Positions 1 to 64,000 of a stretch of 64,000 bases of DNA are shown in pieces. Source of the DNA: Macrostomum lignano (Eukaryota). A program made the translations under genes and the position numbers. The DNA lies in contig NIVC01001001.1 in NCBI GenBank assembly GCA_002269645.1, forward strand, positions 62,001 through 126,000. Reading direction: 5' to 3'. Each line of letters begins with the position of its first letter. Within the stretch, counting starts at the first letter, position 1. The notes below the pieces were generated by a model. That model was not told the origin of the DNA, ran no database searches, and was given only the letters and a program-made list of their open reading frames with translations.

Positions 1-472
1 CCTCTCCACATTTCCTACAACTCTGTTCTTTCCTCGGCTGCAGTTCCAAAGCATTATTTTCCTGCGTACGCAGCCAGAGCTGTCCTGTTGCGTTCCCAGC
101 TCTGCCTCCGCCCCCCCCCCAGCTCCCAGAATCTTCCTCTGGCCATCGCTGTCTCTCTCTACACCTGGCTGCGGAGTTCTCCCCAACCAAACGAATATGT
201 ACTCACAAAACTTGAAAGGAAACGGCGCTCCCCTGCAGCTGGTCGACTCTTCTCCTCCCACAAGTCTCTCTTCCCATCTGCTGGGTTGCCATTGACAACC
301 TGCGCGTACTCTGTTTATCTACACTAACCGATACATGAATACTTAATTATGCAATGCCACCAATTGAATACATTGTGGAATGCCTTGTTCTAAAACTTCA
401 TCATCAACTTGAATGGATGCATTGGAATGGAGTTGGACTATTGCTAATTGTATCTTAATGACATCAAGGACA

Positions 473-831
473 GGGGCCGTGGCCCAGTGGTGGCGCGGCG
501 CTCTGATGTGCCAGCGGCCCAGGCTCGATTCCAAGCGCAGTCGCATTAATTTGGGGCTGAATCGGAATCTCGGCTTGGCTCTGCTCGTGCAATTAACGCC
601 CTTGAGGCACAAGGCACAGTGAAGTGTACATGCCTAACGATAAATAAAATCTGAACTGCTGTGCACTCCTGTGAGTGTGTGCCTGTGCGTGTGCCTGCGT
701 ACGTATCCGCGCGCTTGTGTGCCTGCTCAGGGGAGTCGGCGGAATGGGCAGCAATGCCTCTCGCCGGTTGTGTGACAATGTCGCTTAAAGTCCGCCAGGG
801 TGCCACACAGCCCCTTGCTTCTAATAAAAAA
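473..831 (+). mobile_element. tRNA-derived SINE, family A
   Basis: Pol III A-box-like TGGCCCAGTGG, B-box-like GGCTCGATTCC and an AATAAAAAA tail. A highly similar second copy lies at 36039-36397. Confidence 0.85.
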
Positions 832-1646
832 CACATCATTGACTCTTAGTCAACCCGCAGCTAGCGAGAAGGCCAGCAGGCATTCACCATCCCGCTGGCC
901 TCCGAGCACGAACACGCAGGCACGGCGCTCATACAGAGTGTACAGGGTACAGCGGCCCTCGACTCTCCCTTTTGAAGCTCGTGGTCGCCAACTTTTTTTC
1001 GCGATACATAATTTTATAATATGCTACTTACTTACTAAGTAGTATCAACCATGATAGTTCCATCATTAATCCTTTAAAAACAGTTATATATATATAAGCA
1101 AAACTTCAAATTCATATTTAAATACATGCAATTTAATAAAGTACTTTTAAGCAAAAACCTTTAAAGTGTATTTATAATAAATGATTATTAACCAAAACAA
1201 TAAAACGAGAAGTACAAGACCTTATGCTTCGAGTACAAGTGCACTTTAAACCAATCGAATAAATATCATAAATTGCACATAAATATGTTTTATATCAATA
1301 TGAAGTATTTTCGCAGGCACCAAAACAGCAGCACTAAGTAGAACAGAAAATATGCATATTAAGTCTGTCTTAAATTTGATATGCTTTTCCGACATTTCTT
1401 GGAAAACATACGCAAGTTAATTGACAGACAAAAACTAGAAAAATCTAAGCTAACAAGAAATTAAGCGGAGTGGCTATTGTTTGTTTTAAGAAACACTCAA
1501 AATTTGCAACAAGTTTCGTCACTTCAAATTTGTTGACCGCGGAGGTCAATAGAGAAAGACAGAAGCACAAGATGCTAAAAATGTGGCGTTAAAATTGCTC
1601 TAAATCTTTATACGATACCATAAGATTAGGAAAACAGATGACAGTA

Positions 1647-2011
1647 TGACTGACTGACTGACTGACTGACTGACTGACTGACTGACTGACTGACTGACTG
1701 ACTGACTGACTGACTGACTGACTGACTGACTGACTGACTGACTGACTGACTGACTGACTGACTGACTGACTGACTGACTGACTGACTGACTGACTGACTG
1801 ACTGACTGACTGACTGACTGACTGACTGACTGACTGACTGACTGACTGACTGACTGACTGACTGACTGACTGACTGACTGACTGACTGACTGACTGACTG
1901 ACTGACTGACTGACTGACTGACTGACTGACTGACTGACTGACTGACTGACTGACTGACTGACTGACTGACTGACTGACTGACTGACTGACTGACTGACTG
2001 ACTGACTGACT

Positions 2012-2051
<40 letters not shown>

Positions 2052-2091
2052 GGCAGACCGACAGACACACAGACAGACAGACAGACAGAGA
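1647..2091. repeat. Compound tetranucleotide microsatellite: (TGAC)n, about 92 units at 1647-2014, then (AGAC)n
   Basis: Directly visible. It accounts for the SQSV/CLSV ORFs. Confidence 0.98.
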
Positions 2092-2261
2092 CAAGTACGC
2101 ATTGCATTGCAAGAATGCACTGCCACCAATTGAAAAACTAATATAATCATGATGAACAAGAGCTCATACGTTGTGACTAGAATGCGTCATTTAAAATTTC
2201 GTCCAATTGACTCGAATGAACCGAAGCAACAAAAGCTTGGAAATGAACTGTATTCCTTCAG

Positions 2262-5200
2262 CTAGATGTCCACGCAGCACAGCAGCGGATCTCCGCAGCA
2301 TCCCAATTTTGATGGAGAAGATCCAGTCTGCTGACCAACCGGCTCGTCAATGTGACTGCCAAACAGGGTGAGCAGTCGCGGATTAACTCGGCAGACAATA
2401 TCGGCCGCTCTGAGCAGCTCTCCGTCGCTATTCCAAGCAGACAACGGCTGGTCGTCCTGCTGCCTGTGCAGAATTCTGACAGAGAATGCGCTCACCCGAC
2501 GGACAGCCACGCTGTCTAACTGAAACTGGGTCTCGACACCTTCCCAGCCACCCTGCTGCTCATCGATCAGTTTGGGCATCCAAGCTGGCCGGCAGGTGAG
2601 TCTGGTCAGATAATGCAGAAAGTGCAGCCGGTCCCGGCCCGGCACCGTCACCAGGTCTGCCAGGCCGTCGGCCAGATGAGCAAACGGCACTGCGCCGTGA
2701 GGACTCTTGGCCGATCGACACGGCATTGTGAAGCTCGATACCGACGCGTAGCGCCGGTGCGACTGACGCCATGCGTAGGCGTTACCGTTGCTAGGCAACG
2801 AAGCAACCGGTTGACGACGAATTGGGTCGACCCGATGTCCTGACACTGCCGGGCCGAGGTCGCGAACCGCCTGGCGGGCGATGTCGGCACTGGGAGGGTT
2901 GGCGCACAGCTGGCAGCGACGGTGGCAGGACAGCGGCTGACTGCAAACGGGAGTTTCGGTTTTTTTAAAGCTTGGGTTGAATAGACAGCCTTGTTTAGCT
3001 GAATTTTGTGGAGTTTTAGTGGAGGTTCTCTGAACTGTTTTGAGTTTATGACTTGGGAAGCGTTACCTTGGGATCTGGGAAGCGTTACCTTGGGATCTGG
3101 GAAGCGTTACCTTGGGATCTGGGAAGCGTTACCTTGGGATCTGGGAAGCGTTACCTTGGGATCTGGGAAGCGTTACCTTGGGATCTGGAAGCGTTACCTT
3201 GGGATCTGGGAAGCGTTACCTTGGGATCTGGGAAGCGTTACCTTGTCATCTGGGATCTGGGAAGCGTTACCTTGGGATCTGGGAAGCGTTACCTTGTCAT
3301 CTGGGATCTGGGAAGCGTTACCTTGGGATCTGGGAAGCGTTACCTTGGGATCTGGGAAGCGTTACCTTGGGATCTGGGAAGCGTTACCTTGGGATCTGGG
3401 AAGCGTTACCTTGGGATCTGGGAAGCGTTACCTTGGGATCTGGGAAGCGTTACCTTGGGATCTGGGAAGCGTTACCTTGGGATCTGGGAAGCGTTACCTT
3501 GGGATCTGGAAAGCGTTACCTTGGGATCTGGGAAGCGTTACCTTGGGATCTGGGAAGCGTTACCTTGGGATCTGGGAAGCGTTACCTTGGGATCTGGGAA
3601 GCGTTACCTTGGGATCTGGGAAGCGTTACCTTGGGATCTGGGAAGCGTTACCTTGGGATCTGGGAAGCGTTACCTTGGGATCTGGGAAGCGTTACCTTGG
3701 GATCTGGGAAGCGTTACCTTGGGATCTGGGAAGCGTTACCTTGGGATCTGGGAAGCGTTACCTTGGGATCTGGGAAGCGTTACCTTGGGATCTGGGAAGC
3801 GTTACCTTGGGATCTGGGAAGCGTTACCTTGGGATCTGGGAAGCGTTACCTTGGGATCTGGGAAGCGTTACCTTGGGATCTGGGAAGCGTTACCTTGGGA
3901 TCTGGGAAGCGTTACCTTGGGATCTGGGAAGCGTTACCTTGGGATCTGGGAAGCGTTACCTTGGGATCTGGGAAGCGTTACCTTGTCATCTGGGATCTGG
4001 GAAGCGTTACCTTGGGATCTGGGATTTGGGAAGCGTTACCTTGGGATAAGGATTTTAGGAAGCGTTACCTTGGGATCTAGAATCTGGGAAGCGTTACCTT
4101 GAGATCTGGGATTTGGGAAGCGTTACCTTGGGATAAGGATTTTAGGAAGCGTTACCTTGGGATCTGGAATCTGGGAAGCGTTACCTTGAGATCTGGGATT
4201 TGGGAAGCGTTACCTTGGGATCTGGGATGCGTTACCTTGAGATCTGGGATGCGTTACCTTGAGATCTGGGATGCGTTACCTTGAGATCTGGGATGCGTTA
4301 CCTTGAGATCTGGGATGCGTTACCTTGGGATCTGGGATCTGGGAAGCGTTACCTTGAGATCTGGGATGCGTTACCTTGGGATCTGGGATCTGGGAAGCGT
4401 TACCTTGAGATCTGGGATCTGAGAAACGTGACCTTGGAATCTGAGAAATGTGACCTTGGGATCTGGGAGACGTGATTTTGGGATCTAAGAAAAGTAAACT
4501 TGGGATCGGGGACACGTGATTTTGGGATCTAAGAAAAGTAAACTTGGGATCTGAGAAAAGTGACCTTGGGATCGGGGAGACGTGATTTTGGGATCTAAGA
4601 AAAGTAAACTTGGGATCTGAGAAAAGTGACCTTGGGATCGGGGAGACGTGATTTTGGGATCTAAGAAAAGTAACCTTGGGATCTGAGAAAAGTAACCTTG
4701 GGATCTGAGAAAAGTAACCTTGGGATCTGAGAAACGTGACCTTAGGATCTGAGAAACGTGACCTTAGGATCTGCGAAACGTGACCTTGGGATCTGAGAAA
4801 CGTGACCTTGGGATCTGAGAAACGTGACTTTGGGATCTGAGAAACGTGACCTTAGGATCTGCGAAACGTGACCTTGGGATCTGCGAAACGTGACCTTGGG
4901 ATCTGAGAAACGTGACCTTGGGATCTGAGAAACGTGACTTTGGGATCTGAGAAACGTGACCTTAGGATCTGCGAAACGTGACCTTAGGATCTGCGAAACG
5001 TGACCTTGGGATCTGAGAAACGTGACTTTGGGATCTGAGAAAACTGACCTTGGGATCTGAGAGACGTCACCTTGGGATCTGAGAAAAGTGACCTTGGGAT
5101 CTGAGAAAAGTGACCTTGGGGATCGGGGAGACGTGACCTTGGGATCTAAGAAACAGGAATGGCATCTGACCTGTTAAACTTGACGTGACCTTGGGATCTA

Positions 5201-8200
5201 GAATCGCTGAGCTCAATAATCACAGCTACATAGGACGAATGTTTTAGCAAAACCATCAATGTACACACCGAACAGGCTCAGTCTCGATCAGGGTGACCTC
5301 CAGCAGGTGCCTGGGCAGCCGCATCAGAGTCAGTGCGCCCATCAGATCGTAGCGCATTGGTCCCAGCCAGCGCAACGACTCGCTGCCTTTGCAAATATCC
5401 CCAAAATAGCCGTACGACAGCAAGCCGAGGTTATAAGCGATAAATTCGCCAGTGTGCAAATCGTACACTGAGGTGACGTCCATAGCAACCCGGTTGCCAA
5501 GCAGAATATGCACCAATGCAGTTGTTGCGTCGGTGTTGTTATTGACGCTGTGCACGATTGCGTCCGTGCTGCCTGAAATTGGCGAACAAACTTTAACTGC
5601 AATATTCGCTTACTGCTACTTAAAGTAGTCTAATTTTAAAAAGTAATATCTCGTATATAGAAAAATGGAATTAGGATTCTTAAAATAGGGATCGGGATTA
5701 AAAGCTTAGGAATCGGGACTCAAATATTAAGGATCAGGATCTATATATTAGGGATCGGGATCTATAGATTAGGGATCTTATAGATTAGGGATCGGGGTCC
5801 AGAGATTAGGGATCGGGATCTATAGATTAGGGATCAGGATCTATAGATTAGGGATCAGGATCTATAGATTAGGGATCGGTGTCCAGAGATTAGAGATCGG
5901 TATCTATAGATTAGGGATCGGGATCTATAGATTAGGGATCGAGATCTATAGATTAGAGATCAGGATCTATAGATTAGGGATCAGGATCTATAGATTAGGG
6001 ATCCGTGTCCAGAGATTAGAGATCGGTATCTATAGATTAGGGATCGGAATTCGTAGTTTAGGCATCGGGATTCACAGAGTAGGGACCGGGATCTATAAAT
6101 TAGGGATTAGGATCTATAGATTAAGGATCGGGATCTATAGATGAGGGATCGGAATCTATAGATTAGAGATCGCAATTACATTAGACATCGCAATTCAAGG
6201 GATCTTGGCACCTACCGGACGGTATCACTCCGATCGGCATGTCGGCAGGGTGCTCAGCGTCCAACTTGGAGTGCCCGTCGATGCCGAGGTCGAGCCGACG
6301 CCGCAGCAGCAAGCCGTGCACCAGCTCCGACAGGATTCCGTCACCGCCGACGCAGGCAACGCTGAATCAATCATAGGGTAGATTTGCATTGTTTACAGGC
6401 TAAATTAACGCGTCATGTGCAAATTATCCTACTTAAAAAGTAGGAAAAAAGGCATTTTTAAACAAACGGGAGCCGCTATGGCACCATAAAACACACCCAA
6501 AAGATGGTCATAAATGACACGCAAGATGGTGATAAAAGATACCCAAAAGTTGGTCATAATAAATACACCTAAAATACGGTTAAAAAGACACCCAAAATAT
6601 GGTAGTAAAAGACACCCAAAATATGGTAATAAAAGACACCCAAAAGAGGGTCATAAAAGATACCCAAAATATAGTCATAAAAGACACCCCAAATATGGTC
6701 ATAAGACACCCCAAATATGGTCATAAGACACCCCAAATATGGTCATAAGACACCCAACCAAAATATGGTCATAAAAGACACCCCAAATATGGTCATAAAA
6801 GCCACCCAAAATATGGTCATAAGACACCCAAAATATGGTCATAAAAGTCACCTCAATTATGGTCATAAAAGACACCCCAAATATGGTCATAAAAGACACC
6901 CAGAATATGTTCATAAAAGACACCCTAAATATGGTCATAAAAGCCACCCCAAATATGGTCATAAAGCCACCCCGAATATGGTCATAAGACACCCAAAATT
7001 TGGTCATAAAAGTCACCTCAAATATGGTCATAAAAGACACCCTAAATATGATCAAAAGACACCACAAATATGGTCATAAAAGACACCCAAAAGAGGGTCA
7101 TAAAAGATACCCAAAATATAGTCATAAAAGACACCCCAAATATGGTCATAAAGCCACCCCGAATAAGGTCATAAGACACCCAAAATATGGTCATAAAAGT
7201 CACCTCAAAAATGGTCATAAAAGACACCCTAAATATGATCAAAAGACACCTCAAATATGGTCATAAAAGCCACCCCAAATATGGTCATAAAAGCCACCCC
7301 AAATATGGTCATAAAAGACACCCCAGATCGCGACATACAACGCCCATCCCGTACCAATCAAATTTCGCTAAGCACTCGCGCAGCAAAAAGTCCCTAGCAT
7401 GATAGCGCCGCTCGGTGCGAATGGTAACTACTTGAATGCCGCAGGCGGTTAGCCAGGGCAGCACCAGACTCTTGGCTAGGGCATCGGAGCCGCCGCCGCC
7501 GCTTGTAGGATTAATAAACAGCAGCAGAGATTTCAGGCGTCTGAAGTGGCAGAAATGGAAGCGCAAGGGCGGGTGACTAAATATTGATTGTGAATGTGCA
7601 AAGAATGAAAACTAGCGAGCTCAAAACTGATGTCCTCTCTTATCTAGCCTAGGTTATTAATCTGTCCCCTAAGATAAAAACAGCTTGCCTTACCTTAGCC
7701 TGTAGGGCCACGAGGACACAGCGTGCAACCGCCAAAAGCATTTTAAAGTTCAACTTTGACCCTCCCCCCCCCCTCACAATTTGTGACTTGACCTACACGA
7801 GACACCCAAGTTCATAGCGAGTGTCATGAAATCATGGAGTCTGCAGACTTCTGCGACTTCGGTAGGTTGGAGAGGATCGGCAGTGAAAAGGGTAGGGTGG
7901 AGACTTAGGTGTTTTAATCTAGCATCTTGAAGCGCTTAAAAACCTTTAATGGAATCGAAGAGGGGATGGGAGAGAAGGGAGAAGAGGAAAGAGAGGAAAG
8001 AGCTGTGGTTAGAGGTAGAGGAGGGAAGGAAGAGAATAGCAGAGATGAGAAAAGGAGATGAGAGAGAGAGAGAGAGAGAGAGGAGAAGGGCACCTCCAAT
8101 CTCAGGCACTGACACGGTAACAGTGCAAAGGACTGAAGAAAGAAGAGAGGAGAGAGAGAGAAGAGAAAAGGAGGAGATGTGAGACAGGAGGGAAGAGAAT

Positions 8201-9068
8201 AGTAGGAGATGAGAGAGGAGAGAAGAGAGAAAAAGAGGAGATGAGAGAGGAAAGAAAAAAGAAAAAGAGGAGATAAGAGAGGAGAGAAGAGAGAAAAAGA
8301 GGAGATGAGAGAGGAAAGAAAAAAGAAAAAGAGGAGATAAGAGAGGAGAGAAGAGAGAAAAAGAGATGAGAGAGAAAAGGAGATGAGAGAGGAAAGAAAA
8401 AAGAAAAAGAGGAGAGAAGAGAGGAGAGAAGAGAGAAAAAGAGGAGATGAGAGAGGAAAGAAAAAAGAAAAAGAGGAGAGAAGAGAGGAGAGAAGAGAGA
8501 AAAAAAGGAGATGAGAGAGGAGATACAAAGAGACACAAACCTGGAGCGGACCGAATGCCTTTATGAAGTTTCAAAGGACCCGAGGGCCAGCTGGTAGAGA
8601 GGCTTTGCGGGGCTCAAGTGGCACATGGGCCGGAGTCCACCTACCCCTGCCTTAGCCATTAGGACACATAAGCACAGGCCACAGTTACTGTCAAACTAAA
8701 TCACCTCACCTGTAAACTTTCAACCGATCCAACAAAATCCGACTGCACTCCAGCGCGTCTGGCATGTTAGTAAATCTTAACCGACTTAGCGACCAAAGCG
8801 CACTGTCGCCTGGCAACCGCTTGGCAACAATCAATTCCAGTGTATTAGACACGAGATTGTCATTGGGAGTCAATGCGTTCAACACTAGGCTAAGAGGGAC
8901 ACTCTCGGCAGTTTTAGGACTGTTGGCAAATTGCCAAATCAGACGCTGCTGCAAACTATTCGAACTTGTTAAGCCGGCTGCGGGTAGCTGAAGTTTACAG
9001 GCCAGTCCCATAAACTGACAGTCGAATTGGAAGCTCTGCGCTTCAGTAGCGGCGGCGGATTCTGACAT
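2262..9068 (-). CDS. CERK: Ceramide kinase (DAGKc/sphingosine kinase family), 5 exons, about 557 aa
   Basis: Exons 9068-8710, 7540-7355, 6361-6216, 5572-5269 and 2940-2262 all have GT-AG boundaries with consistent phases (1674 nt). Motifs LLLFINPTSGGG, CVGGDGILSELVHGL, IGVIPSGSTD, YGYFGDICKGSESLRWLGPMRYD, AHLADGLADL and SAWNSDGELL match CERK. Exon 1 is plausibly the PH-like N-terminus. Confidence 0.9.
3050..5200. repeat. 22-bp minisatellite (CTGGGAAGCGTTACCTTGGGAT) filling CERK intron 4
   Basis: Near-perfect array from 3050 to about 3980, then progressively diverged units (GATGCGTTACC, GAAACGTGACC) to about 5200. Confidence 0.95.
5690..6190. repeat. About 21-bp minisatellite (GGGATCGGGATCTATAGATTA) in CERK intron 3
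   Basis: Tandem units with the palindromic core ATCTATAGAT. Confidence 0.9.
6480..7325. repeat. 23/24-bp minisatellite (AAATATGGTCATAAAAGACACCCC) in CERK intron 2
   Basis: Tandem units that explain the HKRHPKYG ORFs. Confidence 0.92.
7965..8525. repeat. AG-rich low-complexity tandem tract in CERK intron 1
   Basis: Polypurine GAGAGGAGAGAAGAGAGAAAAAGAGGAGAT-type units. Confidence 0.9.
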
Positions 9069-10179
9069 GCCGCAGTGTACAATTCGACAGGCATGCTGTG
9101 GGTTGTGAATTTCACTTAGCTCACAGTTTCTAAAAATTCAATTAATATTTCCACAAAGTATAAATTATGATAGACTCTAAAATGGCCAAACTTACATATA
9201 TTCTCTTTAAAAATCTAGTAATTAGTGCCAGAAAGCAAATTTCAATATTTTTAAGACTTTTGACTTTCAATTTTAATAATTTAATTAGCTAGGCCTCAAT
9301 GTTAATTATTTTGATTTTTATAAAGTATATTTTACAGATTTTGTTTTTTTACAATTTTCTATATTTTAGCTTAGTTAGATGATCCCTGATTAGAATAGCT
9401 ACTAAATAAAAGTAAATATTAACAATAACAAGCAATAACAAGTATAGGTTTATTTATTTAATGATATCACCATCATATAATCCTAGCCTTAAACTATAAC
9501 AATACTGACAGTAGGCCCTATGCCCATAGATAAATTGGCCCATAGGGCATAGGTAAATAGATTATATAAATATAATGGTATTGTAATTATATTTAAAATC
9601 TCTTAAAATATCTACAATGAATTTTTAAATGAATTACATTATTGTTAAGGGGTCTAATGAGATTTCTTAAAGGCTATTTTATACTGAAAGTTCATGTTGT
9701 TTCAACCATAGCTTATCTAAAAATAACTATTTTTCAATAAAAATTTTTACTTGAAGAATTATTATCTATAGACAAACTAGCTCCTCAAAAGCTACTCTGC
9801 TACAAGCCAAATTGTTTGAATCTAGTGAGGAAGGGCTTCTTGTAATACAGTATGAATGCTTTAAAAACCTATTCGTGTTACATTTATTTCTTAGAAAGAC
9901 CATTATTTGAATTCTCGCAAAAATGCTAATATTTTTGTTTTAATGTTGTGAACGCAATTAATATTGTACAAAACCAATTTTGTTTTAAATACATGGGCAA
10001 AACGGTATAAATAGGAGCCTAGAATGGGCCAAGAGGATAACTCCTTCCTGCATGCTCAGGCAAGACAGTGACAATTAGTTCACTTGATAAATATTCCAAA
10101 GCATTCTTACTCAACTTACTCATTTCGACAGTATAAGAACCCCAATTGGGAGTATCAGAAACCGCTACAAGCGAGAAAC

Positions 10180-10335
10180 CGCCTCAGGGCAGTAAATTGT
10201 AAATTCGCCTCAGGGCAGTAAATTGTAAATTCGCCTCAGGGCAGTAAATTGTAAATTCGCCTCAGGGCAGTAAATTGTAAATTTGCCTCAGGGCAGGAGA
10301 ACCACCTCATAACGAGAGAAGATCGCCTCAGGGCA
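10180..10335. repeat. 26-bp tandem repeat (CGCCTCAGGGCAGTAAATTGTAAATT), about 4.5 copies plus a partial copy
   Basis: Directly visible. Confidence 0.9.
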
Positions 10336-10520
10336 GAGAAGGAGCATAAGCTGTGACCCTCTGATCCAGGGAATGCCCAGGACTGAGAGAATAATATTTT
10401 AGGGGAAGTATAGGAATAGAATAGACAGTGCTATTAGACCGCTCAGGCCAGAAAGTACAATAGAAGTACATACGCTACCAATAGAAGTACATGCGCTACC
10501 AGTAGAAAGACAATTAATAA

Positions 10521-10807
10521 CATACATGCGCAACCTCCAAAATTCGGTCGGCCGTGCGACTTAGTTTAACAAAAATGCGACGTAGTTTTTAGCCAAAAAT
10601 GCGACTTACATGTAAAAAAATCCTAAAGCAAAATTAACGCAACTTTGGGTAAACGGCAGGAGTAACTATGACTGTCTTATTAACCCAAAATGCCTCGTCA
10701 GCTACTTAGTACTACTTCTTGGGTGTTTTTTGGGTGGGCATTTTTGCAACTTCCTTGGTTGGCCGCCAAATCGGTCGGCCAGATCGGCCGACTGTTGCGC
10801 ATGTATG
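10521..10807. mobile_element. 287-bp MITE (8-bp TSD, hAT-like class) carrying a 28S rRNA-like fragment
   Basis: Perfect 14-bp TIR CATACATGCGCAAC (10521-10534 and 10794-10807). Perfect 8-bp TSD ATTAATAA (10513-10520 and 10808-10815). Confidence 0.85.
10647..10710 (+). other. Degenerate 28S rRNA fragment (helix 69-71 region); not a functional rRNA gene
   Basis: The sequence GGGTAAACGGCAGGAGTAACTATGACTGTCTTATTAACCCAAAATGCCTCGTCAGCTACTTAGT aligns ungapped, 53/64, with the conserved eukaryotic LSU sequence GGGTAAACGGCGGGAGTAACTATGACTCTCTTAAGGTAGCCAAATGCCTCGTCATCTAATTAGT (recalled from memory). Confidence 0.85.
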
Positions 10808-12595
10808 ATTAATAACCACTAGAATTGTTAAGGAGAAATAGCTTTATTACAACTTTGGTAACAGCAATGAGAAACTATTAAGAAGGAAGAATCCCCCTGT
10901 TACAGCTTTTGGTTACAGTAGTAGGATTTTGTATCGTATGGGAACACCCCTACGACAACTTTGGTGGCATTTAGTGGGATTCTCAGTGCACAGGAAACAC
11001 CCCTAGCACAGCTTGGTGTCAGCGATTGAGATTTTATAGAGAGACAGAGCCCTAGGACACTAGGTATATCAGCTTTGAGTATCTATATTATATACAATAT
11101 GCTAAGAAAAGCAAAATTAAAAAAATGACCTAGTCACCTAGACAAGATCTATGCACTTTTAACTTTAAGTAGCAACTTGCCAAAAAAGTAAAAGATCATA
11201 TAGTTTTGTGTTCTATCTCTATAGTATAATAGACTCTATAAAAAAGATAAATGATATCAATAAAGAAAGAGGGCCATCAAGGGACACAATGGCAACAGTG
11301 ACCAACCTGGTTAAGCCTAGCCAACAAGATGCTTAAGAATATACAAAATAACCTAGAAAATGAGAAATGATCTCTAATGATCCTTATCTTTTATCTTTTG
11401 ATCTTGCCAAGTACTTAAAGAATGACCAAAATATATTTTTTCTATTCTTTAAAAGGATTTATATGTCTAAGGTCTTATAATAAAACTAAGCAAGATAAGA
11501 TTGATAATGGTCAAAATAGACAAAGTTTAAATAGATGTTGCATTTTTTGCAAAGGAAAATAGTCATCATTAGAAGCCAAAAAATAAGTAATAATTTTTGT
11601 CAAGTCAAGTAGTAAGTCAAGTTTTGTTGCTTTGAATCAAGTAGCTTGCATTGAATCAAGTAATTTTTAAGTTTTTTGGTAAATATTTTGATAAATATTT
11701 ATTTTGATTCAACTTATTAATTAATATTTTGTACTTTTAAATTTGAAAAACTATTGTACTTTGTTTATTTTTTGCTGCTATCTTGTGATATAATAATGCT
11801 TGCTATTATTTTAATATTTTTTTATATGCTAAAGCTTGTTTTAATAGCAATCAATGAATAATGATATCATTAAAATAATAAAATAAAAAATATTGCTCAT
11901 TGACATTAAATCATTATTTATAGCCTATGATAGTGTTGTGTTTTATAGGTCTTTTGGCTTAGTATTAGGCTCTTACTAAATCCTTCTATTCGAATTTGTC
12001 TGTTGCATGCATTTTAGCACTTCACTTCACTTAGACAGTTGAAGGCGTCAGGTAAAACAGGCATAAATAGGCACACTAGGCCTAGGCAGAAATACTTTTA
12101 CTTCCTCAACACAACGCCCTCAATGAAGTCACAGGTCACAGACTCACAGTCACAGCTTACAATTACAAATATTGTCTGCCTCTACTGAGCACTTAAAAAA
12201 TATAGTACAGCTACTAATTGTGTGAGTAATTTCATAACTCAAGGCTAATTCCTTGATTCGAATACTCAAAATACAAAACTGAATTTATTTCAACAGTATA
12301 AAACTGTAGCTAATTTACTATTATTGAGAAAAATTCAAGACCTTGCCCGGGCCTATTGCCGATGCATATTTCTTAGAAAAACTCGTGTTTAAAGTTTTGC
12401 AAATTTGTTTAAACATGTGTACATTGGGGAATATTGGATATATTAAGTATAAACAAAAGACTTGAGTCTTTGCGAAACACAAGCAGTGATGCGCAGGTTT
12501 CGTAAGTAGCGACAAGTTTCCTATTACAATTTGTGCCTTTACTGCAGTACTGCTGAAATATTACTAAAAATAATTTTTCACTTCTTTTTATCTAG

Positions 12596-13335
12596 GAAGC
12601 GAGCTGCTAACAGGCTCCGAACAAACTGAAGCGCTGCGGTCAGCCAATCTTGCGCTCGAAAACCGGCTCGTTGCAACCAACGAGCAAATTAAAGATCTCG
12701 AGAAAGAGCGTGAGCAGCTTCTTCTCCGAATCGTCCAAGCTGAAGGAGCAGCTAAAGTTCTTGCTGACGTCTCAGCAATGATCAGCACTGCAGTGGATGG
12801 CTCTGCCGCTGTTGATTCTAATGCAATTGCCGATGTCGGCAACCAAGGTGGCGACGCAGATTCTGAAGACGATGCTGAGAGTGATCAGCAAAAGCAGCTT
12901 GTGTGCCTTTCAGACAAAACTCAGGCTTTACGATCGCAAAAAATAACAAAAACGGATTCCAAGCGAATCCGAAAGTTGCTGACAGCTCTTCGATCCGTAA
13001 AAGCTTTCGTAGTCTCCGACATCGACGTCGATGACAAAAAGGAGAAAGACAAGCTCGTACAAAAAGCGGAATCTGGTCTTATCCGCTGCCTTCTGCGGTC
13101 TCTTTTTACGGAGGCCGACTTTCTAGCGACAAATTTTTCAGGCCGAAAAGTTGGGCAACGAGTTCTGGACGCACCCTGCCCAGTTAAAATCGAGGCTGTA
13201 AAGGAATTTTTGGCTCGTTCCAACATTGCTGTAGAGCATCAGACTCTGTGTCTAGCATTTAAGCAGTTGCCGTGCCACGGCCACGGAGCGAATGCAGCCG
13301 CGAAAACAGGCGATTCGACGGGCCAAAACGTCTGA
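12596..13335 (+). CDS. Exon encoding a coiled coil plus a BEN-like domain (5' exons not found; possible frameshift near 13262)
   Basis: Polypyrimidine tract and TAG acceptor at 12595. The frame is open for 61 codons upstream of the listed ORF (coiled coil EQIKDLEKEREQLLLRI). LIRCLLRSLFTEADFLATNFSGRK..VLD resembles the BEN consensus. Confidence 0.55.
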
Positions 13336-14044
13336 ATGGAAGGACAAACAACGCGCTTTTCAGAAGTCTGCGCCGAGTTCCGCATCACACGCATCAAAAT
13401 TTGTGCCTAGTCGGGCTGCCTGCAGTCATAGCGATGGTAACGGTGATGTCGGTCATGTCGGTGTCATGCTGGCTTCCGACAGCGATGCCATACCGCATTT
13501 GGAGGGTGACGATGTGCAACTGCTGCCAGTTTGTAGTCTATGATTTGTGAACCCAGGGTCTCCCTAAAACAAGTACCGCACCGCCCTATTATTATTACAT
13601 GTATTATCATTATTATTCTCAGAATTTTACATTTTGAAGTAATAGAAAACCATAAATTTATGAAACACTTTAAGCTCAACAGAAAACGTTTTTGCGATGT
13701 CTTAAGTTATAAACCAATATTGAATCGATTGCACGAACTTTTGGGATCCAGTCGAACAAGCCGCTTTTTGCTGTCCACAACAGCTTGAACTGACTATCAG
13801 GGGTGCGTCCAGGGGTTTCAGGATGGGGAGGCCCAGTTGGGGCCCAGTAAAAACTGAAGGAGCAACATCTCGAATTTTTACTCTTTGTCAAGTTGTTTCG
13901 TTTTGTAATTCGAAGGTTTTTGAATAAAAAGCATGCAAAGTAAACTTTAAACACGAATTCATTAAACTACACGTTGACTTTTCCCGGCAGATCCTCGTCA
14001 AAAAACTCCGTTGGTTATTCCATCAGAAGATTTCATACATTCAC

Positions 14045-14470
14045 TGTGAGAGGAGAGAAGTGAGAGTAGAGGGAAGAGAGGAAGGAGAGAGTAAAGAGGG
14101 GCGAGAGAAGCGGGAGGAGAGAGTAGAGGTGAGAGGAGGGAAGAGATGAAATGAGAGGAGAGAGTAGATAGGAGAAAGTAGAGAAGTGGTAGAGGAGAGT
14201 AGAAGTGGGAGAGTAGAGAGATGAGAGAGGAGACAGGAGAGATTATAGAGTGGAGATGAGCGAGCAGAGAGAAGAGATGAAAGAGAGATAGAGATGGAGA
14301 GAGATGGAGCTATGAAAGAGGAGAAAGAAAAGAAGAGAGAGCAGAGACGAGATATGTGAGAGTAGACAGAACAGAGGAGATAGAAGAGAAATATGTGAGA
14401 GCAGAAAGGAGAGGCAATGGGAGAGAGAAGTGGAGTGAGGAGAGAGGATACAAGAATAAGTAGAATCGAG
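14045..14470. repeat. AG-rich low-complexity tract
   Basis: Polypurine GAGAG/AGAAG sequence. Confidence 0.85.
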
Positions 14471-14552
14471 AGGATGTATTGCATTATGGATGTAGTGTTG
14501 ACTATGTAGTGCATTTACGCACGAGTTTTTTATGCCATCTGCTATAATCACA

Positions 14553-16571
14553 TGTTACGTTCCCTTTTTTACAACTTTGGTTTGGTCCACTAATAATATA
14601 ATATACTATTCTAATAATAAAAAGTGCACTATATTTTTGGCTTTAGCCTTGGAAAATGTGAACTCATGTTTTTTTTACTGTTTGCACTTATTTGGATCAT
14701 ATTAAAATGCTTCAGGCTACCCTTGACTGTTGTAGTCTTTGTAATCAAGGATTATTGAAGTAGGTGTTTATTACAGATATAGTACATTTCTATGTTACTC
14801 GTATTTTAACAATAAATTTCAACATTAACATGTATATTAAAATAGCGTTAACGCGATAATTGTGCTCTACATAGGATCCGCAAAATAATTAGATTTCAAT
14901 CAGTAGCTTCTTCGGCAGTTTCTGAAACGAAATCCACCCAGGAAACAGCCTAACGGCTGGCGGGTTCTTCGGCAGTTTCTGAAACGAAATCCACCCAGGA
15001 AACATCCAAGTGTTTGGTGGGTTATTTGGCGGATTCCGCACATTTTATGCGTTACATCCAGCCGATTGTCGGCAGTTTTCTCTACACTACAGAGGTAGGC
15101 CTTCTTTGGCTGGTTTTGCAGTAAAATTCCCGCCTAAAAAAACGCCATATTTTGCAGAGGGCCTCCTCCGGATTGCGCAATTCTCCCATTTCTCATGTCA
15201 CCATGCCGTTCTCATGATTCTCATCATGACTCATTCTGACGTCATCTTCCCAGCAGCCAATCAGAGAGAGGGAGTCATGGAAACGACCTTGGAGCGGCGG
15301 CCGCGAGGACTATTTAAGGAAGCGATTTTCGGCGTGAGAACCTCGGATCTTTCTGTTTTTTTACGGGTTTCTCCCGTTCGGACCTTAAGTCTTCCAGTCC
15401 TACTATTGGACTTACTTCGTCTATAAGGCGAACCTCTGCCGGCCCGCGGTCTGATACCGCCAAGTTTCCTCAGCTCCCCTAGCGAGCTCATCTGCCGGCC
15501 CGCGGTCTTTTACCACCCAGCATCCTCAGCATCACCTAAGCTATATCAGCGCATCGCCGCTTCATTGTCTGCCTGTCCGCAGTCCACAGCCGCCGTCGGT
15601 CACTCCATCGCTCTCTCTCTCTCTCTGTGCAGCTGCCGGTGAGTTCCTGTACTAATTTGTGCTTTAATTGCCTTTGCTTATCCAGGGTTTGCCTATTTCC
15701 CATTGCTTGATTAGAGAACTGGGCCAATTGTGTACCGTACTTTGCTGTACGAGCTATTTTACTCAATAGTGAAGCCGCCTAATTGCCTGTTGATTTCGCC
15801 TAAGGGCCTAATTATTAACCATAACTAAACTCCTCATTTTTAACATCTTCACCATCATTTCCCTCATGGCTTGTTGAGCCTTTCTCCCTGGGTGGCAAAG
15901 CATAAGGAAGCTGGGGTAAGCTAATGGCCTCTCCCCGTGCAAAGCCCGCCTGTGTGTGCGTGCTGCGGGTCCGTGTGTGCGTGCAGTAGAGGGAATTAGC
16001 GAGTCTTGGCACAGAATGGCAGCAGGAAGGTTGCAACGTCCTGCTTACGCGTCCCTTAGCCCTGAGCAATCTAAACTATAGCTAGTACATGTTCGCCTCA
16101 CACTACTCTTAGTAACTGAAGCCGCAAGTCCGCCTCGCTCACAGCCACAAAGGATCCCCTGCTGAGAAATCCTCCAGATTGAGCCCAGAGTTCTCGAATA
16201 TGCCCCAAGCAGAGTCCCTGTACTAAGCCTAAATCTCCTGGTAACCAATCCAGGCGGGGCTCTAGCCTCGAGAGGTCTGGTAGTGAGATCTAGGTGCGCC
16301 AGGTCACATTGAGTGTTGGGCGGTGGCAGCTATTCGGTCATACCATGACCGAGTGACCAATTATTGCACCTTGGCTACAGGTGGGGTCCATGTGGGTCCT
16401 TGGCCCTCTGGTCATGAAAGCGCTACCAAAGCTATCAATCATGTGAGCGGGACAGTCTGGTGCTGGAGGTCCGTCAGGTCATTGCCCGGTCATAGGCAGC
16501 CTACGGTCACTGCCCCCTCTGGTCATGCGTTCGCCTCCCCGCGGAGCGGACGGTCATCAAGGGGTGTTACA
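14553..16571 (+). mobile_element. Putative solo LTR, about 2.0 kb
   Basis: Starts TGTTACG and ends GGGGTGTTACA (TG...CA). Flanks TCACA and TCAAA form a 4/5 TSD. It contains a 40-bp direct repeat (14908-14947 and 14965-15004), a CCAAT box near 15257, TATTTAA near 15313, and no convincing coding capacity. Confidence 0.6.
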
Positions 16572-17228
16572 TCAAATTAATAATTAAATCTAATCTGTTA
16601 AATCTATTAAATCTAAATTTAATTATCAATTAGATTTCAAGTTAATATAATTAGCTACAATACGTCTTCCTTTTTATACCTACTTTAGTAGTATTTTACA
16701 TACAAGTATTTACTTATTATTTGTTACTTTCTTACTCGTAAATGGCTTGGATGACCTCTCTGTGTCAGCTGAAAAGATGTACAGTATAAGCAAAGACAGT
16801 AGAGTATTATGAAGTCTGTTTTGAAAAAGTGCCAGTCAGTCAACTCAACGAAATTAAGAGTTAATAAGTTCAGATCTTTTTGTTTTAACACTATCGCATT
16901 TTTCCATTAGCAAAAGCCATTACAGTGCCCAGCAAAACAAAATTACTGTTTCAACCGTCATCTTGTGACGACTAAAGAACGAAGTTCTAATAGTTAATTC
17001 ACTAAATTATTGTCAAGCCCGAGCAAATTCATTACATGTGGGTATACTCGTACATGTATATCCTCTCAACAGAATTGTTATGTTTATGGTAAATTTGTAA
17101 ACTTATTGTCATATCGACCATCAATCGCAATACGCATACATGTAAATTTATGTGCTGTGACTAGAAAAGTTCGGTAAAACACTCAGCACTCAAAGCAGCT
17201 TACCGGAATTAGAGAATTTGATCGCCAC

Positions 17229-19196
17229 ATGGAGACAATGCCAGCAGCTTTTCTGTACTTAGTAACGACGTATTTTGCCCAGCAACTATGTGTCGCCGTA
17301 CCACAGCCAGAGTTTCAAAGAGACAGCAACCGAACCAGCAACTTTCTGGCGAGCGACGAAGTGTGGGTGCCCGGAACTACTACCCTGGTTACTATGCGAA
17401 TGGTTGGAGAGCCGCTGGACATTGCAGTTCGATTGCTCAATGGTCCCGCTTCGTTTGGACAGCCTAAACTCTACCTAATGGTGAAATGTTCGCAGTCGGA
17501 CAGTTTCGTTACAGCGGAGCTGTTTACCGGATTTACTGAGCCCATTTCTGCTACGGGTGAGAATAACAACAAACTGGGGCGCGTGTTCTGTAAGCACAGG
17601 CAGCCATTCTCTGTTCAGCCAGTACAAAGTCGGAGCAACCAGTTCAGGCTGAAGCTGATTGACAACGCCGGGAGAGTTCCGTTTAAGGAATCGCTCGACT
17701 TGTCAGCAGAGATAGCTGTACGGGCCGCGTACAACAGACTCGAGCTGACTTCGAGTAGTCTACTCATCTACAACTGGGACTCTCTACTCAGCTTTAAAGT
17801 CCAGCCCGCCCAGCATCCTGGTGCTGCATCGCAATCTGTGGACCGCGTGCTCTCAGAGGAGGGCAAATCTTATCTGTTTTCTCTCTTTTATGAAGTCCAG
17901 CAACCTTTTTTGCAAAAGGTGAATTTCTTAAAGCAAAGTTTCATTAAATTAGTGAATAACGCGTCTCTTGTAATGCGCAGGCATTTGACAGTCTCGATAA
18001 TAGTTCGCTTTGACGAAAAATCCTGCTCAGAGCCAGTAGAGACCAGCTCGGCAATCGTTATTTCATCTGGCGATCCAACATTGAGAAATGAATCCTATTA
18101 CAAGCGATCTGACTTCTTCCAGCCTTGTTGTGTCTTAAATTTGCAAACAGGTGCTTTAGAAGTAAACGAAGTACTTCTTGGTAATTTATTCTGGCAAGTG
18201 ATTAGAAGACGGAAAAGTATTTATTCAGCCGTATTTTTCTGCCTTGCGATATCTTCAAGCAATAAAGCGATGCGATATCATTCATCTTTAACCCTCAAAA
18301 AGGCATCAACTAATATTCGTCCCCAGTTGATTAACGAATATCGCAACGATTCTGGCTCTGAAAACGGGAAAACTAAGCAGACCCCCGCTCGTGTTTATCC
18401 AAGCCAGAGATTCGAAAATGAGTATACTTCTGTCTACCCAAGCTGGTTTATAGGGACGGCAGAAAAATATTTCAAAATTTCAATTGCTCTCGATGATGTT
18501 CGGCGGCAAAAATATAGAAATAGCGTGGATAGCATGGAAGTGCAGCTCATTTCTGGAATGATTGACGTCCTCATAAAAACGCCAATCACGTGCTTCAAAA
18601 GTAGCAAGGCCTATCGCGTGTTCCACAATGGCACGGTGTGCGCTGGTCAGGTGGGAGGCGACGGCTTTCGAAACTGCAGTCAGTACTCAGTTAGCAAGTT
18701 TTACTCAGCTATCCGGTTTGATGGCATGCTTAGCACTAAACATGCTGGAGTTTACACATTCGCTACAGAGGACACAGTGTTCAAGTTCATAGTGACAGTG
18801 ATAAGCCTACCTTTGTTCCGCACCGATGCTCAGTCTGGAGATCTCCAAGCGGAATCGATGGTCACCGAGCTCGTCCAGCTGTTTAACCTGAGCTGCACTG
18901 CGTTTTACTCCAGCGTGTCACCTGTCAGTCTGAGGCCGTCATTTTTAGTCAATGTTGACTTTAATCTGGTAAAGATGGCTGTCCACGAGTTCACTCAGTA
19001 CTTGGGTACGGCTCCTCAGAAGCTAGAGGTGAAACGTAGCGACGACAACAACAGCAGCAGCAGGCTGCAGCTGTACTTGCCTTACGTGGAGAAGCCAAGA
19101 GTAGAGGCCAATGCGTTTGTAGTCCGTTGCCGGGCCTCACTAACGGCTGCAGTTACAAAAGAGCTTCTTGGCACGTCAGTGGAGTACTCAACTTAA
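17229..19196 (+). CDS. Single-exon secreted/surface protein with an Ig-like module, paralog 1 (premature TAA before a hydrophobic tail)
   Basis: 655-aa ORF with a hydrophobic N-terminal signal-like peptide, several N-glycosylation sequons and an Ig F/G-strand-like KHAGVYTF...FIVTVI motif. It is homologous to 24263-26284. The frame stays open past the TAA to TGA at 19346, ending in AVLLTTALLLATVAQYFN. Confidence 0.8.
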   Translation: METMPAAFLYLVTTYFAQQLCVAVPQPEFQRDSNRTSNFLASDEVWVPGTTTLVTMRMVGEPLDIAVRLLNGPASFGQPKLYLMVKCSQSDSFVTAELFTGFTEPISATGENNNKLGRVFCKHRQPFSVQPVQSRSNQFRLKLIDNAGRVPFKESLDLSAEIAVRAAYNRLELTSSSLLIYNWDSLLSFKVQPAQHPGAASQSVDRVLSEEGKSYLFSLFYEVQQPFLQKVNFLKQSFIKLVNNASLVMRRHLTVSIIVRFDEKSCSEPVETSSAIVISSGDPTLRNESYYKRSDFFQPCCVLNLQTGALEVNEVLLGNLFWQVIRRRKSIYSAVFFCLAISSSNKAMRYHSSLTLKKASTNIRPQLINEYRNDSGSENGKTKQTPARVYPSQRFENEYTSVYPSWFIGTAEKYFKISIALDDVRRQKYRNSVDSMEVQLISGMIDVLIKTPITCFKSSKAYRVFHNGTVCAGQVGGDGFRNCSQYSVSKFYSAIRFDGMLSTKHAGVYTFATEDTVFKFIVTVISLPLFRTDAQSGDLQAESMVTELVQLFNLSCTAFYSSVSPVSLRPSFLVNVDFNLVKMAVHEFTQYLGTAPQKLEVKRSDDNNSSSRLQLYLPYVEKPRVEANAFVVRCRASLTAAVTKELLGTSVEYST

Positions 19197-19713
19197 ACTC
19201 GTGGCATTGTCCGCTTCACGCATTCTGATGAAGATTGGACTTTTGGGAACTTATTGGCAAAACTCTTCTCACCGAGACTTTGCTGCGATGCTGTGCTACT
19301 CACAACAGCTCTGTTACTAGCTACTGTTGCCCAGTATTTTAATTGAACGATTGCCCTCGTTAAACTAGGGTGGAAACTTCACATAGTAAATAATGGCACT
19401 ACTCGATGCATTCAAAACATATAACATTTAAATGGTAGGGTTGGATTGGGTGGTAGGATTGTAACATTGTTACAGATGAGATATTGCATTTCGCTACCCA
19501 TTTTGATTTTATTTGCTTTACTTTTTAGGTCCTGCATGATTTTAAAGGTAGATTTTACTTGTAGCTAACTTTATATATACTTTGGTGTCGATTGCTGGTA
19601 ATCGCGTGCATTTATGAAAGCTTCATCATTTTTATTGGCGCCTCTTGTTTTTGGATAAGAATATCGGATACTATATGTGAATTAAATAATCTTATGGCTG
19701 TTTTGATATTTGA

Positions 19714-19839
19714 CCACGAGTTCACTCAGTACTTAGGCGCGGCCCCTCAGAAGCTAGAGGTGAAACGTAGCGACGACAACAACAGCAGCAGCAGGCTGCA
19801 GCTGTACATGCCTTACGTGGAGAACCCTGGCGACAAGGC
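19714..19839 (+). pseudogene. Orphan 126-bp fragment of the surface-protein C-terminal constant block
   Basis: HEFTQYLGAAPQKLEVKRSDDNNSSSRLQLYMPYVENPGDKA. It carries paralog-2-type alleles (YMP, NPGDK) although it sits next to paralog 1. Confidence 0.9.
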
Positions 19840-20323
19840 GACATTTGAGTTAAACAAAAATTATTAAACCATTTATAGCATATTTTTGTCTTTCCAACGT
19901 CTTCAGACCTTCACGGACTCGAAAATAGCAAATCTGCTATTTGAAGATTAGAGAAGTTATATAAAGAACTGCTAAATCAGGCTCGTTCGAGATCGAGCTG
20001 TAGTGTTTAAAACTACATTAGATAAATATCATTGCAGGTAAAACGAACGAATTAGTTTGTATTCTTGTAAATTCCTTGATTCAAAAAATAAAGAATTGAA
20101 AATATTCGATAGACAAATACAAATTGACGGTTTGGACAACTGAAGTGAAAGTCTTTCAATTTTTAGCACTAAAATACCAATATCTCACCTGGATCTACTC
20201 ACAGGTTTATTAAACATTTTTTACGAAATGCTATCGGACAACAGCAAGTAAGCAAAGTTTCAGGCTGAATTTCAGCTGATCCTGTCTTTTAATTGTATTT
20301 TTTAGTTTAATTAAACACTATCA

Positions 20324-20481
20324 GAGGAGTTCTAGCCTAGTGGTTAGGTTAGAGCGTCGGACTCACGACTGGAAGGTTGGGGGTTCGATTCTCGACCCAC
20401 TCAGGACAATGTGTGTCCTTGAGCAAGACACTTAACTCTGCATTGCTTCAATTCACGCGCTGTAAAATGGGTGCCAGCATT
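20324..20481 (+). mobile_element. tRNA-derived SINE family B (CORE-like central domain), 3'-truncated
   Basis: Head TAGCCTAGTGG...GGTTCGATTC, then GTGTCCTTGAGCAAGACACTTAACTC...CTGTAAAATGGG resembling the MIR/CORE domain. Homologous to 30101-30355 and 36508-36804. Confidence 0.8.
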
Positions 20482-22129
20482 CCGCTCACCTTCACCCAGT
20501 TCCGCCAACTTGACTAGGTTAAGTGCAACAAGCCTTCTCCATCGCTAGACAATATCATCCTGCCACAGGTCAGAAGGAACGTGCTCGATCAAAGTCAGTG
20601 TGAAGTCAACGAGTCATCTCATCAAGCAAGCAAGAAAACCAAGTTTCAACGTGTTACGCTCGTATAACATCATCGAAACCGGAAGCCCAACGTAATGTAC
20701 ATGGGCAGCCCTGCATAAAAGCAGATGCTCAAACACAAGTGACACCGGAGGACCTGGACGGTTGGCGATCAGTGGCCTCCGGAACCACGGACCCCGAAGG
20801 GGGAGTCATTCGACTCCCACAAAGGGAATGGCCAGGGGGCGACTGTGCGCCTGCACGTGCAACAACGTCTTCCTGGCCAACGCTCCAGACGCACCGCCTG
20901 TTCGTCTGGCGCAAACCCAACAGGGCGCCCCTGGAAACAGATGATTTACTACAAATGCTAATTAACTAAATGACACTATTTGAAAATTCACATTTTACTA
21001 TCAATTATTATACTGATTAATGGCCACACTTAATTTCTAATCCCCTATCTTCAATACTATTTTATACTATTTCATTTCAGACCCAGGAGAATAATCCTCG
21101 TTGCACAAGGATTTCAAAAAAGGGGGAATAACATAGGGATTATAATTAGGAAAAGTCTGATAAAGTAAAAAGATACGACTCACCGAGGGACGCACGGGTG
21201 GTCTGACGTGCGAATCGACTCGAATAATGAGCCCTGAACTGACCTTTAACCATCGTCTGATGCGACCAACTAACAGATATTAAATTACCTCTCTCGCCCC
21301 GTAGCAACGTGCTAATCTAATGTTGCTGCGTCTGTTGCTAATCAGCGGCGGGGGATGACGTGTATCTAAAACTCTATAAAATAGACACGGCCTCGGCCCC
21401 TAAATGGGCGCTCTAAAAAGACTTTAAGTGATAGTTAGAACTCCTGTGCAGTTCATTCAAACCCAGCGACTTATATTTGTCCTTTGTGCTAAAGGCACAA
21501 TTTGTAGCCAACCGGTTGATGATCTCGGTTGTAAGATCTTTTAGGCTTAGGAATTAGTTAGAACGGAAGCACATAAGAGACCAACTTGGCTAAAAGTCAG
21601 TAAGGCCTAAAAGAAGACTTACAGTTACGTCAATTCTTTTTTTTCTTCACTTGTCATTTGTCAAATTATTATGATTTTTACAAAATGTTACAATACAGAA
21701 CAGCCACATTCAAAGCCACACAGTCACTTCCACTGCATCATGTCATCAATTTTCAGTTCAAGGGGAAACGTCGGAAGAGAAGTTCCGGGGGGGGAAACGA
21801 CCGTAAGCCGGGGCATTCCCAGATCACGTGCTCCGCATTTTCAACACCAGAGAGGCGTTAAATCGGATGACTTCTCAGAACAAAAGAATAAGGGAAAAAG
21901 TCGGATTCTTCAAAGTATTTTCTTGCCTTCAGCACTTCCGCGGTCTCGCGTAGGAACACAAAACTTATCAAAAAAACTTACCAAAGAACTTACCAAAAAA
22001 TATTTATCGAAGGTGGGGTTGGGTTAGCGGAGAGAGAGGGGGGTTGGCTCATGTACATTAAATGAAGAAAAAATGCATGTACAGTTAAATATGTAAACCC
22101 CCAACAATATAGCAAAAATGAACCTTCAG

Positions 22130-22290
22130 AACAAGAGGCAGAATGGGCATTACTCACAGAGGATTTCTTCTTGGAGGTGACGATTCCCTGGAGTTGGCAA
22201 AACAGCCATGTCCCAAGAGGGCCATGGTCACCGCCCTGATGTCCCTGCGGTTGAGTCCAAGCAGGTGTAGAGTGTTCTACTTCCCGTAAA
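22130..22290 (-). mobile_element. Non-LTR retrotransposon fragment, post-RNase H region (continuation of 23340-23870)
   Basis: Translates LHLLGLNRRDIRAVTMALLGHG followed by a degenerate CPFC. It joins the RNase H fragment in frame once the intervening ~1 kb insert is removed. Confidence 0.65.
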
Positions 22291-23337
22291 AGACATAAAA
22301 AGTGTTAATGTACTACTCACACATTTTATTCAGTAGTATACCAAATAGCATGTATAAAGATATGCGCTGAACCAGACATATTTTAATCAACCAATCAAAA
22401 GAGAGAAAAGTCGGACATGCTATTTTTGGCAACCGACCAATCATGCGTGACCTATAATTGTCAAGTTAAACCCCACCTACGATTCGTCATTTGGCTTGCA
22501 CCCGGTTTGCACCCGGATGAACCAATCAAAGTCTACCAGCTACGGTAACCAATCATGCGCTTTTAGAGTAGACTAGTTGCGCAACTTTCTACCCTGTCAT
22601 GCTTGACAGCCACCGAATCGTGACCCTTTGACATTTACGAAAAAGTGATGGACGACCTCGAGAGAGGTTAATTTGCCTATAAATACAAGAGGTCCGGAAT
22701 GGACCCGGAGCCAACAGTTCTCCGAGAGAGAAAGCTCCGAAGAGGAAGCTGCAGCAGACTTCCTGAAGCAACTCGAGACTCGTTCGAGTTCTTGCGGTAA
22801 GCCTTACTCATTTGCGCCCGTTGTTTGAGACGTCTCACTCAAGTCTAGTGTGACTTGAGTTTAGTTGAGTCTGTTGAGACTCTTGAGTCAGTTTAGACTC
22901 CACTGGTTGCAGTCTCCAGAAGGACTGCCCCTGATACATGTAGATCTTAGAAGACTATCAGTGGTTTCCGGAGCTATTCCTAGAGTGCATAGAGGCACTG
23001 CTAGAAGGAGTAGGCTTATATTATCCCGCAGTTTGGCGCAGGGATCCCATTGTTAATTGGAAGCTTACCATTGGTCCGAACGACAGACGCCGGCTGGCAC
23101 AAGACAAAGAAGAAACCCGGACCAGGACTACAGAGTAAAGTCGGACGACAGGCCTGATCGACAGATCTGGGACGAGATCTACGCAAGATCTACAAGGACT
23201 CAGAAGAAGAGATCTACCCATCCGGATTAAAGGTAATTAAATACCTTCAGTTGACTTACTGGGTTGCCTAGCTACAGAGCTAGAAGTGATTGTTCCTTGA
23301 TTACAGTAAAAGGACTGGTAAGAAGGAACACATCACA
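22291..23337 (+). mobile_element. LTR-like promoter-bearing insert splitting the non-LTR element
   Basis: Four ACCAATCA boxes (about 22390-22553) and TATAAATA at about 22678. It ends CATCACA. No clear TSD was found. Confidence 0.5.
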
Positions 23338-23339
23338 GG

Positions 23340-23870
23340 GGCACTGCAGAGCCCGGGAGAAGGACAGGGGACAGCCACGCTGGATTGCCGGCAGTCAGGG
23401 CGTTAACCTACCTCAGCTCCGTGTGCTTAGATGCCACCCAACTGGTTGATCCGAGTGGTGACAATGGCGGTGGGGGTGGGGGCCACTGGCAGGGGACCAG
23501 TGAAAGAACCGGTCAAGCCAGCCTTGGCCAGGCGATCGGCCAATTCGTTGCCAGAGTGGACCCCAGTGCCCAGGGATCCACCTTAGGGACACCTTGTTGG
23601 AGACGCCTAAGCGGTTGAGCTGCGCGATGCAGTCGAGGACTGTACGCGAGCAGGTGCATGGTGATGCGCTCAAGGGCGTGGACCGCCGCTCGACTGTCTG
23701 AGCGAAGAATAATCTCCTTCCCCCAGACGCGCTGATTGTACAGCTCCATGGCACAGGAGCTGATGGCGAGAACTTCGTTCTGGAAGACGGTTGATCAGGT
23801 ACCGGTGTGCTGGGAGAAGGTTGCCACGGTTCACACTCTAGACACAATGCAGTAGCCGGAGCCAGAGGCG
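23340..23870 (-). mobile_element. RNase H domain relic of a non-LTR retrotransposon (R1/LOA/I-type)
   Basis: ILRSDSRAAVHAL and VLDCIAQLNRLGVSNKVSLRWIPGH, in two frames (frameshifted). Confidence 0.8.
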
Positions 23871-24262
23871 GAGTTGATTTATGCCCCACAAAATTCTAAT
23901 TTTTTTACAACTGTATATGTCACAGATCAACTTGGTCCTATTTTATGGAGATACTACGATGGAATTTTTACCGAATTCAACCAGCTCAAAAAATTTCCTT
24001 TTAAACCGAAGAAGTATATGAAGTAGCTAGGTCTGTAGCTCGTGAGAGGTCTTCGGATGATGCAAACGTTAGATTCGTCCCTCAAAGGGCCATAGACCTT
24101 CCAATACGGGCTCTATTAGCTCAAAGTTAAATAGCTAATCGAAAGTGTCTTACTTTGATACCTAGGTCGTGGAAATTTAATTTACGAGTAAAAGAACCCT
24201 AAGTAACGAGTCGGACTTAGCCATACCTTACGGACAAAATCCCAATTTCATTGAGACTAACA

Positions 24263-26284
24263 ATGCTAGCAGCCTTTCAAAGCGTGATTGCAGGGTGCAT
24301 TGTCGGCCAAATACTCGGTGTAGGATCCATTTACCCTACGGAACACAGGCCACAGCCTGAGTTTCAAAGAGACAGCAACCGAACCAGCAACTTTCTGGCG
24401 AGCGACGAAGTGTGGGTGCCCGGAACTACGACCCTGGTTACTATGCGAATGGTTGGAGAGCCACTGGACATTGCAGTTCGATTGCTCAATGGTCCCGCTT
24501 CGTTTGGACAGCCTAAACTCTACCTAATGGTGAAATGTTCGCAGTCGGACAGTTTCGTTACAGCGGAGCTGTTTACCGGATTTACTGAGCCCATTTCTGC
24601 TACGGGTGAGAATAACAACAAACTGGGTCGCGTGTTCTGTAAGCACAGGCAGCCATTCTCTGTTCAGCCAGTACAAAGTCGGAGCAACCAGTTCAGGCTG
24701 AAGCTGATTGACAACGCCGGGAGAGTTCCGTTTGAGGAATCGCTCGACTTGTCAGCAGAGATAGCTGTACGGGCCGCGTACAACAGACTCGAGCTGACTT
24801 CGAGTAGTCTACTCATCTACAACTGGGACTCTCTACTCAGCTTTGATGATGAGGCTGACGACCAGAGTTTTTCCGGAGGGTCAGCTCCAAAGAACCAACA
24901 CCAAATACTTTCCAAGGAAGCCATCGATTATTTATCGTTTCATTTTGACTACCTGCATGGTTCAAAATCCAAGAAAGTTCCATTTTTGCACGACAGGTTT
25001 GCTAAAATGGTGCAAAAATCTTCTCTAGTAGTGCGCAGCAGCTTTGTTTTCTCGGTAATTGTTCGCTATAACAGCAGCTCCTGCTGGGATGTTTGGGCAC
25101 CAAGATCCGATATCGTTGTTTCATCCGGCGATCCGACTTACTCGACTTACATTCAGTCAAATTTGAAACCGTGCTACTATTTGGATTTGCGAACTGGAGT
25201 TTTGGAGGTCAACGGACACTGCATGAACGGCCGAGTGGACAAGGCTGCCAGACTAATCAAGAACGACACGCAAGTTGTGTTGACTTGCTACCGGATATCG
25301 GCAAGTAACAAGGCCTGGCGTTATAACGCATTGAAGCCAGTCAAAGTCAATTACATGGATCTAAGATCTTTTCTTGTTGACATTAGAAGCGGTTTATTTT
25401 TGGAAGTTTTTAATAGTTTTGATAGCTACAAACGATTCGTAAAAAAATGCCATACCAGCTTCGATAAAATTGAAGTACAGCTATTTTCTGGAATGATCGA
25501 CGTCATTTTACAAGTGCCAGTCGTGTGTTCCATAATCCAACGCGTGTTCCACAATGGCACGGTGTGCGCTGGTCAGGTGGGAGGCGACGGCTTTCGAAAC
25601 TGCAGTCAGTACTCAGTTAGCAAGTTTTACTCAGCTATCCGGTTTGATGGCATGCTTAGCACTAAACATGCTGGAGTTTACACATTCGCTACAGAGGACA
25701 CAGTGTTCAAGTTCATAGTGACAGTGATAAGCCTACCTTTGTTCCGCACCGATGCTCAGTCTGGAGATCTCCAAGCGGAATCGATGGTCACCGAGCTGGT
25801 CCAGCTGTTTAACCTGAGCTGCACTGCGTTTTACTCCGGCGTGTCACCTGTCAGTCTGAGGCCGTCATTTTTAGTCAATGTTGACTTTAATCTGGTAAAG
25901 ATGGCTGTCCACGAGTTCACTCAGTACTTGGGTACGGCTCCTCAGAAGTTAGAGGTGAAACGTAGCGACGACAACAACAGCAGCAGCAGGCTGCAGCTGT
26001 ACATGCCTTACGTGGAGAACCCTGGCGACAAGGCCAATGCGTTTGTAGTCCGTTGCCGGGCCTCACTAACGGCTGCAGCTACAAAAAAGCTTCTTGGCAC
26101 GTCAGTGGAGTACTCAACTGAAACTCATGGCATTGTCCGCTTCACGAATCAGGTTCGAAATTTTCGAAACTATATGATGAGCAAAGACGTCTCGTCGGCA
26201 GTGCAAATCGACATTGCGCTGCTTACTACATCCATCTGCTTTTCTATTGTCGTTAGCAGCCTGACTGTAATCGATATGGGATAA
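24263..26284 (+). CDS. Single-exon surface protein with an Ig-like module, paralog 2 (673 aa from ATG 24263; C-terminal hydrophobic TM/GPI-signal-like tail)
   Basis: Uninterrupted ORF with a signal-like N-terminus and the tail IDIALLTTSICFSIVVSSLTVIDMG. Two blocks are near-identical to paralog 1. Confidence 0.82.
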   Translation: MLAAFQSVIAGCIVGQILGVGSIYPTEHRPQPEFQRDSNRTSNFLASDEVWVPGTTTLVTMRMVGEPLDIAVRLLNGPASFGQPKLYLMVKCSQSDSFVTAELFTGFTEPISATGENNNKLGRVFCKHRQPFSVQPVQSRSNQFRLKLIDNAGRVPFEESLDLSAEIAVRAAYNRLELTSSSLLIYNWDSLLSFDDEADDQSFSGGSAPKNQHQILSKEAIDYLSFHFDYLHGSKSKKVPFLHDRFAKMVQKSSLVVRSSFVFSVIVRYNSSSCWDVWAPRSDIVVSSGDPTYSTYIQSNLKPCYYLDLRTGVLEVNGHCMNGRVDKAARLIKNDTQVVLTCYRISASNKAWRYNALKPVKVNYMDLRSFLVDIRSGLFLEVFNSFDSYKRFVKKCHTSFDKIEVQLFSGMIDVILQVPVVCSIIQRVFHNGTVCAGQVGGDGFRNCSQYSVSKFYSAIRFDGMLSTKHAGVYTFATEDTVFKFIVTVISLPLFRTDAQSGDLQAESMVTELVQLFNLSCTAFYSGVSPVSLRPSFLVNVDFNLVKMAVHEFTQYLGTAPQKLEVKRSDDNNSSSRLQLYMPYVENPGDKANAFVVRCRASLTAAATKKLLGTSVEYSTETHGIVRFTNQVRNFRNYMMSKDVSSAVQIDIALLTTSICFSIVVSSLTVIDMG

Positions 26285-26657
26285 TATCTACTGTTCATGG
26301 TTCAATCAGCGTAAACATAATTTACAGATTATTTGCCAGCAGCAAACTGCGCAACATTTCCTTTTGCTTTTATTGCTTCATTACCTGTGCTACTTGTACT
26401 TCGTGTGATTTGGCCATAGCTATTTAGCGTAGTTTATTCTAGCCCGAATCCTAATCTCTCATTATTAGATTTATCCATCTCCTATAGTTGCTGAAAAAAT
26501 TATCACAGAAGTAACCTTCGCGCTCTCCTGAGACAATGATTTTCTAGTTTATACGATATGTATGCCTTGGAAAATATATTCGAGGATTCCTGAGATATAC
26601 ATGTTTTTGCATTGACATTGTTTCATTAAGTGGTCGTAAAACCAGTAAATTGTAACC

Positions 26658-27266
26658 AGCTTGGAATATACTGCTTCAGCAGAAGTCTCCCCTTGTACAG
26701 AATCAGCGTCTCATCGATGGCGACATCCTGCTCTGGTCGATAGGTTTCGCGACAAATTCGGCTAATCAAGTCCAGAAAAGACATTACTTTGCACAGTGGG
26801 TCGTTGATATTGAACTCTCGGCAGTCGTAGCACCGGAAGTAGGCCAGTAGCTGAAGAAATCGCCAACGGGGAAGGCTCTGCTTGCTGAAAGTATGGATTC
26901 CGATACATGACGTCTGTGGACCAGTAGTAGCATATGCTTCTCATCAGCTTCTGGATCCATGCTTTCCGACTCCATTTCTGACTCAAAAACCGTCGAGTCA
27001 TCGCTTGATAAAGCTTCTTCCAAATCGGAATCGAGTCCCAGTCTGCGCAAGGCGTTACTTTTAGCTGTCCTTTTCAGGCGCGTAGAAGCCATTTGTGGGT
27101 AGGAAGCTTTGAATAGGAGCTAGCAGAAAATCTCTGTGGTATACTACTTCTGGGCTTCTAGAGTGTGCATTCAATTCAGCAAGAAAGGCAAATTTGTCTA
27201 TGGACTGCTCTGCAGGCCTTTGGGCTTTTAAGCGATCTTACAGAACCAAGCTTGGGCGCGAAGTGG
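26658..27266 (-). mobile_element. piggyBac transposon relic with an internal deletion
   Basis: Acidic N-terminus (ORF 27092-26784) followed by CRETYRPEQDVAIDETLILYKGRLLLKQYIPS, the piggyBac IDE..YKGR..KQYIP motif. One end reads TTAA|CCACTT on the minus strand (TTAA at 27267-27270); the other end was not found. Confidence 0.75.
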
Positions 27267-30100
27267 TTAATGTGTAGGGGCCTAATGAAAAATCCCCTGC
27301 GCTTCGGCCCTTGGAAGGGCTCTTGCGCAACTTTTTCTTTAAAGTCGAATAGTTGATTATTGACGTGTTTGATAGTCCCATCTTCAACTGCTCGACACTT
27401 ATTAGGAAACTCCCAACTCTCGACCTTTCCCTAACATTAACAATCCCCAAGCTAAAACTACTGGTAGTAGTGTAAAAGCATATCTGCCCTACTACACTTG
27501 CAATAAAAATAAAAAAGAATTAAACTCTAACAAACCTCCAGTTGTAGTGAGTTCGATTGTTGTACTTAAGAGCACAGACTCAGTTAAATACTCTATTAAA
27601 TGAGCTGAGCTGTCTCGGGCGTGAAGCAGACGCGCTGGTTGTCTTTCAGATAAACGGCCAGCCTGATGACAGCCGGATACCGACTGTGCACTTCAAAGCC
27701 CAAGATGGTGTTTACCGCCTCCATGGGACCAATGTACCTGCCCAGAAGGTTGTCAAAGGTGAAATTCGCCTTGTGACCGCCGCGCACCTTCGTCACCGAG
27801 AAGCCGCCCATCTCGGTTGATCTGAGATGATAGTGCGGGTAGCCGTCCTCTTGAATCATGGTGACTGCCTGGAACTCTCTCGGATAGCGTTTGCTGCATG
27901 CGCCATTCTCCACGCACGACGCGGCTGGATTCAGCTGCATTCCACTGGGACCATGCAGGAGATTCTCAGCGACCAGCTTGTGCAGGTCCGCGTCGGCAAC
28001 GGGATCCGGGAGTTCTGCACTGATGATGGCGTCATATTGATCCGGCTTCAGCTTGACAGCCAACCAAAGCAGTGCGTGCACGTGGGGGAAGACCTATTTG
28101 AGTGGGATTTGGTTTATAAATGAAAAGTTTATTTATCCAGACATGATCAGCAAATATAACTAATTTTATTTTTCTTCAGGAATAGCTTTTTTAACAGTTT
28201 TATTAATACACATATTTAAGTATGCAATAAATATTGGCATGATAGTAGTTACCTCGAATTTTGGTACTCGAGAGCGTAGACTCGAGCCAGCGTGTCCCCA
28301 AACAGACTCTTCAGACTGTCGAGGAAGGCCTTCTTCTTCAGCTCGAACACCCTGGCGGTGATGTCCGGCCGATCCACGGCAGTTTGGCCAGGCAGCAGCA
28401 GCTCAGCAAGAATCTCAGGCCACTTCGGGTTACACGTCATCGTCAGGAACAGGTCTGGGCGGCCGAAGGCGTGCACATACGCCATGGCATCCTGCTGACG
28501 TTCTAGACGGTACCGAGGGCCACCGATGACGTATCCAGACGTCAGGATGACGTGGTTCCCGATGTCGATCCCGATCGGGTCGATCTCGCTCGGGTTCCCG
28601 TCGTTCGCGTGGAGCGCATCTCGCAATCCGCGCAGGCGCTCTGACAGCAGGTCCTTCTGGTGCAGTCGGATGTAGTTGAGCCTCTCCGACCAGATACTGC
28701 TGGAACAGCCGGCCTCCGTAGTGCAGGCTGTTGAACTGGCCTGGGTGGACCTGGATCATGAAGGCGTAATACTTGATGATAGTGATGCCACGATCCTGCT
28801 TGAGTCCGATGCTCCAGCCGTCCTCCCCAAATGGGAACAGCAGGACTTCCTTCAAGGGATCGTAAGAGCGGTGGGTGTCACAGATGCTCTGGAGGCCTGT
28901 GAATAAAAAATGATCGATGGGCGAATTCCGTCTTTTCTTAATGCAAATACAGCAATTACATCAATTAAACTGAATTCTTGAATCTTCCAATCGACACAAA
29001 AGCAAGAGATGATAAAATGCTTCGTTATTCAAGGGATACATGTGGGATTAGGGATATATAATTGTGCATCTCATTATCATATAAAAAACGGAAAAATCTG
29101 AGTCTTATGGAAAATGATTTAGAAGTTTGTAATAACAAATAAAAATAAATTTAACATAAATTTCGGGTCGCAGAACTCACCACCGCCCCTCAGACGCAAA
29201 ATCATGTCTCGCCGTCGCGTCTGGGCTAGGCTGGTATCGCCAAGGACCGTCAGGATGCCGACTTCACTGCACTCGGGCAAATTGAAGCGCCTGGCATGCT
29301 CCCCAGATGGACGGGCATCCGGGTTGATGACGACCTTGTCACTTTGCAGCTGAGGGTCGTTGCGGAGCAAGTCAACGGCGGACTTGAGGCTGCGCACGTA
29401 GCCGTTGCACGCATGCAGCATGGCTTGCAGCTCTTCCAGCAGACGACCGTTCAGTCCGGTGGCCCACTGCAGCCGGGTTTGAGGCTCCTGGTCCACAAAA
29501 AAGACCTGGCAGAACCTGGCCTCATCCCCCGGATCCGACAACAGGCTGCCGATTCGATTGTGCATCTGGCCATGGAAGATGAAGCTCGGGTTCCAGCCGG
29601 GCTGCTCACGCTGCTTGGCTCCGAGTGACGTCATGTACAACGCATCGTTGTACTTCCTGATGTCCTTCAGGAACTGCGAGCTGTCCGGGTGCTGGCCGCT
29701 TCAGGACATCATCGGGGGGGGGGGTGGGGTCACGGCGGGGCTCTAGGACGGTCTGAGAGTTGGATTAAAGTAAAAATATTTATCACTTTATGACTGTGGC
29801 TTGTCTTTAAATTCCACTTCCTATTAGTAAGTTATTTCTTACTAATTAACTTTCTTAGCAAAAATATTAAAAACATAATCACCTTGTCTCCATGGCAGCA
29901 ATCGCCGGCGAGCTCAGCTTTCCAGCGTAGGGCGCCGCAGTTCGGACGCTGAACATCCATGCGGCCGAGTACATGCGGCTGGTGCGCCAATTCCAGCAGT
30001 CTGGGATGCAGAAATGAATCTAGCAATGCTGTCGTGACTGTTTTTTAGCAAAGAATTGGCATACGCTCGCGTTTTCATTTTTCAAATTTTATCAGATCCA

Positions 30101-30355
30101 GGTCGGGGGTTCGATTCTCGACTCACTCGGACCAATCTGTGTCCTTGAGCAAGACACTCAACTCTGCATTTCTTCAGTTCATCCAGCTGTAAGATGGGCA
30201 TTAGCTGGAGTAATTGAGGGTGTGTGTGGCGCCCTTCCCACAGTGCTTAAGCAGCCTTTAGATGGGCCGCGCAATAGCTGCGGCTGAGCTGTCGGTTGCA
30301 CATCTGGCCCAGTTGGGCAGGTGTAAATATTTATTATTATTATTATTAATATTAC
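30101..30355 (+). mobile_element. SINE family B, 5'-truncated, nested in a Helitron intron
   Basis: B box, CORE-like domain, shared 3' body with 36508-36804, and an (ATT)n tail. Confidence 0.8.
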
Positions 30356-30552
30356 TATTAGATTCCAGGCTCTGATTAAACAAATAATGAAGTATAGAAT
30401 ATTCACCTGTCTTGGCGACGAGCTGACTGTGTGTGCAGACGGATGTTGCGGTCATCAGCCGGCTCCGCAATGCGAAGCTGATTCTGGCGATGCTGCTGCA
30501 ACGGCAGGTGATGCAGATGGTCAGTCTCCGGATTGTGCTCAATCGACTCCCC

Positions 30553-31214
30553 TCCAGGCGATGTTGGCGCTCGGCCTCGTCCTCTTCCTGGCGGCTCTCG
30601 ATGCTGCGCAACCGGTTCTCCTCAAGGCGATGTTGGCGCTCGGCCTCGTCCTCTGCCTGGCGGCTCTCGATGCTGCGCAACCGGTTCTCCTCAAGGCGAT
30701 GTTGGCGCTCGGCCTCGTCCTCTGCCTGGCGGCTCTCGATGCTGCGCAACCGGTTCTCCTCAAGGCGATGTTGGCGCTCGGCCTCGTCCTCTGCCTGGCG
30801 GCTCTCGATGCTGCGCAACCGGTTCTCCTCAAGGCGATGTTGGCGCTCGGCCTCGTCCTCTGCCTGGCGGCTCTCGATGCTGCGCAACCGGTTCTCCTCA
30901 AGGCGATGTTGGCGCTCGGCCTCGTCCTCTGCCTGGCGGCTCTCGATGCTGCGCAACCGGTTCTCCTCAAGGCGATGTTGGCGCTCGGCCTCGTCCTCTG
31001 CCTGGCGGCTCTCGATGCTGCGCAACCGGTTCTCCTCAAGGCGATGTTGGCGCTCGGCCTCGTCCTCTGCCTGGCGGCTCTCGATGCTGCGCAACCGGTT
31101 CTCCTCAAGGCGATGTTGGCGCTCGGCCTCGTCCTCTGCCTGGCGGCTCTCGATGCTGCGCAACCGGTTCTCCTCAAGGCGATGTTGGCGCTCGGCCTCG
31201 TCCTCTGCCTGACG
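30553..31214 (-). repeat. 69-bp coding tandem repeat (RQAEDEAERQHRLEENRLRSIES), 9 full units plus a partial one, in the Helitron N-terminus
   Basis: Perfect 23-aa units in ORF 30258-31238. Confidence 0.95.
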
Positions 31215-31926
31215 GCGGTATAAGTATAAGTTTCGCAAAAGAATTGCGAAACAAAATGAATGGTATAGGCTATTAGCACAATGCTAATATTGTCATGTGT
31301 TGCGCTACCTTAAATAAATATCTGAATATTTATGTTGATAGAAGAGAAGATCTCTCGTCTTTTCTCTCCTTTTATCTTTTATCTCATCTATCATTTCATC
31401 TCACCTCTGCTATTATCTTCTCTCTAGTCTCTTATTTCATCTCCTCTCTCGCTCCAAGGTCTCAGCTCTCTTCTCTTCTCTCTTTCCCCTTCTCTCTCCT
31501 TTTCTCTTTCATCGGACCCCCCCCCCTAGGATAAAAAGTTTGCATACCTTTTGTCCTAGAGAAACTGGAAAAAATACAATTTGAATGGAGCAGCGTCTCA
31601 TTATTGCGCATACCTTCCGCAAAGTTGAGAGCTGGTTGCCATAGTGACGCCAAAAGTATTGACATTTCAGGCAGCACCTGCTTAATAATGCATCATTTGT
31701 CGACTGGGGCAGCCTACGATTCTGACTATTCTGGCAGTTTGTTTACGGAATCTACCTGAGTTTAATTGGCAGAATGTCTGCAGCGGCGCGCATACATCTG
31801 CCATTGGCTCCGCCAATCTTCTTTGGGTGGCTACAAATTCAACTGTCGATTTGCCACAGGGTGGAGCGTCTTTTCCTCCCCAAAAGCTCCTGCCTCTAGC
31901 ACGCTATTGTCAAGCTAGCTGACAAC

Positions 31927-32831
31927 ATGAGCTCCCATTTTCTCCTGGCCCTCCTAACCTTTACAGTAATTTCTGCTTTGTTTGCGCCCACTGCATCGGC
32001 GAGAAGGCAGCTGACGTACCAATACTTGGGTTGTTTCGTCGAAAGCGTTCCCCCGCGAACCGGGATCTGGTAGGTCTGAAAGGCCTTGCAAAGCTGGGTC
32101 CCCACGATGTAACTATTCCAGCGCAAGGACTGACCTCAATCGCAACGATGTCGGTTGACTTGTGCAGCGAGCTGTGCTCACTTGGTGGATTCACATACTT
32201 TGGAGTGCAGGCCGCGTCCTACTGCTCGTGTGACTTTACCTACGGTTCGTTTGGAACCGCCAACGAGTCCGACTGCTACATGAACTGCGTCGGAGATGCC
32301 TCTCAGAAGTGCGGAAACAGCTATCGAAATTCGATGTACAAAATCACTTATTTGAGTGAGTTTCCAAAGGACTAAACAGGAATTTGAAATAGATAAATTA
32401 AATTTTGCGGCGTATTCTAATCTACTTCTGGAGCAAACTCACTTCTAGACTCTCAATCCAGAGAAGACAGCATTAGGGTATATAAGATTCAAAGTTAATT
32501 CCAGATCGCTTATTAAGATGTCGTATGTGCGTATCAGTATGTGCACTATAGGCGATCTCTTCTTGCAGAAGACAGCAGCTTCAGTTTCATACCGGATCTT
32601 GTCAGTTCACCGGTGCTGCTCGATGCCGCCTATCCTGCCGGCGTCATATCCAACCGAATGTCTGCTGCCAACACTCTTCTTCGCTGCCTCCTCGACTGCC
32701 AGGAGAACCCGGTGGCGATGTGCCAAGCTGTCTTGTTCGAAGCAAGCGGCAGACGCTGCCACCAGCTGACGTTCGCTGCCATTCCAACTGACCTGGGCGG
32801 ATCGGACGGCGAATTCTGGGCCAGAACGTGA
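31927..32831 (+). CDS. Secreted WSC-domain plus PAN/Apple-like protein, 2 exons, 1-nt frameshift in the C5 run at 32050-32054
   Basis: Signal peptide MSSHFLLALLTFTVISALFAPTASA, then YLGCF...RDL and CSELCSLGGFTYFGVQAASYCSC..YG..NESDCYMNCVGDASQKCGNSYRNSMY (WSC). Intron 32356-32517 (GTGAGT...TAAG). Exon 2 has CLLDC..CQAVLF..C (PAN-like). Confidence 0.75.
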
Positions 32832-33199
32832 AATATTCAACCACCAAGTGCAGATCGGTGACGGATTCTGGCAGAAGAAAACAAGAACAAAACTTTTTTC
32901 GCGTTGCATATACGTCCCTACACGCACTAGATACGTAGAAATGTCAAAACTTCTGATTGCATGCCTTATCAAGGCATTCCTCTGATCGATCAATCAACTA
33001 AAACACTAAGTTTTATGAAATTAGAAAAGAATACTTAGCTAAACGTAGCTGCTATCAGATATATAACATCTCGTTACATTATTGAAATTGACATCGAAAC
33101 AAATAGATTTTTTAAGATCTTTTTGCCAATAAAGCGATACCTGATTAGTCACGCAACTCAAATTCATCATTTTTTCGCGTGTGATTTTTATTTACAATA

Positions 33200-34440
33200 A
33201 TAGTAATAATATAATAATATACCGCCCGCGCTGACCACACAAGTGATCAAAAAAGGGTTGCGTCAAATCGCGCGCTTCAGGGCAAGGTCTCTGACGTGCT
33301 TCACGCCGGCTGACTGGCTGGGCGCTCGCGCATCATCGATAAGACAGTCGATGCTCTTCCCTATCCGCGTCTGCGAGGTCCCTGCGGAGTCCACAGCAGG
33401 ACGTCCTGCAGCGGCTCTAGGCAATAGGCTTCGGCCCCAATGATATGCCCGGCAAGCCGCAGACGTCGCTTGCTCAGCAGGACAGAAGGCCGCGTCAGGC
33501 GCGCTCGCTGGTATAGGAAGTCTGTCGTCTTGCTGCCGGGGCCGCGGCGGGCGCCGAAGCGGCACGAACCAGCTGCCTCTCGAGCGCCTCGGTCAGCGTC
33601 CAGGTTTCAGCATTGTACAGGAGGGCGGTCTCGAACACAGCCTGGAACAGCTGGGACCTGGCGCTGTCCGACAGGGCCTCCGAAAGCAGCACCGCCCGAA
33701 CAGATCGGAAGGCGGCCCAAGCCTTGCCGCGCCGTCTCGCCAGGTCGTCGCTCACGTCCGGCAGCAGCCCGCCGAGGTAAAGGAACTGACGACACTTCGG
33801 GAGCACCGTCAAAGGGCCATCGCCGTCTCTGAGTCGAATCTTGGCGGGTGGATCGTGAGGCACCGTCAGCACCTCGGTCTTTTTGGCGTTGATGACTATG
33901 CCGACCCTCGCAGCTCCGCAGTCAGGCCATCCAGCAGCCGTTGGGCGCCTTCTTCTCCGGGTGTCGCCGACTGGTGCGCCTTTGCAGTAGAAAGCTGTCC
34001 TCTGCGGTCGGCAGGCCGGTCCTGCGCACCCAGTCCGTCAGCAAAACAAAGAGGAAAGGCGCCAGAGTGTCACCCTGCAGGACTCCGGAGGTCGTGCTGA
34101 ACAGGTCCGACGGTCCGTCTGGCGTCGCTACCACAACGGTGGTGTCCTGGTACAGCGCCATGATGGCGGAGATCAGCTGCTGCGGTACGTTGTAGGCACG
34201 GAGCACGTGAGGCAGCTCATCGTGGGCCACCGAGTCGAAAGCCTTGAGGAAGTCAACAAAGATGACAACTAGGCTTGACTGGTGGATGTGCGCTTCTCGA
34301 TGATGCAGCGGGGGGCCAGGATCTGCGTCACTGTGCCACGACGAGGCCGGAACCCGTTCTGCTCGTACCGCAGGTACGGGTCCAGCACCTGCTGTAACCA
34401 TGCTAACAGCACCCGGTTGAACAGCTTCACAGCACAGGAC
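33200..34440 (-). mobile_element. 5'-truncated RTE-like non-LTR retrotransposon (RT relic, YADD region deleted)
   Basis: EQNGFRPRRGT, FVDFLKAFDSV, GVLQGDTLAPFLF, INAKKTEVL, FLYLG, KAWAAF and LLYNAETWTL, with a (TTA)-like tail near 33200. Confidence 0.88.
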
Positions 34441-34559
34441 ATCAGCTTCATTCATTCACAGCTTCATTCACAGCTCTTCTGTATAAGTACGGAGACGGAG
34501 TACGGAGAGTGAGACATCGAGAGAGGCTACTTAAAAGCCTTCAGTACAAGCGACTTTTT

Positions 34560-35000
34560 CTTCTTTACCGTAGCTGTCGTGGCCGTGGGCGCACCCATTC
34601 ATGCAACAGCTTCCGCCACCACTGCTCGTCCTTCGCTGCTCTCCTTAACCCTCTCCATTTTCCATCCGGTCCATTCTGAGGTAATCCTCTCACTGCATTT
34701 TCGGCCTTCCTCTTCTTTTTTCGCCTTCTAGTTGTCCTTGAATACAGACAGTTGCCATGCAGAACTCTGATGTCTGCATGATGATCTCCTCCACAAATTC
34801 TAGTTCCTTTCCCAAAACCTCCTTAACTTTTCTCCAAACCCAGGCATTTGTATTTTTCTCTTTCCATGAAATCTTTTATAATTCTTCTGTAATATTTCAT
34901 TTCAAAGGCTTTGAGTATCTCCACAATTTTCTTCCCCAGAGTTCAGCTTTCGGACCCATAAGAGAGTTAGTAATAGTTTTGCTGTGCATGACTGGGTGAG
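34560..35000 (-). mobile_element. RTE-clade C-terminal relic
   Basis: Minus-strand translation gives LSYGSESWTL...LKAFEMKYYRRIIKISWKEKNTN. Confidence 0.7.
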
Positions 35001-35508
35001 ACAGTAGGCAGATAATCCGGTGGCGCCTATCTCCTCTCCAGATGTGAATGGCCGCTGGCTTGAAAGCTCATCAGCCCTTTGAAAGGTCTGCTTTTATTCC
35101 TGCTGGGTGTTCCCACGCACTCTCCTCACCCAGGTTTCCCCAGGTGGAGGAGCCGGTTTAATTGCCGACTGCCTGACCATGAAACAGGCGGTACTGGTTT
35201 ACATGTTACCAGTTGACTGAGAAGAGAAGAGACCGCATGCAATTTTTATACGAGCTGACAATTCAAATTATTTTTCGAAAATTCACAAAACAGGGCGAGT
35301 TACTATGATTAAAAATGAAGAAAATACTCGCGCAGATGAGAGAGGCTACAATTGCGGAAGTTTGAAGTCAGTCTGTTCCATAGACAAACTTGTAGCTTCC
35401 GTTAGCAACTTACTCCGAATTAGGTTTATTGGGATTTTGTGTTCCACTAGCAATTCTATGTTGATTCGCGGCGGTAGTTTTTGCTGAGGAATTTCAAGGT
35501 TGTCAACA

Positions 35509-37667
35509 ATGCAACTGGGAACTTTTCAGCTCTATTCGGAGGCCAGCGCTGCCGACCTGCTAGCTACCGAACCGGATCTCGAGTGCCAAGTTGAGCACAC
35601 TGGCCGGCTGATCCTGCCTGACCGGCTGCTTCACCGATTGGCCGCTTGCCAGCCGCCATTTTTGTTTCGACTCTCGACCGCGTCGGCCACTGTGCACCTG
35701 GGCTATCCCGTGTTTCGCGGCTTTCGACCGCAGAAATCCGATGGCAAATCAATTGGCAACGCTCTGATTGCTCCAGCATGGGCGGCAAAGCAGCTGTCCA
35801 ATGCCGACTCGAGCTCGACAGCTGACACCCAGGATGCCTTCAACAACTGCAGGGCCGTATTGTCGATTGTCGCCCTGCCAACTGGTAGTTTTATTCGGCT
35901 GCAACCAATGCAGCCAGACGAAGTGTTCGGCTGGGCCAATCCGACTGCCACTCTGAATAAAAAGCTGCGCGACTTTGCCTGCCTATCAGTTGGATGCGTG
36001 TTCAGCATTCTCTATATTGACAAGTAAGCCGCAACGTCGGGGGCCGTAGCCCAGCGGTAGCGCAGCTGCTCTGGTGTGCCAGCGACCCAGGCTCGATTCC
36101 AAGTGCAGTCACATTAATTTGGGGCTGAATTGGAATCTCGGCTTGGCTCTGCTCGTGCAATCAACGGCCTTGAGAGCCAACTCCCAAGGCGCAGTGAAGT
36201 GTACATAAATAAACGATAAATAAAGTTAGGGCCGCTGTACACTCCTGTGTGAGTGTGTGCCTGCGTACGTATCCGCGCGCTTGTATGCCTGCTCAGGGGA
36301 GTCGGCGGAATGGGCAGTAATGCCTCTCGCCGGTTGTGTGCCTATGTCGCTTAAAGTGCACCAGGGTGCACAGAACCCCCTGCCTCTAATAAAAAAATAA
36401 GCCGCAACGTCTATTCATGGAGCTGTTTTGGGTAGTTGGTTGATATGCAGCTTGTTTAGATTGCTAGTTTAAGAATATGGCGCAACTGATCAACGAATCA
36501 TTGAGACCATTAAATGAAGCTACATATCCTACCTTGTCCCGATTGGGCCAGATGTGCAACCGACAGCTCAGCCGCAGCTATTGCGCAGCACATCTGAACG
36601 CTGCGTACGGCTCTGGGGGGTCGCCACACACCCTCAATTACCCCAGCTAATGCTGGCACCCATTTTACAGCTGGGTGAACTGAAGCAATGCAGAGAGTTA
36701 AGTGTCTTTTTGAAGGACACAAATCGTTCCGAGTGGGATCGGGAATCGAACCGCCGACCTTCCAGTCGTGAGTCCGACGCTCTAACCGCTTGGCTACAAC
36801 CCCCTGAGTGACCGAGAAACTATCATAACGTCTCGATCAGTTAATTCGTGGATTTTATGGAGAGCATTGAATTAATATATTTTGTCGTTATTGTATTCTA
36901 ATCTATTTAAGCCATTAGACTAGATGTTTCAGTCTAATGAGGGAGACCCTCGTATTAGTAGATGGAGTTACAGGAAACCATACCGAGAGTCTACAATGAC
37001 AGGATCTATTTTGAACTAAACATAAACTGATAATTGCAGCGACGACACTACTTAAAACGCCCCCCCCCTTCTCAGAACATTTCATTTCGAGGTGAAGTCA
37101 TTAAAGCCAGCCGAGGCAGTCTGCATAATCGACTGCGACATGCAACTGGAGTTCGACTTCTCGTCTAATGCTCCTGCTCAAGGTGCCGGAACTAGTCAAG
37201 ACGACCGAAACCGACACGACGATGTTGTACTGAACGACGATCGACTGCTTCGTTGTGGCGTCTCCACCAAGCCAGCGGTCAGTGCGGACACAACAGACTC
37301 TGACATATTAGCCAAGATGCAGCCCACCGATCAGGCACCGAGATGCAGCGACTTGCTCAGAGACGCTCTCGGTCGGGCGAGAGAGTCCGTCAATGCCGCC
37401 TCGCGTCGCTGGGGCTCGGGTGTGGAGCTGGCCTCCGGCCAGACGGTGGGCACCTCAGCGCCGCTGCTGCCACCAGCCGAAGAGGCCAAGACTAGAAAAG
37501 CAGACCCTGTACCAAATCTGTCGTACGTTTGGGGTAGCCTAAACTTTCTTCGACCGGTTGGCAGGGTCAGTTCAGATCAAGATGCTGCTCGATCGGCAGT
37601 GGATGCGCAGGATTCATTCGGCGCTGGTCGAGGCGTGCGGTTGAAAGACAGTCTGACGCCAGAGTGA
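35509..37667 (+). CDS. UFD1: Divergent UFD1-like ubiquitin-fusion degradation protein, 2 exons (35509-36023, 37076-37667), about 368 aa
   Basis: GRLILP..LL, LQP..PD....NP.A.L...LRDFACLS.G and, after in-frame splicing (AA|gtaag...cag|A), KTFHFEVKSLKPAEAVCIIDCDMQLEFD all match the UFD1 UT3 domain. The C-terminal PNLSYVWGSLNFLR and SFGAGRGVRL resemble the NPL4-binding and SHP motifs. Confidence 0.8.
36039..36397 (+). mobile_element. SINE family A, full length, with a 14-bp TSD
   Basis: TSD TAAGCCGCAACGTC at 36025-36038 and 36398-36411, A/B boxes and an A tail. Homologous to 473-831. Confidence 0.92.
36508..36804 (-). mobile_element. SINE family B, near full length, in the UFD1-like intron
   Basis: Reverse complement reads GGGGGTTGTAGCCAAGCGGTTAGAGCG...GGTTCGATTCCC plus the CORE-like domain. 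Confidence 0.85.
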
Positions 37668-39051
37668 CTGCATCGGTGTGACGTACCAGGAAACGAACCG
37701 TAAAGCCTCGAAAACATTGAAAAGTTGATGACGAATTTCAAGGCGAGCTTGATTGATGATTGGCACTTTTTGCCTGCCACTGTGTCTCTCAGCTTGATGT
37801 CGTTTAAGTTTGTTTTATTTAAGAAATCTATTTTGACTCGAGTAAATAGTTTCAATTTTATATTTTTGTTCCGATGCTCAATAAAAAATTGAAAAACTTG
37901 AAAGTGACAATCAATAGATTCGGCTATATTTTGTCTGTTTTTACCAATTTGAAGGGATTTTTTTCACCCCCATTACGGTGATGACAGTCGGGGTGATGAC
38001 CGAATGCTTGAGAGACTAGCTGAGGATGTCCAGCAGTTGCGGCTTGCCCACTGCCGAGGCTTGATCAGCGAAACTCTAGAAATTTGCAACAGCGTGTCCA
38101 ATAGTCATCTGGTGCCACCTGTTGAAGGTCCAGAAGCTCCGCCTGGGTGTTAATTAAGCGTTGATCCTTTGATCTGTTAAAAACATTAGTTGCTTTGTTG
38201 ATAAAGATTATCGGACCATAGTTACGAGTACTTTACTAAGAGTAGTGAAATACTTCACTACTGAAGTAAGCTACGATTTTGCGTTACTTTTTGTTCTCTT
38301 TCGTTACCCTCTTTTTACTTTTTTTACTTTTATTGTCTACAGAGTTTCTACATGTACATGATTTTTCGCACTGTTTCCTGCATCATGTCGACAATCGTTA
38401 GGGTTTGTGTTATAACGGTTAGATAGTCAAGCATTCGGTTAGTAGTTTTCTACCAATTTTGCGCGCCTATTAAAGTATCTACGTGTACGTGATCACCTCA
38501 ATAATTAACGTCCATTTAGTTTCAAAATTGTACTAATAAATTAAGCGTTTAAATTAAATTATTTATGATTTCGTTGCATTTTAAATGTAAAGCAGGTCGA
38601 GACGATTCACATTCTTTCGTTATAAGATTTTTAATAGGATCAAAAACAAGACGAATGAATTCTGGCGGATTTAACAAAATATGGTCCAAATAAATTGTTT
38701 TTGTAGGACCACCGCGCGCGGTTCGCAATTTTATTTGTGCCTTCTCTTTGATGCTGAAATTGATCATGGAATATATTTGAAACGCAACTAACGCAGGCTT
38801 TCGTCACTAGAACTCAATATTTAAATTGCAGCTGATTTTGCAGAACTCTGATATTTTTGGGAGACTTAGACTTAAAATCAAACCAACTAATTGAGGAGCG
38901 ACTAAAAATGAAAGCAATTATTCAGATAATTCTATCATCAGAGCGGCAACCTAAACTCGTTTTTCACCATCTTTTCGCAGAAAAATTCGCACAGAACTGT
39001 TTAAACAAGAACTCCGTCAGGACTCGAAATCAGACCAGTTTTTTCTTCGTT

Positions 39052-39510
39052 TTACTTTTCCTCATCTGTGTCCTGCTCCTGTTCTTCTTGCGGTCGACGA
39101 GCCTGCGGCTGCTTCTGCTTCTGCTGCTTCGTTGGAGCAGTTTTAGAATTCTTTTTATTCTCATCGGCACCTTCGCCTCCCATCGCATACTTCCTCAAAA
39201 TGGCCCAAACCTTCTTCTTGTACTCCTCCTGGCAGTCCTGTATCTCTTTTCGCATCTGCTCGGAGTTCATGTTGATGCCCAGGCATTGGCCGTGCAGAAA
39301 TGGATTGAAGTAGCATTCGTTTAGCTTCGGCGGCTGCCGGATGCAGAACGGGTCCAGCACGGCGCTGCAGTTCGGGGTGCAGTACGGTCTGCAACAGGCC
39401 GGGTTCATGTTTTTTGTTGCAGCTAGCTGTGGTCTTTTGTTGCGGATGAAAATTGTTTTCTTGTCTTGTCTAGCTCTGTCGACACTTAGATTTAGAATAT
39501 CCAGACACAC
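39052..39510 (-). CDS. Hypothetical small protein (Cys-rich N-part, charged low-complexity C-tail)
   Basis: 152-aa ORF with GC3-rich, coding-like codons in the CCRPYCTPNC...C segment. No recognised family. Confidence 0.35.
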   Translation of the reverse strand: MCLDILNLSVDRARQDKKTIFIRNKRPQLAATKNMNPACCRPYCTPNCSAVLDPFCIRQPPKLNECYFNPFLHGQCLGINMNSEQMRKEIQDCQEEYKKKVWAILRKYAMGGEGADENKKNSKTAPTKQQKQKQPQARRPQEEQEQDTDEEK

Positions 39511-39814
39511 TTTTGCCTTTATAGCCTTTAATTGAGCAAGTTTGGTCTGTTCTCAAGCTATCGCTGCATGTCTATGGTAAATGCAGCACCATGAAAATTA
39601 TTGACATTTGCTCAAATATTGAGTCAGGGATCGCAACTACTGTATAAATGCAGTAAAATTCCTCCTGGTAGTGCAGGGTAATGAAACCTGCATGTACTGT
39701 ACACCTTACATTTCTACTTGGCTGGCTCGTATGAACAGAACTCTGTACAGCCATTCGACGTACATGCAATTGCTATATAGGGGACTTATTAGAGTTCAAA
39801 AATTGCCGCAGACG

Positions 39815-40841
39815 AATTGCCCGCCGAGATTTCTCCAACGAGATAATTGCCCGCAGGAGATTCGCCCGCAATGCTTTTTCCTGCAGTGCACTTTTCTACA
39901 CAGCAGATTTGGTCTGCATTGCCTCCCCGATGCTTATAGTAAGTCTTAATAAAAGATTTACCCGATCCAAAACGTTTCGATGGTAACTGTATATCAAATG
40001 CATATTCTACTTAAGGTATATACACACGCTCGTACAGGAGTACATCTGTGAGCTACATGCATGTACATCTGTGAGCTACATGCATGTACATCTGTGAGCT
40101 ACATGCATGTACATCTGTGAGCTACATGCATGTACATCTGTGAGCTACATGCATGTACATCTGTGAGCTACATGCATGTACATCTGTGAGCTACATGCAT
40201 GTACATCTGTGAGCTACATGCATGTACATCTGTGAGCTACATGCATGTACATCTGTGAGCTACATGCATGTACATCTGTGAGCTACATGCATGTACATCT
40301 GTGAGCTACATGCATGTACATCTGTGAGCTACATGCATGTACATCTGTGAGCTACATGCATGTACATCTGTGAGCTACATGCATGTACATCTGTGAGCTA
40401 CATGCATGTACATCTGTAAGCTACATGCATGTACATCTGTGAGCTACATGCATGTACATCTGTGAGCTACATGCATGTACATCTGTGAGCTACATGCATG
40501 TACATCTGTGAGCTACATGCATGTACATCTGTGAGCTACATGCATGTACATCTGTAAGCTACATGCATGTACATCTGTGAGCTACATGCATGTACATCTG
40601 TGAGCTACATGCATGTACATCTGTGAGCTACATGCATGTACATCTGTGAGCTACATGCATGTACATCTGTGAGCTACATGCATGTACATCTGTGAGCTAC
40701 ATGCATGTACATCTGTGAGCTACATGCATGTACATCTGTGAGCTACATGCATGTACATCTGTGAGCTACATGCATGTACATCTGTGCTAAATGCGCTGCA
40801 AGAAAAAAGCATTGCGGGCAAATCTCGGCGGGAAAATCTCG
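39815..40841. mobile_element. MITE-like element with ~50-bp imperfect inverted arms enclosing a satellite
   Basis: 39839-39890 is roughly the reverse complement of 40792-40841 (motif GAGATTTGCCCGCAATGCTTTTT..CTGCAG). Confidence 0.6.
40040..40786. repeat. 23-bp minisatellite (GTACATCTGTGAGCTACATGCAT), about 32 units
   Basis: Nearly perfect array. Each junction forms the 12-bp palindrome TACATGCATGTA. Confidence 0.97.
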
Positions 40842-41189
40842 TGCTCCCTACTTGCTATATAGTATATAGTATATAATGCATGTAACCATACGTACTGGTC
40901 AAGCTATTAGAAACTTATCGCACTATTCATAGGGAACAGGCAATTGGAATCAAGCTTATTGATGATTCTAATTAATATGCAAAATCGAACCAGTTTGGAA
41001 TCGAGAGCTAAAGCTGTTACTTTTTTTAAACAAAAATGACTAAAACTTTTTTATTTGTTTTTGCTAATTGAATCCGTCATCACATTTGAAAGCTGCAGCT
41101 AGTGCATGACTTTTGTCCTTGCAAAATGCACAATTTTTTTCAGTTTCAGAAAAACTTTAGCTCTTATTTCTATGCGCCATATTGACTTT

Positions 41190-41720
41190 TTTACTTACTT
41201 GACTTAGCTGCAGTGCTGTCCCGGATGGGACACAGCAGGAAGGCGCGAACGCCCATTCCGCTAATCCCTGAACGGCCCGTCGCTGTATGGACGAAGGGTT
41301 GACGCCGCCCAGGGAGGTCCCCCAGTGTCGTTATAGCAGCTATGATGCTCTCTGAAAGGGAGAGTTCAGCCCTGCGGCTGGCCCGGAGGTAGTGCATGAG
41401 CTGATTAAAATTTTCTGGTTTGCACGCTTCAGTAATTGATGTGTGCGGCCCGAGGTAAGTGAGTCTGGCTCGCATATGATGGCGGGAAAGATGCTGACGA
41501 AATGTTCAACGGTTTCGTCTCCTGAGTTACATAAAAACTGCAGATGGCATTGGTGGCGTTGCCGTGCAGGTACTGGTGCCTTGAGAAGTGGCTTGAGAGG
41601 GTCATGGTGGCAGCCCGGATGTCTCTACGCGAGAGGCGCAGTAGGAGCTTCCGAAACTAGTGAGAGGGCTGAGGGACAGCGCCTCTGGATTGCCTGCAGG
41701 TGTAGTGCAGTTTGCCCAGG
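41190..41720 (-). mobile_element. 3' end relic of an R1/LOA/I-type non-LTR retrotransposon
   Basis: LLLRLSRRDIRAATMTLSSH...ICSF.NSGDETVEHFVSIFPAI (degenerate C-terminal zinc knuckle) and a TAAG-type tail. Related to 22130-22290. Confidence 0.7.
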
Positions 41721-42499
41721 TTGAACGATGCGCTATATTACTTTATATAGACTTTTTTAACTACGAGAGAGTTTCCCTCAATAGTGTTCACCCATCTTTC
41801 GGTGTTAGCTAGAAAACCCCATCAATGCATGAGTTGTCATTTTTTCTCTGTTTTGGTCGAGCGGAATGTGTCATGCGTCAATATATCATTGCGACAAAAA
41901 TAAAATTTATTTTGTGTGATATGCAAAGCAACATACATGTGATGAGGACGCACTTTTTCCCAAATCCCGCGCTAGCACATGGGCTCTAAACTTACTTGCC
42001 TACTAACAGTGGGCAATGGGCATTTTTATCCTTTTTCTGCGAATTTTCATAGAATCTATACTAGATATAATGTCTGGTCATACTAGTAGTCATAATAACA
42101 TAGGCGCAGCTTTTTGGGTCATAAATCATCGCTTTCGAAGCTGGTCTGACAGCCACCTGCGCCTCACTTAGTGTTGAGGCGGGCGCCAGATGGTCTGAGA
42201 GGATGCGGGCGGTAGCTTTTTTTCTCATCATTTTGACAGGCCATCAAGATTTATGAGGTCAGGGCCCATTGTTCGTGTTCACTCAAGCGTGTGACAGCTT
42301 TGACAGCTATGCGTTTTACCCCTAAAAGTACCTTGGGATTAGCGATTAGCAATTTCTTTTCATTATCTTCACTTTCTATTTAATAAGAGCTTTCTAATGT
42401 ATATTTTTTCATTAATTTCTGTCAATCCTACGCGAAAAGTCATAAATCATTTTGTTGCGATTTTGATTGATTTATGGCGGCACCTGTCATCTTTTTACG

Positions 42500-43990
42500 A
42501 CCCTGTGGGAACTGATAGGATCTCCCGGTCACGTGATTCTGGGTAGCAACAAGCTTAGCCAATCAGAAAATTCGGCGCTCACTTTAACAAAACGGCTCAG
42601 CCAATCAGAATCGACGTGTTCCATTATAACAAACTGCAGTCCAGTTGGCGGCTATTTAAACCGGAGTTTTTGGCCCGCTCGGACGGCAACCTCCTGGGAA
42701 CTTGGCCTCGCTTGAGACCTCCCGGAGCCTGACCGTCGTTTCTTGATCCCCGGATTGCGACTTCCCCCCATCATCATCAAGGACGAGTCCCCCGGTCATC
42801 AGCAGCGAACATCAAGTGAAGAGCATCACCTGCTAGCTAACAGCGAAGATTGTGACAGCATCATCCCGAATCTACAGCTGCAGAGCATCAAGCCGATTCG
42901 GTCACTGTGGATCACCTGGTCTCCGGCTGTTGAGTTTCTGATTAGTTGGGTGAGAGGCTGCCTAGACTTGCTTGATTGGGTGATCCCTTATCTGTCCCCT
43001 GTTTCAGTAGCTGAATTAGGCGCACACTTTTGCTCATTTTGTTCAGTAGTGCTGTTGCTGAGGCAGAAATCATTCAATAATACTGCTAGTAGTCTAAGAC
43101 TCCAATTCATTCTTAAGTGTGAGGTGAACTAAGGAGAAGGTTAAATCTAACAGTTATTTTTATCGGGTTTATTTCTTTGTTCGCCGATGGCTCAGATGAG
43201 TAGCTAAGCTAGTAGGCGCCGGTCGCAGTGGACCAATGGCAAGGCAGTTCTCAGTCGACCAATCTATCAAATCAGTGAGCAAAACTGCCAGAAGTGCAGA
43301 ATCGGCGCCAGAGATGTACTTTGTGCACTCTAGGGTAGCCAAGCGGCTCGGGTAATGAATCATGCGAGGTCTCTGAAGTTCGAGTTAGTCTATCATCAGC
43401 GCTATGAGAGGCTAGTTGGCGCGTTGAAGGCCAAAAGTACATGTCTTCGTATTTAGCAATGTAATAGTACATGTAGCTACCCCATAGACTCGCCACCGCA
43501 AGAATCCCCTGCACAAGTCCCTTCTGTACCTGCATGGCCAATGCGATCTAGTCCCAGCAGTGTCCCTTAACATCGGCTATGACTTCGAGATTGACAGCAA
43601 AAAGACACTAGTTGGCAGGTAAGTGCAAAGCCCCTTCTGTCGGAAGCCCGATTTCGAGAGTCCCGGTGTGGTGAGCCAGGGCGCACGGGCTGGTGGCAGC
43701 AAGTTAATTGATCTGCGGATTAGCTAATTTCTACTTTCAAAATTCTCCCTGCTCGTCTCTCGCTGTCCCTCTCTTAGCTATAGGACCTAGACTGCTCGCC
43801 ACACGCTCAAGCTACCATGGGGCTGACCATCTGACAGGAGTGGGGGGCCAGGTCTCTAATTGATTTATTTCTGAGCCTGAGGCCCGAAGGCTTACCTAAC
43901 AAGGAGCCCGAAGGTCGAAACCCATCAAAATCATAAAAAGGTCTCAGAAATTCGGTTCAAAGATCTGTTCAAATTTTGGCAGGCGGGTTG
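42500..43990 (+). mobile_element. LTR-like promoter-bearing repeat (boundaries uncertain)
   Basis: Two AGCCAATCAGAA boxes (about 42557 and 42600) and CTATTTAAA at about 42653, the same architecture as 14553-16571. No TSD found. Confidence 0.35.
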
Positions 43991-45040
43991 CCACGTAAAG
44001 ATACAATGAAACTTGAACTTGATTTTTTTTAATTCTTGCATGAACGTGGTGCATGACGTTTTCCCCCATTATTGGAGTGACCTCACTCCCGTTGCGGGAT
44101 TTGACTGTACCCGTAACATGTTTTTTTACTCACATGCCGCGGGATGTGCACATTAATTTTTGTTTTTTTCTGTGTTTCATGCCGCCGCGCTACCCCTACT
44201 GAAACTGCCCTATACTGAAAGTAACAAGCTCAGCTAATCGACGCATTAATTTACGGAGTCAGAAATCTCCGGTGTTTCAACGCATTGAACCACCGCGCCG
44301 CTAACGACCGCTCCGCTACGAGTACAACTATACCCTCCCCCCGGACTTGAGAACCCGGCAGTCGGAGTAAAAGGAGAAAGATTTCCGTTGTGATTCGTCT
44401 GCGCAAATTTTTCCGGTTTTATTCGTCGAACTCAACGCCGGCGGTAATTCAAACGTGGAATTCGCCCCACCCAAGGTCCTCCGTTAGTCGTCCAAGTTTC
44501 GTTAATAACATTTTCGCGTTCGTTAAAATACCATATTGCAAAGCTCGTACTAATCGTAATTAAATAACTAATGCTAAATTGTTTCCTATTCCTGAAGTAT
44601 CTTAAATACACAGAAATATATTGGCCAAACAGGCTTCTTGCCTGAGCCAACTTACTACTACTACTACTACTTTAGCTAGCCATGTTGGGGCCTAGTTATA
44701 AGTATAAGTCAACTGGTGTCTGCAAATCTTCAAAAGCAACCGTTCCAAGAAAATCTTCTCCACCCCCACCTCAAAATTTTTGGCAACTGAACGTTGGTCT
44801 GATTACGGAACGGGACGTCATCGTCGCTGCCATTAATTGGGATTGTGATTTGTGAATTGTAGTTTTTCAGTTACAGTTCCAAATTGGCCTGGAGGGATAA
44901 ATTAGCCTCGTAACTGCACTACAGAGTTGAGGAACGAAACACTTATTGTTTTTGCATGCTTTGTTATTATTTTATGTGTCCAATGTGAATATGCAGGGGG
45001 CTTGGGCGGGGCCTATAATCCTATTATCCTATATATAAGT

Positions 45041-45792
45041 GGGTTACACCGAATTCGTCAACATCTAATTCGTCAACAGACCTAAAATTTAGGAAATCGA
45101 AGGAAATCGAATTCGTCAACAGTTAAAACAAGCTGAGCGAATTCGTCAACAATAATTAAAGACAGATTTACTAAAATGTTTTTTCCTTAACGCAATAAAC
45201 GTAAATTTCTGTAATTCAATGAGCAAAATATTGCCAAAGACTTCAACAAGACTTCATGAGTGCACATTCTAAATGCTATTGTGCATACAAGACTCAAATC
45301 TAACGCTTTAATTCAAACACTTTAAGAAATAACAGCCCTTGCGGAAATTCAAATCAAACAAAGTCCCTTTCTATTGAAACAGAAGAACTTCAATTCAGAC
45401 TGTCTGTGGCCAAAATTGTCCCCGAGTAACGCGCATGCGCAGATTTGAAATTCAAAAGAAATAAAGTCACATTCTATTTCGTCAGATTAAGTATGAAGTC
45501 AGATTATAATGCGTGCAAAAATAGTTCCGGGGCTTTATTGCAATTCAACGAATTTAAAATCCGCGGGTTTTACCAGTAAAAAAAACTATTCGATTTTGTT
45601 ATTTTATATGTAGGCCCTATCTTCTCAATAGGCATTTGTATTACAATCTTTAGCATATAGTAAAGATATACTAGCTGGTCTGTTCAATAGCGTATTTCTC
45701 AGGTAACCGATTTCGTCAACAATGCTTGGTAAGGTAAACCGAATTCGTCAACAGAGTTGACGAATTAGATGTTGACGAATTCGGTGGCACCC
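45041..45792. mobile_element. 752-bp MITE (MULE/Merlin-like, GGG...CCC ends)
   Basis: 37-bp TIR GGGT(TA/GC)CACCGAATTCGTCAACATCTAATTCGTCAAC, perfect 8-bp TSD ATATAAGT (45033-45040 and 45793-45800), and a subterminal ATTCGTCAAC motif repeated internally. Confidence 0.9.
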
Positions 45793-46899
45793 ATATAAGT
45801 TAGGCCCTAACTTAGGGGCGTTAGGGCCTACACTGCTTTTGCAATGGTCTTTTCAGAATTTTCATGCTAGTGAACATTCATGCTTGTTAACAATATCCCC
45901 CAGCATTGAGTTTCAGAATTCAGACTTTATCTCTAGAGTCTGGCTACTAAAGTCAAGACTAAAGTTGTTTATATGGAGATTTTATTTGGCCCAGCAGTGC
46001 AGTAGCAGGCAGTTTTTTTCCTGAGCTAATTTTAATTTGAGGCCAATACTATAATATAATATCATATTTGTCTATACCCCTAGGCCTAATAATAAATTTT
46101 TGCTGAGTAGGCCTGCCACCTACATGGGATATAAGACTAATAATTCCCTGAATCCTGATAAGTATTTATTCTTATACTAAAGGGTTTAGATCTTAGGCCT
46201 AGTTTGAGTTTGACAATTACTTTTTAATGATAAGGCACAGATATTGTTATAGTGACCATATAAATAACAAAATGGTTAGGCCTATTTTTACGGTTAATGC
46301 ATAAGACACCATCTGGATGATTGGGCCTTAGGTCTTTACTTAATTTAATCATATAAATAGCAAAACTATTATTTTTATGGTCACTGTAGGTAGGAAGCAA
46401 AATGGCTATTTTTATAGTGGAATTTTAGTGAAATTACAATGTAATCGTTAACAATTACCTAAAGTAAGCTATTGCAAAAAGAACCAAAGAACCAATGGTT
46501 ACTACAAGTACTAGAAAGTAATCATTGTAAGCCTATCAATATATTTTAATTTAACCACCTTAGCTTAATATTTGCATTGCAAGTTTGTCACTTCATTTAG
46601 AGGGTAGGCCTATTTGTTTTAATGTTGAGCTATAAAAATAACCATCTTGCTATTTATATAATCACCGTAACAATAGGCCTAATAATTGCCTAATGATAAA
46701 CTAGGCATCTAGTAGGCCTAGGCAATACCAATATAGGTATATATATAAAGACCCAAAGATTATGATATATATCTTGCATGCAAATGCTTGCAAAAAAGAC
46801 AAGGACAGTTTATGACAGATTGTAAGGTCAGGTTAATGGCTTATAGGTCAGACTTTAGCATGGCGGTCAGTGTGGCAGTCTAGCCTTGGCCCTATTAGA

Positions 46900-49650
46900 C
46901 ACTTATACTCAGTTGGTTGATATAGCAAGGTGAGTGCCAGCAGGTTTTGCCCCTCTCTACCATAGCTACAAAGGCAGTGGCCAATAAGCATTATCTAGCG
47001 CTAATAGAAGGTGGCACTGAGCTGAAGCATGCAGGCTCTTGCTATCAATAGGTCCGTTGGCAACCGCTCTGGATAATGGATACCAAGTGCAAATGGCAGT
47101 AGCAATTGGTAGACAGTGTCCAAGGCTTGAGACCTCAAGTCAGTCATTGGCACTAGCTCTAGTCCAAATAGGAAGATTGGCTCTATGAAAGCGCGGAACA
47201 AGTGTATCTTTAGGTTGTCATTGGCTAGGCCTATGACCTCTAGTCAGCAATGATAGAGTCAGGGCTCATCACAAGGGAGCCCAGGTACTAGAAGTCTTTG
47301 CAGACTGAATGACTTGCCTATCTAGTAGGGTTAGGATTGGTGCTGCATTGGTGCCTATATGCAGCACCATCTTGTGTGCATTGATTTGCAGTCCAACTTG
47401 GGCACTTTCCTCATAGAGTTTCAAGAGCACTCTCTAGGTGGCAGTTGGACTGCGGCACAGCAAGGCAATGTTGTTGGTGTACGCAAGGGTGGGCAAAAGG
47501 GTAGCATTGCAGTGGGAGCTTTGGTGTGATGCCAGCAGGTAACTGTCCTCCTCTATAAGGCTTTGGCGTAGCACATAGTCAACAACAAGGACGAAAAGCA
47601 AAGAGGCCAATGTGTCACCTTGAAGGATTCCAGGGCTAGTGCAGAAGTCCTTAGTTGGGCTATCGCTGGTTTGGACAAAGGCTTTGCTGTTGTTATAAAG
47701 GTCCATCACTATGGAGATAAAAGCCAGGGGGATGCCATAGTGCTCAAGTAGCCACGCAATTGCGTACTGGCACACTGAGTCAAAAGCTTTGCAGAAATCC
47801 ACAAAGACAAATGACACAGCTCTTTGGTGAGTTTTACAGGCTTCAACAACTGCTAGAAAGGCTGCAATTTGCTCTGTTGTCAAGCAGCTAGGCCTGAAGC
47901 CACTTTGGAGGCTCAGGATCATTTGGTTAAGGCCAGGTAGCAGCCAATTATGCAGTATAGCATTGAGCAGCTTAGCCAAAATGCATTCCAGAGCAATGCC
48001 ATGTTGGTTATCCAGACTGGTGGATGCACCCTTCTTGGGGATAGAGATAATCTTAGAGGTGTGCCAGTTGTTAGCAGCAGTAGCATCTAAGTTGCCTCCA
48101 AGTAGACAATGCTTGTTGAGCACAGTCATGATATCCTGTGTATGTCAGCTCTGGCAGCTTAAGCACCCCAGGTGAAATGCCATCTACTCCGGCAGCAGCA
48201 TCAGGGTGCATGGTCTTGAGCACTCAGTTCACCTTATAGGCAGTTAGCAAGCCAGAGTTGAAAGTCAAGGGCTCAGCCAGAGTAAAATTTTTAATCAGCA
48301 GCAAATCAGTACAGAGGGTAATAGAGCGTTATGCACATTGTGGTAATGAGTGGCTAGCAGGGCTTTGTGATGGTGTATGAACTCAGCATCTACAATGGCA
48401 TTGGCCCTCTGCTTCCTGCCAGTCAGGCAGTTGATGGCATGCTAGGCCGCTGTATGCTGGCAGTTGTCTGTTGCTAGTTGAATTTTAGCAATAGCCTTCT
48501 GGACAAAGGCTTTGGTCCTCTGGGCATGCATGTTGCATAGTTGGGCCTAGGCTATTTCAGCCTACTCACTGTCTTGGCCAAAGACTGCGGTTGTTCTTTG
48601 CATGTCGCACCTAGCAATGGAGATCTCTTCGTTGGAGTCCTAGAAGGCTTTTGGCTGGTGTGGTTTTCATTTTGGTAGGATCAAGGCAGCTTTCTCAATA
48701 GCTTTGGTGAAGGCATCCATTGATTCATTCAGGGCCAGAGTAGCATTTTGCAGCTTTTCAATGAACGCACTGTGCATGTCTAGGTTTCTCAGATCTACCC
48801 AAAGGGGGTACAGTAGGCCAGCCTTGAACTTTTTCTATTGGCAGTCAATGTTGTAGGCCAGCAGAGAATGGTTAGACCTCACATAGCTAGGGCAGATATT
48901 GACTACTTTGTGCAATAGAGATCTGATGGCCAATAGGCACAAAATCCAGTCTAGCCTAGTGGTCTGTCCATTTGTGCCTAAGAAGTCGGGCAGCTTGTTG
49001 TACTACTGCCGCATGATACCATTGGCTGCAATCAGGTCTTGAGAGTGAATGAAAGTTGGCAGGAAGTCCAAGTTGGTATTAGTAGAGCCGCAGTTGTTCT
49101 TCACCAGGTGGCTATCAAGAGACAGTGGCGTGTTGAAGTCTCTAGGAACAAAAAGCAGGTCACAACTAGGGACCAAGTCAATGAGTGATCCTAGGTGGTC
49201 ATACATTGACTTAGTCTCGGTAGGGTCAGTAGCTGTACGTGGGGCTAAGGGGGCGTAGATGCAGATTACATGAAGGTGCCTGTCCTTTGTGGCAAAAGAG
49301 GCAATGCCAAGGCGGTCAGTTGGGAAGCTGACATTCAGAAGGGCCCTTGAAGCACCAGGTGATAGCAGAAACCCAATGCCTCCAGTGCCCTAGGCTGAGG
49401 CTGGGGTGGCTTGGAACTGCTAGCCAAGGCCTGGATTAGCGCACTTTTTGGTGCTCTTGCAGTGTTCTTGGATAGCCAGAATAGAGATGTTCATGCTCTT
49501 TGCCAGCTTGGTTAATTCATGCAGTCTCCAGGGGGCAGTGAGAGTTTGTGCGTTGAAGGTAGCAAGTCTTATATAGTTATCAAGCTGGTTTTGACTTTCT
49601 TTGGTTGTCTTGATTGTTCTGCTAGCTAGTGCAGTGCAGAGGACTGGCAA
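46900..49650 (-). pseudogene. Hypermutated RTE-like LINE (APE endonuclease plus RT)
   Basis: IRLATFNAQTL, ILAIQEH, GGIGFLL, ICIYAP, P(R)DFN, RLDWILC, QSGFRP, FVDFCKAFDSV, GILQGDTLA, LAY(TNN)IALL (from YADD) and DF*YLGS, with many TAG stops. Confidence 0.9.
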
Positions 49651-50339
49651 GGATAATGTGTCCAATCATCTAGCAGGCTCTGGCTAGGTAGGCTGCAAGT
49701 CCTAGTGGAGCTAGCAGGCAGCAGTGCACAATGCATTGCATTGGGCATTAAAGTGTGTGCATCAGCATTTGGAGCTATATACACTCCACCATCCTCTGTG
49801 GGTCACGATCTTTGTTTGCCACTCTGTCAAGTTGATGGCGACACCATTGGCACCTGGCCCTGTTGACTAGGGGCTGGAGGTGGGCAACCAATTGTCTTGC
49901 ATTGGGCATGAAATTATAGCCAACTGAAAACTATAGCCAATTGAAAATTATAGCCAATGTAACAAGGTCCTAAGCCAGGATGGTGTATTTTATACATCAA
50001 GCATGTGGAACCATTTTTTTACCAGAAAGGTGCATAGAACAGAAGAGTTTTTGCCAGAAAAGCATATATTTTTGCAAAATTTTGGATTTAAATATTATCA
50101 ATAGTATTACTAGTGCAGATAATAATTTACTAAAGCTCCCTCAAAGCCAAAGAAAAAAAATAATAAAGTTTTATGTGTGCACATTAATTATTTATTGTCC
50201 ATATAGAATTGATTACTTTTTGGGAGGAATTTCACCCTAGGTCCTAAGAACTTGGCATGGAATAATATTTCCCATTCATGGTATATAGTACTTATAGTCT
50301 CAAAGTCTAGATAGTCTTAGTCTACTCTTCTGCAATCTA

Positions 50340-50490
50340 GCTGCTGCCCAGCGCACTCTCACAAGGCTCTGTAACGAGGGTGCCCATGTTGGGCTGCTGG
50401 TGAATGCTTGTAAGATGGAGGCTCTGCACATAGGTTCAAATGCCCCCCCCCCAACTCTCACGCTGCCCAATGGAGACTGCATCCCCTCTA
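50340..50490 (+). mobile_element. Short RT fragment of the same RTE-like group
   Basis: LCNEGAHVGLLVNACKMEALHIGSNAPPPTLTL parallels LYEESAQVGLQINAHKMVLHIGTNAAPILTL near 47300-47420. Confidence 0.55.
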
Positions 50491-50899
50491 GCTCTGGCCA
50501 TGCTGCACGGGCCGACTGAGCAATTGTGCTGCAGCCAGGCTCGCACTGCCACTCTAATAGACTGGCTCATCGCTGACCTGCAGGCACTTGACCTGACCCT
50601 ATTAGAATTAGATAGAAATTATTCCTATGATACTATAGAGATAAAAATATCAAACAATAATATTTAATAACAAGTTTGCCATCTTTTCCAAAATATATAA
50701 ATCATTAAAAATATATTTAGAGACAAAACATTAAAAGAATTGAATTACTTCCTTTCCTACTTGGCATTGTACTAGGCCTAGATTTTCTTTTCTTTTTTAT
50801 ATGCCATATTACACTATCTACACTAGTCAATGTAGAGCTAGGCTATTTTCTATGCTGCATTATATCAATTAGCACAGTTGAATCGAACTACCATTTTTG

Positions 50900-51029
50900 A
50901 TGCTAGAATTTTCTACAAAGGCCACCCACCTTGATTATTCATAGTCTATATACCTATTTGGCTAGTCTAGTCCATAGTTCATAGGCCCATAGTCTAAAAG
51001 ATAGCCTTTATGATAGAAAATTCTAGCAT
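50900..51029. mobile_element. Small MITE-like inverted repeat
   Basis: 16-bp perfect IR ATGCTAGAATTTTCTA (50900-50915 and 51014-51029). Confidence 0.5.
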
Positions 51030-51085
51030 ATCTTTGCATTTCATTGAAAGTCTTGGTAATATAATACTTTTTAGCATATATATAC

Positions 51086-51280
51086 AACCGTGGGAATCGC
51101 CTGGCCATTTCTATTGGCAACACACATATAAGTTGCTATTGTCTAAGTCTAAGAGGCTAAGAGCAGTCATATGATTACTATTCTATCCAATAGCAACTGA
51201 CATATGTCTGTGTATATGTACTCGAATGTGTACATGTACATATATGTTGCCAATAGAAATGGCCAGGTGAATCCCTAGTT
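51086..51280. mobile_element. About 195-bp palindromic MITE
   Basis: Perfect 23-bp IR CCTGGCCATTTCTATTGGCAACA (51100-51122 and 51245-51267) extending to imperfect GGG/CCC ends, plus an inner IR GTTGCTATTG/CAATAGCAAC. Confidence 0.7.
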
Positions 51281-52218
51281 AATACCCAAGCATACTTTTT
51301 AAGCATAGCATTGGCATACATAGTTGGTGTATAAAATAGTCAATTTTAGGTTAGGTATAGGTCTATATAGGTATATGGTATAGCTAAATTTTGAATAAAG
51401 AAAGCTCTTAAAAATTTATAGAAACGATAGTTAAAATAATATGTAATAACCCTATATAAAAATGAAAATAAATTGAAGAAAAATGTTTATACAAAAAACA
51501 GAATCTTTATAATAGTTTAGGGCCTAAAACTCTTGTTTCTATTTAAAGATTATTTTGTAAAAAAGTTTGGTATATAAGTACATTTGTACATATAAATAGA
51601 AGCCTGACATCCTTTATGTAGGCATATAGGCAGTGACCTATCAATATCTAGCATTTTCTCTACAAGGTATAGACTAAGGATGGCATATGACCCCTTGGAT
51701 CTATTGGTGGATGCTACTGATGGCTATGTCACTTTTTAGGCCCCAAATCATTTGACCAGATCTAAAATAGCTACTAGCAATAAGTTGATATGATACAATG
51801 CTGAGTTTATATAGCTATAGCTATATCCATAGCTATCAAATTGCTATGGATATTCTATGAAAAATGTTTGAAATACCATAGTTGCTAAGCAATACTTTTG
51901 GCCTAACATGTTTTGCAACTTAAAGAAAAAATTACTAAAAAATTGTCAATCAATTTTGCTAAATTTGCTAGCTAGCTAGTAGTTACACTTTATAAAGTAT
52001 ATTTATAATGACTAGATATCTTACTGATAAGTGATGGACCTTAATAAATATGAAATTAATATTTGAGGCTATATTTCCAGATTGGATCTTTCTAATTTTT
52101 CATTTTTTCTGTTTTATTAAGGTTTTAATTATCAATTTATAAATTGTATTTTTCAATGTCTTACAGCAAATTATTCTATATAAATTGAAATTGCAATCAA
52201 ACCTCACTTATAAAAAGA

Positions 52219-55200
52219 ATGAAGCTGTTCTGGAAAGATCTGCTCAGCTATTTAGCCGTGTGGTTTGTCTGGCTTTATGGCGCCATTGAAGTGCCCAGAC
52301 TAGTTTTGCTGCCCCGTCTGTCTGATTTAAGTGCACTAGCACTGATATGGTATGTATTTGTACTGGTCACCACTTTGGCCTGTTTTCTAATGGCTGGCCG
52401 GTCTAACCCTGGTTACGTCACCAGTGATGAGGATGTGAAGCAGTATGTGGGAAGGTTTCTAATTAAAGACCGGCCTGGCATGGAGTTCTGTCCGAAGTGC
52501 AATAGAGAACGGCCTGTGCGGTCGCATCATTGCTCAAGGTGAGTGCACAGGATCACAGGTGTGACATTTTCAATGATAGGAATGACATTCTCAAATTACA
52601 GACTGTGACATTCTCAAAATAGAGACTGACATTCTCAAAGTACAGACTATGACATTCTCAAAATACAGACTGACATTCTCAAAGTACAGACTGTGACATT
52701 CTCAAAATAGAGACTGTGACATTCTCAAAATACAGACTGTGACATTCTCAAAATACCGACTGTGACATTCTCAAAGTACAGACTGTGACATTCTCAAAAT
52801 ACAGACTGTGACATTATCAAAATACAGACTGTGACATTCTCAAAATACCGACTGTGACATTCTCAAAATACAGACTGTGACATTCTCAAAATACAGACTG
52901 TGACATTCTCAAAATACCGACTGTGACATTCTCAAAATACAGACTATGACATTCTCAAAATACAGACTGACATTCTCAAAATACAGACTGACATTCTCAA
53001 AGTACAGACTGTGACATTCTCAAAATACAGACTGTGACATTCTCAAAATACAGACTGACATTCTCAAAATACAGACTGACATTCTCAAAATACAGACTGA
53101 CATTCTCAAAATACAGACTGACATTCTCAAAATACAGACTGACATTCTCAAAATACAGACTGTGACATTCTCAAAATACAGACTGACATTCTCAAAATAC
53201 AGACTGTGACATTCTCAAAATACAGACTGACATTCTCAAAATACAGACTGACATTATCAAAATACAGACTGTGACATTCTCAAAATACAGACTGTGACAT
53301 TCTCAAAATACAGACTGTGACATTCTCAAAATACAGACTGACATTCTCAAAATACAGACTGTGACATTCTCAAAATACAGACTGACATTCTCAAAATACA
53401 GACTGTGACATTCTCAAAATACAGACTGACATTCTCAAAATACAGACTGACATTATCAAAATACAGACTGTGACATTCTCAAAATACAGACTGTGACATT
53501 CTCAAAATACAGACTGTGACATTCTCAAAATACAGACTGACATTCTCAAAATACAGACTGACATTCTCAAAATACAGACTGTGACATTCTCAAAATACAG
53601 ACTGACATTCTCAAAATACAGACTGACATTCTCAAAATACAGACTATGACATTCTCAAAATACAGACTGTGACATTCTCAAAATACAGACTGTGACATTC
53701 TCAAAATACAGACTGTGACATTCTCAAAATACAGACTGTGACATTCTCAAAATACAGACTGACATTCTCAAAATACAGACTGACATTCTCAAAATACAGA
53801 CTGACATTCTCAAAATACAGACTGACATTCTCAAAATACAGACTGACATTCTCAAAATACAGACTGTGACATTCTCAAAATACAGACTGACATTCTCAAA
53901 ATACAGACTGTGACATTCTCAAAATACAGACTGACATTCTCAAAATACAGACTGTGACATTCTCAAAATACAGACTGACATTCTCAAAATACAGACTGAC
54001 ATTCTCAAAATACAGACTGACATTCTCAAAATACAGACTGTGACATTCTCAAAATACAGACTGACATTCTCAAAATACAGACTATGACATTCTCAAAATA
54101 CAGACTGTGACATTCTCAAAATACCGACTGTGACATTCTCAAAATACAGACTGTGACATTCTCAAAATACAGACTGTGACATTCTCAAAATACAGACTGA
54201 CATTCTCAAAATACAGACTGTGACATTCTCAAAATACAGACTGACATTCTCAAAATACAGACTGACATTCTCAAAATACAGACTGTGACATTCTCAAAAT
54301 ACAGACTGACATTCTCAAAATACAGACTGACATTCTCAAAATACAGACTGTGACATTCTCAAAATACAGACTATGACATTCTCAAAATACAGACTGTGAC
54401 ATTCTCAAAATACAGACTGACATTCTCAAAATACAGACTGACATTCTCAAAATACAGACTGACATTCTCAAAATACAGACTGACATTCTCAAAATACAGA
54501 CTGTGACATTCTCAAAATACAGACTGTGACATTCTCAAAATACAGACTGACATTCTCAAAATACAGACTGTGACATTCTCAAAATACAGACTGACATTCT
54601 CAAAATACAGACTGACATTCTCAAAATACAGACTGTGACATTCTCAAAATACAGACTGTGACATTCTCAAAATACAGACTGACATTCTCAAAATACAGAC
54701 TGTGACATTCTCAAAATACAGACTGTGACATTCTCAAAATACAGACTGTGACATTCTCAAAATACACTGTGACATTCTCAAAATACAGACTGACATTCTC
54801 AAAATACAGACTGTGACATTCTCAAAATACAGACTGTGACATTCTCAAAATACAGACTGTGACATTCTCAAATACAGACTGACATTCTCAAAATACAGAC
54901 TGACATTCTCAAAATACAGACTGACATTCTCAAAATACAGACTGTGACATTCTCAAAATACAGACTGTGACATTCTCAAAATACAGACTGTGACATTATC
55001 AAAATACAGACTATGACATTCTCAAAATACAGACTGTGACATTCTCAAAATACAGACTGACATTCTCAAAATACAGACTGTGACATTCTCAAATACAGAC
55101 TATGACATTCTCAAAATACAGACTGTGACATTCTCAAAATACAGACTATGACATTCTCAAAATACAGACTATGACATTCTCAAAATACAGACTATGACAT

Positions 55201-58200
55201 TCTCAAAATACAGACTGTGACATTCTTAAAATACAGACTGTGACATTCTCAAAATACAGACTGACATTCTCAAAATACAGACTGTGACATTCTCAAAATA
55301 CAGACTGACATTCTCAAAATACAGACTATGACATTCTCAAAATACAGACTGTGACATTCTTAAAATACAGACTGTGACATTCTCAAAATACAGACTGACA
55401 TTCTCAAAATACAGACTGACATTCTCAAAATACAGACTGTGACATTCTCAAAATACAGACTGACATTCTCAAAATACAGACTGACATTCTCAAAATACAG
55501 ACTGACACTCTCAAAATACAGACTGACATTCTCAAAATACAGACTGACATTCTCAAAATACAGACTGACATTCTCAAAATACAGACTGACATTCTCAAAA
55601 TACAGACTGACATTCTCAAAATACAGACTGTGACATTCTCAAAATACAGACTGTGACATTCTCAAAATACAGACTGTGACATTCTTAAAATACAGACTGT
55701 GACATTCTCAAAATACAGACTGTGACATTCTCAAAATACAGACTATGACATTCTCAAAATACAGACTGTGACATTCTCAAAATACAGACTGACATTCTCA
55801 AAATACAGACTGTGACATTCTCAAAATACAGACTATGACATTCTCAAAATACAGACTATGACATTCTCAAAATACAGACTGTGACATTCTCAAAATACAG
55901 ACTATGACATTCTCAAAATACAGACTGACATTCTCAAAATACAGACTGTGACATTCTTAAAATACAGACTGTGACATTCTCAAAATACAGACTATGACAT
56001 TCTCAAAATACAGACTGACATTCTCAAAATACAGACTGTGACATTCTCAAAATACAGACTGTGACATTCTCAAAATACAGACTATGACATTCTCAAAATA
56101 CAGACTGACATTCTCAAAATACAGACTGACATTATCAAAATACAGACTGTGACATTCTCAAAATACAGACTGTGACATTCTCAAAATACAGACTGTGACA
56201 TTCTCAAAATACAGACTGACATTCTCAAAATACAGACTGACATTCTCAAAATACAGACTGTGACATTCTCAAAATACAGACTGACATTCTCAAAATACAG
56301 ACTGACATTCTCAAAATACAGACTATGACATTCTCAAAATACAGACTGTGACATTCTCAAAATACAGACTGTGACATTCTCAAAATACAGACTGTGACAT
56401 TCTCAAAATACAGACTGTGACATTCTCAAAATACAGACTGACATTCTCAAAATACAGACTGACATTCTCAAAATACAGACTGACATTCTCAAAATACAGA
56501 CTGACATTCTCAAAATACAGACTGACATTCTCAAAATACAGACTGTGACATTCTCAAAATACAGACTGACATTCTCAAAATACAGACTGTGACATTCTCA
56601 AAATACAGACTGACATTCTCAAAATACAGACTGTGACATTCTCAAAATACAGACTGACATTCTCAAAATACAGACTGACATTCTCAAAATACAGACTGAC
56701 ATTCTCAAAATACAGACTGTGACATTCTCAAAATACAGACTGACATTCTCAAAATACAGACTATGACATTCTCAAAATACAGACTGTGACATTCTCAAAA
56801 TACCGACTGTGACATTCTCAAAATACAGACTGTGACATTCTCAAAATACAGACTGTGACATTCTCAAAATACAGACTGACATTCTCAAAATACAGACTGT
56901 GACATTCTCAAAATACAGACTGACATTCTCAAAATACAGACTGACATTCTCAAAATACAGACTGTGACATTCTCAAAATACAGACTGACATTCTCAAAAT
57001 ACAGACTGACATTCTCAAAATACAGACTGTGACATTCTCAAAATACAGACTATGACATTCTCAAAATACAGACTGTGACATTCTCAAAATACAGACTGAC
57101 ATTCTCAAAATACAGACTGACATTCTCAAAATACAGACTGACATTCTCAAAATACAGACTGACATTCTCAAAATACAGACTGTGACATTCTCAAAATACA
57201 GACTGTGACATTCTCAAAATACAGACTGACATTCTCAAAATACAGACTGTGACATTCTCAAAATACAGACTGACATTCTCAAAATACAGACTGACATTCT
57301 CAAAATACAGACTGACATTCTCAAAATACAGACTGTGACATTCTCAAAATACAGACTGTGACATTCTCAAAATACAGACTGACATTCTCAAAATACAGAC
57401 TGTGACATTCTCAAAATACAGACTGTGACATTCTCAAAATACAGACTGTGACATTCTCAAAATACAGACTGACATTCTCAAAATACAGACTGTGACATTC
57501 TCAAAATACAGACTGTGACATTCTCAAAATACAGACTGTGACATTCTCAACATACAGACTGACATTCTCAAAATACAGACTGACATTCTCAAAATACAGA
57601 CTGACATTCTCAAAATACAGACTGTGACATTCTCAAAATACAGACTGTGACATTCTCAAAATACAGACTGTGACATTATCAAAATACAGACTATGACATT
57701 CTCAAAATACAGACTGTGACATTCTCAAAATACAGACTGACATTCTCAAAATACAGACTGTGACATTCTCAACATACAGACTATGACATTCTCAAAATAC
57801 AGACTGTGACATTCTCAAAATACAGACTATGACATTCTCAAAATACAGACTATGACATTCTCAAAATACAGACTATGACATTCTCAAAATACAGACTGTG
57901 ACATTCTTAAAATACAGACTGTGACATTCTCAAAATACAGACTGACATTCTCAAAATACAGACTGTGACATTCTCAAAATACAGACTGACATTCTCAAAA
58001 TACAGACTATGACATTCTCAAAATACAGACTGTGACATTCTTAAAATACAGACTGTGACATTCTCAAAATACAGACTGACATTCTCAAAATACAGACTGA
58101 CATTCTCAAAATACAGACTGTGACATTCTCAAAATACAGACTGACATTCTCAAAATACAGACTGACATTCTCAAAATACAGACTGACACTCTCAAAATAC

Positions 58201-59670
58201 AGACTGACATTCTCAAAATACAGACTGACATTCTCAAAATACAGACTGACATTCTCAAAATACAGACTGACATTCTCAAAATACAGACTGACATTCTCAA
58301 AATACAGACTGTGACATTCTCAAAATACAGACTGTGACATTCTCAAAATACAGACTGTGACATTCTTAAAATACAGACTGTGACATTCTCAAAATACAGA
58401 CTGTGACATTCTCAAAATACAGACTATGACATTCTCAAAATACAGACTGTGACATTCTCAAAATACAGACTGACATTCTCAAAATACAGACTGTGACATT
58501 CTCAAAATACAGACTATGACATTCTCAAAATACAGACTATGACATTCTCAAAATACAGACTGTGACATTCTCAAAATACAGACTATGACATTCTCAAAAT
58601 ACAGACTGACATTCTCAAAATACAGACTGTGACATTCTTAAAATACAGACTGTGACATTCTCAAAATACAGACTATGACATTCTCAAAATACAGACTGAC
58701 ATTCTCAAAATACAGACTGTGACATTCTTAAAATACAGACTGTGACATTCTCAAAATACAGACTATGACATTCTCAAAATACAGACTGACATTCTCAAAA
58801 TACAGACTGTGACATTCTTAAAATACAGACTGACATTCTCAAAATACAGACTATGACATTCTCAAAATACAGACTGACATTCTCAAAATACAGACTGTGA
58901 CATTCTTAAAATACAGACTGACATTCTCAAAATACAGACTATGACATTCTCAAAATACAGACTGACATTCTCAAAATACAGACTGACATTCTCAAAATAC
59001 AGACTGACATTCTCAAAATACAGACTGACATTCTCAAAATACAGACTGACATTCTCAAAATACAGACTGTTAAATTTCTTACTCATTTCAACTGGCCAGA
59101 TGCAATTGCTGCGTACTAGAGATGGATCATCACTGCCCATTCGTGCTCAACTGCATTGGCGAGCACAATAGATGGCGATTCATCCTATTGTTATTCTATG
59201 GCATACTGTTGTGCGCCAGCGCTCAATACCACCTGTGGCGCGATCTGCTTGGTTACTACGCGCCCACCTGCGGCATTTCCCATGCTAAAGCTGCCCCACA
59301 CACTCTGTCGGGAGGCAGAATAGAGCCTGCCATTGATTCATCATCTTCGCCTTGTCCGGATTATCGGTTATCGCGTCTAATTAGCGCAATTATAATTAGT
59401 TTAATCACAATGGTTGCCATGGGGATGCTGTTCACTGTGCAGAGCATCGGTATTCGAGAGTCTAGAACTACATTAGAATTGTTGGAAATTGTCAGACAAA
59501 AACAGCTACCGTCGGCGGCCGATTCGAGAGGCCGACGGTTGACGCTGTTCGAGTCAATGTCGCGCGTATTCGGCTACGACTCGCCCTGGGTCTGGCCTGT
59601 GCCCTGCCGGCGGCGGAAAGACCGACTGATTGACGAGGAGGTGGTGAAACTCAGCAGTATTAATGTGTGA
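52219..59670 (+). CDS. DHHC palmitoyl acyltransferase (ZDHHC family), 2 exons (52219-52538, 59100-59670), 296 aa
   Basis: Splicing (AG|gtgagt...ccag|A) gives CPKCNRERPVRSHHCSRCNCCVLEMDHHCPFVLNCIGEHNRWRF, with two hydrophobic helices on each side. The specific ZDHHC ortholog cannot be assigned. Confidence 0.93.
52560..59069. repeat. 6.5-kb 21/23-bp satellite GACATTCTCAAAATACAGACT(GT/AT) filling the DHHC intron
   Basis: Directly visible, with interspersed 21-bp and 23-bp variants and a higher-order duplication of about 2.68 kb. Confidence 0.98.
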
Positions 59671-59789
59671 CGGATTCCATTGATTGATGCTCATTGGCCT
59701 ACTAGGGGTCACTGCGTGCAGCTCTTTCTAGTGGCCACTTGTGGCAGCTTTCTGTTCTGTTTCTCCTAGTTCTTTGTCTGCTTTTTCTT

Positions 59790-60420
59790 GCTCCCCTATT
59801 CCTCTCTCCTCTCCCTCTCTTCCTTTTCCTCAGTCTTCCTCCCTCTTTCCTCTCCCTCTCCCTTCCTCTCCCCTCTCTCCTCTCCCTCTCCTTTCTCTGC
59901 CTCTCCCCCTCTTCCTCTTTCCTCTCCTCCCTCTCTCCCTCTTTCCTCTCCCTCTCTCCCTCTTTTCCTCTCCCTCTCTCCCTCTTTTCCTCTCCCCTCT
60001 CTCCCTCTTTCCCTCTCCCCTCTCTCCCTCTTTCCCTCTCCCCTCTCTCCCTCTTTTCCTCTCCCTCTCTCCCTCTTTCCCTCTCCCTCTCTCCCTCTTT
60101 TCCTCTCCCTCTCTCCCTCTTTTCCTCTCCCCTCTCTCCCTCTTTTCCTCTCCCTCTCTCCCTCTTTCCCTCTCCCTCTCTCCCTCTTTTCCTCTCCCTC
60201 TCTCCCTCTTTCCTCTCCCTCTCTCCCTCTTTCCTCTACCCTCTCTCCCTCTTTCCCTCTCCCCTCTCTCCCTCTTTCCTCTACCCTCTCTCCCTCCCTC
60301 TTTCCCTCTCCCCTCTCTCCCTCTTTTCCTCTCCCTCTCTCCCTCTTTCCTCTACCCTCTCCTTCCCTCGCCTCTCCATTTTCCCTTTCTCCTCCCCCCT
60401 CTCCCTCACTCTCCCTGTCT
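59790..60420. repeat. Polypyrimidine CT-rich tandem tract
   Basis: CCTCTCCCTCTCTCCCTCTTT-type units. Confidence 0.92.
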
Positions 60421-61173
60421 CCCTTTATCTGGCTTCACTGGCGCTTAATGAAAAAAATCAGACTTCATTTCCGCTTTTAAATTAAACTTGAACTAAAGTT
60501 AATCGCGCCTTAACAACTCAATCGGTTTTTATTGTTGGCAGCCCTCTGTGTGATTAACTGTCACTAACAAGAAACTAACTGACACGTTATGTCTACTTTT
60601 ATCAGTAGCAGTTGAGGCATGTACGAGTATCCCATATCAGCTTCCAGATGCTTGCAGATAAACTTGTATAATTGCAGATGTGCTTTTTTAATTTGCCTCG
60701 CTATGTAATTAGCAACTGCTTATGTCAACTCGATTATTTATATTTGTTTAATGCTTTCAATCCTTATTTATATGCATGCGTTGAACAAAAGCCAACCTAT
60801 TAGTTCGAAAAAATTATTTATAGATGTTAATCTTAGCATTCTTGATTAGCCTTGTTTAAGAAATTATCCTAGTTTTAGTTCCTGTGCTTGCTATTTAAAT
60901 ATTTGTTTTTATATAAACGCCCCGTATGTATTCAATATATATTAATGACTGTCCATTATTTAACTACTTGCAATATGCAAGCCTGATTTCTAATTTCTTT
61001 TTGCAATTGTCGTCATTGATGCTGATTTTTAGTGATTTGTTTTATTCATTGATTTTGTAAGGTCTTTTTTATTATCTTGCGAAGTAACTTTTTATTTATA
61101 TCTTGCAATCCATGTTATTATTAACGCTGATTGATAGTATGTTCTATATCTATTATAAGTATTAAAATAAATA

Positions 61174-63630
61174 GCTAATCTACTCTGTATTTATCACAAA
61201 TTAGAATGGATTGCTAATTTACTCTATATTTATCACAAATTAGAATGGATTGCTAATCTACTCTGTATTTATCACAAATTAGAATGGATTGCTAATCTAC
61301 TCTATATTTATCACAAATTAGAATGGATTGCTAATTTACTCTATAATTATCACAACTATTAGAATGGATTGCTAATCTACTCTATATTTATCACAAATTA
61401 GAATGGATTGCTAATCTACTCTATATTTATCACAAATTAGAATGGATTGCTAATTTACTCTATAATTATCACAAATTAGAATGGATTGCTAATCTACTCT
61501 ATATTTATCACAACTATTAGAATGGATTGCTAATCTACTCTATATTTATCACAAATTAGAATGGATTGCTAATCTACTCTATATTTATCACAAATTAGAA
61601 TGGATTGCTAATCTACTCTATATTTATCACAACTATTAGAATGGATTGCTAATTTACTCTATAATTATCACAACTATTAGAATGGATTGCTAATCTACTC
61701 TATATTTATCACAAATTAGAATGGATTGCTAATCTACTCTGTATTTATCACAAATTAGAATGGATTGCTAATCTACTCTATATTTATCACAAATTAGAAT
61801 GGATTGCTAATTTACTCTATAATTATCACAACTATTAGAATGGATTGCTAATCTACTCTATATTTATCACAAATTAGAATGGATTGCTAATCTACTCTAT
61901 ATTTATCACAAATTAGAATGGATTGCTAATTTACTCTATAATTATCACAAATTAGAATGGATTGCTAATCTACTCTATATTTATCACAACTATTAGAATG
62001 GATTGCTAATCTACTCTATATTTATCACAAATTAGAATGGATTGCTAATCTACTCTATATTTATCACAAATTAGAATGGATTGCTAATCTACTCTATATT
62101 TATCACAACTATTAGAATGGATTGCTAATTTACTCTATAATTATCACAACTATTAGAATGGATTGCTAATCTACTCTATATTTATCACAAATTAGAATGG
62201 ATTGCTAATCTACTCTATATTTATCACAAATTAGAATGGATTGCTAATCTACTCTATATTTATCACAAATTAGAATGGATTGCTAATTTACTCTATAATT
62301 ATCACAAATTAGAATGGATTGCTAATCTACTCTATATTTATCACAACTATTAGAATGGATTGCTAATCTACTCTATATTTATCACAAATTAGAATGGATT
62401 GCTAATCTACTCTATATTTATCACAAATTAGAATGGATTGCTAATTTACTCTATAATTATCACAAATTAGAATGGATTGCTAATCTACTCTATATTTATC
62501 ACAACTATTAGAATGGATTGCTAATCTACTCTGTATTTATCACAAATTAGAATGGATTGCTAATCTACTCTATATTTATCACAAATTAGAATGGATTGCT
62601 AATTTACTCTATAATTATCACAACTATTAGAATGGATTGCTAATCTACTCTATATTTATCACAAATTAGAATGGATTGCTAATCTACTCTATATTTATCA
62701 CAAATTAGAATGGATTGCTAATCTACTCTATATTTATCACAAATTAGAATGGATTGCTAATTTACTCTATAATTATCACAAATTAGAATGGATTGCTAAT
62801 CTACTCTATATTTATCACAACTATTAGAATGGATTGCTAATCTACTCTATATTTATCACAAATTAGAATGGATTGCTAATTTACTCTATAATTATCACAA
62901 ATTAGAATGGATTGCTAATTTACTCTATATTTATCACAAATTAGAATGGATTGCTAATCTACTCTGTATTTATCACAACTATTAGAATGGATTGCTAATT
63001 TACTCTATATTTATCACAACTATTAGAATGGATTGCTAATCTACTCTGTATTTATCACAACTATTAGAATGGATTGCTAATTTACTCTATATTTATCACA
63101 ACTATTAGAATGGATTGCTAATCTACTCTGTATTTATCACAACTATTAGAATGGATTGCTAATCTACTCTATATTTATCACAACTATTAGAATGGATTGC
63201 TAATCTACTCTATATTTATCACAACTATTAGAATGGATTGCTAATCTACTCTGTATTTATCACAAATTAGAATGGATTGCTAATCTACTCTATAATTATC
63301 ACAACTATTAGAATGGATTGCTAATCTACTCTATATTTATCACAAATTAGAATGGATTGCTAATCTACTCTGTATTTATCACAAATTAGAATGGATTGCT
63401 AATTTACTCTATATTTATCACAAATTAGAATGGATTGCTAATCTACTCTATATTTATCACAAATTAGAATGGATTGCTAATCTACTCTGTATTTATCACA
63501 AATTAGAATGGATTGCTAATCTACTCTATATTTATCACAAATTAGAATGGATTGCTAATCTACTCTATAATTATCACAACTATTAGAACGGATTGCTAAT
63601 CTGTTCTATATACTAGGCAGATTTTAATGG
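61174..63630. repeat. 39/41-bp AT-rich satellite (GCTAATCTACTCTATATTTATCACAA(CT)ATTAGAATGGATT)
   Basis: About 60 tandem units with a few recurring variants. Confidence 0.97.
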
Positions 63631-64000
63631 ATTGCTAATCTATTGCGTGTCAGAATCATAACTTACCGCTGACATCTCAAGCGCAGATAAATCAAATATA
63701 TATTGTAAAACAAGTTTTTATTGACAAAAATACGTTGCAAATTTTTCTGACTGAAGCCTTTGATATTTTAGAGTTAGATAAGCTAATAAATCACTGCTTG
63801 TCAAGAGCAACCTGTTCTATGCAGCTGGCAGTTACAGGCTGAATTATTGATTAACAATGCTGCTCATAAATCTTAATCACGGAGACCAGCCTTTTTCTTG
63901 TCCTGAACGGGTGCCAGATTTATTCAATTCAAAGCATCTGGGACTTGGATGCATTTCTGCGAAGAAAGATGTTTTTTCTGTTAGATAATTAAATCTCTAA

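Follow-up and report, generated by a model that had tools for sequence, protein, structure and literature searches.

Two tandem genes of Macrostomum lignano, g1 and g2, combine nearly identical ends with a deeply divergent middle, and we consider it very probable that these old paralogs undergo ongoing, regional and GC-biased gene conversion. Both genes lie in a 64-kb window of contig NIVC01001001.1 (assembly Mlig_3_7), which is the whole stretch of DNA analyzed here, on the same strand and 7 kb apart. Each encodes a signal peptide, a β-rich ectodomain of about 600 aa with 8–9 N-glycosylation sequons and a short hydrophobic C-terminal tail. As the original prediction had proposed, the two represent paired intronless genes of constant-variable-constant layout encoding secreted or surface glycoproteins, both being single uninterrupted ORFs. 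Apart from g1, g2 and one 124-bp fragment, no further family genes were found in the 64-kb window. Between g1 and g2, non-allelic gene conversion keeps structural module 1 and the final two modules nearly identical; the signal peptide, the central module or modules and the anchor signal have escaped it and have diverged to saturation.

Aligning the window to itself delineated the N blocks as 495 bp with 5 mismatches (blastn) and the C blocks as 606 bp with 15 mismatches (megablast), separated by in-frame cores of 819 and 696 bp, in agreement with the coordinates and counts first reported. Weaker similarity continues beyond the C block, out to 18522/25457 and 19223/26149. Within the blocks, whose borders are sharp, the paralogs are 97.5–99% identical, as compared to 41–63% nucleotide and about 19–48% protein identity in 30-codon windows of the cores; the core motifs quoted at the outset are found in both genes. 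Paralog dS reaches only 0–0.05 in the blocks, 2.6–3.1 in the core (saturated; dN 0.60), 1.6 in the signal peptide and 0.6–0.7 in the tail. Near-identical silent sites in the blocks thus adjoin saturated synonymous divergence in the core of the same genes, and purifying selection on the protein cannot account for silent-site identity of this kind. GC3 follows the same partition, with 0.58–0.60 in the constant blocks versus 0.42–0.47 in the core. Small islands of old divergence are present inside the g1 C block, at 19092–19106 and 19161–19163. The signal peptides and tails, initially described as unrelated, are instead diverged homologues, because the g1 readthrough continues into a hydrophobic tail; in the comparison of these parts, 'DAVLLTTALLLATVA' of one gene aligns with 'DIALLTTSICFSIVV' of the other.

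Table 1. Features of the g1/g2 locus (window positions).
Feature	Position	Strand	Description
g1	17229..19196	+	single-exon ORF, 655 aa
g1 signal peptide	17229-17300	+	
g1 N block	17301..17795	+	partner 24350-24844; paralog dS 0-0.035; GC3 0.58; predicted structural module 1
g1 core	17796..18614	+	819 bp; partner 24845-25540; 39-aa insertion vs g2
g1 C block inside ORF	18615-19193	+	
g1 C block, full	18615..19220	+	partner 25541-26146; paralog dS 0.015-0.05; GC3 0.59-0.60
g2-to-g1 conversion tract	18948..18980	+	33 bp, private to window g1, recent
'Intron' of GenBank model Mlig007554g1	19029..25954	+	PAA73632.1, 709 aa
Premature TAA in g1	19194..19196	+	private to window copy; GAA in other five gene copies
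g1 tail past stop	19197..19346	+	49 codons and original stop codon
Extra C-block piece	19716..19839	+	about 124 bp, g2-type, 520 bp downstream of g1
g2	24251..26284	+	single-exon ORF; 677 aa from TTG, 673 aa from ATG 24263
g2 signal peptide	to 24349	+	
g2 N block	24350-24844	+	
g2 core	24845-25540	+	696 bp
g2 C block	25541-26146	+	
g2 GPI-signal-like tail	to 26281	+	

Comparing the subgenomic copies of the locus revealed that conversion, which is recurrent and GC-biased, has continued after the recent genome duplication. The g1/g2 pair is present in three of three copies (the window and contigs L001 and L007), and the two-gene mosaic thus stands on three independent contigs, each distinguished by SNPs and indels. 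At 18948–18980, window g1 has the NVDFNLVKMA found in every g2, in place of the KAAGKLLELS of g1 in L001 and L007, corresponding to 15 nucleotide differences, and another small g2-type patch is seen in window g1 at 19110–19115. Because the 33-bp tract and this second patch occur in the window copy only, differences between the orthologous g1 copies peak sharply at 20 per 300 bp over 18900–19200. In a table of variable sites covering all six sequences, positions 18870 and 18912 are common to paralogs of different subgenomes, and the N block contains four silent sites where g2 of L001 and L007 matches g1 and window g2 differs. All exchange that was seen lies in the constant blocks; the cores show none. 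The proposal that segmental gene conversion shapes the layout is thus borne out by the dS contrast between blocks and core, by GC3 and by the copy-specific tracts. The tract in window g1 is closer to g2 of L001 than to the neighbouring window g2; given this better-matching donor, exchanges may also run between homeologous chromosomes, which may complicate a simple cis-conversion picture.

A second tandem pair, P0004/P0008, acquired this partition independently; it is about 30% identical to g1/g2 and is present on two contigs. This pair is likewise a mosaic of five parts with homologous boundaries. Its blocks are 98–99.3% identical, with 6 and 4 mismatches between paralogs on the same contig versus 8 and 12 across contigs, and GC3 amounts to 0.79–0.81 in the constant blocks versus 0.49–0.56 in the core. 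Core trees unite each pair with 100% bootstrap, and the core diverged separately at the two loci. The family as a whole is small, as HMMER, run exhaustively over 1.84 billion representatives, yielded 6 clusters and about 7 distinct genes, all from M. lignano, and no member outside this species. Neither the 64-kb window nor the loci around the other family genes contained extra cores or cassettes, and searching paper supplements for the gene IDs gave no hits.

The two genes g1 and g2 are predicted to encode highly diverged L1/neurofascin-like Ig-superfamily surface glycoproteins of a Macrostomum-restricted family, as suggested by structure prediction and by distant paralogs. We modelled the fold with AF2 from the family alignment, which comprises only 18 closely clustered sequences and gave a medium-confidence model (pLDDT 62.8, pTM 0.69). 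The top Foldseek matches of this model were the Ig ectodomains of neurofascin, contactin, DCC, Sidekick and Dscam (E 1e-10 to 1e-7), the best predicted-fold match being the Ig1-4 horseshoes of neurofascin-155/contactin (TM about 0.5, target-normalised). Low-confidence linkers at residues 195–212 and 376–395 equal the block boundaries, and the C block of g1 corresponds to the last two predicted β-sandwich modules; the segment boundaries therefore coincide with predicted inter-domain linkers, not with introns. A Bravo_FIGEY tail, the cytoplasmic domain of the L1CAM family, was found on the long, distant paralogs P0006 and P0017 only (E=2.7e-16), with 'SFIGGY' in the P0006 tail. Together with the Foldseek matches, this tail agrees with the Ig-like fold of the original prediction, as a predicted fold. 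Unlike the L1CAM family, the window proteins matched no Pfam Ig model, no family member had a Pfam FnIII match, and PDB chains gave no sequence match, family profile included; only P0005 had a weak Ig_2 match (E=6e-4), below cut-off. Further differences are the central module, which is predicted with helices, and the restriction of the family to M. lignano. The window genes have no transmembrane and cytoplasmic FIGQY region and end 1–3 residues past the hydrophobic tail. Across the family, short members end 0–3 residues beyond a moderately hydrophobic tail, whereas long ones have a strong transmembrane helix followed by a tail of 69–96 aa; in a long paralog, one exon encodes all of the homologous ectodomain. 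As judged from hydropathy and end positions, the short tails would fit a GPI-type signal, and short GPI-signal-like members next to long transmembrane ones recall contactins beside L1-type proteins.

In the window copy, the g1 ORF had been taken to end at the TAA, but this stop is premature, and g1 originally runs 49 codons further; intact g1 (705 aa) is present in L001 (PAA91928.1, P0020) and in L007. The TAA removes the hydrophobic anchor signal at the C-terminus, and the sequence past the stop closes with the hydrophobic stretch AVLLTTALLLATVA, three residues before the end. Having presumably lost its anchor by nonsense mutation, window g1 would be secreted or may be turning into a pseudogene. 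For g2, which is 98% identical to PAA91929.1 (P0001) of L001, the ATG is the more likely start compared with the upstream TTG. The g2-type piece downstream of g1 looks like a templated ectopic insertion, because it is absent from the same site in L001 and L007. Ectopic copying is active at this locus. The annotation is visibly confused, as public gene models fuse both genes. GenBank model Mlig007554g1 runs from the g1 body into the g2 3' end across the sole possible GT-AG junction within the shared block, and a sister model in L007 makes the equivalent jump, but out of frame. The junction in Mlig007554g1 is probably an alignment artefact.

The M. lignano assembly is highly redundant, with 93% of read pairs mapping to multiple loci (PMC10733133), and together with the confused annotation this could suggest that the blocks are products of a collapsed or chimeric assembly of a neopolyploid genome, or else of purifying selection alone. 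We attach next to no weight to this explanation. Since the pair is found in all three subgenomic copies, it is no assembly artefact; L001 and L007 both carry the mosaic with SNPs of their own, so that collapse, which the original prediction had named as a possible refutation, is excluded, as is chance. The second locus moreover carries its mosaic on two contigs, and protein-level selection cannot erase synonymous differences. The sharp borders would also follow from a single recent unequal crossover or double recombination that gave unrelated middles the same ends without continuing conversion, and the block identity is compatible with one event near the genome duplication. However, the private tract, the cross-paralog markers and the two reset g2 N blocks require events after the copies split, the raised block GC3 needs many rounds of biased conversion, islands of old divergence survive inside the C block, and the identical accident would be needed at the second locus. 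A one-off origin is thus already disfavoured and, in our view, very improbable.

The original prediction went further and suggested that the locus may belong to a recognition system (immune, allorecognition or gamete) that is diversified and polymorphic, its hypervariable core being swapped as a cassette; such a system would have many members or alleles. The constant-variable-constant layout is indeed real and repeated at a second locus, the proteins are predicted to be Ig-like and at the surface, ectopic copying is active, and a GenBank model links the g1 body to the g2 end. In addition, the three subgenomic copies differ at five codons of the g1 core, all of them non-synonymous (0 synonymous); in the g2 core, 10 codons (4 synonymous, 6 non-synonymous) and one 9-bp indel differ. 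However, core identity across the three copies in the sequenced line DV1, which is inbred, is about 99%, and this variation of about 1% does not exceed the genome-wide figure of 1.1–2.2% (PMC10733133). The pooled core dN/dS of about 0.75 (11 non-synonymous versus 4 synonymous changes) is not significant and is not evidence of positive selection; long-term core dN/dS is unreadable because dS is saturated. Likewise, the 6 clusters from one species and the absence of further cores in the window and the other family loci fetched do not amount to a cassette repertoire, and no exchange of cores was seen. The fused models are inconsistent, being in frame once and out of frame once, and their junction falls where any spliced aligner would land. 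Because the cores differ by about 1% and no further cassettes were found, diversified polymorphic recognition is not supported and appears quite unlikely; what the inbred line shows is close to two copies with essentially monomorphic cores, the finding named beforehand as speaking against it.

In the surface recognition molecules Hydractinia Alr and lamprey VLR, a divergent segment sits between conserved frames, and gene conversion or copy-choice plays a part. The g1/g2 pair shares these traits but has no large cassette reservoir (window and HMMER scan), no high allelic diversity of the variable part among the three copies and no sign of somatic assembly. A parallel in layout is offered by the teleost clustered protocadherins, for which regional gene conversion has been described with raised GC3 as a criterion (Yu et al., 2007, PMC1852091; see also Noonan et al., 2004, as cited there). 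Like g1/g2, these are tandem single-exon adhesion ectodomains in which one part is >99% identical among neighbours, silent sites included, and has raised GC3, whereas the adjacent divergent part tells the genes apart. They differ in comprising tens of genes rather than two per locus, in having a single homogenised 3' block instead of two blocks flanking the divergent one, in using a shared constant exon and alternative promoter choice, and in their cadherin rather than predicted Ig-like fold. As far as the sources describe them, paired receptors such as Siglec-11/16, Siglec-5/14 and CEACAM (PMC5701461, PMC4042635, PMC5112662) are also adjacent paralogs of the Ig superfamily: conversion keeps certain of their extracellular domains almost the same, and the differing rest gives different roles. 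Whereas those receptors share the ligand-binding end and differ in their signalling tails, g1 and g2 share the ends, differ in mid-ectodomain and have no cytoplasmic signalling tail.

For g1 and g2, we conclude that conversion has repeatedly homogenised the first module and the last two modules of two old tandem duplicates. The ends may be under more constraint through a shared function, for example a common partner or scaffold, while the middle would evolve faster and may by now lie beyond the homology threshold required for conversion. Selection may also hold the middles apart, providing two binding specificities per locus on a common frame. A bolder reading, which we regard as unlikely, is that of a small Macrostomum recognition code, which this hermaphrodite could use for recognition between cells, partners or gametes: two GPI-anchored L1-like IgCAMs per locus would have their middles kept different and their ends kept identical by conversion to fit the same partner or lattice, in parallel at at least two loci and perhaps extended by g1/g2 chimeric transcripts.

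On present evidence, g1/g2 opens no new kind of immune or allorecognition system; it newly exemplifies, in clean form, a process already known, and is not a hypervariable recognition system. In practical terms, the public models at the locus pose a problem, as they merge g1 and g2. The pair represents an unusually clean case of domain-restricted concerted evolution, internally replicated at two loci, by three subgenomic copies of the window locus and by two contigs with the second pair, and its conversion tracts are caught in the act, postdating the recent whole-genome duplication. The predicted fold would also define a branch of L1-like Ig surface proteins that is restricted to this lineage and so far uncharacterised. 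Given that M. lignano permits RNAi and transgenesis, the reason for keeping the ends alike and the middle unlike is directly testable in this organism.

The two tandem Ig-like surface-protein genes of the window, g1 and g2, encode proteins that are 67% identical overall, and this resemblance is restricted to two blocks, an N block and a C block. The blocks are separated by in-frame cores of 819 bp in g1 and 696 bp in g2, in which nucleotide identity amounts to 41–63% (30-codon windows). Recomputing the blocks, mismatches and core sizes showed that the figures of the original prediction for the pair were all correct. Tandem repeats account for about 20% of the window.

Features of the window
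Feature	Position	Strand	Details
(TGAC)x101 array	1647-2050		
Ceramide-kinase C-terminal exon	2262-2846	-	host gene, syntenic in all three subgenomic copies
Satellite array	3054-5147		22 bp x 91
g1	17229-19196	+	single-exon ORF, 655 aa
g2	24251-26284	+	single-exon ORF, 677 aa from TTG; likely ATG at 24263
N block (block 1)	17301-17795 (g1); 24350-24844 (g2)		495 bp, 5 mismatches
C block (block 2)	18615-19220 (g1); 25541-26146 (g2)		606 bp, 15 mismatches
Broken Helitron-type transposon ORFs	27596-29640	-	just downstream of g2; Helitron_like_N match at 28249-28626, E=1.3e-30
In-frame 69-bp repeat	30551-31216		x 9.7
Degenerate reverse-transcriptase fragments	33922-34455; 47434-48129		RVT_1 matches
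UFD1-like exons	35500-37667	+	host gene, syntenic in all three subgenomic copies
Satellite array	40040-40786		23 bp x 32
Satellite array	52583-59070		23 bp x 293
DHHC palmitoyltransferase exon	59122-59670	+	flanking host gene
Satellite array	61174-63642		39 bp x 62

In assembly Mlig_3_7, the window's own copy of the locus (L006, NIVC01001001.1) is 100% identical to window 7229-36284. The locus is also present on NIVC01000068.1 (L001) and NIVC01002153.1 (L007), with 97–98.6% identity to the window and likewise flanked by the ceramide-kinase and UFD1 genes. These three copies fit the published structure of the DV1 genome, which contains three paralogous subgenomic copies whose divergence is ~2.2% overall and 1.1% within coding regions (PMC10733133). 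The original prediction had allowed that the identical blocks might reflect an assembly collapse or a chimera of two loci. Because the same mosaic occurs in all three copies, each carrying private SNPs, this explanation is excluded. Divergence among the copies is very uneven, reaching 3–4% at 15300-16500 upstream and falling to 0–1% over the promoter, the N block and the core of g1 (16500-18300), and the window and L007 are near-identical from ~26400 to 29400.

We estimated silent (dS) and replacement (dN) divergence between g1 and g2 for each segment by the Nei-Gojobori method. Both blocks were nearly identical at silent sites (N block, dS 0–0.035, dN 0–0.005; C block, dS 0.015–0.05, dN 0.02–0.05), whereas the core was saturated (dS 2.6–3.1, dN 0.60), and the signal peptides (dS 1.6, dN 0.65–0.71) and tails (dS 0.6–0.7, dN 0.50–0.61) were likewise diverged. 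Since silent-site identity directly adjoins saturated silent-site divergence, protein-level selection is not the cause; g1 and g2 are old duplicates, homogenised in both blocks. The six sequences available (g1 and g2 in three copies) show that this homogenisation is recurrent and recent. Within the tract 18948-18980, window g1 encodes NVDFNLVKMA as in every g2, whereas g1 of L001 and L007 encodes KAAGKLLELS, with 15 nucleotide differences from the g2 type. A second g2-type patch in window g1 lies at 19110-19115, and the stretch 19092-19106 separating the two remains g1-type. These tracts generate a peak of 20 differences per 300 bp among orthologous g1 copies that are elsewhere nearly identical. 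At sites 18870 and 18912, window g1 equals L001 g2 and L001 g1 equals window g2, and in the N block the g2 genes of L001 and L007 match g1 at four silent sites where window g2 differs. Exchange was detected solely in the constant blocks and never in the cores. Furthermore, third-position GC content (GC3) is higher in the blocks (0.58–0.60) than in the cores (0.42–0.47), as would be expected after GC-biased conversion over a long period; the same argument has been made for regionally converted fugu protocadherin clusters (PMC1852091).

Downstream of g1, at 19716-19839, the window contains a g2-type C-block piece of ~124 bp that is missing at that site in L001 and L007 and whose insertion junctions are bordered by 2-bp matches (CC, GC); it looks like another mark left on the locus by ectopic templated repair. 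Across 18870-19025, the converted window g1 matches L001 g2 rather than the adjacent g2 at three marker sites, hinting at an exchange between homeologous chromosomes or at a later change in the local g2. Taken together, there is good support for gene conversion that is regional and GC-biased, acts between the old tandem paralogs and has its borders at the level of domains. The mechanism is already of a known kind, its closest parallels being the clustered protocadherins, which undergo regional gene conversion, and paired Ig receptors undergoing conversion.

The window copy of g1 ends at a TAA codon (19194-19196) that is private to this copy, being GAA in L001, L007 and every g2, and similarity to g2 runs 24 nt beyond it. 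Reading through the TAA adds 49 residues with a hydrophobic tail at the end, and g1 of L007 is an uninterrupted 705-codon ORF. As the TAA deletes the C-terminal anchor signal, the product of window g1 would be secreted, or the gene would be an early pseudogene. In an exact-sequence look-up of the protein collection, neither window ORF had its own record, because the public models are g1-g2 fusions. The GenBank model Mlig007554g1 (PAA73632.1, 709 aa) runs precisely from 17229 to 26284 and links the body of g1 with the 3' end of g2. The switch falls between 18915 and 19076, and the sole GT-AG solution, 19028|25955, implies an "intron" of 6926 nt (19029-25954) within the shared C blocks. In L007, the sister model (PAA60426.1) switches genes in the same way, but out of frame. 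Given that most reads of the DV1 genome map to multiple loci (PMC10733133), the fused models are most likely spliced-alignment artefacts; if real, the 19028|25955 splice would skip the premature stop of window g1. Both genes are called in L001, and since RNA-seq underlies the Mlig_3_7 annotation (PMC5730564), g1 and g2 are probably transcribed.

The g1 and g2 proteins gave no significant Pfam match, and neither a single protein nor the family profile matched any sequence in the PDB. A family-profile search for homologous proteins returned only the two L001 genes. A single-sequence AlphaFold model was unusable (pLDDT 31), whereas AlphaFold2 with an 18-sequence family alignment returned a mostly beta model of medium confidence (pLDDT 62.8, pTM 0.69). 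Its top Foldseek match in the PDB was the Ig domains of neurofascin-155 (E=1.5e-10), followed by contactins, DCC, Sidekick, axonin-1 and Dscam Ig1-4 (TM ~0.5, normalised to target). Two long distant paralogs, P0006 and P0017, carry a cytoplasmic Bravo_FIGEY domain (E=2.7e-16) in addition to a transmembrane helix, the tail of P0006 including 'SFIGGY', and the family protein P0005 has a weak Ig_2 match. These data support the proposed Ig-like surface protein at the level of fold, though not by any significant Pfam match in g1 or g2 themselves. The short members (g1, g2, P0002, P0004 and P0008) end 0–3 residues past a moderately hydrophobic tail that has the form of a candidate GPI-attachment signal, and g1 and g2 contain 8–9 N-glycosylation sequons. 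The family resembles an offshoot of L1-type adhesion molecules that is restricted to Macrostomum and has diverged very far; however, FnIII repeats and a FIGQY tail define the L1-type family, and g1 and g2, having neither, are not assigned to it. In the main texts and M. lignano supplements searched, the gene IDs gave no expression pattern or phenotype, and no paper found connects Macrostomum with the family or with conversion of its genes.

The same layout recurs in a second tandem pair on contig NIVC01000506.1, P0004 (PAA81941.1) and P0008 (PAA81940.1), which share ~30% identity with g1/g2 and repeat their five-part pattern at homologous positions. Here, different signal peptides and tails enclose an N block of 447 bp (98% identity), a core of ~37% protein identity and a C block of 713 bp (99.2% identity). 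GC3 is again higher in the blocks (0.79–0.81) than in the cores (0.49–0.56), and in the C block same-contig paralogs differ by fewer mismatches (6 and 4) than cross-contig paralogs (8 and 12). The pair is also found on a second contig, L004, with the downstream, P0008-like copy frameshifted; this gene lies at 16875-18847 of L004, lacks annotation and has its frameshift near 18434. Spacing of the pair is 4.6 kb in L004 vs 9.2 kb in loci L002/L003.

How the middles came to differ allows several readings. An ancestral pair with two core types, later copied to the second locus, is rejected by core-only neighbour-joining trees, in which g1+g2 and P0004+P0008 each group in 100% of bootstraps; with the cores grouping by locus, the central region must have evaded homogenisation at each locus separately. 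The upstream gene of each pair has an insertion in its core, placed identically in both pairs, and earlier conversion between cores may have occurred. Low-confidence linkers of the AlphaFold2 model lie at residues 195-212, 376-395 and 496-514, and the first two coincide with the block borders, so that in the model the N block would correspond to a single module and the core to the central module(s), with the last two modules falling to the C block. Borders at former introns are ruled out by P0017, whose entire homologous ectodomain (residues 1-676) lies in a single exon. Between the loci, the blocks are ~30% and the cores 14–20% identical, the core being the region that evolves fastest in the family generally. 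This suggests that the middle, diverging fastest, would fall below the homology required for conversion and then diverge freely. Selection may also keep the g1 and g2 middles different.

A diversified recognition system, immune or allorecognition, as originally proposed, is unsupported. The family comprises ~7 distinct genes, and the 64-kb window contains no further cassettes. A comparison of the three subgenomic copies shows 5 differing codons in the g1 core, none of them synonymous, and 10 in the g2 core, of which 4 are synonymous and 6 non-synonymous; the g2 core also has an indel of 9 bp. Selection on silent sites does not explain why g1 lacks synonymous differences: low divergence extends over upstream non-coding DNA, and the deficit is thus regional. 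Core divergence of ~1% is ordinary for the M. lignano genome, and the 15 changes, with a pooled dN/dS of ~0.75 within the inbred line DV1 only, are too few to show selection. For g1/g2, as seen in the inbred line DV1, the answer is "no, or not yet". The novelty lies in the gene family itself and in its "same ends, different middle" layout, which evolved independently at two loci of a tractable flatworm.
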